This document shows, one piece after another, positions 1 through 64,000 of a stretch of DNA of 64,000 nt. The notes below the pieces were generated by a model that saw nothing but the letters and a program-made list of their open reading frames with translations, made no database searches and was not told the DNA's origin. The stretch comes from Eledone cirrhosa (Eukaryota): assembly GCA_964016885.1 (NCBI GenBank), contig OZ024741.1, positions 202,182,001 to 202,246,000 of the forward strand, in the 5' to 3' direction. Position 1 is the first letter of the stretch; each line of letters opens with the position of its first letter. Made by a program: the position numbers and the translations under genes.

Positions 1-384
1 CTCTACAATCAAGATATATCAGGAACAAAAACGATGAGATTTTCACATTCCTTTAAGTTTATCTGTTGCCTCCATTGCTATCAAATTCATACAACTGCCA
101 GATTTTGACTACTACTTATTCTGCTTTGATGATATCCACTTCTGCACTAATTGTTCTTAGTGACTTCATTTCCTGATTTTGCTTTGCTCTTTCACTCCAC
201 TCACGGTGACCCAGTTGCTATGAAGCTGAAAGAGTGGCTGCTTTCAACATACATCAACTTGTCTCTTCTCAGACTGTTAACCTGCTGATTCTTTGAACCA
301 TTTCTTTATTTTAAACTCAGTCTCTCCATAGATATTAGAGTATATACAAAGTTTATAAAAAAAAAAACATATCTGCCCTTAGGC

Positions 385-905
385 TGGGAAAAAAAAGTAC
401 GTATTTGGTGGGGTTCAATTGTTAATCTACTTGAAGTAGTCCCCTTGGGCCTGCACACACTTATCCAAATGATAATCCCATTGTCGAAGCATGTCTGGAA
501 TGCTTCTTCCAGAATGGCACACAGCTCCACCATCATAGCCCACATGATGTACTCTCAGCTCTCAAAGCAGGAACATTTCAGTGGCATCTTCATTTATGGA
601 AACAACCAGAAGTCAGAAGGAGTCATGTCTGAAGAGCAGTGAGCCTGGAAAATAAACCGAATGATCTTTCTTTGCCCAGAAACCTTGGATTAGCTGCAAC
701 GAATGAGCTGAGGCATTGTCATGATGCAGCTGCCAGTTTTGCGAGGCCTACAGATCCAGTCTCTTGGACCAAACTGCAATACGATGTTGATGGACATTCC
801 GATAGTAACTGTTTGTCCTTTTGTTGCATATTTATAATGCAAAGCTCCTCAGTAATTGAAGAAGACAGCAGTATCACCTTTATTTTGCTTTGCACCTGAC
901 AAGCT
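385..905 (-). mobile_element. Degenerate mariner transposase relic
   Basis: Broken minus frames read WQLHHDNASAH, SDMTPSDFWLFP and CVQAQGDYFK*. Confidence 0.8.
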
Positions 906-1194
906 CACAAAAAATGATATATATGCATGTTTCCCTAATGTCAATAATTCCCACAGGAAAGAATATAGTGGCACATTTTTTCAACAGATCCAGTACACTT
1001 TAAGAATCCTTATAACACTACTTTATCACTGCAATTCAACCCTACATTAAAATAACATGCACCAGCTGCAACTTAGTGCATACACTGGTTGCACAAGTTG
1101 GCTAATTGAATAGACATTCACAATTTCTTATGTAAATTATCTAGAGCAGCAAATGTCCCTTAATTCTGACCCATCTGAAAATTCTAAACAAATA

Positions 1195-1378
1195 ATTGTT
1201 TCTACTTTAGGCACAAGGCCAGCAATTACCAGGTGCATTACTGGTACTTTATTTTATCGACCCCGTAAGGATGAAAGGCAAAGTTAACCTCGGCGGGATT
1301 TGAACTCAGATCATAAAGGGCCGTAACTCTATGCTGCAAAGCATGGCGTCCGACCCTCTACCGATACTGCCAATCCAC
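1195..1378 (-). mobile_element. tRNA-derived SINE (family S1), near full length
   Basis: Minus strand A box TGGCAGTATCGG, B box GAGTTCAAATCC, core CCTTTCATCCTTACGGGGTCGATAAAATAAAGTACC; more than 10 copies or fragments in the window. Confidence 0.85.
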
Positions 1379-1689
1379 AAATAATGCTTTCTAATTTAGG
1401 CACAATGCCAACAAGCTCAGTATTAAATTAGTTCTTTATTTTAACTCTTGAGAGGATGAAAAGCAAAGTTGACTTCAACAGGATTTCAACTGAGAACCTA
1501 AAGAGCCAAAACAAATACCTAAAATACTGAACAAGTAATGGAAACAACTTTTATAAACTAGCTATTTACCTCTACCTTGCTTTCAATAAATTATGTTACT
1601 GCAGTCCAGACTTAAACTAAGTTATAGCAGGCAGAAGAAATGTGGTTCCACATTAGAAGGCATATCTTTTCAAACATAATCATCATCAC

Positions 1690-2250
1690 AACATAGTGCC
1701 AGCCTTCTTGATCCGTTGTCATCACAGTTGTGAGGCTTAGTTTCTTAAAGTCACTCTTCACTACCACATCTCATGTCTTCCTGGATCTGCCTATTCCTCC
1801 GGTTCCAGCCACTGGGATGGTTCTACAATACTTTATGCAACTATCCTCCATATGCATCACATGTCCATACCAACACAGTCTTCTCTCTTTCACATTACAT
1901 CCAATCCCTCTTATGCCAAGTTTTCTTCTGCAATTAAGGCCTATGTTTCACTGTCATGTATCATTGCAGTTCGCATGCAGGCATCATACAATTTACTTAT
2001 CACTCTGAGTGAGAGCTTTTTGTTGTCAACAGACACATCAGCTCTCTAAACTTCTTCCAGCCTGTTCTGATCCTGGCTATCACACATTCAATGCATTCTC
2101 CCCCACTACTAATTTGATTGCTTAAGTAACAAAAAATGTTTGACAACCTCTAAAGAGCCTCCCTGGCAGCTGAAGGAATCTACTTCCCCTGAGTTCTTAG
2201 TGCTTACTTCTCTTGTGCATCTGCCACATACAAAGTCTATCTTTTCATAT
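1690..2250 (-). mobile_element. RTE LINE 3' fragment, degenerate
   Basis: Antisense similarity to the C-terminal region of the 27118-30237 ORF. Confidence 0.75.
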
Positions 2251-2284
2251 ATATCATATACACATACATATATTCATTATAAAT

Positions 2285-4440
2285 TATCATCTGTTAACGT
2301 CCATTTTCCACACTAACATGGGTTAGATGAGTTGTCCCATTAGAAGCAAGTTGGGTCAAGTGACTGTTTCTGGCTAGGTTTCTATGGCTGGATGCCCTTC
2401 CTAACACCAACCACATTTACAGTGTGTGCTGAGTACTTCTTGTTGTGACACTACACGACCACTATACAGTGTGGGCTGAATGCTTTTTGTCGAGACACCC
2501 ACATGAACACTTTACAGTGTGGGCTGGATGTTTTGTTCAGTGTAAGGGTGGTGTGGACAGGAGTGGTTGGGTGGGATATAGAGGTTAAGAGTTGCCTGCT
2601 AGATGTGTTTGAGTCTGTGTGCATAGGAAGGTAGGTTTTCTGTATTATTGCATAACGCCAAAGAGCTCAGTCCTGTGTCATTGTCTTTGAGAGGTGCAAG
2701 TGTGCAAGGTCAGCTTTTATCACTTCATCCCAGGTCTTCCTACTCCATAGCTTCCATCAATTTTTATACAGCTGTCATCCTTCATATGCATCACATGATC
2801 ATACCAACACAATCTCCTCTCTAGCATATTGCATCTAATCCCTCTTATATCGCTGTTCATGTATATTACTATTACACATCCTTCATTTCTTTCCAGGTCG
2901 TCTGCACACAGTGCCCAGGTCTCTCTACCATGTAACATTGCTGTTCGTATACATGCATCATACAATCTGCCCTTCATTTTAAGGGGAAAACCTTTTGTAG
3001 CTAGCAGCAATAGTAGCTCTCTGAACTTTCTCCATCCCGTTCTTACTCTGACTACTGTACTTTCGGAACACCCTCCTCCACTGCTGATTTTGTCACCCCA
3101 GGTAACAGAAAGTGTCAACTATTTCTATAGAACCGTCTGGGCAACTGAAGGAGCTAGTATCAGCTGCATATAAAATCTATGTTTCTTGATAGCCAGCCTG
3201 TGATGCCACATCTTTTATGTACCCATAGCTTGCATTTGGGACATAGAGTGGAATTTCTACCTACTCCTTCCTGCACACTGAGCAAGACCATTTTCCAGAG
3301 GGAATCTGGGCCCTGTTTTCCTTTCTACATATTAGAACTTTAGTCTTTGACAAGTTAACTTTAAGACCTTTTGATTCTAGGTTTGGAATTGTTTTCTCTA
3401 ATTCTGGCATAGATTCAGCTATGAGAGATCATCTGCATACAGAAGTTCCTATGGGCAGCCAGTCTTAAACTCTTCTGTTATAGCCTGTAGGGCAATAATA
3501 AACAGGAGAGGGCTAAGGACGGAACCCTGATAAACACCTACCTGTGTGCAAAATTCTTCACTACAGTCATTGTTAATTCTAAACCTTGCTGACTGTTTCC
3601 CTATACATGGCTTGTACAGCTTTCACAAGCCACTCATCTACCCCCAGTTTTCTAAGAGCCCACCAGATAATGGAACAGGAGACTCTGTGAAAGGTTTTCT
3701 CCAAATCAACAAAAGCTAAGTAGAGGGGGTTTACTTTTAGCATGGGACTTCTCCTGCAATTGCCTCATGAGGAAGAGAGCATCTGTGGTACTTTTACCTG
3801 GCACGAAACCAGCATGTCATCAAGGTTAATTCGGTCCCTAATCAGCTGTGCGATAACTTTTTTGGAGACCTTCATGACCTGGTCAACTAGTTTAATGCTT
3901 CTGTAGTTTTTTCTGTCTAAACCATTTCCTTTGCCCTTGTAGTAGTTGACGATGCGCTGCTATGCCAGTCATTGGGTATGACCCCATTTTGTATTACTTG
4001 TTTTATGATACAGGAAACTATGGTGTATCCCACCATCCCAGACGCTTTCAGCAGCTCAGCAACTATCCCCAAAGGTCCAGCTGCATCCCATTCATTCTCC
4101 TCATTTAGTAGTCTTTCATAGTGGCACGTCCATGCTTCCTTCTTTTCAGCATCAGTTAGGGCAAGTGCACCATTATCATCGCAAACACACGTCTCCCCAA
4201 CAATATCACAATTTTCCCTGACACATTGTCTCGCAATCCGGAACACCTCACGCCTTTGGTCTTCGCGCTGCTGAACATGCTCAAATTTATTATCTTATGC
4301 TTCCCTTCTTGCAAGGTACACTTGTTGCCTAGCTTCTCTCCAAGTCACCTGGTAGTGTTCTCTATTTCCTCCATCCCACCATTCTTTCCATGCCCATCTT
4401 TTGGCCTTAATTGTCTCCTCCACCCTACTGTTTCACCACC
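2285..4440 (-). mobile_element. 5'-truncated RTE LINE, frameshifted, with 3' UTR
   Basis: ORF pieces 2720-3118 and 3917-4246 match the intact RTE protein; 2285-2640 matches its 3' UTR and tail. Confidence 0.9.
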
Positions 4441-4477
4441 TATATATATATATATATATATTAGTAAATTGAATAGA

Positions 4478-5472
4478 TTTCACCGTATTTTTGACTAAAG
4501 GAATTTTAGCCTGATAATGGGATTTAGAACCCTCAGATAAATGGAAAAAGATGAGTATTGACGTACATGGGAGTTGAACCCACATCTTTGGTTATCGCGA
4601 CCACTGTGCTACCATTACACCAACACATCACCCGTCTCTTTCCATTCAAATTAGAAGCTACATTCTTAGTGAGTTTAAATGGCAAGTAAGTATGTTTTGA
4701 AACAGTGAGCAGGTTTGAAATTAGGAAATAGAATAGCTTTCACCGTATTTTTGACTAAAGGAATTTTAGCCTGATAATGGGGTCTAGAACCCTCGCTAAG
4801 AATGTAGTTTCTAATTTGAATGGAAAGAGATGGGTGATGTGTTGGTGTAATGGTAGCACAGTGGTCGCGATAACCAAAATGTGGGTTCAACTCCCATGTA
4901 CGTCAATACTCATCTTTTTCCATTTATCTGAGGGTTCTAAACCCCATTATCAGGCTAAAATTCCTTTAGTCAAAAATACGGTGAAAGCTATTCTATTTCC
5001 TAATTTCAAACCTGCTCACTGTTTCAAAACACATTTACTTGCCATTTAAACTCACTAAGAATGTAGTTTCTAATTTAAATGGAAAGAGACGGGTGATGTG
5101 TTGGTGTAATGGTAGCACAGTGGTCGCGCTAACCAAAGATGTGGGTGCGACTCCCATGTACGTCAATACTCATCTTTTTCCATTTATCTGAGGGTTCTTA
5201 CTTGATATATATATAAGTATGTTTTGAAACAGTGAGCAGGTTTGAAATTAGAAAATAGCATAGCTTTCACCGTATTTTTGACTAATGGAATTTTAGCCTG
5301 ATAATGGGGTTTAGAACCCTCGGAGAAATGGAAAAAGATGAGTATTGACGTACATGGGAGTCGAACCCACATCTTTGGTTATCGCGGCCACTCTGCTACC
5401 ATTACACCAACACATCACCCATCTCTTTTCATTCAAATTAGAAACTACATTCTTAGCGAGTTTAAATGGCAA
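4478..5472. repeat. 260-bp unit array (forward 4478-4794, inverted 4795-5198, forward 5216-5472) next to (TA)n
   Basis: CACCGTATTTTTGAC recurs at 4481 and 4741, and as reverse complement near 4970-4983. Confidence 0.92.
5095..5165 (+). ncRNA. tRNA-like cloverleaf in the 260-bp unit (other copies 4836-4905 +, 4559-4629 -, 5346-5416 -)
   Basis: Acceptor GATGTGT/GTACGTC; D arm GTGTAATGGTAGCAC; stem TGGT/ACCA with 7-nt loop; consensus T arm GTGGG-TTCRACT-CCCAT (this copy TGCGACT); T5 about 10 nt downstream. No U33, so not a canonical tRNA. Confidence 0.65.
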
Positions 5473-5479
5473 CTTACAA

Positions 5480-6249
5480 TTGAAACGAAGTCATCAGAAG
5501 AACCGATGTATCTCCGATCGTTCTGTCACTCACTCAATGATTTAATTAAGCCAGCATCACTAGGATACTAATCGAAAAGGAAAGCAGAGTGCACACTTAT
5601 ACATTAATAGTGAGAGAAACTATTTTGTGTGGGTAGACAATTTGCTTCTCTGTCCCCAGACCAGGCACTAGTTTCTGTTACCCTGTCCGCTGGCAGCAGT
5701 TCATGTTTGACTGGCGTGTACAGAAATTAGGTAATGTTATTAAACATTACCTAACGGCTAAGAGTACTTTCCTCAGCGGGGAGTTAGCCTTCTTGGAACA
5801 GGTCAAACATTAGCCCAATGCATTTGGTGTGGAATGGCTGTTACAGTAGTCAACGCCTCTACAGTGACAGTGAAAGGACTAAACTAGTATTCCCTATTTT
5901 TGTGGAACATGCTGGTCATTTTTACAAATTGAAAAAAGTAAAGAATGAGCCATGGAAGCACTCGACCAGACATTCAGTATAAAAAACAAAGACAAAATTG
6001 CAAACAATTAATAAAAATCAAACTATAAAACAGTGTAAAATGTTCAACTTACAATTTGTATGTGGGTTACCCTGGGAATTAAAATAATAATATTGAAACA
6101 AAGTCATCAGAAGAACCGATGTATTTCCGATCGTTCTGTTACTCACTCAATGCTTTAATTAAGCCAGCATCACTAGGACATCAACCAAAAAGGAAAGCAG
6201 AGTGCACACTTACACATTAACGTGAGAGAAACGATTTTATGTGGGTAGA
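5480..6249. repeat. About 160-bp direct repeats (5480-5638, 6093-6249) around a ~450-bp unique spacer
   Basis: Both copies run from TTGAAACRAAGTCATCAGAAGAACCGATG to TGTGGGTAGA. Confidence 0.85.
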
Positions 6250-7213
6250 GAATATATTTATATATATGTGTGTATATATATATTTATAAACTTAAGAAAA
6301 TTAACAAAGAAAGGACAAGACAACTAATGGAAACAAAACAAAACAAAAAACAATTTTTTAAGGGAAAACCTTACAAAAAATTATTTAAAAAAATAAAAAT
6401 ACAAACGAAGGACACAGAACTCGATGGTCATTGGTCGTTGAGATGGATTTTGGCAGTTTCAACCCCTACCCCACGGTACAGCTGTTCCACCCGGGATCAC
6501 AGTGTCTGACATAAGCCAAACGCTGTCCAGTGGAGTAAGAGACGAGAGACAAAACATTAATTTATAGCAATTAAGCTACAACTATACATAGAATTTTGTG
6601 TGACATCAGAGAAAAAGTGTGGCGCCTCTTATGGGATGAAAGACATGAATGAATAATAGGCTTCTTCACTGTTTTTGCTTACCAAATCCCACTCACAAGG
6701 TATCATTGAACCCTAGGCAAAATTAGAAGACACTTACTTAAGATGCTATTCCCAGTGGAGTCAAACTAGGATAAGATTGCATACACAGTGTGAGTCTTTG
6801 ACTTTCACAATGTATTCCCATACAAACCATGCCATTATTTAATGTTTTCTATCACCATATCTATACTGAAAATGTAAGTCAATTATAAACAATTGAAACT
6901 AATATAAGAATCAATGATTATAAAATGATTTGACTTATAAACTCATCATTTTTGTGCTAGAAAGAAAAAAGGGCCAATTTCTTCAAGAATATATACACTT
7001 TTCTTTGAGATTCTGGGATTTTGTAATTGTAATTTTCAATAACAATACCCCTATTCTTTTTGTAGCTTGTAAACTAGATTCTTTAATGAAGAATAATTTA
7101 AGATTTATATAAATATAGAATAAAATAAATATTTCTGAGAAATACAAAATAATTTATTAATAAATAAAAATGATTTACATAAAAAGGTCTTGTTAAATGC
7201 TTCCCAGCTGTTG

Positions 7214-7288
7214 TTAGACATTCTGTGAAAGTTTGGGTCCTTTTTTATGTTTTTTCTTTGTTTTAATAACTTCTTTTGGAAAACTTTC
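7214..7288 (-). CDS. CCDC134: CCDC134 terminal coding exon (ESFPKEVIKTKKKHKKGPKLSQNV*)
   Basis: Pyrimidine tract + TAG acceptor; basic tract and KGPKLS correspond to vertebrate KGPRIS; TAA stop. Confidence 0.85.
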   Translation of the reverse strand, partial: ESFPKEVIKTKKKHKKGPKLSQNV

Positions 7289-7869
7289 CTATGTACAAAA
7301 CAAAAATTCTCATAAGCCAATGTTATCATTCAATATATATACAAATATATAAAATGCAATACATATAAGAAGAAACAAGTTTAATCCTTTCATTAATATA
7401 TTTTTAATGAAAGGCATTGCATAAAATTTTCAATTAATTTTGAAAATAGTCCATAATTTGAAGGGATTAAGCACTGTAACCAAACTTCATACTACTAATC
7501 TGGTACTTTGAGCATTGTTTAATAAAGGCTCCCACACAAAACCATAAAGACACTTTAAAACAAAAGGACACTCTTGTATCAGTGTATGATGGGTAATTTT
7601 AGGTAATGTTATATCAAAATGGGATTGTAAAAGGAGTAAATTTAAGATCATCTATGAAAGAAAGAATTTAGTAAGAAACTGAAGAACAGAATAGTTTTCT
7701 TAATAAACAAGCTACTAGAAAAGGACAAATCTGTAATGTAAGAGATTTTTCAACTTGTAAGTATCACTATTTAAAAAAGACAATTGTTTTCTATATTTTA
7801 AATTTACTTTATTATAATTTTCAAAACATTAAAGTAAGACAAACATATTTGCTGTCATTTATTGATGGC

Positions 7870-8300
7870 ATGAGAGAGAAATGTTTAAGTTTGAGAAAGA
7901 AAGAGGGGTGTGATGTACAGGGATGAATTGCTTGAAGGGTGAAATGGGAGAAATTGTTGTAGACTTAAATGGAATTAAGAAAAGGTGGAGGAGATATATG
8001 GAGGGATTGTTGAATGTGGAGGATGAATGGGATGGCAACAAAGAGAGCAATCCAGTTCTTAGACCAGTAAAAGAGATAGTTGAGGAAGAAGTTGGGGAAG
8101 AATTGAGACAGATGAAGTGGAAAGGTAGGAGAGTTGACAGAACAGGAAGCTGGAGTGTTAAATGGATGACAAAGATCTGTAGGTTGATGGTGAAAGAAGA
8201 CTGTATTCCAGTGGATTGGGAGTTGAATACTCTCATCGCTGACAAGGGAAAGGTAAACCTTTAGACTGTGGCTTGTATAGAGCAATATAGTTATTGAAGG
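7870..8300 (+). mobile_element. Old RTE LINE internal fragment
   Basis: ORF 7923-8264 KKRWRRYMEGLLNVEDEWD...IPVDW resembles the RTE pre-RT region. Confidence 0.75.
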
Positions 8301-8839
8301 CATTATTTTCTCTAGCCAGAAACAAACCTCAAGCTGATTTTCTTCTATAAATGTTTATCCAGGAAGGAGAGACAATGCCCATAAACTTTGATGATCATCA
8401 TAGATTTGTGAGGATGATGTAGGTGATGTTCAACTTGAATTTCTACAGGTTGATATCTATAGAGGAAACATGAGCAGAAATAAGCTAACACAGGAACCTC
8501 TACACAGTTGCTCAACCTGCTATAAATATCAGTCACATCCCACTCAAATCATAACTTAACACTTTAAAGGAAAAGCACTTAGATATTGTCCTAGATACAT
8601 TGTCTGAAAAAAAACAGAGATACAGCTTGCTAGTTTATTTTTAGAAGCATCACAACTACTAATTTTATGAGTATTACATTAGTGTGCCTCAAAAAGGAAC
8701 AGTAATTGTTTAGAATTGAATACAAACCTTTAAAAATAAGAGAGTGACAAAATGTAATACTAGAAATACATTTTTTACAATTAGACAGTAAAAAAATGGT
8801 TCAATTTTCAAGACAAGTAGTAAAATTAAAAGATCTTAC

Positions 8840-8908
8840 CTCAACAGTTTTACGAAAGGGGTTCGAATATGCTGGATCTCTGGGAATAAATTCTAATTCT
8901 TGACTCAA
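8840..8908 (-). CDS. CCDC134: CCDC134 coding exon 5 (LSQELEFIPRDPAYSNPFRKTVE)
   Basis: TTTCAG acceptor, GTAAGA donor, 69 nt, phase 0-0, QEL...NPF motif. Confidence 0.92.
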
Positions 8909-9339
8909 CTGAAATAAATTTAGGGGAAAAAAAATCTGTTTCAATGAAAGCAGAAAAAATTCCATTAAATGGGACCACAAAAAACAAACAGTTTGGTCAA
9001 AAGATAAATTCACAAGAACAATCAATTTATGTTTTTTTTTTTTTTTTTGGAGGGGAGGGAAAGAGTGTATTCATTAATTTTCTTCATGTTATTGTTTCTT
9101 TGTCTTTTTTTCTGTTTACTATTTCAAATTCAGTATGCATGAGTACATTAAAGTTTATATACAATATTCTTTCTTTTTTCTATACAAGTTTGGAGCACCA
9201 AAACTCAACTATCCATGGAATGAGTCAATGTTTTTCAGCTTCCATTTAAAAAATGAAAACTATTTGCTTGATCAAATTTCAAAGCATTATGAAATCCTCC
9301 AATGTTTTACATGGTTTGTCGTTACTGTTACATACCAGT

Positions 9340-10460
9340 GAAACATAGGCCTCAACCACAGAAGACCTGCAGCGGCTAGAAAGAAACAAACTGAGTATGC
9401 TTCAATGAATGTGTAATGAACAACTGTGAGGGCTGGTGTTATGCTTGATTTATCCCTATGTCCTCTCTTCCACTAGCACTCCCTAACAGCTATCCTCCCC
9501 ATCACTACACACCCCACGCCATCCATGCCACCTCCAGTATCACTCCTTAGCTGCTGCTTCCTCTAAAGCACCTATAGCCTCTCCACTACCTCCCCTTAGC
9601 TATTCTCTCCATTATTACACTTCCCCTGGTGTGTGCCATCCTCCTCACCCATGCACTATTGACCACACCATCCCCTTACCACCACCACCAACACTATCTC
9701 CACTTAGGTGTTCTCACCACAACATTCCCTCTCTCTACACTATAAAAAGTCATACTTTGCTTTTCCCCACTCATGACTATCAAATAACACCGCACTTGCA
9801 ATAATTTTATACTTATCTCCCTTCTCCTATCATTCCCACCTAACCCCCACAGAGCAGAGATGCTCTTCCATTGTTGACAAGGACAAACAACCTCTCTAAC
9901 ATTGGTGCCATGAAAATGCATCTGGTATACCTTGTAAGGTGGTTGGCAATAGGAAGAGCACCTTGTTGTAGAGACCATGTCTAAAATGGGTTGAGAGGAC
10001 CCTGCAGTTGTATCATAACACGACAGCCTCCCTAGTGTTGATGATCTACACAGTACATGCTGTAAAGTGGTTGGTGATATGAAGGGCATCCAGCAATAGA
10101 AAGCTTGCCAAATTAAGAGTTGAGAGAACCTTTCTTGTGCTGGTACACTCAGTAGCATATGAGACCATATGTAAGTGAGATACAGACCCCCAACCTGTCT
10201 GGGAGGTCAGTAGCCCTACTTCAGTACTGTCCCAACCAACCCTTGCTAGCAGGGAAAGTGGAGGTTAAACGATGATAATGATGATGACACACATATATCA
10301 TCATCATCATCATCATCATCATTTTTATATCCACTTTTCCATGCTAGCATGGGTTAGATGGGATGGTTTGAGACAATATTTTACAGCCAGATGCCCTTTA
10401 TCATGTCGCCTTTTAGTCACCTCTTACATGCAGGGATATGGTGTGCCTATTCTAAAAAGG
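9340..10460. mobile_element. RTE-derived debris (C-rich tract, RTE 3' UTR/tail +, inverted tail -)
   Basis: GAAGGGCATCCAGC and CCTTGCTAGCAGGGAAAGTGGAGGTTAAACGATGAT resemble the 3' end of the intact RTE. Confidence 0.55.
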
Positions 10461-10599
10461 ATTGTTTGCTAATATATAAGGTAAAGAATTGAAAGCATCA
10501 AGGAAAATAGTTAACTTCTTGTGTGATATGGAAACATTGGGTATTAAGACAACAAAGAATGTATTGATTTAAACTTTCAAAGAAACACAAAAGAGATAT

Positions 10600-11200
10600 T
10601 CTTCTTCTTCGCCCACTTACACCTGGGAGGGTCATGAGGGTAGAGTCCTCAAACACTCCTTCCATCAAGTCAAGACAGAAGCAACGGTTTCCAACTGATC
10701 CGGATGGATAGCCAAGCAAGACCAGCCGAGCTCATGGATGTTATCCAACCATCTTGCTCAGGGTCTACCTCTGGGTCTCCTGCCAGTTGGTTTTGCCTGT
10801 AAAATCTGTCCAGTGATTCTTTCCTGAGACATTCTAACCACATGCCCCAACTACTGAAGCTGTGATCTCTTAATTCGGAGAAGTAGCAGCTCTACCTGGA
10901 GCAACTCTCTATTTTAGGGAACCCTATTTCAGCTGCTTATATTTGTGATCGAGATATTAAAAATTAGAATTTCCAAATGATAGAAATAAATAAGTACATT
11001 AAATATGTTTAAGTAACAAAAATGCCAGTATCAGACTTAGAAGAAACAAGATGGTTGGATAACAGCCATGAACTCGGCAGATCTCGCTTGGGGATCCAGC
11101 TGGATCAATTGGAGATAGTTGCTTCTGACAAGACCTGCTGGAAGGAGTGTTTGAGGACTCTTCCATTATGACCATCTCAGGAATAAGTGGAAGAAGTAGA
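10600..11200. mobile_element. 3' fragments of a second RTE family (10600-10950 -, 11045-11200 +)
   Basis: CAAGATGGTTGGATAACAGCCATGAACTCGG closely matches the 3' ends near 53000-53150 and 62200-62330. Confidence 0.7.
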
Positions 11201-11282
11201 AGAGGAGAATGAGAGGAAGAAGAAGAAGGAGGAGGAGAAGGAGGAGGAGAAGAAGGAGGAGAGGAAGAGAACAACAACATAC

Positions 11283-11461
11283 CACTGCTAACATTTTCTG
11301 ATGCACATCATCATAAATTCTACTTTGTTGACAAAACACAATACACCAAGCTATGCATATTCTCCAAGGGTCATTTTTGTCAAAAAGATCATGAGCGACA
11401 TCTGGTAACTTTAGCATCAAATCACTAAATAATGCTGTTTTTTCAAGAATTTGGGAGAGTG
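11283..11461 (-). CDS. CCDC134: CCDC134 coding exon 4 ((S)LSQILEKTALFSDLMLKLPDVAHDLFDKNDPWRICIAWCIVFCQQSRIYDDVHQKMLAV)
   Basis: TTTTTCAG acceptor, GTATGT donor, 179 nt. Strong resemblance to the CCDC134 core FSHVVENTAFFGDVVLRFP...W...W...FC. Confidence 0.93.
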
Positions 11462-12556
11462 CTGAAAAAGAAATATATGATATAGATTGTAATTGTTTTC
11501 ATGGCATGAAACATTTTTGAATATACTATAAACCATTTTTAGATAGAGTCCAATATTTTCTCAAACTTTTATGTACTTTGAGTACTTTCTTTGAGAATAA
11601 TCTTAAGTTATATTTTAAAGAAATAGTGCTGGTTGTTACATTAGTTTAAAGAATTTTAACAACCAAATTATTCAAGATTATTGAAACGGATATGTCCAAT
11701 GAAATAATTAGCTAATGCCAGCCAAGGTAAAATCTCCAGTGAACAGAGCTTATTGTTTAGAGTAGCTTTGATATGGCAAGTAACAGCTTAAGTTGATAAT
11801 ATCAGCCTGCTGAAGAGTCACTGTTTAATACCCTCTTATCATTTGCTGTCTTAAGTTACTCTCAAAGATATGGTCAATTGTCAATCCACTTAACTACAAA
11901 CACATATCTTTGAGGAGTAAACAAGTTGAGCTTTTTGATAACAAATTTCCTTAAACCATCCCTGGTTTTATAATACAAAAATGCTGACTTTAAAGTGTTA
12001 ATCATCTTCATCATCATCTTCATTTTTAAATCCTCTTTTCCATGCTGGTATGGGTTGGACAGGATGGTATGAGACAAAGTTTTATAGCCAGATGCTTTTC
12101 CTAACATCAACTCTTTTAATCGCCTCTTATGACACAGAGGGATACAGTGAGCATCTTCTAAAACTGGGATACACAGAGAGATACTTATATTAAAACTTTC
12201 CATCTTAATTTTATTTAAGAATATCTATTAAGTATTGCTTCAAACATCAGTTTATTAATGAAAAATCTAAGTTATTTTACTAAATTCCTCATAATTTCTA
12301 ATAATTTTCAAAATTAATTGAAATATATTAGCAATATTTTTCATTAGATATATAGTAACAGAAGGGTAAGTTGATGTCTAAATAATGGGTTTTAAGTTAG
12401 TTAGTTCAATGATAAGCTCATATCCTCTCATAGGCTACAAAAAGCAAGAAACAGTTCAAGCATATGTTCCCTACAATTATTTTATATAGACATTGATTTA
12501 AGGAATATCTCTATGACATCAATACTAAGTAATATTAAATTACTGTAATATAAACT

Positions 12557-12770
12557 CAACTCTTTAGTATTTAAACCAGCTGTATCTGGCCAGAATTCTC
12601 TCGCCTCTTTCTTTTCAAACCGCCCATAACTGGCCACTCATACTGATGTTAAGGAATTATTCTCAAAATAAATAATATAAAATCTCATAGATTCGATATT
12701 ATGCGAGATAAAGCCTTTACCATGAAAATACAATAGTAAATATAGAGTAATGTAAATGCTAAAGGGTTAA
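12557..12770. mobile_element. piggyBac-like MITE (ends ...CTAAAGGGTTAA)
   Basis: GGG-TTAA terminus; second copy split across 22612-22636 and 24071-24278 in opposite orientation. Confidence 0.6.
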
Positions 12771-13238
12771 TGACCTGTATTGCATGAAACCTCATTAGCA
12801 AGACATCCTTAAAAAGTATAGAACAACACAATGACTGCATTACATGAAAAGTTAAAGTGTTAACTCTAATATTATAGATTTTCACTATGATCTGTTTGCT
12901 AGTAAAGATACTACAAACATTTGAATTAACAAACCCATTTTTAAGCATTTTCTGTTCAATTATTGCTGGTTATTATGATTTAAATTAGTCATAATAATTG
13001 TATTAAAAAAAGAAACTTTATAATTTACTAGTTATTACCAGCTTTTCACCCCAAATTAACTATGCATCCTGGAATCCTCATTTTCCTCATTCAACAACTA
13101 ACAGACATAAAACAACAATGATGAAGTATATTTAAGAAAAAAATGAATAAGAAAACTGATATAACTGATCTCTTCCATCAATGCAATATTGAAGCTAAAA
13201 TTAATAAAATCATACAATTATACTAATGTACCATCATA

Positions 13239-13580
13239 CAGGAGGACTAAAAAAAACTGGCCCCACTTTTATTTTTGTCTATATGGTCCATTTTTTGACA
13301 AAAACTGATGAAACTTTGAATACATTTAAACAACATATCAAAAATTCACTATCTTCTGATGTTTCTGTCCAGAGTTAACAGCACATGTTCCAAGTGATCT
13401 CCATTTGAATCTATGCACTTGTTGAGGCACATGATGTTTAGCATAATGTCTTTACAAACAGACTTAGGGCTGGCTCTGATCTCCTCCATGATGTTTTCCT
13501 TTAGTTCAGTAATGGTACTGGGTTTGTTGACATATACCTTATTCTTCAGATAGCCCCAAAGAAAGAAATCTGGGAGGCTT
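13239..13580 (-). mobile_element. Tc1/mariner (rosa/DD41D-like) transposase 3' relic
   Basis: Minus strand PDFFLWGYLKNKVYVNKPSTITELKENI...CIDSNGDHLEHVL; TA-CAGG terminus. Confidence 0.75.
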
Positions 13581-14049
13581 AAAATTATAACTATAAATAT
13601 ATATTAAGTGTAACTATTTATTATATTAATTATGACTATAACTATGTATTAGATAATCATTCTTTTTCTATCAAAGCAGGACAATTTTATATAAAGTATT
13701 TAGTTCATTAGTAAAAATTAAAAAAATAACTAGGGATGCCTGCTGCATAAAACCTTAATAGTACAGTGGACAATAACATACTTGATGTAGTACATCAAAC
13801 ATTTTTAATTACTGAAAATTACACTGTTATAAGAACAACTATTATGTAAGTGACTAAATATGATTAACAAAGATAGTGGAGACAACTAAGTTAAGACAAT
13901 GATAGGGAGTTAATCTGATGTTCAACGTTCAACAATATAGTAACAATTCCTAACATGTTTTAGTAGGCTTCCTCAGCTAAGTCTTGTCTTACTCTAACTG
14001 CAAAAAAAAACAAAAAAAACATTTTCTATGAAAACCTCTAACAGGCAAC

Positions 14050-14990
14050 CTTGATAACAGCAGCTTTATCATTCTGACTAGTGACTTTCATAGACATGCT
14101 GGTTAACACCAGGATAGCTGCCTTGAAGTGCATGGTAGCTATGGATATGACTCTAGAGATGAAGAGAGATCAAGGTTCCTAGATTTCAGTGATACAAATA
14201 ACCTAACCATTTACAACACTAACTTTAGAAAACTGGCCACCCATTTGATCACCTACCAATCAGGTGAACACACAAGCCAGATTCACTTTTTACTCATTAG
14301 AAAATGGAATAGACAGATGGTTATGAATGCAAAGTCCTTTCCGGGAGAAGAATGTGCCCCTACCCCACCTTGACATTTGATTATTAGTGATGTCAGAATA
14401 AGAACTAGACAAAAACAGAAGCACAGGAAAATCTGGAGGAGGATATGTAGGTTAAAAGAACTCTCTAATAAATAAAAACTTTGAAAAGTTCTATGTGATG
14501 CATATGACAAGAGGGACAACCTATTAAAGGCCATTGAAGACTAGCTGGAGCAAATCTACCAGCTAGATGAAGGATGACAGAGCCATTAAAGCTAAGAGAC
14601 AAGCACTCTAAAGATGCTAATCCACTGCCTCATGAAAGTGACAGAAAGAGTTTTAACACAACTAATTAGAGAAAGAGTCAGATTAGATGAGATGCAGTTT
14701 AGTTTTGTATCACTACAAGAGAAGTTCGTAGCTAAGTGTAAGTCACTAAATCTAGCTTTTGTTTACAGATGATGACCATAGGGTGAAGAAGTGCCAGGAG
14801 TTCCTCATGGAAGGAAACTGTAGTAGAGGAAGACCTGGGCAGAGGTGGTGAGAATGGATCTCAAAATACTGAACCTCGCAGAAAAGATGATGATAGTACG
14901 AATCAGGTAAAAGGAGGCTGTGCTGGAAAAAAACCTATCCAACTCATGCAAGCATGGAAAAACAATCGTAAAAGAATGATTATGATTTTA
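14050..14990 (+). mobile_element. Internally deleted degenerate RTE copy
   Basis: ORF 14128-14373 matches the APE C-terminus (NTNFRK..HLITYQSGEH); RTE tail near 14930-14985. Confidence 0.75.
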
Positions 14991-15390
14991 TGGTTGTCTC
15001 CCCTACATTTTTGGACCAGAATTAGTCATCTAAATATGAGTTTTATTGTTGAATGTATTTTTAATTAAAATTTCTTGGCTTACTACCCCAAGTATACTAG
15101 CATCCATTTTACTATTTAGTTGGCTAATTTGATTCCAATATAATATAAGTAATATTTATTTTATCAACTCTAGAAAGAATTAAACTCAAAACTGAGATAC
15201 TGAATAAATAGGGTTAACTTACTCAACTAGAATGAAATTCACCACCACAATCCTATTACAGATTAATATTTCTAAGAGACACCTGCTACTTAAAAACAAG
15301 TATTTGTAAGGTTGAAAATAATTACGACTCAGATGCTTGATAATTGTTTCTACTTTTGGCACAAGGCCAGCAATTATCCCAGATACTTAA

Positions 15391-16343
15391 AGACATGAAA
15401 AATGCGCAAGCTCAAAAGTGCCACAGAATGTTATAATATAAACCTTCAAAAGTGTGGGACTAGAGTTGTTGCTAAAAAATATTGTAATCATTATATATCG
15501 TACATTCTGTGGCATCCTTTATAAAAATAGCTTAAACCAACGAAGCCTTTATTTTTACGCTATTTCACTTAGTTAATTCTTAGAGTGTAACATATAAAAA
15601 TATGATTTACAACTATAAAATAAATTAATTAATATAGTAACAGAGCTGCGGAGCTGAAATTTAGGAAATAATGGAGTATCGGATCCTGAGTTGGAGCCAG
15701 TCAATTTTTGGCCGACTCCGCAGCCCTGTATAATACATTTCATATTAAAGTTATTAATAAACCTATTTTACACTTCATGCAAATTACCACGAGATATTGA
15801 TATTAGATATAAGATACAGCGCAATATCTACAGCTGTAAAAGTACGAAAGCGAAGTAATAATAAGTGGCTTAAGGTAATTCCAATATGAAAGTTTGTAGT
15901 GATAAAAATTTGGTAATGCAATACGATTGTTAATATTATAGTTCTATGAAAATGTAACAATAGATAACTAAATTATTTTACTATTAGTATATTTATAAAA
16001 TTATCATTATAGATTTGATCGTTCATATAAGCATCATATTAAGTTTCAACACAATTATTTTGTTACTATGAGTATATGATAATAATATTACGTAATTATT
16101 TATAGCTGTTATTACATTAAACATAGATGTATTTATTTTTATATGTTACACTCTAAGAATTAACTAAGTGAAATAGCGTAAAAATAAAGGCTTCGTTGGT
16201 TTAAGCTATTTTTATAAAGGATGCCACAGAATGTACGATATATAATGATTACAATATTTTTTAGCAACAACTCTAGTCCCACACTTTTGAAGGTTTATTA
16301 TAACATTCTGTGGCACTTTTGAGCTTGCGCATTTTTCATGTCT
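15391..16343. mobile_element. Foldback-type MITE with ~210-bp near-perfect TIRs (about 15391-15602 / 16134-16343)
   Basis: AGACATGAAAAATGCGCAAGCTC... is reverse-complemented at ...GAGCTTGCGCATTTTTCATGTCT. Confidence 0.85.
15641..15728. mobile_element. 88-bp hAT-like mini-MITE nested in the foldback element
   Basis: CAGAGCTGCGGAG...CTCCGCAGCCCTG ends; imperfect 8-bp flanks TATAGTAA/TATAATAC. Confidence 0.55.
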
Positions 16344-16902
16344 AGTTTAATATTTTTTTAAGGCAACGCTTGTAATAACTCTAGTTAAACAGGATATATA
16401 TTAATAATAAATTATCGTTGTAATGTAATTAGATTATGTAATTGTTATTATAAATTATCTTATAAATATTAGTGTAAGATGTATAAAAATATTTTCAGAC
16501 TTTTAATATAAACAACTACAAAAAACAATCAATATTAAATCAATATATTATACATAATAGAAAACATAAAATATACAATACAAAAACAAAATATTTACAT
16601 ACAATTGCAATTATCAGTGTATATACATTTTCTTTATATTCCCTGAGCAAATTAATAAGATTTGTTTTTATTGTACATAATTTGATGACTTGTTGGAGTG
16701 TATTAAAAGATAGCAACAATTTGTGATTAAATTGTTATCTTAAGCAACTCACTTTTTAATAGTTGTTGGCTGAGCGAAATTGTAAAAGCCTATGAGCAAA
16801 TATAAAAAAAAATACACAAACAACATTTCCTTGTGTTATTACAACATTAGATAAAATAATTGAGCAATGTCGTTATATTTTGCTCTTATTGCACATTAAT
16901 AG

Positions 16903-17070
16903 TGTTTCTATTTTTCGGCACAAATCCATTACGACAGTCCATTACTGGTACTTTATTTTATCGAATTAGTAAGTATGAAAGTCGAAGTTAACCTCGGCAG
17001 GATTTGAACTTAGAATGCAAAGGACCATAACAATACTGCAAAGCATGGTGTCTGACGCTCTACCAATACT
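16903..17070 (-). mobile_element. SINE S1 copy, diverged
   Basis: Same core and B box as 1195-1378. Confidence 0.75.
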
Positions 17071-20000
17071 TGTGTTGAGCTGGTCATTAATTTATGGTGG
17101 TCGTGCGTGGAGTAGAGCAATCGCTAGTTGAAATATTATGAACAAAACATTTTTATTTGCCGAAGAACATATTTTCAATACTGTTTGTGAATGTGACGAA
17201 GGAAATACATTCTGATATGGAACAGTGTACAAAGTGTGTCTGTGAATAACATAATGTTACCTCATGTTGTTGTCAAGACATAATGGATTTCGTATATCCA
17301 GTTAGAAGATGAAACCTAGCCATCTCGGATTAGTTATATTTCATGCCATGTGTAAACGTGTTTGAGGATAGCAAAATATGCGCGTTAATTATAATAATTA
17401 GTTAATAATATTACAAAATATACCTAATTAAACTCTTTGCTTGAAATTTTATCATTCTTCGTTTATATATATATATATAGAGAGAGAGAGGGAGAGGGGG
17501 AGAGAGAGAGAGAGATTTATCTAGTCCTTCGCTCAAGATTAATCTATAAGTTTAGATGTTTGCCTTCGTTTAAGTAAATATTACAGTAAGATTTTTAATA
17601 TAAACAACTACAAAAAACAATTAATATTAAAACGAAAAAATTATCAATGATAAAAGAAGCGGATGCAACTTTTTTTTTTATAAAGTTATATTCCTGTTTC
17701 TTTAAAGAACATTTCATTTTTGTTCTATTGTAGGCGAAATAATGCAATGGTTTAATAGGGAAGATATAACTTACGAATTATGTCTCTAACCGTGTAACGC
17801 TTTTTAAGTAGATAACTACAATTGAAAATACTAAAGAAATGGAACCAACAATTCAATTTGAAAGTCGTCTAGTGACAGTGTATTACTGGTACTTTATTTT
17901 ATCGACCCCGTAACGATGAAAGGCAAAAATGCAAATGCTTAAAATTTAAATTGCCTTAATTCTATTGTCTGCTGTTTCATTAAAGGGAGATTCTCGTCTG
18001 TATTTAATTCTATCGTCTACTGTTCCACTAAACAGATATACCTCCACTATCGTCTCTATTTATACATTTTAACTTATAACTTATACACATTTGATTTGAA
18101 ATATTTTATCTAGTCCCCCCTCTCAATATTATGATGATTTCTTTCGAATGAAACAGTTCTAGTCCTGTAGAAGCCATTTATATATATAATTGAACTGAGT
18201 TAAAAATTCACAATATTTATAATTAAATAAGCTCATATATATATGTGTGTATTTATCTGTTTATTGTATTATATATAATGTGTGTATATACAGGATGTCC
18301 CCCAAAAATATATACACACTTCAACAGCATTCTAATAACTATTGCCTGTACAGGTAATCAAAGTGTCAATCGAATGTTAGTTTCGTGTTTTAACAGTACA
18401 AATTTACAATACACACATAAAACCAGTGTATATACATACATGAATGTGTATATACAATATATATGTATATATATATAGACACATATATTCACGGTGCAAC
18501 GGTACATTAAAATATAGATGCGGGAGAGGGGGGGTGTATATATAGGGGCGCTGGGGATAAAGGAGTGTAAAGCGTGTGTAATTGATATATTGAAGGAGAG
18601 GAGCGTGCCGCGATAGAGTAACAAATATATAGAGAGGGGGAGAGATGGTATTGAAGGGGAGGAGTGCAAAGCGAAAGAGTAAGAGATATATATAGAGACG
18701 GAACAGATAGAGAGAAACAGGCGTAAGTAACAGTGGAAGAGATATAGAGAGAGGTACTCTGATTGGTTGAAAATTAGCCAATGACATACGATCACCACCA
18801 CCACCACGGCTATCCCCGAAAAATTTTTTAAGAAGCTAGGCATATATGTTAGAACACGAAAAGTGAACATTCTGTTGTTCCACACTTTTCGTGTTCTAAC
18901 AGATAAATGGAGACAATAGCTGTAATAAGATCATTTGAAAGAAGAAGAAGAAGGAGGAGGAGGAGGGGGAGAAGAAGAAGAAGAAGAAGAAGAAGAAGAA
19001 GAAGAATTAACATTGAATTAACATTCCAAGAATTAACATAAAACAATGTTACTAAGCACCATATATTCCATAGCAACACTCCTTATTTTTGCATAAAAAT
19101 TGCTAACAAATTAAGAGATAATTTGGGAAAATTTAGCAAAGCATCCTGTATTACTGAAATGATAATATTAGTATTGTGACAACTATTCTACTTTAATTAT
19201 TTTAGCATGTGTCTGATAATTTTGCAAATTTACAAGAAATGATTAAGGAGGAACAAAATAGAACTTTATTAGTGCAGCTCCCATATATGAATTTATCAAA
19301 GTTAATTAATCTATGGTGTGTGCACTTCTTGAATACCAGCAGAACATGTGAAATGAATACATATTAACATTGTAGATGCTGCATACCATAGGTGTAATTG
19401 TTCTTGCCACTAGTTGCTCTTTCTATTGTTAAAATTCAACTGAAGCAGTAATAAAAAATGTGATTAACCAGGTAGGCTGAGGCAAGCAGAGTAATCTAAC
19501 ATGCCAAAAAGCACAACCTAATAGTTGTAACGAGATGATTACACATCTGTGATGATTCATTTCACATCTAAAAGACTTTATAGAAATATAAAATCAGTTT
19601 CAGTACTTGAATGATTTGATTTGATTTTATCAAACCCCAGAAGTATGAAAGGTAAAGTTGACCTAGACAGAATTTGAACTCAAAATGTAAAAGTCTGTAA
19701 CTAAATACCACAAGTATTTTATCTAACACTCTAAAGATGCTAATCCACTGCCTCATGAAAGTGGCAGAAAGAGTTTTAGTACAACTAATTAGAGAAAGAG
19801 TCAGATTAGATGAGATGCAGTTTAGTTTTGTATCACTACAAGAGAAGTTCCTAGCTAAGTGTAAACCACTATATCTAGCTTTTGTTTACAGATGATGACC
19901 ATAGGGTGAAGAAGTGTCAGGAGTTCCTAATGGAAGGAAACTGTGCAGAAGTGGTGAGAATGGATCTCAAAATACTGAACATTGCAGAGATGATGATAGT

Positions 20001-20574
20001 ACGAATCAGATAAAAGGAGGCAACACTCCTTATTTTTGCATAAAAATTGTTAACAAATTAAGAGATAGAAAGCTATCTGGATAATTTGGGAAAATTTAGC
20101 AAAGCATCCTGTATTACTGAAATGATAATTAGTATCATGACAACTATTCTACTTTAATTATTTTAGCACGTGTCTGATAATTTTGCAAATTTACAAGAAA
20201 TTATTAAGGAGGAACAAAATAGAACTTTATTAGTGCAGCTCCCATATATGAATTTATCAAAGTTAATTAATCTATGTTGTGTGCACTTCTCGAATACCAG
20301 CAGAACATGTGATATAATAATATTGTAGATGCTGCATACCATAGAAGAAGAAGAAATGTTATTTTTCAGTAAATACACACACACACACATACACACGCAC
20401 ACAATCCACTGATATTGGTGGCTTCTCTTAAATCATAATGTGAATGCAATGTTTTTATTTAAAACTTCCATGTGTCTTTCTGCTCTGTTAGCAAGATTTC
20501 TGTGTGCTTTGATTATGATCTTTAATCTCTCAATCACTGCACAAAATTTTAAATTATTCATCATTATTGTATTC

Positions 20575-21662
20575 ATCATCATCGTTTAACATCCATCTTC
20601 CACAATAGCATAGGTAAGATGGGTTTGTCCCATTGGAAGCAAGTTGGGTCGGGTGACCGTATCTCACTCGTATAGGACTTTTCTAGCTGGTTTTCTACAG
20701 CTGGATGCCCTTCCTAACGTCAACCACATTTGCAGTGTGTGCTAGGTGCTTTTTGCCGTGTCTCCTACATGTCCACTTTACAGTGGACTGGGTGTTTTTT
20801 GTCGTGACACCTACACAATCACTTTACAGTGTGGGCTGGATGTTTTGTGGTACCAACATAACTTTACAGAGTAAGGGTGGTGTGGGCAGAAGTGAAAGGG
20901 AGATGTAGGGTGTATATTGGGTGTAAAGAAGACAGGTCTTCTGTATTACTGCATAGTGCTAAAGATCTTAATCCTGTGTCATTATCTTAGAGAGGTTCAA
21001 GTGTACAAGGTCAGCTTTTATCACCTCGTCCCATGTCTTTCTGGGTTTACCTACTCTGTAGCTTCCATCAATTTTGATCACCCTGCACTTTTTTATACAG
21101 CTGTCGTCCTTCATACGCATCACATGACTAAACCAACGCAATCTCCTCTCTAGTAAACTGCATCTGATCCCTCTTATGCCTAATTTCTCACTTAGTTCAT
21201 TTATGCTTTACAGTTTGTGTATATTACTATTACACATCCAACAGAGCATGCATGCTTTGTTCCTTTTCAATCTGTACAGGTCCTTTGCACACAATGCCCA
21301 GGTCTCACTACCATGTAACATTGCTGTTTGTATATAAGCATCGTACAATCTGCCCTTCATTTTTAGAGAGAAACCTTTTGTGGCCAGCATCGGTATAAGC
21401 TCTCTGAACTTTTTCCATCCCGTTCTGACTCTGGCTACTGTACTTTCAAAACACTGTACTCCACTGCTGATTTCTCACCCAGGTAACGGAAAGTGTCTAC
21501 TATTTCTATAGAACCATCTGGGCAGTTGAAGGAGCTAGTATCCAGTGGGCACTTGCTACTTACTGCACCTCAGCATCAGCCACATATAAAACCTACATTC
21601 TTTGATAGCTTGCCTGTGATCCCACTACATCTTTTATGTACCCATACTTTGCATTTGGGACA
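20575..21662 (-). mobile_element. RTE 3' fragment with UTR
   Basis: ORF 21208-21390 KGRLYDAYIQTAMLHGSETW; (CAT)n tail at the left end. Confidence 0.85.
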
Positions 21663-21712
21663 TTCATCTTTGTAATATTACACTGAAGCTGAAAAGCTAA
21701 GATTATACTTAC

Positions 21713-21797
21713 AATTTCTGACAGTCACATTTGATGGAAATGAGTCTTCAGCAAGATATCCCCATTTTGTAAGATCATTCCTGGCTTCTATTAAAAT
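21713..21797 (-). CDS. CCDC134: CCDC134 coding exon 3 (ILIEARNDLTKWGYLAEDSFPSNVTVRN)
   Basis: Polypyrimidine tract + AG, GTAAGT donor, 85 nt, phase 0 to 1, FP motif conserved. Confidence 0.88.
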
Positions 21798-21919
21798 CTT
21801 AAATGAAAAAAAAAAGAAAGAAATACAGAAAATAGATTATAAATTAACTATACATTATACTAATGTACACCTCCAATATTATATTATGCCAATCACCACT
21901 CTAATACTGACTTCCCTAA

Positions 21920-22435
21920 AACTGGTTTTGTTGACAACAAAAAGTTTTTCCCTTCATACAAAAGGACGACTGTATGACACCTCTGTGTGAAGTGCGGTGC
22001 TGCATGGTAGTAAAACATGGGCAATGCCTCCAGAAGACAGGGGTAGACTGGAGAGAAATGAAGCAACCAAACTCTGTTGGATGTGCAATGTAAATGTGAG
22101 AGAAAGGCAGAGCTTGGATGAACTGAGGGAGAAACTGGGTCTAAGAGGAATCTGAGTTAGTGTGCAAAAGAGAAGACTGCACTGGTTTGGACATGTGATG
22201 TACATGAATGATGATCGATGGGTGAAGAAGTGCCAGGAAATGCCAATGGAAGGAAGACGCAGTAGAAATAGACTGAGAAAGACCTGGGCAGAGGTTGTGA
22301 GAGTTCACCTCAAATCGCTAAAACTCACAGAGGAAATGATGAAGAAATGTAGCAAGTGGAGAGATGTTGTGTTGAGAAGGACCTGTCCAACCAATGCAAG
22401 CATGGAAAAATGGATGTGATGATGGTGATGATGAT
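21920..22435 (+). mobile_element. RTE 3' fragment
   Basis: ORF 22162-22419 RRLHWFGHV...; (GAT)n tail. Confidence 0.85.
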
Positions 22436-22636
22436 CCATAGACACTGTATCTAATATAAGGTAGATTGATAGTTGTATATGAATATTATCTTTATTCATA
22501 ACAAAATTGTTCTGATTAAAATGGTTGATTAGTCCTTCTGATACCAACGTGTCTATGATCACCCTACATTCTATGACACAAACTGTCTATTTTAAAGTAT
22601 TTTGTTTTGATTTAATCCTTTACCATTTACATTACT

Positions 22637-24070
22637 GATGGATCAGGTTATGAAAGTGGCAGAAAGGATATTAGCACAACTAATTAGAAAAAGGGTCAAA
22701 CTAGATGAGATTCAGTTTGGTTTTGTGCCTGGGAAGAGTATAACAGATGCCCTCTTCTTGGTGAGACAATTGCAAGAGAGGTTCTTAGAGAAAAATAAGC
22801 CACTATACTTAGCCTTTGTTGACCTAGAGAAGGCCTTTGATAGGGTACCCCGATCTGTCATCTGGTGGTCCCTAAGGAAGATGGGTGTTGAGGAATGGCT
22901 TGTGAGGACAGTGCAAACTTTGTACAGAGGTACTCTCAGTAAAGTCAGGGTAGGAATGGAGTTTAGTGAGGAATTCCAGATACAAGTAGGTGTACATCAA
23001 GGTTCGGTCCTCAGCCCGCTCTTGTTCATTATAGTCCTCCAAGCCATAACAGAGGAGTTTAAGACTGGCTGTCCATGGGAACTTCTCTATGCTGACGATC
23101 TGGTTCTTATAGCAGAATCAGTAGAGGAGCTAGAGAATAAATTCTGGCTATGGAAACAGCAGTTGGAAGCAAGAGGACTGAGAGTGAACCTAGCTAAGAC
23201 AAAAGTGTTGATGAGTAAAAAAGAGGACAAAACTCTGATTCCGTCAGGGAAATGGCCATGTTCGATATGCAGAAAAGGAACTGGCATAAATTCTATAAAA
23301 TGCACACAATGCAGATCCTGGGTACACAAGAGATGTAGCGGGATAGCAGGCAAACTAACAGGTAGGGAGAAATATGTATGCAGTAGATGTACAGGGAAAT
23401 TAGACAGTAGAAGTCGCATTGATAGACACATTTTTCAAATGCAGGAGGGCGCTATAGAAGTGGTGGATAGCTTCCGGTACCTAGGAGATAAGATTAGCAT
23501 GGGAGGAGGGTGTTCCGAGGCCATAGTATCTAGAATAAGGACGGGTTGGAAGAAGTTTAGGGAGCTGCTGCCTCTGTTGACGAAGAAGGGTTTCTGCCTG
23601 TGTACGAAAGGCCGGTTGTATGATGCCTGTGTGAGGAGCGCGATGCTGCATGGTAGTGAGATATGGGCAGCAACTGGAGAGAAATGAGGCACAATGCTCC
23701 GTTGGATGTGCAGTGTAAATGTGCGTGAACGACCCAGCATAAATGTGTTGAGAGAGAAACTGTGTCTGAGAGGGATAGAATGTAGTGTACGGGAGAGAAG
23801 ACTGAGGTGGTATGGACATGTGATGCGCATGGAGGATGACCGATGGGTGAAGAAGTGCCAGGAAATGCCAGTTGAAGGAAGACGTGGTAGAGGTAGACCA
23901 CGAAAAACATGGGTGGAGGTGGTGAGAACAGACCTCAAATTGCTGAAGCTCGCGGTGGAGATGACGAAGGACCATGACAAGTGGAGAGATGCTGTGCTGA
24001 ATAAGACCCGTCCCACCCTTGCAAGCAGGGAAAAGCGGACGTAAAATGATGATGATGATGATGATGATGA
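22637..24070 (+). mobile_element. 5'-truncated young RTE (RT + PHD-like finger, one frameshifting deletion near 23675)
   Basis: ORFs 22638-23687 (QGSVLSP, LYADD) and 23694-24044; (GAT)n tail. Confidence 0.93.
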
Positions 24071-24384
24071 TTATTCTATATTTACTATTATATTTTTATG
24101 TTAAAAGCTTTACCTCATATAATATCTCACATAATATCGAATCTATGAGATTTTGATATTATTTATTTTGAGAACAATACCTTAACATCAGTATGAGCAC
24201 CTGGTTACAGCTGGTTTGAACAGAAAGAGGTGAGAGAATTCTAGCCGGATACAGCCAGTTTAAATTGTAAAGGGTTAAACCTGTTCTCATAATGGAAAAA
24301 TTAGTTATTTTACCAAATCGCTCCTAATTCTTGATTATCTAAAAACATTAATTGAACATTGCATTTCATTATGTTTACAAAAAT

Positions 24385-24574
24385 GGTGGTGGATTGGCAG
24401 TATCGGTAGAGCGTCAGATGCCGTGCTTTGCAGCATAAAGTTATGGCCCTTTATGTTCTGAGTTCAAATCCTAACAAGGTTAACTTTGCCTTTCATCTTT
24501 ACGGGGTCGATAAAATAAAGTACCAATAATCCACTGGGGTAATTGGTGGCCTTGTGCCAAAAGTAGAAACAATT
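24385..24574 (+). mobile_element. SINE S1 full-length copy
   Basis: GGTGGTGGATTGGCAGTATCGG...GAGTTCAAATCC...AGAAACAATT. Confidence 0.85.
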
Positions 24575-24924
24575 ATATGTTTATAAGAATTTTATGCCAG
24601 TCAGTTGCTCAGTCTTTCAATTCTTTTCTAATGACTAACATAATTTAAGTAGAATTCATCTTCATCAACAATTAAAACTTTTCCAAGACCTAAAGTTGCA
24701 CTTACAAATCCTCCAAAATAATTTACAACTAATTCACCACATTATCACCTTTCCCTAATCATTCTCTCTCTCTCTCTCGTTATTAGCTATTTCAATGCCT
24801 TCAACACTATCCTCCAATACTAATTCAGTTGGTACAACAGCTGAAATATTTACCATTTTGAAAACCTTCACCTCAGACATCATAGTTTATAAATGAAGAC
24901 TGCTCCACCCAGTATAGTATAACT

Positions 24925-25255
24925 CAGTGATTCTCAAACTGGGGAACATGCCCCACAGGGGGACATTTTGAATATTAAAAGGTGGGGAGTGCAATTTGAA
25001 AATCATGTTAATGAAAACAAACTTCAGGTTTTACCATATTACTTTTACACCAAGGCAACTTTGGGACAAATTACTGTTAGAAACGCCTGTCTCACCTCCT
25101 CCACACATGTTATTGTGCATCTGGCACCACCTATACGCCAATTTGTTTACTCTTTACATTTAATCCTTGCTGTTTTCATATCAAAACGGAAGGTGGTATA
25201 ACAATTTTTGAGATGTTGAGGCGGGACATGGTGCACAAAAGGTTGGGAATCACTG
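24925..25255. mobile_element. hAT (Charlie-like) MITE
   Basis: TIR CAGTGATTCTCAA/TTGGGAATCACTG; perfect 8-bp TSD GTATAACT at 24917-24924 and 25256-25263. Confidence 0.9.
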
Positions 25256-25784
25256 GTATAACTAGTCACCTACAAATCCTAAGGCTTTAGTGGCAGTGCA
25301 TGACAAAACTATTATGCTAAATTGTGAAGCATGTCTAACTTTCCATGTATGAATGGCTTGGACAGGAAAGTTATATCAGGGATATGGCAGAAGGTAATTA
25401 GAAGGGAGGAGAAGAAGTACATCATTATCATCATTAAACATCTATTTTCCTTGCCCACCTGGGCCAGATACATTGTCACATTCTCAGACAAGACCAGACA
25501 GGTGACCACAACCTGTTCATACATTTGGTATAGTATGGTCTCCACAACTAGAAGCCCTTCCAAACCACATCAGAAGATTTTATTATGATACAAGTGAGGC
25601 ATGCCCTGCTTTCCATGTTGGCTTGGGTTGAATGTGGATGGAGAGAGGTCACCTGTCTGTGTTGGTATGAGATGAACTCAGCTAAGAGGGGGGGGGGGTT
25701 GCTGGAAAGAGTTGGATGAGCAAGGTTGGGGTGGTGGAAGATGTTCTTAATGGAAATAAATTCTATTTGGATTGTGTGTTTGCC

Positions 25785-26330
25785 TCACTTATAGGTGATG
25801 AAATGGCTGGTCAGTTTTCTGAAATTTGTGTTGAAGATTGATCACTTGCAACACAAATCTCCAGGAGCTGTGATCCGTCTACATTTCTTTTAACAAACCC
25901 AAAGCCTCTATGGACACCATGGAAGCCCTCATATTGTTTTTCAACATGCCTATTAAAATCGCCAGGCATAATTATGAGGTTACTATTACTTATGAATGTA
26001 GCAGTCTGCATGTCCAGGTTGCAATGCCTATGTAGAGGTAATTGTTACTGTTGTTTTATTTATGACTAGCTTAAGCTTAGTGGATTCTATCACTAACTCT
26101 ATCTACCTCAATTACATTATCTAACCATTTATTTTTCTGCCAACAATATTTCTACTCTCCCTATCCCATGATTGTTGTCTTTCCAGAAAAAATTGTAGCA
26201 TTGTTTTTTGCTCATAAGGAGTCTAGTTGAGGCTCCTCTCAACTTAATTTCTTGTGCACAGCAATCTGCTTGTTTTTGCTCTAACAGCCATACAATCTCA
26301 CCCAATCTCCCTTTCATTGTCCTTACAAAG
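25785..26330 (-). mobile_element. RTE endonuclease-region relic
   Basis: ORFs 25811-26011 (GDFN) and 26129-26410 (MKGRLGEIV). Confidence 0.75.
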
Positions 26331-26849
26331 AGAAAGGGGAATTTGGAGCATGGCATTGTACCTGTTGATTTTTCTGTGCCTGAAATGAAGAAACCGGTTT
26401 GGCAAGACACCCAGTTATGTTTGAAGGATTCATGATTATGATGAATTCATCTGGCTTTTAACTGACCTATATAACTAAATAGACATTGCGTCACTCACTA
26501 TAAATTACTAGCCTCAGGATTGTGACAATATTACATTTTGCTGTTTTATTACTACTGTTGTTTGATTGGTCTACCTGGAGTTGGTGTTGCTATTGTTGAT
26601 GTTGATGGTGGTGGTAATGGAAGGTGGGAGGTACTTGAGTCAGAAGATAGATAAGATGCATGTTTGAGGACTTCCTATCAGATTCATTAAATAGATCATC
26701 TAATCTACGAAGGTATTTTAGCCTACATATTGTCGTTAATATTATGATGTTCCCTGCTGTATTAGCGTTAAATTTTCTAGGGTTTCTCTTAGTTTTTTTC
26801 ATGACGTTATTATTGTTAATTTTACTGATGTAGTATTAACTTGGATATT

Positions 26850-29800
26850 TACCATGCGACCCTCAGTTCCTACCTCACAATTTCCCTCCCCCCCACCCCC
26901 ACACACCACCATAGTCTATTCGACCAATCAAACCTAGCATGCCATTTCCACTGCTGCTGCTGCTACTACCTGCCTAACTAACTCTCTCCTCCTCTGGCGC
27001 ATCCCAACACACCCTGCCATTACCCCACCACCACTGTCCTTCTAGCCCTCAATTTTCCCACCGTTATGGATGGATGAGCTGGGAATACACGAGCAACTCT
27101 GAATCAATAGATGAAATATGAATCTGCGAGCTACCAAGCACCCACGTGAAGCGCCAACCCAGAGACCCTCCCCTACGAGTGTCGACAAATGCCCAAAACT
27201 CCGAGTTGGTACCATCAATGTAGGCTCAATGAAAGGAAGAGCAGGAGAAATCGTAGAAATGCTAGAGCGAAAGGAAGTTGATGTATGCTGTGTGCAAGAG
27301 ACTAGATGGAGAGGAGGGTCTGCTAGAGTCCTTGTAGGAAAAAGCCAGTGCTACAAATTTTTCTGGGTGGGAAATGACGATGGGATGGGTGGTGTAGGTA
27401 TACTATTAGCTGACAAGTGGGTAGATAAAGTAATCTCAGTGTACAGGGTAAATGCAAGAATCATTAAACTCAGACTAGTCCTGAATAAGACAATTACCAC
27501 AATAATTTCAACTTACGCACCCCAATCGGGGCTGCCAGACGAACTTAAGGATAGGTTTTACGAGTCCCTAATACACACTACTGCTCTAACAGACGACAAG
27601 GACTTCCTAATCATTGCAGGAGATTTTAACGGACACGTAGGTAAACACTGCGATGGCTTCAATAGAGTACATGGAGGCCATGGAGTTGGTACAAGGAATG
27701 AGGAAGGATTCAGACTTCTAGAATTCTGCGACGCCAATGACATGTCGATATGTAACACAAACTTTAAAAAACCCGACAACCACCTGATCACCTATAGATC
27801 AGGGGAGCACTCTAGTCAGTTAGATTTTATCCTCATCAGAGGACGTGACAGATGGACGGTCGTAAACACAAAAGCCTTCCCTAGTGAGGAATGTACATCC
27901 CAACATAGCTTAGTTGTCAGCGACCTCACGGTCAGAACTAGACGAGCCCTGAAACAGAGGCCAACCTGGAGAAGAAAGATCTGGAAGCTGAAAGTCCCCT
28001 CAACCAGTAACAGATTTAAAGATATTTTACTCAACGCCTACGACAGTAAAGAAGAACAGATAGAGACATTTAACGTAGAAGAGAACTGGGAGTTCCTAAA
28101 AAATAACTTACTAGAGGCGACGGATGAGATTTGTGGCTGGAGTAAGACCTCAAGCAGGAGGAGAGTGACTTGGTGGTGGAACAATAAGGTAGATGAAGCA
28201 GTCAAGGCCAAGAGACAGGCATGGAAAGAATGGAAGAACGGGGGGAGCAGGGTACATTACATAGAGACCAAGAGGGAAGCTAGGCGACAAGTATACTTAG
28301 CTAGGAGGGAAGCAGAGGATAGAAAATTCAAGCATGTTTTACAACGTGAGGACCAGAAACAGGAGGTATTCAAGATTGCGAGGCAGTGTGTCAGAGATAG
28401 TTGTGATGTCATTGGAGAGAAGTGTATCCGGAATGATAAAGGTGAGCTTGCCCTCACAAGTGCTGAGAAGAAAGATGCATGGAAGAGTCATTATGATAGA
28501 TTACTAAATGAGGAGAATGCATGGGAAGAAGAGACCCTACCCCACGTAGACCCTATAGAGGGACCAGCAGTACAAGTCAGCGGCAGCGTAGTAAGTAAGG
28601 CAATCAGAGATATGAAGATAGGGAAGGCAACCGGTCCATCGGGTATAGCTGCCGAGATGCTGAAGGCATCTGGGTCTGTAGGTCACACTATAACCACACG
28701 TATCGTTAACCAGGTAATACTAGAGGGGGCCATACCAAAAGATTGGTGCAGTAGCATCATTGTCAACTGCTACAAAGGTAAAGGCGATGCACTAGATAGA
28801 GGAAACTATAGAGGTATAAAGTTGATGGACCAGGTCATGAAAGTAACAGAAAGAGTTATAGCACAGCTGATTAGGGACCGGGTGAATATAGACGAGATGC
28901 AATTTGGGTTTGTACCAGGGAAAGGCACCACTGATGCGCTCTTCCTTGTGAGGCAATTACAGGAAAAGTACCTAGCTAAAAGTAAGCCACTCTACTTGGC
29001 ATTTGTCGACCTTGAGAAAGCCTTTGACAGAGTTCCACGTGCAGTAATCTGGTGGGCTCTTAGAAAACTAGGAGTAGATGAATGGCTTGTGAAAGCGGTA
29101 CAAGCCATGTATAGGGGAGCAGTCAGCAAAGTTAGGATTGGCAATGAGTATAGCGAGGAATTTAGCGTACAGGTTGGGGTCCACCAGGGCTCTGTTCTTA
29201 GCCCTCTCCTGTTCATCATAGTCCTGCAGGCAATAACGGAGGAGTTTAAGACCGGATGCCCATGGGAACTCCTGTATGCTGATGACCTCGCACTCATAGC
29301 TGAATCTATGGTAGAACTAGAGAATAAATTCCAAACCTGGAAGCAGGGACTAGAGAGAAAGGGCCTCAAAGTCAACATGACAAAGACTAAGGTCCTTATA
29401 AGTAGACGAGAAAACAGAACCCAGATCCCCTCAGGGAAATGGCCTTGCTCAGTATGTAGGAAAGGTGTAGGTAGGAACTCCATTCTTTGCCCCAAATGCA
29501 AACAATGGGTACACAAGAGATGTAGCGGGATCTCAGGAAGCTTAATTAAGAATGTAGGATTCACATGCAGCAGCTGTGCTGAAACAGCAAGCAAACAGCC
29601 ACAGGAAACAAGTACCACCAATCTCTGGGAGGGCCCTGTAGAAACAGTAGACAGCTTCTGCTACCTAGGTGACCGAATTAGCAACGGAGGTGGGTGCTCA
29701 GAAAGTACAATAACTAGGGTAAGAACGGGATGGAAGAAGTTTAGGGAACTACTACCACTGCTAGCTGCAAAAGGCTTCTCCCTCAGAATGAAAGGCAGAC

Positions 29801-30542
29801 TGTATGATGCGTGTATCCGAACAGCGATGTTGCATGGTAGTGAGACCTGGGCGCTGAAGGTGGAAGACTTACGTAGATTAGAGAGAAACGAAGCCTGCAT
29901 GCTCCGATGGATGTGTAACAGTAATATACGTGAACGACAAAGCATAAATGAATTGAGAGAGAGACTGAGCATAAGAGGAATCAAATGCTGCGTGCAGGAG
30001 AGGCGGTTACGCTGGTATGGACATGTGATGCGTATGAAGGATGACAGCTGCATAAAAAGGTGCAGAGCACTAGAAGTTGATGGAAACCGCGGAGTGGGGA
30101 GACCCAAGATGACTTGGGATGAGGTGATAAAAGCCGACCTTACCCAACTACACCTCTCAAAGTCAATGACACACGACCGTGACTTCTGGCGTCACGCAGT
30201 AATACAGGGTACCCGACCTCCCATGGGTACATGCTGAAGCATATAAACAATATGCCCCCCCCCCACCCCACCGCAAGGTGGTCGTGGAGGTGCCACGGCA
30301 AAAAAGCACCCAGCCCACACTGTAAAGTGGACGTGTAGGCGCCACGAAAAAGCACCCAGCACTCACTGTAAATGAGGTTGGTGTTAGGAAGGGCATCCAG
30401 CTGTAGAAATCAAGCCAGATCAGTTCCTGTATGAGCAAGGCATGGTCAGCCGACCAGACACTGCCCACAACAGGACAACCCGTCTAACCCATGCTAGCGT
30501 GGAAGAACGGACGTAAAACGGTGATGATGATGATGATGATGA
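26850..30542 (+). mobile_element. Full-length RTE-clade LINE (5' boundary approximate)
   Basis: C-rich 5' UTR, single long ORF, ~290-bp 3' UTR, (GAT)n tail; no TSD resolved. Confidence 0.92.
27118..30237 (+). CDS. RTE polyprotein: APE endonuclease + reverse transcriptase + PHD-like zinc finger (1039 aa, uninterrupted)
   Basis: VGTINV, CVQET, GDFN, SQLD, SQH (APE); QGSVLSP, YADD, YLG (RT); CSVC-CPKC-HKRC-CSSC. Confidence 0.95.
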   Translation: MNLRATKHPREAPTQRPSPTSVDKCPKLRVGTINVGSMKGRAGEIVEMLERKEVDVCCVQETRWRGGSARVLVGKSQCYKFFWVGNDDGMGGVGILLADKWVDKVISVYRVNARIIKLRLVLNKTITTIISTYAPQSGLPDELKDRFYESLIHTTALTDDKDFLIIAGDFNGHVGKHCDGFNRVHGGHGVGTRNEEGFRLLEFCDANDMSICNTNFKKPDNHLITYRSGEHSSQLDFILIRGRDRWTVVNTKAFPSEECTSQHSLVVSDLTVRTRRALKQRPTWRRKIWKLKVPSTSNRFKDILLNAYDSKEEQIETFNVEENWEFLKNNLLEATDEICGWSKTSSRRRVTWWWNNKVDEAVKAKRQAWKEWKNGGSRVHYIETKREARRQVYLARREAEDRKFKHVLQREDQKQEVFKIARQCVRDSCDVIGEKCIRNDKGELALTSAEKKDAWKSHYDRLLNEENAWEEETLPHVDPIEGPAVQVSGSVVSKAIRDMKIGKATGPSGIAAEMLKASGSVGHTITTRIVNQVILEGAIPKDWCSSIIVNCYKGKGDALDRGNYRGIKLMDQVMKVTERVIAQLIRDRVNIDEMQFGFVPGKGTTDALFLVRQLQEKYLAKSKPLYLAFVDLEKAFDRVPRAVIWWALRKLGVDEWLVKAVQAMYRGAVSKVRIGNEYSEEFSVQVGVHQGSVLSPLLFIIVLQAITEEFKTGCPWELLYADDLALIAESMVELENKFQTWKQGLERKGLKVNMTKTKVLISRRENRTQIPSGKWPCSVCRKGVGRNSILCPKCKQWVHKRCSGISGSLIKNVGFTCSSCAETASKQPQETSTTNLWEGPVETVDSFCYLGDRISNGGGCSESTITRVRTGWKKFRELLPLLAAKGFSLRMKGRLYDACIRTAMLHGSETWALKVEDLRRLERNEACMLRWMCNSNIRERQSINELRERLSIRGIKCCVQERRLRWYGHVMRMKDDSCIKRCRALEVDGNRGVGRPKMTWDEVIKADLTQLHLSKSMTHDRDFWRHAVIQGTRPPMGTC

Positions 30543-30559
30543 ATCCTAGCTACTTCTGA

Positions 30560-30975
30560 TAACCATCTTGCCTGCCTCTATTCTGTCTCCAGTCAAAATG
30601 TGTCACATGGCTCAATTTGGAGCCCTCCTTATCAACCAGTACCCTTCTTGATGTACTTGCATCAGAATGGCCAAGCGCTTCAGCCTTTGCATGCGTGAGC
30701 TCCACAAATGCCATTGCAGAGTTGTTGACGAATTCAATCTGCACCTGCTATCCTGCTGCCATGCCACAGGTCAGTTCCCTCGACACACTGCTCTGATTGA
30801 CATAATCAAAACGAGCCTTCACATAGCCAGCTTCCCATTACAGCTTGCACTAACTGGCCTTCACTGTGATGATGGTAAGTTTCCAGACAGGATAACTCTC
30901 TTCCGATTCAAGGGAGGTAAATCCTTAATCTGGGATGCCATGTGCTGTAACATTTCTCCACCTCCAACCTTGTCG
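30560..30975 (+). mobile_element. CRE-like non-LTR fragment (RLE endonuclease region)
   Basis: HLLSC...RHTALIDIIK...DGKFPD...SLIWD. Confidence 0.75.
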
Positions 30976-31567
30976 CTTAAGCCGCAAGGATATAAGGAAG
31001 AAAGAATGGAGTGAGATGTCAAGATGACGAAAGATAGAGACATGATATATGTATGATTCAAACAAGAGCATGAGAACTAGGGCAGGGCTCATGTATGAGG
31101 ATTCCTACAAGGTTCTATGAATTCAAATATAATGAAATGAAATGTTGAATTAAAAGACAGCTAGTACACAAGTTTGAGGGTTTCCTACCAGATTCATTGA
31201 ATAAATAAATTATTACTTAGAACTAAATATAGTTAGAAATAACAATGAAAATAGGTTATTACCAGAGGAAAATTTTTAGATATTCACATACTGTTTGCAA
31301 CATAAGTAACAGCTAGTTGGAAAAGAATCAAGTGGAGAGTGAGAGGGGTTCTATTTTTTTCATATATGATATAGGGAGGTAGAGAGAGGGTGTCTAAAAC
31401 ATACATGGAAAGCCTGACATGCTCCCCAATATACTGTCAATATTTTGTTAAGATGAGAACTTTTTAGTGTTGTTTCTGTAGGTATGTGAAACAGATTTCA
31501 CTATACTGAAAAATTTGTTATATTGTACTTATTATAACTGAGAGTTTAACCTCTTGAGTGAGTATAT

Positions 31568-32507
31568 ATGAATGTATGTATAGTATATTTGCCAATATAC
31601 TGTATGTTTAATTAAAAACATTTAGAAGACCATACGTTATCAGCTTTAAAGTAGTGACTATGTCACTTACTTCTTTTCGGCAAAAGATGAGAGAGAAGCT
31701 GACAGTCTATTTGAAGCTGGTTGGCGTTCATCAGAGCTACAGACTCCCCTGCTTCTGCCGAAAATTATAGAAGCTGGATTCTTATAGAATTCCAGTAATA
31801 ATCAGGAGCTGATTATACAGTACAATTGCCGGTCCAACAAAAATTAGGTATTAGGATTGGTGCTCTGAAATAGCGATGTATACATGAATGTATGTATAGT
31901 ATATTTGGCAATATACCGTATGTTTAATTAAAAACATTTAGAAGACCATACACTATCATTTTTAAAGTAGTGACTATGTCACTTACTTCTTTTTGGCGAA
32001 AGAAGGGAGAGAAGCTGACAGTCTGTTTCAAGCTGATTGGCGTTCATCAGAGCTACAGACTCCCCTGCTTCTGCCGAAAATTATAGAAGCTGGATTCTTA
32101 TAGAATTCCAGTAATAATCAGGAGCTGATTATACAGTACAATTGCCGGTCCAGCAAAAGTTAGGTATTAGGATTGGTGCTCTGAAATAGCGATGTATACA
32201 TGAATGTATGTATAGTATATTTGGCAATATACCGTCAGCTCCTGATTATTACTGGAATTCTAATAAGAATCCAGCTTCTATAATTTTCGGCGGAAGCAGG
32301 GGAGTGCGTGGCTCTGATGGACACCAACCAGCATGAAACAGACTGTCAGCTTCTCTCCCTTCTTTCACCGAAAAGAAGTGACATAATCACTACTTTAAAA
32401 CTGATAGCGTATGGTCTTCTAAATGTTTTTAATTAAACATACGGTATATTACCAAATATACTATACATACATGTATACATCGCTATTTCAGAGCACCAAT
32501 CCTAATA
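31568..32507. repeat. 316-bp tandem array (starts 31568, 31884, 32200) plus inverted copy 32235-32507; retrozyme-like
   Basis: ATGAATGTATGTATAG at exact 316-bp spacing; TA-rich flanks; hammerhead motif in each complete copy. Confidence 0.9.
32005..32065 (-). ncRNA. Type I hammerhead ribozyme, intact core
   Basis: GGGGAGUCUGU-AGCU-CUGAUGA-ACGCCAAUCAGCUU-GAAA-CAGACUGUC/AGCU-UCUCUCCC; predicted cut between 32017 and 32016. Confidence 0.8.
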
Positions 32508-32544
32508 CACAATATATATATATAAGGAAACAACACAATTCTCA

Positions 32545-32822
32545 GAGCGGGCGATGTGTTGTTTCCTTGAGCAAGACACTTTATTTCACATTGCTCCAGT
32601 TTACTCAGCTGTAGAAATAAGATGATAGGACTGTGGTCCCTATCATTCCACTGCAAAGTGGTCGTGGAGGTGCCACGGAAAAAAAAGCACCCAGCACTCA
32701 CTGTAAATGAAGTTGGTGTTAGGAAGGGCATCCAGCTGTAGAAATCAAGCCAGAGTCAGTTCCCGTCCCACCCTTGCAAGCATGGAAAAGCGGACGTAAA
32801 ATGATGATGATGATAATGATGA
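32545..32822 (+). mobile_element. SINE (family S2) with RTE-derived 3' tail, 5' truncated
   Basis: TCCTTGAGCAAGACAC core, then sequence near-identical to parts of the RTE 3' UTR (30272-30430) and a (GAT)n tail. Confidence 0.75.
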
Positions 32823-32832
32823 ATATGATATA

Positions 32833-33694
32833 TCTGTATATATATAAAGACAAAGTTTTCTGTGTGTGTGTGTGTGGACAATTTTTAATGAGGGCTCATA
32901 TATTCTAAACCATTCATGCGATTTCTTTGAAATTTTTTACAGAGCTTCTCCTTGCACAAAACCTGTACATGATCTACAAAGGCTTTCAAAAATTGATATT
33001 GGGGCCTTTGCAGACATTAAAAAAGTTTTGGTTATTTGTGTGAATTTTCGTGATTAAGTAAGACAAGAGTTATCTTTCGTAATTCGGCTCATTCGGATTT
33101 TAATTTAGTCTTTGTACTTGAAACAAAAGGTACGCTTCCTTGAGACTAACAATATCATTTTGTATATTTCACAACCAGCAATTTCTAACAGATTACTAAG
33201 TTAAGTTATAGATATGACATTGTATAATTTATCGTTTCAAGCTTGATGTTCATACATTAAGTGATGTCATAACTTTTACAATATTATGCTTTGTACATAA
33301 TTGTTTCTACATTTGGCACAAGGCCAATAATTACCCAGTGCATTACTGGTACTTTATTTTATCAACCCCGAAAGGATGAAAGGCAAAGTTAAGCTCGGCG
33401 GGATTTGAACTCAGAATGGAAAGGACCGTAACTCTATGCATCAAAGCATGGCGTCTGACCCTCTACCGATACTGCCAATAGTGTCTATTATTCACTTCAC
33501 TTCTCTATTTCATGATGCGCTTTTACTGTTGTCAAAAAAGACACCGAGCTCACATATTATTTCGCTGGAATAGTGCCTAATGTTTTCATGTTTACATAAT
33601 GTACGTTTTTCTTCTATGTATTCAAATTTACTTGGTTTAGTTTAATGAGCTACATCGAAAGCTACTTGAACTGTCCAAAGGATGGGTAGTTTAG

Positions 33695-33700
<6 letters not shown>
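32833..33700 (+). mobile_element. Possible non-autonomous Helitron-like element with nested SINE S1 (33299-33480)
   Basis: TC-TGTATATATATAAAG start followed by (TG)n; degenerate hairpin + CTAA end before (TA)n. Confidence 0.45.
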
Positions 33701-33736
<36 letters not shown>

Positions 33737-33759
33737 TAATGTACTTCATTGACATCTAC

Positions 33760-35240
33760 CTCCTTTATAGACTCAGAGAGGAAATCCTAGCACTGCCAAC
33801 CATGCCTATCCACCCCAACACCACAGGTGGTCACGGGTGTTTGACCCAACAGGGACCTGAACCTGCTCGACTCGAACGGGTGTCTGGTGATTCCCGCCTC
33901 AGGCAGTCGCAGAGAGTGATCCCCAGGTCTGCCCGCACTCCTGTGTCTGAAGTGCTAATGACTTCAATCAACTGAGTGCTTGACTCTGGCGATCCACAGG
34001 ACTGGACCAGACTGTTCAGTTTTGCTACTCTCATACTCGGGATCCCGTTGGTGGGGAACCCGATGGTGAGAGACAGATCTGGCTCCTCCCTGGCTTTGAG
34101 GCTCAAGGGCAATGCCACCTCTTTCTGCGAGCCTCTCGTGCTGCCCACCAGTGCAAACACAATGATATCAGTCCACTCACGACAGCACAAAACATCTCCG
34201 GGACAGAGTCGACCTCAAACTAATTGGGGGTGATGTTTCAGTGGGTATTCATGTGCTGGCCTCAAGTGATGCTGTGCTCCCACCAACACCGGATGTTTTG
34301 TCAGTACTCTGCCTCAAACATCCAGACCTTCCTGCTGACATCAGGGATGCTCCAACCTGGCCAGCAATCTCTCCCCAGCAGCATCCAGCAAGGACCTGGT
34401 AGGTGCCCTAAGATGTTTTCCTGTTAGCAGTATTGGTGGAGTAGATGGCTTGTACCCCGGTCACCTCCAAGACCTCATCTTGTCTCATGTGGTGGAAGCA
34501 GGGGCCCAAGCTTCACCACCCTCAGGAAGAATGATGGAGGCATCTGCCCCATCGCGATGAGTAATGTCTTCCGATGACTTGCAGCCAAGATAGCTTGCAA
34601 GACAGTCAAAGACAACCTGAGCTAGGTGCTAAGCCCTGTCCAGCTCGGAGTGGGAATCAAGTGCGGTTGTGAGAGCACAGCTCATGTGGCCAGACACTTC
34701 ATAGAGCAGCCTCTGTCTTGCTGCCATAGTGTAAGCTGGTTCCCCCAACATGCCGCTCTCAACAACATATTGAGAAGAAGCCTGGACGCAGCTGGCTTTC
34801 CATCTCAACTGGGGCCAGCAGGCCTAGACTGTGGAGATAGATGGCAAGCACCTCGATGGAATCACCCTCTTCCGATTTGAAGGAGGTAGATCCCTCATCT
34901 GGGACACCACCTACTGCGACATGTTCTCCAACTTAGTTGCTTTGGCCACAAACACTGGCATTGCAGCTTCACTCGGAGAAGAACGTAAAATAAACAAATA
35001 CCGGGGTTTGTCCAGTCACTTCCTCTTCGCACCAGTCGCCATCAAAACCTCAGGCATACTTGGACCCATACTGCCGAGCTCTTCCACAAGATCGGAGCAT
35101 TGGCAATCCGTCTGAGGAGGGAGCTCCGCGAGGTTGGGTGGCTGTTGCAGCAGGTGTCACTGGCCATCGTCCTGGGCAATGCTTTTGCTGTCTTGTCATC
35201 GGCGCGCAGCACCTCTGGCCTCTAGCCCTAGGTCCAAAGC
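33760..35240 (+). mobile_element. Degenerate, deleted CRE-like non-LTR element
   Basis: LSPVQLGVG, HAALNNILRR, DGITLF...LIWDTT, FAPVAIKTSG; a further fragment lies at 44330-44430 (-). Confidence 0.8.
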
Positions 35241-35730
35241 CCAATCACTCCTCCCCTCTTTTCTGCAACATCAGAGCTCTTGCCATCCCCTTCTCTTCCA
35301 AGTCTTTTTATTCTTTCTTTTTCTTTTTTATTTCTATATTTCCCTATTCTTTCTTTCCTTTTGTTTCCCCCCCTTTTTTTTTTTTTCTTACTAAATTTTA
35401 TTTTAAAAATAAACATCTATGTAATTCTATCAATGCAACATTAACTAAGAGAGCAAAACAAGGAAAACTATATTTGGCCACTTAAATTTTTAATGCAACA
35501 CACCTACCTCCCTCATTGTTATGGCTACAATCTTAGCTTAGCTAAAATCAAAAACAGCAACAACACTAGTGACCGATGTTACTAGCCTTGGAAAAAAAAA
35601 GGAAAAAACAAAAACAAAAAGTCAGACATTTAAACATTACAATGACAAACCACCACCGCCACTACGACTACTACCACTGAAAAATGAAAATGATAATAAT
35701 TTGTTGATGTTGATGCTGCTGATGATAATG

Positions 35731-36170
35731 GTTGTTTCTACTTTTGGCACAGGGCCAGCAATTGCCCCAGTGAATTGCTAGTGCTTTGTTTTGTCGACCC
35801 CGTAGAGGTGAGGAGCGGGGTTGACCTCAGCTGGATTTGTGCTCAGACCATAAATGGTAGATGCTGATGATAATAATAATTGTTTCTACTTTTGGCACAA
35901 GGCCAGCAATTACCCAGTGCATTACAGGTACTTTATTTTATCGACTCCATAAGGATGAAAGGCAAAGTTAACCTCGGCGGGGCGGGATTTGAACTCAGAA
36001 TGGCAAGGGCCGTAACTCTATGCATCAAAGCATGGCATCCGACTCTCTACCGATACTGCCAAATTATAATAATTGTTTCTACTTTTGGCACAAGGCCAGC
36101 AATTACCCAGTGTATTACTGGTACTTTATTTTATCGACCCCGTAAGGATGAAAGGCGAAGTTAACCTCGA
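35731..36170 (-). mobile_element. Cluster of three SINE S1 copies (35731-35850, 35878-36063, 36071-36170)
   Basis: TTGTTTCTACTTTTGGCACA 3' ends repeated, in (TAA)-rich sites. Confidence 0.85.
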
Positions 36171-36379
36171 TTTATAAACAGGACTCACATTAAGAAAACA
36201 TTAAAGATAGATGAATGTCACATAAATTGTCCCGAAACTTAAAGTTTTCTTTTTTTTTAACGTAATGGTGTCACGCTAAAAACACTGGTGTTGGGGCAAC
36301 CTTAAATTCACTAACCCTTGATATGAGTGTTTAAATATCAAACCTAAACAGTTCGAATATCACTGAAAAGGAGGCTGGA

Positions 36380-37660
36380 ACTTCATGTGAAAAATTCTCA
36401 CCCAGCAAGTGCTCCCTGGCCCAGCAGCAGAGACCTGGCTGTCATCCAAATACTGCTTGGTGTTGAGGAAAAAGAAGGAATGGGGCAAGAACCAACTGGA
36501 CGAAAGAATTGAATAGAACTGTCATGAAATGTTACCTGATGAGTAACCCCATGGAAAAAGGCTATAGGAAACGGATGCATAACATCTGGGACGAGATTGG
36601 TCTATTTAAATTAGGTGAACAAAAATTGGTGGGTCAGGTTCGTGTAATAAGAACTAATGGATGGATAAGCAAGTTGAAACTAGAGGAACTGAGCAAATGA
36701 GCCAGTGGGAAATGAGGGTGAAGAGTTTGAGAGAGCTGAGGAAGCAACCGAAGCAGACAATGATCAGAATGCTGAAATAAATAACATCTGGAACAAAGCT
36801 ACGGCCATTGAGGAAATGAATGCATTGAGGACTGTGTTCAGATAGATAGAGAAAAGCAGCCTGCACAAATATTATGTCCAAGGAGGAAATAACAACAAAG
36901 AAGAAGAGCCACCTTCATGAAAAATCCCTACATAGTACCTTCTTTAAGAAAACGGAATTCAGAGATCCACAGACATAGAGCTGATTAAAAAGAGGAGACC
37001 TTAAAAAAGCTACAGAAGGAATGCTAATGACTGCACAAGAGCAGGCCCTCAGAACGAAGTTGGTGAAACACCATATTGACAAGGAGGAGGCTAGCTCAGT
37101 GTGTAGGATCTGTGGAGAGAAAAAGAGGAGACTGTGGCTCACATCGTATCCGAGTGTAAACACTTAGCCCAGACTCACTATAAAGGCACGATATAATAGG
37201 AAAGATGATTCAATGGTATTTATGCAAACTAAATAATTTACCACATTCTGAGAAATGGTATGAGCATAAGCCAGAGTCACTGATAGAAAACGATCAAGTG
37301 GAAGTGTTATGGGATTTCAGGATACAGACATTAGAACACAATAGGCCTGACCTGTGCCTGATTGTAGATGTAGCCTGTCCCTTTGACATAAGAGTGCAAG
37401 AAAAGGAAAAGGAGAAAATTAACCGATACCAGGATTTAAAGTGGGAGTTAAAAAGTATTTGGGACTGTCATGAGATCAAGGTCGTCCCGATTGTCATAGG
37501 AGCACTAGGTACTATCTCAAAGAGTTTTCAAGGATAGTTAAAGAACATTAGTCCAGCCCCCTGTTCAAGAACCCTCCGATACGTCCTGAATATCTGAAGC
37601 TGCAGGTAGTGGCTTGATGTTCATTTGAGCAAACTTTCCAGTTAAATAACATCAATGACT
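36380..37660 (+). mobile_element. Internally deleted R4/Dong-type element
   Basis: N-terminal VMKCYLMS..GYRKRM..W fragment joined to an RLE region similar to 39470-40330; ends in (TAA)n. Confidence 0.85.
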
Positions 37661-37663
37661 GAG

Positions 37664-37703
<40 letters not shown>

Positions 37704-37734
37704 TAATGAATGTTATAATGATAATAATAATAAA

Positions 37735-40345
37735 ACATAGATACTAAAAATAGACTGGAAATAAAGTACAAAACTAGGAGGAAAAAGCTAAATATTATCA
37801 TAGAGGAACTGAAGCAACGCATTGTAGCAAAGAGAGCAAAAATTAGGCAATACGAGAGCAGAGTCAGTCAGTAAAGACAGAACGGCATGTTTGACAACAA
37901 CCAGAAGATGCTGTTTGGACAGCTTGAAGGGAAAGAAAGAGGCAACGACTTGATCCCTGAGGCGGAACAAACTAGGACATTCTGGAAAGGAATATGGGAG
38001 CAGGATGTTAAACATAATGACCAGGCAGTGTGGATTGAGACAGTACAAAAGGAGATTAGTGAACAGGCACACCAACAAACTGATTTGAGTATCACAGTTG
38101 AAACTCTTAAGGGGCAGGCCAAAAAGCTAACCAACTGGACATCACCAGGCCCAGATGGTGTGCAGGGGTATTGGATTAAAAATATAACATCCCTCCACCC
38201 GAAACTGACAACCATGTTCAATGACTGCTTGATGTCAGGTGAGGTACCAGAGTGGTTGACAAAAGGTACCACAGTTCTGGTAATGAAAGACCGAATCAAG
38301 GGTAATGATGTTACCAACTATAGACCTATCACATGTCTGTCCATAATGTGGAAACTGTTGACAAGGATTATGTCTGAGGAAATCTACCATCACCTCCACA
38401 CAAACAACTTGTTACCGGACGAACCGAAAGGATGCCGAAAGAAGTCCCGTGGCACAAAGGACCAGTTACTTATTGATAAGATGGTAATGAGGAATTGCAA
38501 GAGGAGACACACTAGTCTTGCCATGGGATGGATAGACTACAAAAAGGCATTTGACATGGTGCCTCATTCTTGGATCACCAAAAGTCTAGAGATCTTCAAG
38601 GTGGCAGATAACATCAGACAGTTGTTGGGCAAAAGTATGAAGTCCTGGAAAACAGAGTTAACATCAGCTGGAGAATCCTTGGGAGGCGTGAAGATCAAGA
38701 GAGGTATCTTCCAGGGAGATAGTCTGTCCCCTCTGTTGTTTGTCCTTGCTCTGATGCCCCTGACCATTATACTGCGAAAAGTGAGAGCAGCATACAAGTT
38801 GGGAAAGAGAGAGCTTACCATCAATCACTTCCTCTTCATGGACGATCTTAAGCTCTTCGGGAAGAGCGAGAAGGAGTTGGATGTGCTTGTTGACACTGAC
38901 CGTATTTTCAGCAATGATATATGTATGCAATTTGGTATTAGTAAGTGTGGAGTCCTTGTGGTGAAGAGGGGTAAATTGAGCAGAAGCAACGGAATCCAGG
39001 TACCAACGGGTGAGATGATAAAGGAAATTGACACTGAAGAAGGATACAAGTATTTGGGTGTTCTGGATGACATCAAGAACAAAAAAATGAAGGAATTGAT
39101 AAGATCTGAATACATTCGGAGAGTAAGGAGCGTATTAAAGTCACATCTGAACAGTAGGAATGCCATAAGTGCAGTAAATTCCCGAGCTGTGTCTATTATT
39201 AGGTACAGTGCGGGAATTCTGAGATGGAATGTTGCTGAACAAAAAGAAATGGATAGGAAGACTAGGAAGCTATTGACTATCTACAACATGTTCCACAAGA
39301 GGAATGATGTCGATAGACTCTACTTAAGGAGATCTGAAGGTGGAAGAGGTCTTATCAGCATAGAGGACTGTGTTCAGATGGAGAAAAACAACCTACACAA
39401 ATACGTGACTGATAGTAAGGAGCCAATGCTCAGAATTGTACTGAAGGAGAGGACAATAGACCAGGGGATGTCCAAGGAGGAAATAACAACAAGGAGAAAG
39501 AGCAGCCTTCATGAAAAATCCCTTCATAGTACCTTCTTTGAGAAAACTGAATTCAGAGATCCACAGACATGGAACTGGTTGAAAAGAGGAGACCTTAAAA
39601 AGGCTACAGAAGGAATGCTAAAGGCTGCGCAAGAGCAGGCCCTCAAAACGAAGTGGTTGAAACACCATATTTACAAGGAGGAGGCTAGCCCACTGTGCAG
39701 GATCTGTGGAGAGAGAGAGGAGACTGTGGCTCACATTGTATCCGAGTGTAAACACCTAGCCCAGACTCACTATAAAAGCTGGAGACATGATGTGATGGGC
39801 AGGGTGATCCACTGGCACCTATGCAAAGTAAACAATTTACCACATTCTGAGAAGTGGTATGAGCATAAGCCAGAGTCGGTGATAGAAAACGATCAGGTGA
39901 AGGTGCTGTGGGATTTTAGGATACAGACGGACAAGAAACTGGAACACAATAGACCTGACCTGGTGGTTGTGGACAAGGAAAAAAGATTGCGCCTGATTGT
40001 GGATGTGGCCTGCCCATTCGACATGAGAGTGCAAGAGAAGGAAAGGGAGAAAATTAACCGATACCAGGACTTAAAGTGGGAGGTAAAAAGGATTTGGAAC
40101 TGCCATGAAGTCAAAGTGGTCCTGATTGTCATAGGCGCACTAGGTACTATCTCAAAAAGTTTTCAGGGATGGTTAAAGAAAATTGACCCCGCTACGCTTT
40201 TTGGAACGCTTCAAAAGGCATGCTTGCTGGGAACAGCAAGAACCCTCCGATACATCCTGAATATCTGAGGCTGCAGGTAGTGGCTTGATATTCATTTCAA
40301 CAAACTTTCCAGTTAAATAACATCAATGACTGAGACTCAAAGAAC
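37735..40345 (+). mobile_element. 5'-truncated R4/Dong-type non-LTR retrotransposon between (TAA)n tracts
   Basis: ORF 37887-40268: RT (QGDSLSP, FMDD), CRICG...H...C knuckle, RHD, NRPD...D restriction-like endonuclease. Confidence 0.93.
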
Positions 40346-40956
40346 AATAATAATTATTATTATTATAATAGCATCAACGTTAACACACCTACTGATGCTA
40401 TAATCACTACCATGATGAATAATAATAATGATTATAATCTAAACTATAATAAAGTAAGGAGTGCGGGACTGTGTACGGTTTATTTCTTTTAATCCAGTTA
40501 GTAAAATAAGTTGGATTACTTTGAATAAATAATGAATGAATATTACCTAATTATTACATAATTTATCTACTAAATTTTGTGGTAGTTGATTAAACATATT
40601 TTATTGCTTATTTAAAGATTCACTTCTTTAAAATTTTCAAATGTCAACACTTCCGGTTAGCGATCGTTTATATAAACATTCATATAGTTCGCCACTAATT
40701 TTCTCCTAATGCAGTTTATATATAATATTGTCTTTTTTTAATGTATCATGGATTACGTTACTGATTACATAAGAGAGTGTAACACAGTCTTCGTTCAATT
40801 TCTGTGTATATTGTCAATTACGGTTTTATTTGATGTATCATATCTATATGCATATATACTTGCATATAATATCAATATGCACACTACACATGCTAGCAGA
40901 AAACCACCCTTTGGGTGGTTTTTCTGCTAGTAACAATAATAATGGTAGTAATAATG

Positions 40957-41152
40957 ATTTCTACTTTAGGTACAAGGCCAGTAATTTGAAGGGAGGGGAA
41001 AGTCGATTAAATTGATCCCAGTGCATTACTGGTATTTTATTTTATTGACCCCGTAAGGATGAAAGGCAAAGTTAACCTCGGTTGGATTTGAACTCAGATC
41101 AGTATGCTGCAAAGCATGGCATCCGACTCTACCGATATTGCCAATCCACCGC
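40957..41152 (-). mobile_element. SINE S1 variant copy
   Basis: S1 core and A/B boxes on the minus strand. Confidence 0.75.
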
Positions 41153-41597
41153 CATAATGGTAGTAATAATAATAATTACTTTATCGTTATTAATAATAAT
41201 GATGGAGATAATTATAATAATGATTACAACGCTAACATACCTACTACGTCTACTAACACCCGATGTGTTCTTATACCGCCAAGTATTCTTAAAGAATAAG
41301 CATAACATGAATGTGTAACCTTACTTTGCTCTCGTATGAATTGGACTTTCCCTTCAGCAACATCTTCAAGGGCAATCATTTTTCTCTGATGAGTCTTATA
41401 AGTGCATCTCTGCTATAGTATATATACACACATATATGTTTACCTGTTGTATTATAAATATACTTATAAATGTGGTTGGCATAGAAACCAAGCCAGAACC
41501 AGTTCCGTATGAGCAAGACATGGTCACTTGATCTGACTTGTCTCACAACGGGACAACTTGTCTAGCCAATGTTAGCATTATCTTATTTCTCATTCTT

Positions 41598-41633
41598 TCT
41601 TCTGATGAAGGAGTAGTGTCCGAAACGTTAAGA
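41598..41633 (+). ncRNA. Minimal type I hammerhead (Penelope pLTR type)
   Basis: UCUU-CUGAUGA-AGGAGUAGUGUCC-GAAA-CGUU/AAGA; stem I UCUU:AAGA, palindromic stem III. Confidence 0.75.
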
Positions 41634-41719
41634 CCCTCTTCCTGCTATTTCAAGCGTTAACTTAATATATTCCTTCCATATACTGTACCGATTGTTGCCT
41701 CCGTCTCTGATTCTTCTGT

Positions 41720-42600
41720 CGCTTTTCTAGATATTTCTCTATCTATTAATCACTCTCACCACACCCTCTCTACTTCCATCTTTATTAAACCAACAGACTC
41801 CCAATCTTACCTCGACTTCACCTCCTCCCATCCAACCCACACCAAACACTCCATACCCTATTCCCAATTCCTCCGTCTTTGTCAATTCTGTAGCCAGGAC
41901 GACGATTTCGAAATCCATTCCCTTCACATGACTTCCTGCTTCATCCAGCGTGGATATCCCCCACCCTGATCCAAGCTGTTCTCACCCACGCCCGTGAAAC
42001 AGACCACACCACAGCCTTCTCACATCACCCCCCCCCAACACCTGTGTTCCTTTCCCCCTCACCTACCACTCCAGCGACATATCCTCCATTCCTTCCATAT
42101 CCTCTCTTCTGACCCCATCACTTCTCGCTTTTTTCCAAACCCACCCATTACTGCTTTTAAGCGCGCCCGCAACCTCTCAAATTCCTGGTTCGCAGTTCCT
42201 TTTCATCCTCTCCCACGACTCCACCCGGCTCTCAACTTTGTTCCCGTTCCCACTGCAACACTTGTCCCTTTATTTCCACCCTCACCTAACGAGTCTTTCC
42301 GTATCTGCCATTCCTTCACCTGCACATCCACCCACGTTGTCTATGCCCTCTGGTCTTCCCTTTGCGGGTCTTTATATATCGGACAAACAGGACGCCGTAT
42401 GGCGGACCGTTTTGCCGAACATTTGAGGCATATACACCTTGGTTTGGATACTCCTGTCGCCAGTCATTTCTGTTCTCCTGGTCATTCTTCCCTACATGTT
42501 TCAGTTCTGGGTGACCTTTTACATCATGGATCACAGGCCTCACGCACCAGGACTGAACAAAGTCTGATTCACCGCCTTGTGTCCTATTCCACCAACCCAC
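41720..42600 (+). mobile_element. Penelope-like element fragment (RT C-terminus + GIY-YIG, Neptune-like), frameshifted
   Basis: FLDISL...KPTDSQSYLDFTSSHP..SIPYSQFLRL...RGYP; VVYAL..LCGSLYIGQTGRR..DRFAEH. Confidence 0.9.
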
Positions 42601-45034
42601 CCTCCCATACAACCCCATGAGGACAGGCTGAAGTAAATGCATCCACTGAAGCCCCCAACCCACACTGTAAAGTGGTCGTGTAGGTGTCACGACAAAAAGC
42701 AACCAATCCACACAGTAAAGAGGTCGTGTAGGCATCACGACAAAAGGCACCCAGTACTCACAGTAAAATTAAACAGAAAACATGAGTGGAATAGCAACAT
42801 CACAACTAGTAATTACAGACGAAAAAAAAAAAATCAAAGACATACAGACACACACAAAAACAACATGTTGTAGGACAGAACAAAGAAGAGATACAAAATA
42901 AAAACCCAGTCACTGAGGAGGTTAGAGAATTTGTGATGAAAGAGCTTTGACAATATATAAACATCCGGTTATCGAACCAACCAACCAACCGGAAATTTAT
43001 AATAAATTGAAGTGAAAACCAACAGATGCATGTGTTTTTATTGGCAACATGACCCTCCCTAAGTATAACAAAGTATTATATATATATATATACATACACA
43101 CACATGTAGACTTATCATCATAAGCAACTAGATACTGAATATAAAGCATTAGTTTACATGGCCAGAACACACATTTTGAGAACACACAAAAGAACCAGAT
43201 CTTATGTAATGACTAGACCCAATAGTATACTAGCCACCATGTAATGAAAATGATCCTATCCTAAAGGGTTAACTCCCAAACCACTTTAGAAAATATTTCC
43301 CTTCTAAATTACAGGCAGTATGGCTTCCACAAAGACAAAGCCTAAAAAGATCTACTCTATGTCATACTGATTTCTTTCTATTCAACATTCCACTAACAAC
43401 TATGTTGTTGCCATTGATATCAATAGATACCAATGGCAACAACACTAACTGAGACTAACTTATTGTTAACTTAGGAGTAATTCAAATTGAACTATTTCAT
43501 TGCCATATTACTAATGAAATACACTGCCAATGATTTTCAATTCATTTTGAAATAATAAATAATTTGGAAGGATTTAGTAATACAACTAACTTTTTCATTA
43601 TTAACTTGGGATTTGAAGTAGGTATCACAGCAGCACTCTGAAAAGGGTCGACAAGCACAATTTCACGACACAAAAATCCACTTTTTGCTTGATTATTTCC
43701 ATGTCAAATCCTTTTTTCCATGATATATAATTATATATCATTTGAAAGTTCTGGATGTGAACTTTCTTCTCATATACTTTTGATCAAAATCCAACACTTA
43801 CATACCATGCCAGATCCCCTCTATGACCCTCATATTTCCCACACATTTACAATGTTTGTCCCATTTTTGTTTTTGACTGCTGAACAGTAACGCTAGTTCT
43901 TTTCAATTGACTGGAGCACTATAACTTGATTTGTGTTGGAAATGATACAATCATGAAGAGGACTTTTTAAATTTATTTTGATATAAAAAAATCAACTGGG
44001 GTAGGTCAGATGATTGTTATGAAATATAAAAGTGAAATTTTTATCCCATGCAGGGAGAGCTGAAACGTAACACGAATCTAGGGCTTCAAATATCGAGTTT
44101 GAGCCAGAATTTCAAGAAATGGACAAATTAATTAAGTAACCATATATTTCTACGAAAAAATGCACTAAATTGAGCTACATAAGTCATGGAATTGTTGTAT
44201 TGAAAATATTGTTTATTCCCTCTCACTATTTTAACATGTGGAGAGCGAGGTTAGAATTTACATTTTTCTTTGAGAAATATTGTTTAAATTTTGCCAATAA
44301 AAATAATATAGGCGCACTGCTGTTTTTCTGATTTAGTGTGAGGACCAAGAACACCAGAGGTCTCGACATTGACTGGTATGAAATGGAAGTGGTCGGACAA
44401 GCCCCAGTATTTATCTTCCTGTCCCCTGCATTGTGGACACTGGTGTTCAGGTTTGCATATTAAATTATGAAGTAATTTCAGCACCTCCCATAATACTTGC
44501 CTGCCCACTTGACATTCCCTGGTACTGCATCCTTTCTACAAAAGAACAATACACAATTCAAAACATTCACTTCACACACTAAATCTAATAATTCTCCAAC
44601 ATTTTTAGGAACAGCAAATTCCCCAAAGAGATAAAATTCAACTTAACATTTTTGATACCAACTCACCTGAAACTGTCCCTGGTTTTATGATACAAACTGC
44701 CCATTTTAAAATGTCCATACTTATATTTAAAACCCTCCAGAATAATTTTATGTAATAAATTTTTGTTTATTAATACTCTAAATATGAGCTTGCTTATGAA
44801 AAAGTTATGATTTTATTAAATTCCTCAAAATCTTTATTTTAAAAATTAATTGAAACATATATTCAGTGTATTTCATTAGAAAGTTTCCACTATAGTCAAA
44901 AACTACAAACAGCTGCTATCACTTAAAATAAATACATTTCGCATTAGAATAGTGCTTACATGTCTGAAATGTTTCTCTTATCACAACACCATCACACACT
45001 CATGAGAATTTAAAAACCGCACCCTCTAAACATA

Positions 45035-46088
45035 CGAGGGTGTGCTGAAAAGTTCATAGGCTGACAATGAAGGAGTGCAAAAAAGGGGCTTAGCCCCCAT
45101 GGACATTCATGCTGACATGGTTGCTACATTAGGGGATGACACTCCAGCTTTATTAACAGTGAGCAGCTGAAATTAGGAGGGGAAGGGAGAGTCTTGAAGA
45201 TGACCCAAGATCTGGACATTTTGCAACTGCCACCACCGAGGAATATATTGATCATATTCCCCGCATGGTGATGGATGACAAGCAATTGACTATTAATTAA
45301 ATAGCTAAACATATCCCATGAGAGAGCTGAGAATATTCTGCACAATGAACTTGGCATGACAAAGGTTTCTGCTCAATAGGTGCCTTGTGTTCTGACACCT
45401 GATCAAATCACAGGAAAATCTGACATTGTTTGAGGCAGATTCAGTTTGTTTCTTTGAAGGATGAGTGTTGGGTTCATCACTTTGAGACAAAGAGACAATC
45501 AATGGAGTGGAAACACTTCTCACCTGCTCCAAAGAAGGCTAAGGTTGTTTTATCTGCAGGGAAGGTGATGGTTTCATTTTTTGGGGGATTCAAAATGCAT
45601 TGTGTTTATTGACTATCTTCAAAACGGCCACACCATCAATGAAGAGTACTATACCAGCTTGCTGAGGTAGTTATGAAAGGCTATTAAAGACCAAACACCC
45701 AGGAAAACTGACAAAAAGGGTCTTGATTCATCAGGACAATGCTCCAGCACACAAATCCTTGGTTTCAATTGTGGCTGTGCTTGACTGTGAACTGATTGAT
45801 CACCCTCCCTATTCTCCTGATTTGGCCCCATCTAACTATCATTTGTTCCCCAACATGAAAAAACACTTGGCTGGGAACCAATACCACAGTGATGATGATA
45901 TCATATCTGCTGTTGGTGACTTTTTTTACCAATATGATGAAAGTTCTTCACAAATGAAATCCAAGTACAGAAACACTCATGGAAGACGTGTGTGGATTGT
46001 AAGGAGAACTATGTTGAAAATAAACCTCATTTTGTCACATTTCATGAGAGTATCTTGGTCAGCCTATGAACTTTTCAACCGACCCTCA
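45035..46088 (+). mobile_element. Mariner element with both TIRs, inactive
   Basis: TA-CGAGGGTGTGCTGAAAAGTTCATAGGCTGAC ... GTCAGCCTATGAACTTTTCAACCGACCCTCA-TA; HQDNAPAH and YSPDLAPSNY; many stops. Confidence 0.92.
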
Positions 46089-46526
46089 TAATGTGTTGAT
46101 TAGTTGCTTCAGCTAACACAGGGTTTGAATTTATGCTCATTTCTCGGCATAAAATCGGGGATCGGCTTGTACCTTACAGAGAATACAACATGCTGAAATA
46201 TTGTAATGCATCATATAAATAGCCACTTGGACTGGTAATCTGTTAAGTGGGTGTCAGCTTAGTTAATTATTGGAATATTAAAAAGTTCATGTAGGATTAA
46301 ATATGAGATGAGAAAACAGCAATTTCTCTGTCTGTCTGTCCGACAGTGGAACACGTGCGTAGAGAGAGAGTGAGAGTGAAAGAAAGAGACAGACTACGAG
46401 AGGGGGATAGCGGGAGGGAGAGAGGGAGAGAGAGAGTGAATAGACTCTAAAACACGTGCTACAGAAACATTACCTTCCCCTCTCCACTGACTTTGGTCAC
46501 TGAGGCCGAGGGAATCGCGCTGAGCG

Positions 46527-47252
46527 CGTCATAATGACGTAATGCAGACAGCCAGACATACAGACAGATATTATAAGGGCGCAACGTTATATCTATGTAT
46601 CTATCTAAAAAGAAAGACTAAGAATTATATAGAGAGAACGCTAAATCGCCTAATGCGGTCCCTAGGGCATTGAAAATTTGAAATAATTTTTGCTCAAAAC
46701 ACTCACAGGACCATAAGTATTATATGTCTAAAGTTTGAAAACAATCGGTTGGATGGTTCTCAAGTTTTAGTGAGCTGACAGACAGACAGACATTCTCTGT
46801 TTTAGATATATAGACTAGCAGAAAACCGCCCCCGATTGGTTTTCTGCTAGTCTATATATCTAAAACAGAGAATGCCTGTCTGTCTGTCAGCGCCCTAAAA
46901 CTCGAGAACCAGCCAACCGACTGTTTTCAAACTTTACACATGTAATACTTGTTTCAGGAAATGTTCTGCACAAAAAAAATTTCAAATTTTCAATGCCCTA
47001 GGGACCGCATTAGGCGATTTAGCGTTCTCTCTCTATAATTCTTAGTCTTTCTTTTTAGATAGCTACATCGATATAACGTTGCGCCCTTATAATTGTTTCT
47101 ACTTTTGGCACAAGGCCAGCAAATACCCAGTGCATTACTGGTACTTTATTTTATCGACCCCGTAAGGATGAAAGACAAAGTAAACCTCGGTGGGATTTGC
47201 CCTTATAATATCTGTCTGTATGTCTGGCTGTCTGCATTACGACATTATGACG
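46527..47252. mobile_element. Palindrome of two head-to-head Helitron-like arms, with a SINE S1 insertion (47094-47198)
   Basis: Arms begin TCTATATATCTAAAAC..(TCTG)n either side of CTAGCAGAAAACC..GGTTTTCTGCTAG; Helitron-type hairpin+CTAG end at 47590-47617. Confidence 0.7.
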
Positions 47253-47269
47253 CTGTGTGTATGTATATA

Positions 47270-47333
<64 letters not shown>

Positions 47334-49036
47334 TGTGTAACGTTTTTCGAAATATTTACTTCTGCGTTCACAGATTGATTTTTTTTAGTTTCAGATCCCG
47401 TTAAGGGTGAAAGCAGCGATTCTTTGCTTAAACTTTAATCTGTTATTTTAATATATATATATATATAATTATATATTCGTGTACAGATATGTTTGCATAC
47501 ACAATAACAAAATATAAACAAACGTATTTATTTCACGAGGCTCGATAAGGATAAATATATATCAAATATATAAGAAACCTAGAGCAAATCCCGAGCAACG
47601 CGGGCCATTCTGCTAGTATTTATCTAATGACCATTTATTTTTTTACATTTTCGTTACAAGCAGGGGAAACAACTCTGACTTTTTTACAGCTTATTTAGCT
47701 TTCTCAGCATTAAGGTAACTTGCCAAAATATCAGCAAAGAAACTGCTAAGTAATCATCATCGTCGTTTTTACGTCCATTTTCCATTCTGGCATTGGTTGG
47801 ATGGGATATTTTGAGATGAGATGTTTTACAGTCAGATGCCCTTCTTGATGCCAACCTTTTTAGTCGCCTCTTGCAACATACAGTGATAAAGTGTGTCTAA
47901 TCTTAAAATATTTACTTATACACAGTATAAGTAACTATACAAAAATGAATATTTGTTCCTTTTCAATGCCACTGCACTGCACCTTAGGAAAGTGTTGACC
48001 AATACCGTGTGTGAAATTTGGTAGCTGGAAACTGTGCAGAAGTATGTTGCATATATGTATTTGCATGTGTCTGTGTTTATGTTTACACCATTTAAAATTG
48101 ATGTTGTTTATGTTGTTTCTTTAGGTCCTGTAACCTAACAGTTAACAGAGACTGATGTACCAGACTGAAATAAGTATTGGGGTCAATGCATGCAGCAGTA
48201 ATGTCACAGTTTACTAACTGCAGTCAAGTAAAAGAATACCATCTGCTTCATAAATGATTAAGTGGGTGAAAGAATATTTCCTGTGCAGAAGCAGATGAAA
48301 GAATTTGACAACCTTCCATTGGCTGCTTTGTGTTATTACCATTGAATACTACATACACACATACACTATTACTGGTAAAAATTTGTACGTAATTATTTTG
48401 TTATATCTATCCAATCCAGAACTTTTTGTCACCTTTCAATGTCAAGCCTCACCAGCTTAGGTTCTTGAAGCTGTGATCTTGTGGCTTTATTAGGTTCATT
48501 TCCATTGCTACTTCTGTTACAAAGCTTAAGTATGATCAAATATAGAGTAAAAGATGAACAGAAAAATGATGTGTGTTGGTAGGAATCAGAATATAGATAA
48601 ATGGAAGGGATGTTCCATTAAAATGATTAACATTTAACGTACTATTATTTCCAATCCTATTCTTGCCAACACAGAACAACACTAGACAGCTAATTTTTAC
48701 CTTTTCTTCTTAAATTCATCATCATTTTTCTTGTGTTTACTCTGGCAAAAACCCTAAAACATTAGTATCAACTTACCCTTATGATATAACTCTGTACACT
48801 CTTTTGGTTTTTATTTCTATAATTAATACTTTGACATTTTAACTTCAGTCAATACACTTTAATTTGAATGTAATGAGAGAATTAAATGAAGAAATGCTAT
48901 AGCCCAACTGAATTTGATGGCTATTTGGACTATGACAGAGCAGTGATAGTAATGCTCAAAGGAAAAAAAACATTAAAGAGAAATAATTCCACAGAGCTAA
49001 CCCATGCTGGCAAAGAAAATGCATGTGATTGATTAC

Positions 49037-49155
49037 CTTGAATATTTCCTCCAATGTACTTTTGGTGAACTTGTATTGATTAATTGTATTCATTTGTAAT
49101 AGGTGGTTGATAGCTTCCTTTTGTAAACTGCGTTGATAACGGAAAAGCTTTTGGT
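49037..49155 (-). CDS. CCDC134: CCDC134 coding exon 2 ((Y)QKLFRYQRSLQKEAINHLLQMNTINQYKFTKSTLEEIFK)
   Basis: AG/GT boundaries, 119 nt, phase 1 to 0. Resembles vertebrate YKKMFEVKRREQLLALKNL...QYKILDVMLKGLFK as recalled. Confidence 0.88.
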
Positions 49156-50514
49156 CTATTTAGCCATTAAGGAATTATTTCAAGAAATGATATCACCAAA
49201 ATAAAAATAAAAATATATTTATATATATATATCCCAGGAAATCCCAGTGGAAGGAAGCCACAGTAGAGGTAGACCAAGGAAGATCTGGGCAGAGGTGGTG
49301 AGAGCTGATCTCAAATCTAACAGATGATGACGAAGGAATGTAACAAGTGGAGAGATGCTGTGCTGAAAAGGACCTGTCCAACCCATGCATGCATGGAATT
49401 ACAGGCATAAAAATGATGATACAAATAAATTAGATTGTATTGGCAAGAAGAGAAAATGATAATATATTTTAATGTTTTCTTATGTTTAAAATTAAATATT
49501 TTAAAAAGTTGGATATACCAGCCAATCAACTATTGCTTGTCTGTTGAAAAGGAAACCACACTGATTTGAAGGGTAAATCTTGTCCTTAATAATCAGGCAC
49601 CAGGAAGATGACAGTTGGGACTTTATAACAGTCCCAGCCTTATGCATGACATTTGGTCATACATAGTTGGCTCACATGCATTCAAGCCAGGGAGATCTAA
49701 ATTTAAACTAAATCTTGAGAACTCATGATATTTTAGAAAGTTATACTATTGCATCTCATAGCAGGTTTCTCAAGTGCTTTAATGACTGTGGTCTCAATCA
49801 TATCGAAAAACCCACAGACTCATCCTGAGCGGGACACCAGTCCTTTGCAGGGGTTAACTTCAGCTGCTGCTGGTACTAATTGCATTTTCCAGCAGAGTGG
49901 GCTGGAACAATGTGAAATGAAGGCTCTTGCTCAAAGAAACAATGTGCTGCCTAGTCCAGGAAGCTAATCCACCACAGAGAGAAGCTGAAAGAAAGGCGTT
50001 TTTCAATGTTCTGTGACAAAAGGATGAGAGGTGTGAAGTATTCTGGATTACAAAGCGGCATGTCAGTGTGAATAAGGATGTTCAGGAAAAATGTTCAGAA
50101 TGACATCAGCACACTTACCATAATTGACATCGAGAAAAAAGGGGGATGGGGGGCTTGAAAACATTAAGAGTGGTTGTTATTAAGTTGCTGAATGTGAACA
50201 GCTAGAGGAATAAGGATCAGCTTTTGAAGTTGACATAAGGTCAAAATAGCCATCAAGGATATGAAGAAGGGAAAATCTACTATCAGGGATAGTAACTGAA
50301 ACACTAAATATTTCTGAAGTAGGACTGAAGCTAGTCATTCATATTCCCAACCAGATAGTACAAGGAAGATGTCATACCCAATGACTGGTGTAGCAGTATC
50401 ATCATAGACAGCTATGACTATGAAACAAACAACTACAGGCACATCAAACAGGACTAAGTTATGAAACTAACAGAAAGAGTTTAGCACAACTAATTATGAA
50501 AAGAATTAGCTTAG

Positions 50515-53165
50515 ATGTTCCAGGTTCCAATTGTCAAGGTTTGCTCCCTTCCAAACTCTCTTTGGTGTCTCAGGATATGCAATCTTTGTGCATCCATCCC
50601 ACGCCTCCCAGGACAGGTCGCAGCCCCATCACCAGTTTTTGAGGCATGAAATGGAGACTGCAATATATTTTTTTGTACCAGCCCCTCTACTTAAGGCCTA
50701 AACGCGTCCCTTGTTAACCCACGTGAGGACAATGTGGTATGGTTCTTTTTTGTACCTCTCACCATATTGCAGTTTTGGTGGTCTTATTTGTACCAGTCAC
50801 CAACCTGGTACTTTCTCAAACCCGCGAAGACTAGGCGCCTTTTTTAGAGGCAGCTTTTACTCACCTCATCATAGTTACATTCATTGGGTCGTGAGTTTTG
50901 TTGGGAGCTAAAGGTGTTATCCATTGCCCCATCTTCCCTAGTAGTTTACCGCTGTTGGTCCGGGGTTGCTTATTCATCCAGCAGCTGCTTGCTTATATCA
51001 CAACTAACCATCATGTCGCTATCTGCCACCTGCAACCCATTCTCTAGCAGAACAGCTCTACATAGTATAAAGGAAATCAGGGACGGAGATCAATAATTGA
51101 GTTTGTTGTTGTCTCTGATCTCTCCGATTCTGTGATGTTTGTGTTGAGAGAGGGGCTGAGCTCTCAACTGATCACCATCAAGTTATCTGAAACTTGACAC
51201 TACCTAAAGCCAAAGAAGTCCACAAAACTGGCTGGTTCAGGGTGACCTACCAGATAATGTGGGAAGTGTTGGTGGATAAAGAAGTCAGGACCAGGTATAT
51301 AGATACTATTGCATCCAAATTCAGAGAACTCCCGGAGCAAACTGAGGATGTTGAAATGGAATGGAGATTTTTTTCTGCTCAGCAGTTTCTGCTTTAGCTG
51401 TAAATGCTGCAGGCAAAAAAGGCTTGGTGTGGCACCAGATGGCAGGAGGACCCCTTGGTTCAATCAAGAGGCCAAAGATGCCATCTGAGCAAAGAAAGAG
51501 GCCTACAAAGTATTCTGGCAGACCATCCACCAACTTCATAATAAAAAGTACTCTTCCACACCTGCTATAAGGAATGTGTATGGAGTTCTCATCAGAGAGG
51601 TGCATCCTTGCAAGATAGAGAGAATAGTTTGCAACTTGACCACAACAGCACCTTCTGATGTACATGAGGTGCATCTAGGAGCGGTGACAAATCTCTCAGA
51701 GGTTGAGGTCACAAGAGCAGTTAAAGAGCTCAAATGTGGCAAGGCCGCTGAAGAAGATGAAACCTGACCCAAGATGTTAAAAGCCTTAAATAGAGAAGAT
51801 ATTCTCTAGCTGACTCGTGTGTGCTGAGTGGGCTGGATCTCTGGAAAGGCACCTAAGCATAGGCAATCAGGAGTGATAATCCCAATTTTCAAAAAGGGAG
51901 ACAAGAGAGATTGTTCCAATTACAGAGGGATCTCCTTGTTAACCCTCCCTGGTAAAGTCTATGCTAAGTGTCAGGCAAAGGGATGTAGGGAGATTGTTGG
52001 GTCTAAGCTAACTGATGATCTGTGCAGTTTTCAACCCGGACGCGGCACAGCTGGCCAAATATTCATACTGCGGCAGGTCTTTGAGAAATTGTGGGAGTAT
52101 TGCCAAGAAGTATATTTTTGTTTTGTTTTGTAGACCTGAAAATGGCATGTAACTGCGTTTCTTGGGACCTTCTGTGGAAGGTTCTGTAAGAGTATGGGAT
52201 CACTCGTCAGCTTCTTGTTGCCCTGACATCTCTATATGAATGCCCGAGTATTTCTGTTTGGATAAATGGTGCTAAATTGAAACCATTCAATGTGGGAGTC
52301 AAACTCCTCAAAGGGTGCATAGTGTCACCTCTCCCATTAAGTATTTATATGAAGATTGACATCGATAGCTGGGTTGGAAGTCATATCACAACTGGCAGGT
52401 GTAAAATCAGTTGGCTGGAATTTGCAAACGCACTTGTTGCAGAGTACAGCATGTCTGGAACAAAATTCAATGTTGCAAAACTGGGACACTCTTCCTCTCA
52501 AAGAAGCCTGCACAGTGCACTCTACATGTGAAAGGATTTCCACTGAAGCAGGTAGAGAAGTTCAAGTATCTCAGGGCCGTGTTCACAAGTGATGGAAGGT
52601 ATGATGCTGAACTAAGTGCAAGAATTGCAGGAGCCGGTGCAGTAATGCACCAACTTTAGTATTCGGTAATCAGAAGAAGGGAGGTAGGCGCAAAAGACAA
52701 ACTCACCATCTTCAATTCAGTATTGATGCCAACCCTTACCTATGGTCATGACTCTTGGGTAATAACCGAAAGAATACAATCACGAATACGAACGACCGAA
52801 ATGGGGTACATCCGAAGGGTCTTTGGAGTAACATTACTCGATAAAGTGTGTAGCTCAGAGATCAGAGAGTCACTCTAGATAGAGCTGCTATTTCTCCGAA
52901 TTGAGAGATCGTAGCTGTGATACGATGGGCATGTGTTTAGAATGTCTCTGGAAAGAATAACTGAACAGACTTTGTGGGCAAAACCAGCCAGCAGTAGACC
53001 CCGAGCAAGATGGTTGGATAACATCCATGAGCTTGGCTGGTTATGCTTGGGGATCCTGCCGGATCAGTTGGAGACGGTTGCTTCTGACAGGACCCGCTCG
53101 TAGGAGTGTTTGAGGATTCTGCCCCCACGACCCACTCAGAAATAAGTGGGAGGAGGATGAGGAGG
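50515..53165. mobile_element. Second-family RTE with inverted 5' part (50515-51055 -, 51060-53165 +), degenerate
   Basis: Minus LTIGTWNI + 5' UTR; plus STDHH, NYRGISLL, KFKYL and 3' end. Confidence 0.8.
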
Positions 53166-53877
53166 AAATCTATGGATTCAATAAGAGGTAGATATCATCG
53201 GAATTTATCCTGTTATGTACAAATATTGATTTATCACATTAAAAAGTCTGTAAGTTTATAGTTTGATTCGATATCAAATACATTCCTGAAGGGTTCTTTT
53301 GTTTTAAAGTATACAACAATCGCCGTACTTGATAAAATGAATGCTTCTTAACTGAGCTGTATATGTAGATTCCGAATAATTTATCAGTAAAAAAAAAAAA
53401 AAAAGGAAATAACGTAACATGAAAAGGAAACATGGAAAGATGCATGGACATCACTTTATTTTCCACGTATCTGCAGCAATGTTCTAGTTGTACATTCAGA
53501 ATTATTTATTAGTAAAAGAAAATGCTTAAAATTAAATTATCTTTTATAATGATTAAAGGCAAAAAGAAAGAAAATTAATGTAGTTGATTTAAATGAATAA
53601 TTTATTTAAATGAATGCAAAATGAAATTATTGATCGGTGATTGCCGTCTACTTAAAACGAAAGAACGCCCGTTCCTGATACTCATCTATTGATATCAGAC
53701 GGACAAAAGGCAGATTCGGTACAGACGACATTACAATTTAGAACATAAAGAGACGAAAGTAAATACCACAAGAGATTTTGCCGGCGCTCTACAGTTTCTG
53801 CATGCGCAGCCTTAAAAAAAATACGCTGCTTATAAAGATTGTGTTAAATGCTATACGAAATAAATATTCAAGGATAC

Positions 53878-54007
53878 AAATAGCAATATGTTTTTCTTCA
53901 TTATTCTTGATATCATCTGAGGAAGATACTGAATCTTTACTCTGTCCAAGTAGGATAATGTTTAATAAAAGATACACGTTCCAAAGCATCCAGTTGTGTA
54001 TACCCAT
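53878..54007 (-). CDS. CCDC134: CCDC134 orthologue, coding exon 1 (signal peptide; MGIHNWMLWNVYLLLNIILLGQSKDSV...EEKHIAI)
   Basis: Hydrophobic N-terminus; phase-1 donor GTATCC splices in frame to 49155. Start codon uncertain, with in-frame ATGs also at 54040 and downstream. Confidence 0.8.
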
Positions 54008-54125
54008 AGTGGCTGTTATCACCGGAAGTGGCATGTACATTTCCTATGAACACGTGCTTGTTTATGAACTAGCTTCATATCTTCCATCAGTATGGAAGTT
54101 CTTTTTTTTTTTCTGACGTCATTAA
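54008..54125 (-). promoter_or_regulatory. Putative CCDC134 proximal promoter/5' region
   Basis: ETS-type ACCGGAAGTG 54021-54030, E-box CACGTG 54051-54056 and CRE TGACGTCA 54114-54121 cluster just upstream of the ATG. Confidence 0.4.
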
Positions 54126-56199
54126 TAGATATACAGATAGTTACGAGAATTCGTCTGCTGCATTATCAAATTATCAATTAATGTGTACGGTGTTTTTTAG
54201 TAGTTTTTTTTTTCTTAATAATTACGAGAATTCGTCTGCTACATTATCAATTTAAGTGCATGGAATTTTTTTTTTTTTTTTTTTGACAGATCAGCTCCTC
54301 TTTTAACACGAACATCCAGCAGAAAATCAAAGAGATCAGAGACAATAACAAAATCAATTAATGATCTCTGTCTTTGATTCCCCTTATACCATGTATATTT
54401 ATGGATGTCTCTGTGCTAGAAGGTTTTCATTATAGAGATTCCATTGCTAGAACAGAAGTTTAATAAGGCCTCTCCATTCGTATGTTGATCGGGGTCGCTA
54501 TTCCTGCCAATCACTCCTTTCCATCTTAGGTGGTCAGTGCCAACATGCATTAAAGTTTCTTATCAGTATATATGATTCAGTATTTACATCTAACGCTGCA
54601 GTGACTTCATCAAGGAAGGACCTGTATTCGGACTCCTTGTTTTGTGCATAAACTAGCACCACCCACAGAGACCTATCTTTCAACCTTAGCTTCAAGAGGC
54701 AAATCTTCCCTCATAATGGGATCCAGTTCATAAGACATTCTGACAGTTGAGGGCTTGTGAGTATCTCCACTCCCACCTGTGCAGTCATTTCTGGTACCAC
54801 GCCTGAATAGTGGAGTTTCTATTCTCCATCAAAATCTACAGTATTAGAGTCACGGAACTTTGTTGAGAAAACCCTGACTATATCTAGCCGGTAGCATCTA
54901 CCCACCTCCACTAGTTCTTGCTCCTTACATGTAAGGGTTGTGATGTTCCTGGTTCCAATTGTCAAAGTTTGCTCCTGTAGCGACGTGGTTAGTCAGTCTA
55001 GTCACTACTTCTGATCAGATCCGGGAATAGCCCTTAGAAGGACTGATCAGATCTGAAGATAGCCCTTAAAAGGACTGTTGTTGCATATAGCCCTTAAAAG
55101 AACTGTTGAGGATGGACAGACGAAAGCACAAGTTGAAAGGACGAAGCAAGGCGAGATGTAAATTCGATCAGCTATTTATTTTCACATGAAGCGACGATAC
55201 GAGGTACAAGGCGTGTGTGAGTGACGAAGCGTGGCAGAGGCGAGGAACAACGATACGCGAGTTGACTCTGCCAAATGTCGACTGCTGAAGTGTTTGGAAC
55301 CACTCTATTTATACAGAAATAATCGTTTGATGTTTAGCCGGTGTGTAGGCGTTTATTCTGGTAGCTTTTAAGGATTCTTTTGTTTCACGTTGAGGTAGCT
55401 AGCTAACAGGTAGATGGCGCTGTATATTTCACAGATGTTATTTTCGGTGGCTGTACAAGAGTCCCCTGCCAGATCTTTTGTACAACAAAAGAGCGAATTA
55501 TCGTATAGTAATGGGCCAGTGGTGCATTTGTCATGACAATAGCCCCAGGAGTGTCCAGCACGTTGTGAAATTTTGCGATCATCGAGTACAGGACAGAGTC
55601 GATGTAGAGATGATATGGCAAGATGTGTGTGTCAGGAAGAGAAAAAAGAAATAAACTATAAAATGATGAATGAGCCTGTTGCAATTTAGGTTGAGCTGCC
55701 TGTGAATTGCGTGACAAAAAGTCTAACTGGGCAGTGAAGATAACCGTAATGTGTGAACTGAATGGCCGTAAGCATGCTGCCTAAAAGTAACAGTTTGCTC
55801 CACAGCATATGACTTGAGCGAATGCATGTGGTAAAAAAAATAGAGTGAATGTGTACGTGAAAAAAGAAGGCCAGTGTTTTGAGGCTGCAATTTGTGAAAT
55901 GCGTGATCAAAGAGAAAACATTTTGTAGTGTAAGAGTTAGAGGGACACAAATATCTATTGCTCAGTGTATGAACTAAAGGGTGAAACAAACGTGGTTTTG
56001 TAGTGTGCATGAAAAACAGGATATGTACACGCCTTGTATGTATATAAAAATTATGGCAATTACACAATCAATGTTACAGAACAAGAAAAATATAATTTTT
56101 TGCAAAACAAGAGAGTGAAGAAAAAAAAATGTTATACTCAATGATATACACAATGTTTGTTCTTAAATAGAGTTTGTAATAAATAATGTTCATTATAAA

Positions 56200-56387
56200 T
56201 AATTGTTTCTACTTTAGGCACAAGGCCAGCAATTACCCAGTGCATTACTGGTACTTTATTTTATCGACCCCGTAAGGATGAAAGGCAAAGTCATCTTCGG
56301 CGGGATTTGAACTCAGGTCGTAAAGGGACGTAACTATGCTGGAAAACATGGCGTCCGACCCTCTACTGATACTGCCAATCCACCGCC
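56200..56387 (-). mobile_element. SINE S1 nested in the Gypsy 3' untranslated region
   Basis: Flanked by duplicated TAAATAATGTTCATTATAAA (about 56180 and 56403). Confidence 0.85.
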
Positions 56388-56747
56388 CTCATATGGCAAT
56401 TATAAATAATGTTCATTATAAAAAATGTTCTTCGTGACATGAGCACATGGTCACTAAAAATTGCAATTATTCAAGCAGAAAGTTCATTGTATTTGAAACT
56501 GGAAATAGTAAACACAAGAAAAATGGAAATGTTTTGCACGAAGACTGATTACGAAACTCACTTGAGGTTAACGGTAATTCACATATTGTGCCAACTTTGC
56601 GGGCCAATGGACGCGTCGTCCGCTTCTCGTGACTGGAGATGAAACAGGTGGCTCGCTGGGACAGCAATCTGTTGGAGTTTCTGGTGTAGAGACTGTAACA
56701 GTATCCATGATGGCTTTTTTTATCTGTCCACGCTGACAGAATTCTGT

Positions 56748-59720
56748 TTACCATCTAGATCGAGAATAAAATATTTCGGATATTTTTTTTAGAACACGAT
56801 AAGGGCCAGAATATGGAGGTCGAAGATGAGCTGAGATGGTGTCGTTTCGAACGAAAACGTGTGTCCAATCTTTAATGTCTGAAGGTACGTGTGTGGCCGT
56901 GTTCTGTTGACGGATGCTTGCAGGAGCAAGGTGAGACACATATTGTCGAAGACGGTGTACGTATGATCCTGGGTCTGGAACATCCTGAGGAGAGATGGGA
57001 GCAACCATCTGACCAGGTAGAACCAGGGTGGTGCCGTACACTAATTCTGCAGGTGTGTGTCCGAATTCCTCCTTAACGGTGGATCGAATGCCCAGAAGGA
57101 TGAGTGATAGGTATTCAAACCAGTGTGTCTTGTCTGGATATGCTTTTATTGCAGCTTTCAATTGGCGATGGAATCTTTCCACGAGACCATTAGCTTGCGG
57201 GTGATAAGCTGTCGTGCGGATGTGTTTACATCCTAACAAGCGAGTCAGTTCCCTGAAGAGGTGGGAGTCAAATTGGCGTTCTCTTTCCGTTGTTATCTTC
57301 GCTGGGGCGCCATAACGTGATACCCAGTGTAAAATCAAAGTTTTAGCGACTGTTTCCGCTGAGGTATCATTTATGGGAAAAGCCTCAGTCCAACGAGAAA
57401 ATCGATCTATGCAGGTGAGCAAGTGTGTGTAGTTCTGTGATGGTGGTAGCGGTCCGACGATGTCGATATGCACATGATGAAAACGTGCATCAGGTTGCGC
57501 GAATGTGCCGAGTGGAGTTTTGATGTGTCTGTGGACTTTGGCTTTCTGGCAGGCAATGCAGCTCCTGGACCAGTCGCGCACGTCCTTGTTAATGTTAGTC
57601 CACACAAAACGAGCAGAGATGAGTTTCTGTGTAGTCCGGATTCCCGAGTGAGACAAGCAGTGTAAAGCAGAAAAAACTTGTCGACGATGCATCTGTGGTA
57701 TGTACGGTCGTTCATGACCGGTAGAAAGGTCGCACCAAATTTGTCCCGGGGAAGAAGGAATGGGAACTTGCTGAAACTTGAGGGATGGCGAATCTCGGAG
57801 CTTGATAAACTCTTCGTCAGTCTCTTGGTCAGCTGCGATCTGTTGAAGGTCGATGCCTGAATGCACATGTATTGCGTTCAGCTGGATTCGGGACAGGGCG
57901 TCAGCTGCTACGTTGTCTGATCCTTTGATATGCCGAATATCAGTTGAATATTGGGAGACAAAATCCAGGTGTCGGAGTTCTCTCGGTGAATGTCGATCAG
58001 GTTTGGTACAGAACGCATAAACTAGTGGTTTATGGTCCGTGTAGATCACGAAATCTGATCCTTCGAGCATGTGCCGAAAATGCTTAACCGAAAGATAGGT
58101 TGCCAAAAGTTCGCGGCCAAAGGTACCGTATTTCGTTTCTGCCGGTTGCAACCGCTTAGAAAAGAAGGATAAGGGTTGCCACACGCCATCGACATGTTGT
58201 TGTAGAACGCCTCCAACCCCCGTGTCTGATGCGTCAACTAGCAGCGAAAGAGGAGCGCCAGACCTGGGGAAAACGAGCATGGAAGCGTTTGCCAACATTT
58301 CCTTCAGGCGGTTAAAAGATGTTAATTCTTCCGCGTTTAGAGTGATCTCTTTGCGAGTCCGGTTACGAAGAAGGTCCGTGAGGAGTCTGGCTGCGTCGGA
58401 ACAATGAGGGATGAACCGCCTATAAAAATTCACCAGACAGAGGAATTCACGCAGTTTCCGAAGTGATGTTGGTGCGGGAAAACTGCGGATAGCTTCTACT
58501 TTCTCGGGAAGTGAACGAATGCCGTCTTTATCGATGATGTGTCCGAGAAAGGACAGTGAAGGGACGCCGAGAAGGCACTTGCTGGGGTTGATGATGATAC
58601 CGTACTCAGCCAAACGTTAGAAAAGGAGATCTAAGTGCTTCTCGTGTTCATGCTCGGAAGTACTTGCTACCAGCACGTCGTCAATATACGCGTATACGAA
58701 GGGTAGATCGCGTAACACGGTGTCAATAAACCGCGGAAAAGTTTGTGCAGCGTTGCGCAGACCGTACGGCATTCGCAGGAATTCGAATTAAACCGAACGG
58801 TGTTGTGATTGCGGTCTTCGGAATGTCTGCAGGCTCCATAGGTATCTGGTTATATGCACGCACCAAATCTACCTTGGAAAAGATGCGTGCGCCTTGCAGA
58901 GAGGCAGAAAAATCGTGCAGGTGAGGTACAGGGTAATTATCGGGCACTGTAGAATTGTTAAGTGCACGATAATCCCCACATGGTCGCCAATCATTCTCGG
59001 TTTTTTTTTTGGAACAAGGTGTAGGGGTGCAGACCAGTTGCTGGAGGAAGGGCGAATGATTCCGAGGTCCAGCATGTGTTGGAACTCCTGCTTGGCGATT
59101 CTCAATCGATCTGGAGGCAGTCTCCTTGGTCGGACAGCTGTGGGTGGTCTCTTTGTCTCGATGTGGTGCGTGACACTATGCTTAATAGGACCATCCTTAA
59201 ATACCGGGCGAGTGATGTCTGGGTATTTCTGGAGAATGCCGTTGTACCACGAAGGCTCTGACTGGCAAATTACAGGGCCCACTGTGGATTGCGTGGTAAA
59301 TGTACCTCTCACAGTGAGGTTTGTGGTGGTGTCAATAAGCCTCCGGTTCTTCATATCCACCAGAAGGTTGAAGTGGTGGAGAAAATCGGCTCCTAGGATC
59401 GGGGTCGGCAGGTCTGCCACGACAAACACCCATTGAAAACGCCGCCTCAGGCCTAAATTGAGGGTCAGAGACTTCTCCCCGAAAGTCGGAATTGACGATT
59501 GGTTCACTGCCTGCAGAAAGGACGGGGTTGGGTGTCTTTTACCCGAGATTAGTGAAACAGGAATAACACTAACCTGGGCTCCTGTATGCACGAGGTAACG
59601 GATGCCTGTCGCCTGGTCGTTAATAAAAAATAGACGACTTTTCTTTTCAGTACCAGGGGTGAACGTCGTCGCTAGGCCCTGGTCTGCCCGTTTCCCTGGG
59701 TGGTATTCTGGAAAGAGCAC
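56748..59720 (-). pseudogene. pol: Gypsy pol (PR-RT-RH-IN) with frameshifts and a stop
   Basis: LVHTGA (catalytic D replaced by H), YIDD near 58680, DAS, TDH, HHCC, NGLVER, GPY; broken between about 58610 and 59010. Confidence 0.9.
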
Positions 59721-60541
59721 GGGGCCCTACACTTAGATGCCCGAACGCCGAATTCTTCGTGATACCAGCAGAGGTTGCCAGACACACGATTTTGACTGGG
59801 ACTTCTCGATCTTTGACGGTGAAAGGGTCTGGACCGACTGTTGCTGCGCCGCCGGTGTGTTTGCAAGGTCAGGCTTTCTAATTGGTTTGAGATGGCTTTG
59901 ATTTGACCAGCCTGTTCTCTGATCATAGCCCGCAGCTCTGAAATCTCGGAGGTAGAGTCCGAGGACGCTACGAAAGGGTTCGTCCGACGATCTACCTGTG
60001 CTACTGAGGCAAAAGGGTTTGATACCTCAGCGATCTTATCTGCGACACTCGCCAGTTCCTCTGGGGTTGCTGACTCGTTAGTCGACGCCAGAATGCCCTG
60101 CATCGATAAGGGCAAGCGCTGTATAAACAACCGTTTCAGCAGATCTTCTGAAAGCGGCTGGTCCTCCATCGGCTGTCTCATCTTTCGTAATAGTTGGGAC
60201 GGTTTTCTGTCCCCCAATTCTTCTGCAGACACGAGTTGGTTCAGTCGTCTCTGCTGTGACGCGGTCGTCCGCTTGACCAATTCCTTGCGGAATGATTCAT
60301 ATGACACCGTGCCCGGCGGTGCCATGACGAGGTCCCTCACCTCAGCCAAGACTTCTGGCGGGACAGACCCAATGATGTAGGTGAGCTTTGCGGAATCGCT
60401 CTTAATTCTGTTCGCGGTGAATTGCGCTTCTATGTGAGCGAACCACAGAGTCGGGTCGTTGGACCAAAATACGGGGACTTTCAATGTTAACGCCGCTTGT
60501 GAGGTTGGTATCTCGGCCTCTGTCGTTTGTGACATGTCCAT
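59672..60541 (-). CDS. gag: Gypsy Gag with CHCC motif
   Basis: PVFWSNDPTLWFAHIEAQF; LGDRKPSQLL; CWYH-x9-C-x3-C. Confidence 0.9.
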   Translation of the reverse strand: MDMSQTTEAEIPTSQAALTLKVPVFWSNDPTLWFAHIEAQFTANRIKSDSAKLTYIIGSVPPEVLAEVRDLVMAPPGTVSYESFRKELVKRTTASQQRRLNQLVSAEELGDRKPSQLLRKMRQPMEDQPLSEDLLKRLFIQRLPLSMQGILASTNESATPEELASVADKIAEVSNPFASVAQVDRRTNPFVASSDSTSEISELRAMIREQAGQIKAISNQLESLTLQTHRRRSNSRSRPFHRQRSRSPSQNRVSGNLCWYHEEFGVRASKCRAPCSFQNTTQGNGQTRA

Positions 60542-62331
60542 GTTGATATTTTCTTAGGTGCTGTCTGGTTGCGCGTTCGACTCACGTTCGGGTCACCAAT
60601 TGTAGCAACGTGGTTAGTCAGTCTAGTCACTACTGCTGATCAGATCCGAGAATAGCCCTTAGAAGGACTGTTATCGCATACGGTCTGATCAGATCTGAAG
60701 ATAGCCCTTAAAAGGACTGTTGTCGCATATAGCCCTTAAAAGAACTGTTGAGGATGGACAGACGAAAGCACAAGTTGAAAGGACGAAGCAAGGCGAGATG
60801 TAAATTCGATCAGCTATTTATTTTCACATGAAGCGACGATACGAGGTACAAGGCGTGTGTGAGTGACAAAGCGTGGCAGAGGCGAGGAACAACGATACGC
60901 GAGTTGACTCTGCCAAATGTCGACTGCTGAAGTGTTTGGGACCACTCTATTTATACAGAAATAATCGTTTGATGTTTAGCCGGTGTGTAGGCGTTTATTC
61001 TGGTAGCTTTTAAGGTTTTTTTTTGTTTCACGTTGAGGTAGATAGCTAACGGGTAGATGGCGCTGTATATTTCACAGATGTTATTTCCGGTGGCTGTACA
61101 CTCCCTTCTCCTCTTTGTGGTCTCGAGATACACAAACTTTGAGCGTCCATCTCACACCTTCTAGGACAGGTCACAGGCACATCGCCAGTTTTGGCGGCAT
61201 AAAATGGAGACTACAATATATTTTTAAAACAGGCCCTTCTCTCTAAGGCCTGAACTCGTCCCTTGTCATCCCGCACGAAGGACGATGCGTTATGATGCTC
61301 ATTTGTTCCCCTCACCATATTTCAGTTGCTGTTTCGGTGGTCTTATTCTCGCTAGTCACCAATCTGGTACTTTGTCGATCCCGTGAATACTGGAATTTTT
61401 TAGAGGCTGCCTTTACATGCCTCGTCATACTTACTTTAATTGGGTCGTGAGAGTTTTCTTGGGAGTTACAGGTGTTATTCATTGCTCCATCTCCCCTAGT
61501 AGTTTACCGCCGTTGGTCCGGGGCTGCTTATTAGTCTGACAGGTGCCTGCTTATATCGCAACTAACCATCATATCTGGTGGCCGTGTCGCTATTTACCAC
61601 CTGCTACCCGTTCTCTAGTAAAACATACACCGAGTGTCGCATGGCTGGAATGAAAATCAGTGGTTCGAAAACTGAGACGGTCGTCTTCTCAAGGAAGCCT
61701 GTGCAGTGCACCCTACTTTGTAAATGGAGTTCCACTGAAACAGTTAGAGAAGTTCAAGTATCTCGAGGGCCGTATTCACGAGTGATGGAAGGTAGGAGGC
61801 TGAATTAAGTGCTAAAATTGCAGGAGCTGGTGCAGTAATGCTTCAGCATTCAGTAATCAGAAGAAGAAGGGAGATAGGCATGAAGCCAAACTCGCTATCT
61901 TCAATTCGGTATTCGTGCCAACCCTTACCTATGGTCATGAATCTTGGGTAATGACCGAAAGAATACAATCGCGAATACAAGCAGCCGAAATGGGGTTCCA
62001 CCGAAGGGTCTTTAGAGTATTATTAGTGCGTATAGAGTGCGTAGCTCGGAAATCAGAGAGCCACATCAGATAGAGCCGTTACTTCTCCGAATTGATGGTT
62101 AACAATTCCGATATTACGGACATGTGGTTAGAATGTCTCGAGAATGAATTGCTGGACAGATTTTACGGGCAAAACCAACTGGCAGGAGACCCAGGCGTAG
62201 ACCCGGAGCAAGATGGTTTGATGATATCCATGAGCTTGGCTGGTCTCGCTTGCAGATCAGTTGGGGACGGTTGTTTGTGACAGGACTCGCTGGAAGGAGT
62301 TTTTGAGGACTCTGCCCCCACTACCCTCTCA

Positions 62332-62416
62332 AGAAGAAGAAGAAGGAGAAGAAGAAGAAGAAGAAGAAGAAGAAGAAGAAGAAGAAGAAGAAGAAGAAGA
62401 AGAAGAAGAAGAAGGA
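62332..62416. repeat. (GAA)n microsatellite; others at 11205-11280, 18938-19005, and (TA)n at 33698, 47279, 63249, 63519-63620
   Basis: Direct reading. Confidence 0.95.
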
Positions 62417-63127
62417 GGGTTTTTTTTTTCTTTTTAAACTGGGCGTCACTCTAATCGAGAAGATCTATAATAAACGGAACCCCAGCTGAGACTGTATTGT
62501 CTTCTTTAGGGATATGTAGGACTACATTTTCTACACTGTAGTTTCTTTATTTGACGGAATTTTGCTGATAAACAAGAAAGATTCAATTAATTTATATATA
62601 TACGAACCTTCACAATTTCTACTACATCTAGTATTTCTAAAACATCTATTAACAGTACATTACAGATTGTTCACAGTTCTTTCAGAAGGAAAATATCAAC
62701 ACATATAATAAATACAATCAGCCGCACCTCCCACCTTATGCGTCAGTCTTCTGGCTTATGTTAAAACATAATCTGCCACTAAAAAGACTATGCTTTGTAT
62801 ATCATACACAGATATGAGAAGAGTAGCTTCGATTGCAATTAATAGATGTTGTTAATTGCTGGTTACTGAGTGAGAAATTAATTGCGAACAAAGTAAGACT
62901 TAAGAGAAGAAATGTTCACAGTAAAATTTAAGAATATCCATATTTCTGTGTTTTTAATTTTCAATTACATTATATTTTTAATTATTTATAGCCACATAAT
63001 TCTAAGCCAACGAAAAGTCGTTTAGAGTTATCTTACTTGAAAACATATGACATTAACATACATGATTCAATCGTCGAAATGATATTTAGTAATTCACATC
63101 ATTGTATGTATGTATATAACACACTTC

Positions 63128-63162
63128 TCACCTGAAGAAGGGCTTATGCCCGAAACGTCGTC
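63128..63162 (+). ncRNA. Minimal hammerhead in a solo Penelope-type pLTR (about 63118-63248)
   Basis: CUGAAGA-AGGGCUUAUGCCC-GAAA-CGUC/GU; stem I reduced to 2 bp. Confidence 0.65.
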
Positions 63163-63246
63163 CCCCACCTACCCCCACTCTCCTGAGCGTGAATTTAATA
63201 AACATTTATTGTACTGCCTCTCTGTTCTGTCCCTGTTCAATTTTTC

Positions 63247-63303
<57 letters not shown>

Positions 63304-63413
63304 AAAGTTATATTTAAATTGTTGGGTTAACAACGAGTAAATATTTATAACTGATATAAAAGCACTCAACAAGTATTTGGAGTATCTATTTATTTATAAG
63401 ACTGTTTATATTG

Positions 63414-63479
63414 TATTTTGTCTGAAGATGGCATAACATATTGTTAATATGATATCCCTGAAATATATATAACGAAATA
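63414..63479 (+). ncRNA. Type I hammerhead in a ~215-bp unit between (TA)n tracts
   Basis: UAUUUUGU-CUGAAGA-[long stem II CAUAUU/AAUAUG]-GAAA-UAUAUAUA/ACGAAAUA; 8-bp stem I. Confidence 0.65.
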
Positions 63480-63518
63480 AATATGGTTTTATAAATATAG
63501 TTTCCATTTATTTAATAT

Positions 63519-63551
<33 letters not shown>

Positions 63552-63553
63552 TA

Positions 63554-63626
<73 letters not shown>

Positions 63627-64000
63627 GTGTGTGTGTGTGTATTTATGTATGTATGTGTGTGTGTGTGTGTGTTTAGAGAGAGAGAAAGAGGGAGAGAGCA
63701 GAACATATAGCATTTACAGATCTTTCCTTGACACTGATTCTTTAATCTTCTAAGATACATACATACTAGGTGTGAAGTAAAAATATTCTTCCTCATGCCT
63801 GCGTTATTATTGTTACTACTATAATTATAATTGATTACATTTTACCTACCCTAGTTATGTATTTAATGAAAATGTTGTATCAAAACAACTGTAAAGATTG
63901 AATGATTTAAGAACTATCTATCATCTTAATTTGTTAAAAATACCACATTTTCTTCTACTCTTAAGATTCTCATCCCTATGTTTCTATCTGTAAGTGTATA

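Follow-up and report, generated by a model that had tools for sequence, protein, structure and literature searches.

A hammerhead-free 260-bp repeat with an internal tRNA-like module in Eledone cirrhosa is probably a passenger of Penelope-like elements

Several described systems come close to the repeat reported here. Non-LTR retrozymes are, in the available text of the reports on them, defined by a type I hammerhead ribozyme (PMC7229834; PMC4209133; 10.64898/2026.07.22.740005). They are described as non-coding units of 150-450 bp with a GC content below 50%, which lie in short tandem arrays and are proposed to depend on Penelope-like elements, or PLEs (PMC7229834; 10.64898/2026.07.22.740005). 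PLEs themselves are reported to form partial tandems and an inverted 5'-truncated copy, to use (TA)n targets and to carry a tail of 30-40 bp at either end. Within this group non-autonomous PLEs such as Chlamys MRC1 and those of the Naiad/Chlamys clades are described with head-to-tail and inverted insertions, microsatellite targets, a 30-40-bp tail and no canonical hammerhead (PMC8557442). In vitro, according to the available text, a PLE protein nicks AT-rich DNA and begins reverse transcription within the RNA, at two sites between which the tail lies; hammerhead mutants still insert, and PLE cleavage is dispensable in that assay (PMC11167929). Sequences derived from Pol III genes are described in other mobile repeats as well. 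Sm-alpha of Schistosoma, a high-copy short repeat with a tRNA-Gln-derived module, has been called SINE-like as well as satellite DNA (PMC2770079). The TRIMp3 elements Cassandra, Helenus and Ajax are non-autonomous retroelements with an internal Pol III gene-derived sequence that is read as a promoter; for Cassandra this role has been demonstrated, for Helenus it has been argued (PMC10886601). Finally, octopus genomes contain the SINEs OK, OR1 and OR2, and numerous unclassified SINEs and PLE families are listed in the available part of the paper on O. vulgaris repeats.

The 260-bp unit from Eledone cirrhosa shares the above features with non-LTR retrozymes but has a tRNA-like domain in the slot of the hammerhead; the word 'tRNA' is absent from the available text of the retrozyme preprint of Li, Clavereau and Pollet 2026 (10.64898/2026.07.22.740005). 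Compared by description, it resembles Sm-alpha in its tRNA-derived module, shortness and copy number. However, Sm-alpha has a hammerhead as well, whereas the 260-bp unit has the tRNA alone, together with a 19-bp helix and a T5 run. The insertion pattern of the Chlamys MRC1-type PLEs is similar. These match the 3' sequence of an autonomous family, whereas for the 260-bp unit a comparison with one decayed PLE remnant gave no significant match, and a tRNA module is unmentioned for them in the available text (PMC8557442). In contrast to the TRIMp3 elements, which are of LTR type with PBS, PPT, fixed ends and a 5-bp TSD (PMC10886601), the ends of the 260-bp unit are permuted and PLE-like. The octopus SINEs, again compared by description, are similar in their A and B boxes, length and copy number, whereas in the 260-bp unit the tRNA is no 5' head, the copies are tandem and inverted, and a LINE tail is lacking. 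Among titles and abstract openings we found none that describes a PLE passenger with a tRNA and no hammerhead; Repbase, Dfam and most subscription papers lay outside this scope, and the family may already bear another label in Repbase or Dfam, e.g., as an octopus SINE.

The window, i.e., the whole stretch of DNA that was analyzed, comprises 64,000 nucleotides of contig OZ024741.1 (assembly GCA_964016885.1, positions 202,182,001 to 202,246,000). It consists of repeat-rich animal DNA in which LINE frames, of the RTE type and others, occur together with an LTR element and numerous microsatellites, and its repeats are presumably of the octopus type. At 4460-5472 a unit of 259-260 bp (non-coding, tandem, GC about 38%) was found in three segments, between which the strand is switched twice (Table 1). 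Each segment is 95-98% identical to the 259-bp monomer in the alignment. Segments A and B are joined head-to-head at 4792-4795, segments B and C tail-to-tail across the TA run, and the 5' end of segment C is fused to an unrelated partial tandem, D. A TA tract abuts the 3' end, in the sense of the tRNA, in all three local segments; target-site duplications are unreadable inside such tracts. Mapping on the monomer thus bears out the permuted partial copies with two orientation flips beside (TA)n that had been noted in a preliminary description. Only its start of the array, at 4478, had to be moved, as the alignment of segment A reaches 4460.

Table 1. Positions of the tRNA-bearing array, its parts and related features in the window.
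Feature	Position	Strand	Remarks
(TA)n tract	4441..4461		abuts 3' end of segment A; putative insertion target (from sequence and alignment end)
Segment A	4460..4794	-	1.29 units; monomer 139->213; 3' end is inner tail boundary
tRNA-like domain on 19-bp leader/trailer helix (copy A)	4538..4648	-	predicted fold
T5 run	4545..4549	-	in 3' strand of the 19-bp helix; counterparts at 4915-4919, 5175-5179, 5332-5336
tRNA-like copy 1	4559..4629	-	A and B boxes; Rfam 41.1 bits
AC-rich putative tail, 33 nt	4687..4719	-	between the two 3' ends of the array; also 5005-5037 (+), 5214-5246 (-)
Segment B	4792..5198	+	1.57 units; monomer 1->147; then 6 nt equal to monomer 245-250, then TA
tRNA-like copy 2	4836..4905	+	Rfam 35.4 bits; 1-nt deletion
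tRNA-like copy 3	5095..5165	+	Rfam 37.5 bits
TA run	5205..5215		between 3' ends of segments B and C
Segment C	5472..5214	-	1.00 unit; monomer 248->246; 3' end is outer tail boundary
tRNA-like copy 4	5346..5416	-	Rfam 30.1 bits
Partial tandem D	5473..6253		613-bp period; TA-rich tract at 6254; unrelated to tRNA unit (77 and 47 of 200 shuffles)
Hammerhead retrozyme array	31562..32508		316-bp unit; tandem and inverted; 30-nt tail at 32479-32508
Decayed Penelope-like remnant	41590..42620	+	hammerhead-like motif near 41600, followed by a frame that has RT-thumb-like and GIY-YIG regions and a stop

A true retrozyme of the same layout lies 27 kb away from the tRNA array. The likeness to this hammerhead array, first noted for position 31568, was confirmed: it is built of tandem and inverted segments, running from 32235 to 31562 (2.13 units) and from 32235 to 32508 (0.89 unit), and ends at (TA)n. 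A full core is kept by one copy only, whose hammerhead, minimal and of type I, is located on the minus strand at 32050 and sits, as read from the sequence, on a long helix. In the tRNA array itself the exact motif CUGANGA is absent from both strands of 4460-5472, the 14 Rfam matches with E<=10 include no ribozyme family, and a hammerhead descriptor scan which recovered the core at 32050 found nothing in 4460-5472. All three scans therefore agree with the earlier claim that the unit has no hammerhead core. Rfam matches to miRNA families were rejected, as they are below their own cut-offs and reflect the inverted repeat. Since a type I hammerhead is part of each non-LTR retrozyme unit and the 260-bp unit has none, it does not fall under the definition of a retrozyme and is instead a variant of this kind.

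To follow the family beyond this locus, one monomer was mapped at 80% likeness to four sequencing runs (X1, X4, X7 and X9). The unit or part of it occurs in eight runs from four studies, none of which is on record as RNA; X6 to X8 hold small shares of the unit, and of these the counts cover X7. X9 is a RAD library with the same species label from a separate study, whereas X1 may be the window's own sample. Carriers of the unit are 3,237 contigs in X1 and 2,796 reads in X9, as well as eight contigs in X4 and five in X7, the latter two under other organism labels, which do not prove the carrier. Exact-pattern scans of metagenome and viral contigs gave 0 matches. An estimate of about 10^4 copies from summed over single-contig depth was discarded, as this ratio is no copy number. 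The depth profile of the unit is 5'-poor, and some contigs belong to subfamilies in which the stretch from 4660 to 4735-4749 is a different spacer, of 103 rather than 74 nt.

The following statements refer to what was listed, namely 40 of 75 rows for variants, 15 of 42 for joints and 22 of 314 for loose ends. The tandem joint 4794->4535 is present in X1 (five contigs), X4 (one contig) and X9 (229 reads with 60 starts). Among the listed joints at least six connect opposite strands, at six different places, five of them supported by one contig each. At least two of the listed loose ends are flanked by TA, at 4733 (11 contigs of X1) and 4683 (X4), and both lie on the sense 3' side. A fold-back at 4565/4569 recurs in X1 and X9 and appears as a loose end in X4; it is centered on a 4-nt palindrome at the boundary of T stem and acceptor, and may reflect stalling of the reverse transcriptase in the structured domain. 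A single locus, a fixed-register satellite or a tRNA-gene cluster, which the preliminary description had set against its own reading, are excluded or unlikely in view of the many contigs, the tandem joints and the inversions in varying registers.

The unit was said to hold a tRNA-like module with A and B boxes in each copy, and four matches to the Rfam tRNA model were indeed obtained, at 30-41 bits with a cut-off of 29 bits; ARAGORN calls a tRNA in two of these four copies. In copy A the module is predicted to sit on a 19-bp helix of its leader and trailer, with three G.U pairs and one private mismatch, and a 3-nt bulge separates this helix from the acceptor stem. Against shuffles, the fold of the 111-nt domain 4538..4648 has a z of -2.9 in sense and -1.8 in antisense, while the cloverleaf folding of the isolated 71-mer is no better than that of shuffles (z -0.02). 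The T5 run is the sole run of four or more T on the sense strand of the unit and follows 13 nt past the tRNA, upstream of the tail. It had been taken for a terminator; the run is there, but it belongs to the 3' strand of the acceptor-extending 19-bp helix, which had been overlooked. That such runs are scarce was considered as an indication of Pol III read-through and rejected, as the scarcity is not significant (1 observed versus 1.8 expected, P 0.39). The 19-bp inverted repeat was likewise rejected as a MITE terminus, as copies do not end there.

Conservation within the module is uneven. The A and B boxes are intact, the B box being canonical in 98% of the X1 depth and in 956 of 1,113 X9 reads, whereas the anticodon loop is variable. 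The reported loop CGCGAUA without U33 is correct for 4460-5472 but private to this locus, since most of the family has U33 (79% of the X1 depth, 631 of 993 X9 reads); G34 is found in 95% of the X1 depth and in 825 of 993 X9 reads. The copies at 4460-5472 have U at position 37 and a 27-43 mismatch. As the loop differs among local copies and family variants, the combination of U33, a purine at 37 and intact stems that marks an array of functional tRNAs is not found. Judged from its unconserved anticodon loop and U37, the module of this locus is no decoding tRNA. At place 4593, subfamilies occur whose anticodon loop differs and whose anticodon stem is paired throughout. Variants at the acceptor end that break the pairs 1-72/2-71 amount to about 19-34% of the X9 reads (unphased), which counts against strict conservation of the cloverleaf. 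In the helix at least six variants are found among those listed; pairing is kept or restored in four of them, while the other two disrupt terminal pairs, and none lies in the 3' strand.

The insertion ends suggest a further element. On the monomer, 3' ends lie at 213 (segment A), 246-247 (segment C) and 250 (an X4 contig), and the last 6 nt of segment B match 245-250, which gives two 3' ends 33-37 nt apart. The AC-rich stretch between them, the putative tail, is defined by these four 3' ends and by read boundaries of the RAD library; other ends are at monomer positions 147 and 200. Among the X9 molecules, 4722 is the end of 241, whose flanks are mixed (agreement 0.36), and 4719 that of 103. 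X1 and X9 both show a drop in depth at 4679-4687; this gradient is confounded, as the reference copy has variants of its own and some subfamilies differ in their spacer at 4660-4735. The hammerhead array also has two ends, 30 nt apart, and both tails are delimited by insertion ends only.

Between the tail of the tRNA unit and that of the hammerhead array the best stretch is 17 nt long with 13 of 17 positions identical and four A/G differences. Its plain score is reached by 340 of 8,248 real 30-mers and 61 of 3,000 shuffles (p about 0.02-0.04), and a transition-neutral score, which was chosen after the match was known, by 29 of 8,248 and 10 of 3,000, respectively. When the tRNA-unit tail was compared with one decayed PLE remnant, 1,109 and 263 of 6,856 controls reached the score, i.e., the match is not significant. 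The hammerhead-array tail has a 9-mer in common with this remnant; here 54 of 6,856 controls reach the plain and 439 the transition-neutral score. The tail motif is a concrete candidate for a cis element recognized by the PLE reverse transcriptase. The 9-mer of the hammerhead-array tail also occurs at 15391-16343, where arms of 212 bp, 99% complementary, enclose an AT-rich middle of 530 bp; this, however, resembles a MITE whose terminal inverted repeats are long.

Taken together, the unit shows a partial tandem plus an inverted 5'-truncated copy, a 3' bias to (TA)n and, from few ends, an optional tail. These PLE-type features make it likely that it is a real, multi-copy unit mobilized by PLEs. 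The claim of a retroposed unit at many loci with Penelope-type signatures is thus upheld by the contig and read counts, the joints and the TA flanks, to which the PLE-type tail was added. The reading that we favor, and consider rather probable as a whole, is that of a non-autonomous PLE passenger in which the tRNA-like module probably acts as an internal Pol III promoter. The decayed PLE in the window shows that Penelope-type machinery has been in the genome. Judged by its motifs, this remnant looks Neptune-like; its GIY-YIG region was matched with E 0.0054, below the cut-off (GIY-YIG clusters at 0.95), and Pfam returned nothing for the whole frame or the upstream piece.

For such a passenger, an RNA longer than the unit would arise from tandem copies, either by Pol III running past T5 or by Pol II transcribing across the array. 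The PLE protein would bind the AC-rich tail and nick a TA tract, and reverse transcription would be primed inside the RNA at either tail boundary (monomer 213 or 246-250). Copying would halt at a variable 5' point, and second-strand priming or fold-back could produce the head-to-head inversion, and further copies would enter TA tracts already used, building up the A-B-C-D cluster. Since this scheme works without cleavage of the RNA, the tRNA does not have to take over the chemistry of the ribozyme. This weakens the premise of the preliminary description that the tRNA stands in for the hammerhead, the more so as PLE priming is internal and hammerhead mutants insert in vitro in the available account (PMC11167929).

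By analogy with Helenus, Cassandra and Sm-alpha the tRNA-like module most likely supplies a Pol III promoter, and a B box that is 98% canonical next to a variable anticodon loop was counted in favor of this role. A simple Pol III model is weakened because T5 lies upstream of the tail where insertions end. Segments A and B need an RNA that spans at least two T5 runs, and therefore read-through or Pol II transcription is required. Human Pol III is reported, in the available text, to show no T5 read-through in vitro and some in cells (PMC3141230). A passenger with a tRNA and Penelope signatures would be the PLE counterpart of what SINEs are for LINEs and Cassandra and Helenus for LTR elements. 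As retrozymes are defined and searched by their hammerhead, relatives that lack a ribozyme escape such searches and are classified as SINEs, satellites or tRNA pseudogenes. The genome also offers a natural test of the role of the hammerhead in PLEs and retrozymes, since it contains one unit with a hammerhead and one with a tRNA that agree in layout and resemble each other in their tails.

The foremost alternative keeps the PLE passenger but adds RNA processing at the tRNA mimic in place of the hammerhead: multimers would be cleaved to unit length by a tRNA nuclease, such as RNase P and/or Z, and their ends would be kept close by the 19-bp helix for ligation to a 260-nt circle. The unit would then be a 'tRNA-zyme', a retrozyme scaffold whose hammerhead is swapped for a tRNA mimic, cut by host enzymes and retroposed as a circle by PLEs. 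We regard both the processing and this origin as unlikely, although several observations point that way. The tRNA and the hammerhead occupy the same slot, each atop a long helix, and the rest of the two units is collinear, if marginally so: globally, 15 of 1,000 shuffles and 20 of 2,044 real pieces reach the score, and in a first test of whole-unit homology 10 of 200 shuffles did. However, with three local scoring schemes 58-119 of 1,000 shuffles were as good, and homology to the 316-bp hammerhead unit is a lead only.

The 19-bp helix pairs better on the sense strand, and the pairing is kept or restored by the four of six listed variants mentioned above. As its outer 7 bp lie beyond T5, they would require a longer RNA to form. 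Pairing of leader and trailer is tolerated by RNase P provided that the junction is interrupted; a literature search found no paper on this. The length of segment C deviates from one unit by no more than 3 nt, which would fit one round of copying on a circle (n=1), and the circular fold has a z of -3.6. On the other side, the helix variants listed include no two-sided compensatory change, the acceptor pairs 1-72/2-71 are broken in the X9 reads noted above, no insertion ends lie at tRNA +1 or +73, and cleavage is dispensable for PLEs in vitro in the available description (PMC11167929). If true, the tRNA-zyme would represent a recurrent class of circular mobile RNAs without a ribozyme that has so far gone undescribed.

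That the unit is an ordinary tRNA-derived SINE mobilized by LINEs, whose few local tandem and inverted copies came about by events at the DNA level, is quite improbable. A SINE would account for the A and B boxes, the short length, the high copy number (at least 100 copies were found), the 3' end at simple repeats and the 5'-poor depth, and the window is rich in LINEs, RTE elements among them. SINEs are defined, in the available text, as non-tandem with a 5' head (PMC3531059, PMC4758252). The 260-bp unit, however, has tandem joints in three runs (X1, X4 and X9) and lacks a 5' tRNA head: the module starts at monomer 45 while segments start at 139, 1 and 248, so that none begins at the tRNA, and the permuted starts contradict a SINE. 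T5 also follows directly after the tRNA head. No 3' end in common with the two window LINEs was detected (148 of 200 shuffles reach the score for the RTE element and 86 of 200 for the other), in line with the earlier statement that the tRNA is internal and without a LINE tail. More broadly, none of nine comparisons of the tRNA unit with D, the two LINE 3' regions, a SINE and the PLE remnant was significant.

A satellite or tRNA (pseudo)gene array spread at the DNA level by unequal crossing-over or in a rolling-circle/Helitron-type manner, with TA as fragile sites, would agree with the common tandem joints and with inverted repeats from fold-back repair, but is just as improbable, as the three local 3' ends and the two TA flanks among the loose ends listed are all on the sense 3' side, two preferred ends are at the spacing of a PLE tail, the arrays are short and in many registers, and the anticodon loop is unconserved with U at 37 in this locus.

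Besides the PLE passenger favored here, the window contains further repeats. Partial tandem D has a direct repeat of 163 bp at 91% and is joined to the 5' end of segment C with a 3-nt overlap; it carries CTGATGA on the minus and a GAAAC..GTC motif on the plus strand without a complete hammerhead, and is possibly another PLE passenger. At 42913-43096 (+) a hammerhead-like motif is followed about 150 nt downstream by (TA)n, probably a terminal remnant of a PLE. An open RTE-type LINE frame of 1,040 aa with endonuclease, RT and a PHD-finger match extends over 27115-30237 (+), and a 797-aa RT frame of another non-LTR element over 37875-40268 (+). A frame-broken Ty3/Gypsy-like element is located at 56748-60553 (-) between direct repeats of about 500 bp (54976-55457 and 60601-61100).

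Follow-up and report, generated by a model that had tools for sequence, protein, structure and literature searches.

A mutated insertion of a high-copy 316-bp hammerhead family in Eledone cirrhosa, likely a non-LTR retrozyme inserted by Penelope-like machinery

A tandem and inverted array with one hammerhead per unit

The window analysed here is a 64,000-nucleotide stretch of Eledone cirrhosa DNA (assembly GCA_964016885.1, contig OZ024741.1, positions 202,182,001 to 202,246,000). It contains a minus-strand tandem array with a period of 316 and 2.1 copies (2.13 units, 95% matches), which meets an inverted partial unit head-to-head at 32235; the inverted unit extends to 32508 (Table 1). The original prediction had described about 2.1 direct units plus an inverted partial unit, and the period, the number of copies and the inversion were all recovered; the limits it gave, 31568–32507, locate the array, although its true bounds are 31562/3–32508. 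Both the length of the unit and its GC content (36.7%) fall inside the retrozyme range of 150–450 bp and less than 50% GC. There is no open reading frame (ORF) in the unit, with several stops in each of the three sense frames, ORFs of at least 120 aa are absent from the locus, and it contains no reverse transcriptase (RT) plus GIY-YIG ORF. An ORF start within the unit, as in some of the pseudo-LTRs (pLTRs) of Penelope-like elements (PLEs), was considered and rejected since both candidate ATG frames stop within 22 codons. No further copies of the 316-bp unit are present within the 64-kb window, and no target-site duplication is discernible at the ends of the locus. Copies 1, 2 and 3 differ pairwise at 13, 20 and 15 of 242 sites, and in a transcript reading through the whole locus the two arms are predicted to fold to a long duplex with 81% paired.

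Table 1. Features of the array and its hammerheads, in window coordinates
Feature	Position	Strand	Description
Direct arm	31562..32235	-	2.13 units head to tail; 5'-truncated at 32235, with the RNA-sense 3' end at 31562/3
Copy 1	31562..31877	-	316 bp; differs from copy 2 at 16 positions (12 transitions, 4 at CpG)
Copy 2	31878..32193	-	316 bp; 36.7% GC
Partial unit	32194..32235	-	42 bp, pseudo-LTR-like; identical to copy 2, with 3 differences from copy 1
Head-to-head junction	32235		Two 5'-truncated arms, 1-nt microhomology
Copy 3	32235..32478	+	Inverted 5'-truncated unit
Tail	32479..32508	+	30 bp, 100% match to unit; inverted-arm 3' end 30 nt beyond direct-arm 3' end
(TA)6	32513..32524		Target-side microsatellite, separated from the tail end by 4 bases
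Predicted monomer	31701..32016	-	316 nt, cleavage to cleavage
Copy 1 hammerhead	31674..31764	-	Long helix I extension; C3 31734, C17 31701; core broken by G12>C (31713)
Copy 2 hammerhead	31990..32080	-	Core complete (C3 32050, G12 32029, C17 32017); stem II C-U mismatch, atypical loop 1
Copy 3 hammerhead	32284..32374	+	C3 32314, C17 32347; A9>G (32320), stem II 2 of 4 pairs, family-typical loop 1 region

Each unit carries one type I hammerhead motif, on the minus strand in the direct arm and on the plus strand in copy 3, with GUC at the cleavage nucleotide (C17) in all three; the predicted cleavage sites of copies 1 and 2 are exactly 316 nt apart. The core, the GUC site and the near-palindromic stem III are as originally described, and the motif matches a descriptor in the window. 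Helix I has six positions with one U-U, the family majority also having a G-U pair near the core, and it continues into a rod some 26 pairs long. Searching with a generic type I descriptor finds two places in the window, at 32050 and 42913, where 100 shuffled windows average 0.03 matches each, and we conclude that the type I hammerhead motif is real and not a chance occurrence. The second place, a hammerhead-like motif in the region 42905–42960 (+), lies downstream of the PLE remnant described below and is unlike the motif at 41602 in that remnant.

All three hammerheads in the window are damaged. The GAAA>CAAA change reported earlier for copy 1 corresponds to the loss of G12 and is accompanied by C15.2>U at 31709, and the A9>G change reported for copy 3 is indeed present, together with the loss of two stem II pairs. 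Copy 2 had been taken to be intact, which is true of its core but not of the rest: in stem II (32031) and at 32054, 32057 and 32058 its letters are not those of the family majority; copies 1 and 2 have one broken stem II pair and a changed loop 1 in common. A preprint regards loci with two consecutive complete motifs as active (bioRxiv 10.64898/2026.07.22.740005), and here one of the three cores, that of copy 2, is complete; by that definition the locus is not active. Because only this core is complete and copy 2 lacks family features, the locus probably makes no circle; the locus is decayed, and it is probably dead and no source of circles.

The covariance-model check proposed with the original prediction came out negative, as Rfam gives nothing at the gathering score in the window copies; the best match, searching these copies only, is copy 2 to HH9 (clan CL00010) at 16.6 bits, relative to a gathering threshold of 52 (E 0.66). 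The unit has a favourable circular fold (z -4.0 relative to 60 shuffles), as does the linear cleavage-to-cleavage monomer (z -3.75, with none of 100 shuffles as good), and the opposite strand likewise folds well (z -3.1). The hammerhead fold of copy 2 lies 10.7 kcal/mol above the minimum in its natural arm, and with the copy 2 core acting on the copy 1 site it lies 17.0 kcal/mol above the minimum, both values having no positive control. The folding energies come from models that omit hammerhead core contacts and refer to the window copies.

Dispersed copies in three organisms and the family-majority sequence

We aligned four of the nine sequencing runs listed, from three organisms, to a reference made of copy 1 and 312 bp of flank, requiring 80% likeness. 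Run X1 is from organism A, X7 has the same species label and consists of RAD reads from a separate sample and study, X4 is from organism B, and X6 is from organism C. Matches to the unit were seen in 6505 contigs of X1, 4576 reads of X7 (92% of which continue into unlike sequence), 17 contigs of X4 and four contigs of X6. The summed X1 depth is 12,000–500,000 on the unit versus 8.8 on most of the flank, depth not being convertible to copy number; the exception is a segment of the left flank (31481–31522) with a depth of about 700–1200, which is thus part of another repeat. The left junction of the locus has an exact match in an X1 contig spanning 31250–31591, noting that X1 may be the source sample. 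Pattern scans for the unit in metagenome, viral and genome contig collections gave no matches.

The head-to-tail joint (31877 to 31562) was observed in 14 X1 contigs, one X4 contig, one X6 contig and 266 X7 reads (53 starts), and a further 127 X7 reads have the unit end joined to the unit start one base off. The shorter side of the joint reaches up to 39 nt in X1, 37 nt in X6 and 54 nt in X7, all beyond the length of the 30-bp tail, and in X4 the loose end beside the joint is unit-like; true tandems therefore exist beyond the 30-bp tail. We conclude that this is a dispersed, high-copy, ORF-less tandem family with head-to-tail joints in all four runs and three organisms. A multi-copy, tandem unit with a canonical type I hammerhead and no ORF fits the description of a non-LTR retrozyme, in agreement with the type of family originally proposed.

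A different explanation is that the unit is the repeated terminal (pLTR) module of an autonomous PLE and the locus a short 5'-truncated insertion with no independent life. The same end anatomy would then be expected; most PLE copies are 5'-truncated, and opposite-strand pairs of minimal hammerheads 100–700 bp apart have been described (PMC4209133). X7 depth is also about threefold higher over the 3'-most 130 bp of the unit, although we rejected depth as proof of 5' truncation, as it is confounded by the divergence of the window copy and by restriction sites. However, direct joins of unit end to unit start occur in the 266 and 127 X7 reads as well as in organisms B and C. Past the tail there is no fall in X7 depth (618, 454, 514 and 864 in successive bins), and the loose ends there, among the 23 of 485 that are listed, are unit variants and not ORF. 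The hammerhead is moreover canonical, with a 4-bp helix II and no preceding bulge, unlike the bulged minimal PLE type (PMC4209133) represented in the window at 41602 and 63132. The original prediction had itself raised the concern that the unit is just the pLTR of a long Penelope element, and joints from unit end to unit start that exceed the tail length, present in three organisms, speak against it; we consider the explanation unlikely.

Comparison with the family majority was made from 40 of the 126 variant rows listed, with unphased counts. The majority letter restores G12 (431 of 466 X7 reads) and C15.2 (475 of 497 X7 reads), the one at 31715 re-forms the second pair of stem II (409 of 466 X7 reads and 95% of X1 depth), and no further invariant core positions are affected among these 40 rows. 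The family-majority motif has a full core, and its stem II has four Watson-Crick pairs closed by a 6-nt loop. The majority letters at 31738, 31741 and 31742 change one helix I pair and give a loop 1 with UAC or UGC on its 5' side, which presumably resembles the Schistosoma loop contact.

Paired positions outside the core also vary. At 31756:31682, copy 1 and organism B have A-U where copy 3 has G-C, and in unphased X1 counts the G and C letters account for 76% and 83% of the depth. Among the organism B sequences, one contig (depth 3.1, 16 of its 18 substitutions being visible) carries two double changes, at 31753:31685 and 31725:31716, one of them at CpG sites. The same contig has an altered letter at the free N7, and a single inserted base turns its stem III into a perfect palindrome. 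The contig's helix I is weakened at 31738, and that its few changes miss the core is not significant alone. The compensated pairs and the family-wide stem II pairing point to selection on RNA structure, which is suggestive and not proven.

We also considered a chance motif or an assembly artefact. Rfam gave no match at threshold, and among the 15 of 52 joints listed there are four strand-switch joints at other positions, given without orientation, and none at the window's own inversion joint (32235). Against this, the descriptor matches shuffled windows at the very low rate noted above, the three copies differ from each other at too many sites to be one collapsed sequence, and the majority sequence of the family comes closer to the canonical motif than the copies in the window do. 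We give this explanation almost no credence.

Two further observations concern diversity within the family. A double-hairpin segment, 31768–31815, is flanked in an organism B contig (X4) by two similar loose ends of 24–31 nt, which hints at a minisatellite of about 73 bp sharing this module, and X1 depth also peaks there. Loose-end consensuses at 31677 and 31756 in X1 and X7 suggest that one or more subfamilies of the unit have diverged and carry an altered hammerhead region.

Insertion ends and neighbouring elements

In RNA orientation the 5' ends of both arms abut, sharing a single base, and the 3' ends face outward. Both outer ends finish in AUAC, and 19 of the 30 tail positions are A or C. 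The predicted RT start sites are 30 nt apart, at 139 and 169 nt downstream of the predicted cut. Family copies have a fixed 3' end, with 623 X7 reads and 69 X1 contigs exiting the unit at 31563 with a (TA)n consensus. The 30-bp tail was seen at one locus, and we estimate the chance of a random offset falling in the 30–40 range at about 11/316.

PLE insertions are marked by a partial tandem, an inverted 5'-truncated copy at the 5' end, a one-sided tail of 30–40 bp and a microsatellite target (PMC8557442), and head-to-head inversions together with a 31-bp tail have been reported (PMC3846280). [quoted passage not shown] All four of the published marks are found at the locus, and we read its tandem, inverted, 30-bp tail and TA layout as a PLE insertion signature, a point that the original prediction did not make. 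The ends lend structural support to PLE mobilisation of the family.

The family might instead be a satellite that spreads by DNA-level recombination with local inversion, its hammerhead being an inherited neutral relic. This would account for damage in all three window hammerheads, a single local duplication could yield copies 1 and 2, and local tandem amplification from PLE termini has been proposed in a preprint (bioRxiv 10.64898/2026.07.22.740005). The 3' end shared at (TA)n by 623 reads, the variable inversion joints and the 30-bp tail are, however, marks of target-primed insertion, and the compensated pairs and family-wide stem II pairing point to RNA selection, such that we find a satellite of this kind very unlikely.

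A broken remnant of a PLE with a C-terminal endonuclease is present at 41590–42620 (+), with a minimal hammerhead at 41602 followed by an RT thumb, a CX4CX2C linker and GIY-YIG. Three broken frames within it (41661–42617) match the RT thumb, CxxC linker and GIY-YIG in the order of a 705-aa protein with an RT motif, with identities of 61%, 44% and 43% (Pfam GIY-YIG E 0.005; Atlas 0.94). The linker points to a Neptune/Nematis type (PMC8557442). The unit has no similarity above shuffles to this remnant or to the 63-kb hammerhead region, these comparisons yielding no autonomous partner, and we take the remnant to indicate co-occurrence with the retrozyme family, not partnership.

Several other elements lie in the window, which is repeat-rich animal DNA containing LINE RTs, a gypsy-type element and a DDE fragment (Pfam hits in seven of the 15 frames scanned). 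At 63120–63300 (+) there is a minimal hammerhead-like motif (63132) with a 4-bp stem II and a bulged A, followed by AATAAA and (TA)26, which is likely the 3' stump of another PLE family; the motif lies below the stem I cut-off of the descriptor and hence outside its two window matches. At 4460–5472 a unit of about 260 bp with tRNA-like sequence occurs as four copies in alternating orientation, 93–97% alike; the array begins at (TA)n, a second TA run lies near 5205, and the unit is absent from the rest of the window. The array looks like a second non-coding passenger with tandem and inverted ends of PLE type. LINE ORFs at 27115–30237 (+) and 22611–23687 (+) encode APE endonuclease, RT and a PHD finger, the first being an open 1040-aa frame whose best relatives are about 60% identical. 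A 797-aa RT frame at 37875–40268 (+), with a C-terminal zinc-knuckle and restriction-like endonuclease motif, we take to be R4/Dong-like, and SINE-like repeats near the locus presumably resemble octopus ones. A gypsy-type LTR retrotransposon occupies 56748–60553 (-) in several frames (DUF7041, protease, RT, RNase H, integrase). As candidate mobilisers we rejected the nearby LINE RTs (27115, 22611 and 37875) and the gypsy-type element (56.7–60.5 kb), because their Pfam domains are not PLE-type and the ends of the retrozyme locus have neither poly(A) nor LTR marks.

Proposed mechanism and comparison with known systems

Taken together, we consider it probable that the locus is a mutated insertion of a high-copy 316-bp hammerhead family, likely a non-LTR retrozyme, and likely inserted by a PLE RT/GIY-YIG protein. 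In a first step, family-typical arrays would be transcribed and the RNA would self-cleave after GUC, either as monomers or as double hammerheads via the palindromic stem III. Double hammerheads are known to form through palindromic stem III (PMC4209133), but only one of nine predicted Xenopus retrozyme dimers cleaved (bioRxiv 10.64898/2026.07.22.740005), which counts against this step. A host ligase may then circularise the 316-nt units, by analogy with other retrozymes (PMC7229834). In a second step the PLE protein would nick both strands of a TA repeat, and reverse transcription would be primed inside the RNA at two sites 30 nt apart. In the third, one cDNA of 2.13 units, copied round a circle or along a multimer, and another of 0.87 unit would have their far ends joined head-to-head, and in the fourth the copies would decay after insertion. 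Since hammerhead cleavage is dispensable for PLE insertion in vitro (PMC11167929), uncut multimers may serve the first and third steps.

A more specific and tentative reading, which we regard as possible but doubtful, is of one PLE reaction on retrozyme circles, in which a dimeric protein, priming from each of the two target strands, acts on two different RNAs and reads them 2.13 and 0.87 times round from starts 30 nt apart. Copies 1 and 2 have seven family-rare letters in common (31715, 31738, 31741, 31742, 31821, 31822 and 31824), six of which sit in two tight patches, 31738–42 and 31821–24. Copy 3 differs from them at all four rare-letter sites that it covers and has a common family letter at three. 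Two template RNAs, of which one was copied for more than two turns, would give this pattern, and local duplication after insertion fits it too; the private substitutions of copies 1, 2 and 3 (9, 4 and 11 in 242 aligned sites, the 11 including shared-letter sites) are too few to decide.

The machinery that moves animal retrozymes has so far been argued from co-occurrence and pLTR homology (PMC7229834; bioRxiv 10.64898/2026.07.22.740005). A retrozyme with PLE-specific ends would provide a mechanistic read-out and map two likely RT start sites on a 316-nt RNA, which could serve as a compact template for the in vitro PLE system, with circle and linear multimer compared (PMC11167929). The family also offers an abundant set of natural hammerhead variants, drawn from three organisms. 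If true and general, one reaction on circles would be direct structural proof of PLE rolling-circle reverse transcription of animal retrozymes.

Non-LTR retrozymes of animals are known from coral, mussel and axolotl (Cervera & de la Pena 2020, PMC7229834), and newt satellite 2 and Schistosoma Sm-alpha are cited as retrozymes (PMC6155905). They have been described from cnidarians to amphibians with PLE mobilisation proposed (PMC7229834), and those of vertebrates have been argued to be non-autonomous PLE derivatives (Li, Clavereau and Pollet, bioRxiv 10.64898/2026.07.22.740005), so that PLE mobilisation of retrozymes is itself already a published proposal. Retrozyme repeats are stated to carry no motif that names their partner (PMC7761336). 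In the mostly open-access literature searched, at the level of main texts, we found no published reports of this family, of cephalopod retrozymes, or of retrozyme tails or inverted arms.

The family resembles animal non-LTR retrozymes (PMC7229834) in its tandem units of 150–450 bp with GC below 50%, its one type I hammerhead per unit, its lack of an ORF, its highly self-paired fold and the presence of PLEs in the same genome. It differs from them (PMC7229834, PMC6155905) in that the copies here are damaged and the ribozyme and circle are predicted from sequence, and in having an inverted arm and a 30-bp tail, neither of which the main texts on animal retrozymes describe. Like the vertebrate retrozymes it would be a non-autonomous PLE derivative, with similar unit size and few units; the evidence in that preprint, the available text of which does not mention tails, is co-occurrence and pLTR homology, whereas here it is end anatomy, with no pLTR homology found in the two window regions compared (bioRxiv 10.64898/2026.07.22.740005).

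With endonuclease-bearing PLEs (Penelope/Poseidon, Neptune, Naiad) the locus shares the partial tandem, the head-to-head inverted 5'-truncated copy, the one-sided tail, the AT-rich or (TA)n target and a hammerhead upstream of the RT start sites (PMC8557442, PMC3846280, PMC11167929, PMC4209133). Unlike these elements, its unit has no RT/GIY-YIG ORF, its hammerhead is canonical and not minimal, and the 316-bp unit closes on itself. The Chlamys PLE derivatives (MRC1, PMC8557442) are similarly ORF-less and pLTR-forming, with multicopy head-to-tail insertions, but these are green-algal and have 3' sequence in common with known partners, and hammerheads are described as missing from most Chlamys elements (PMC8557442). 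The family is likely new but of the known retrozyme type, and not a new class of element.
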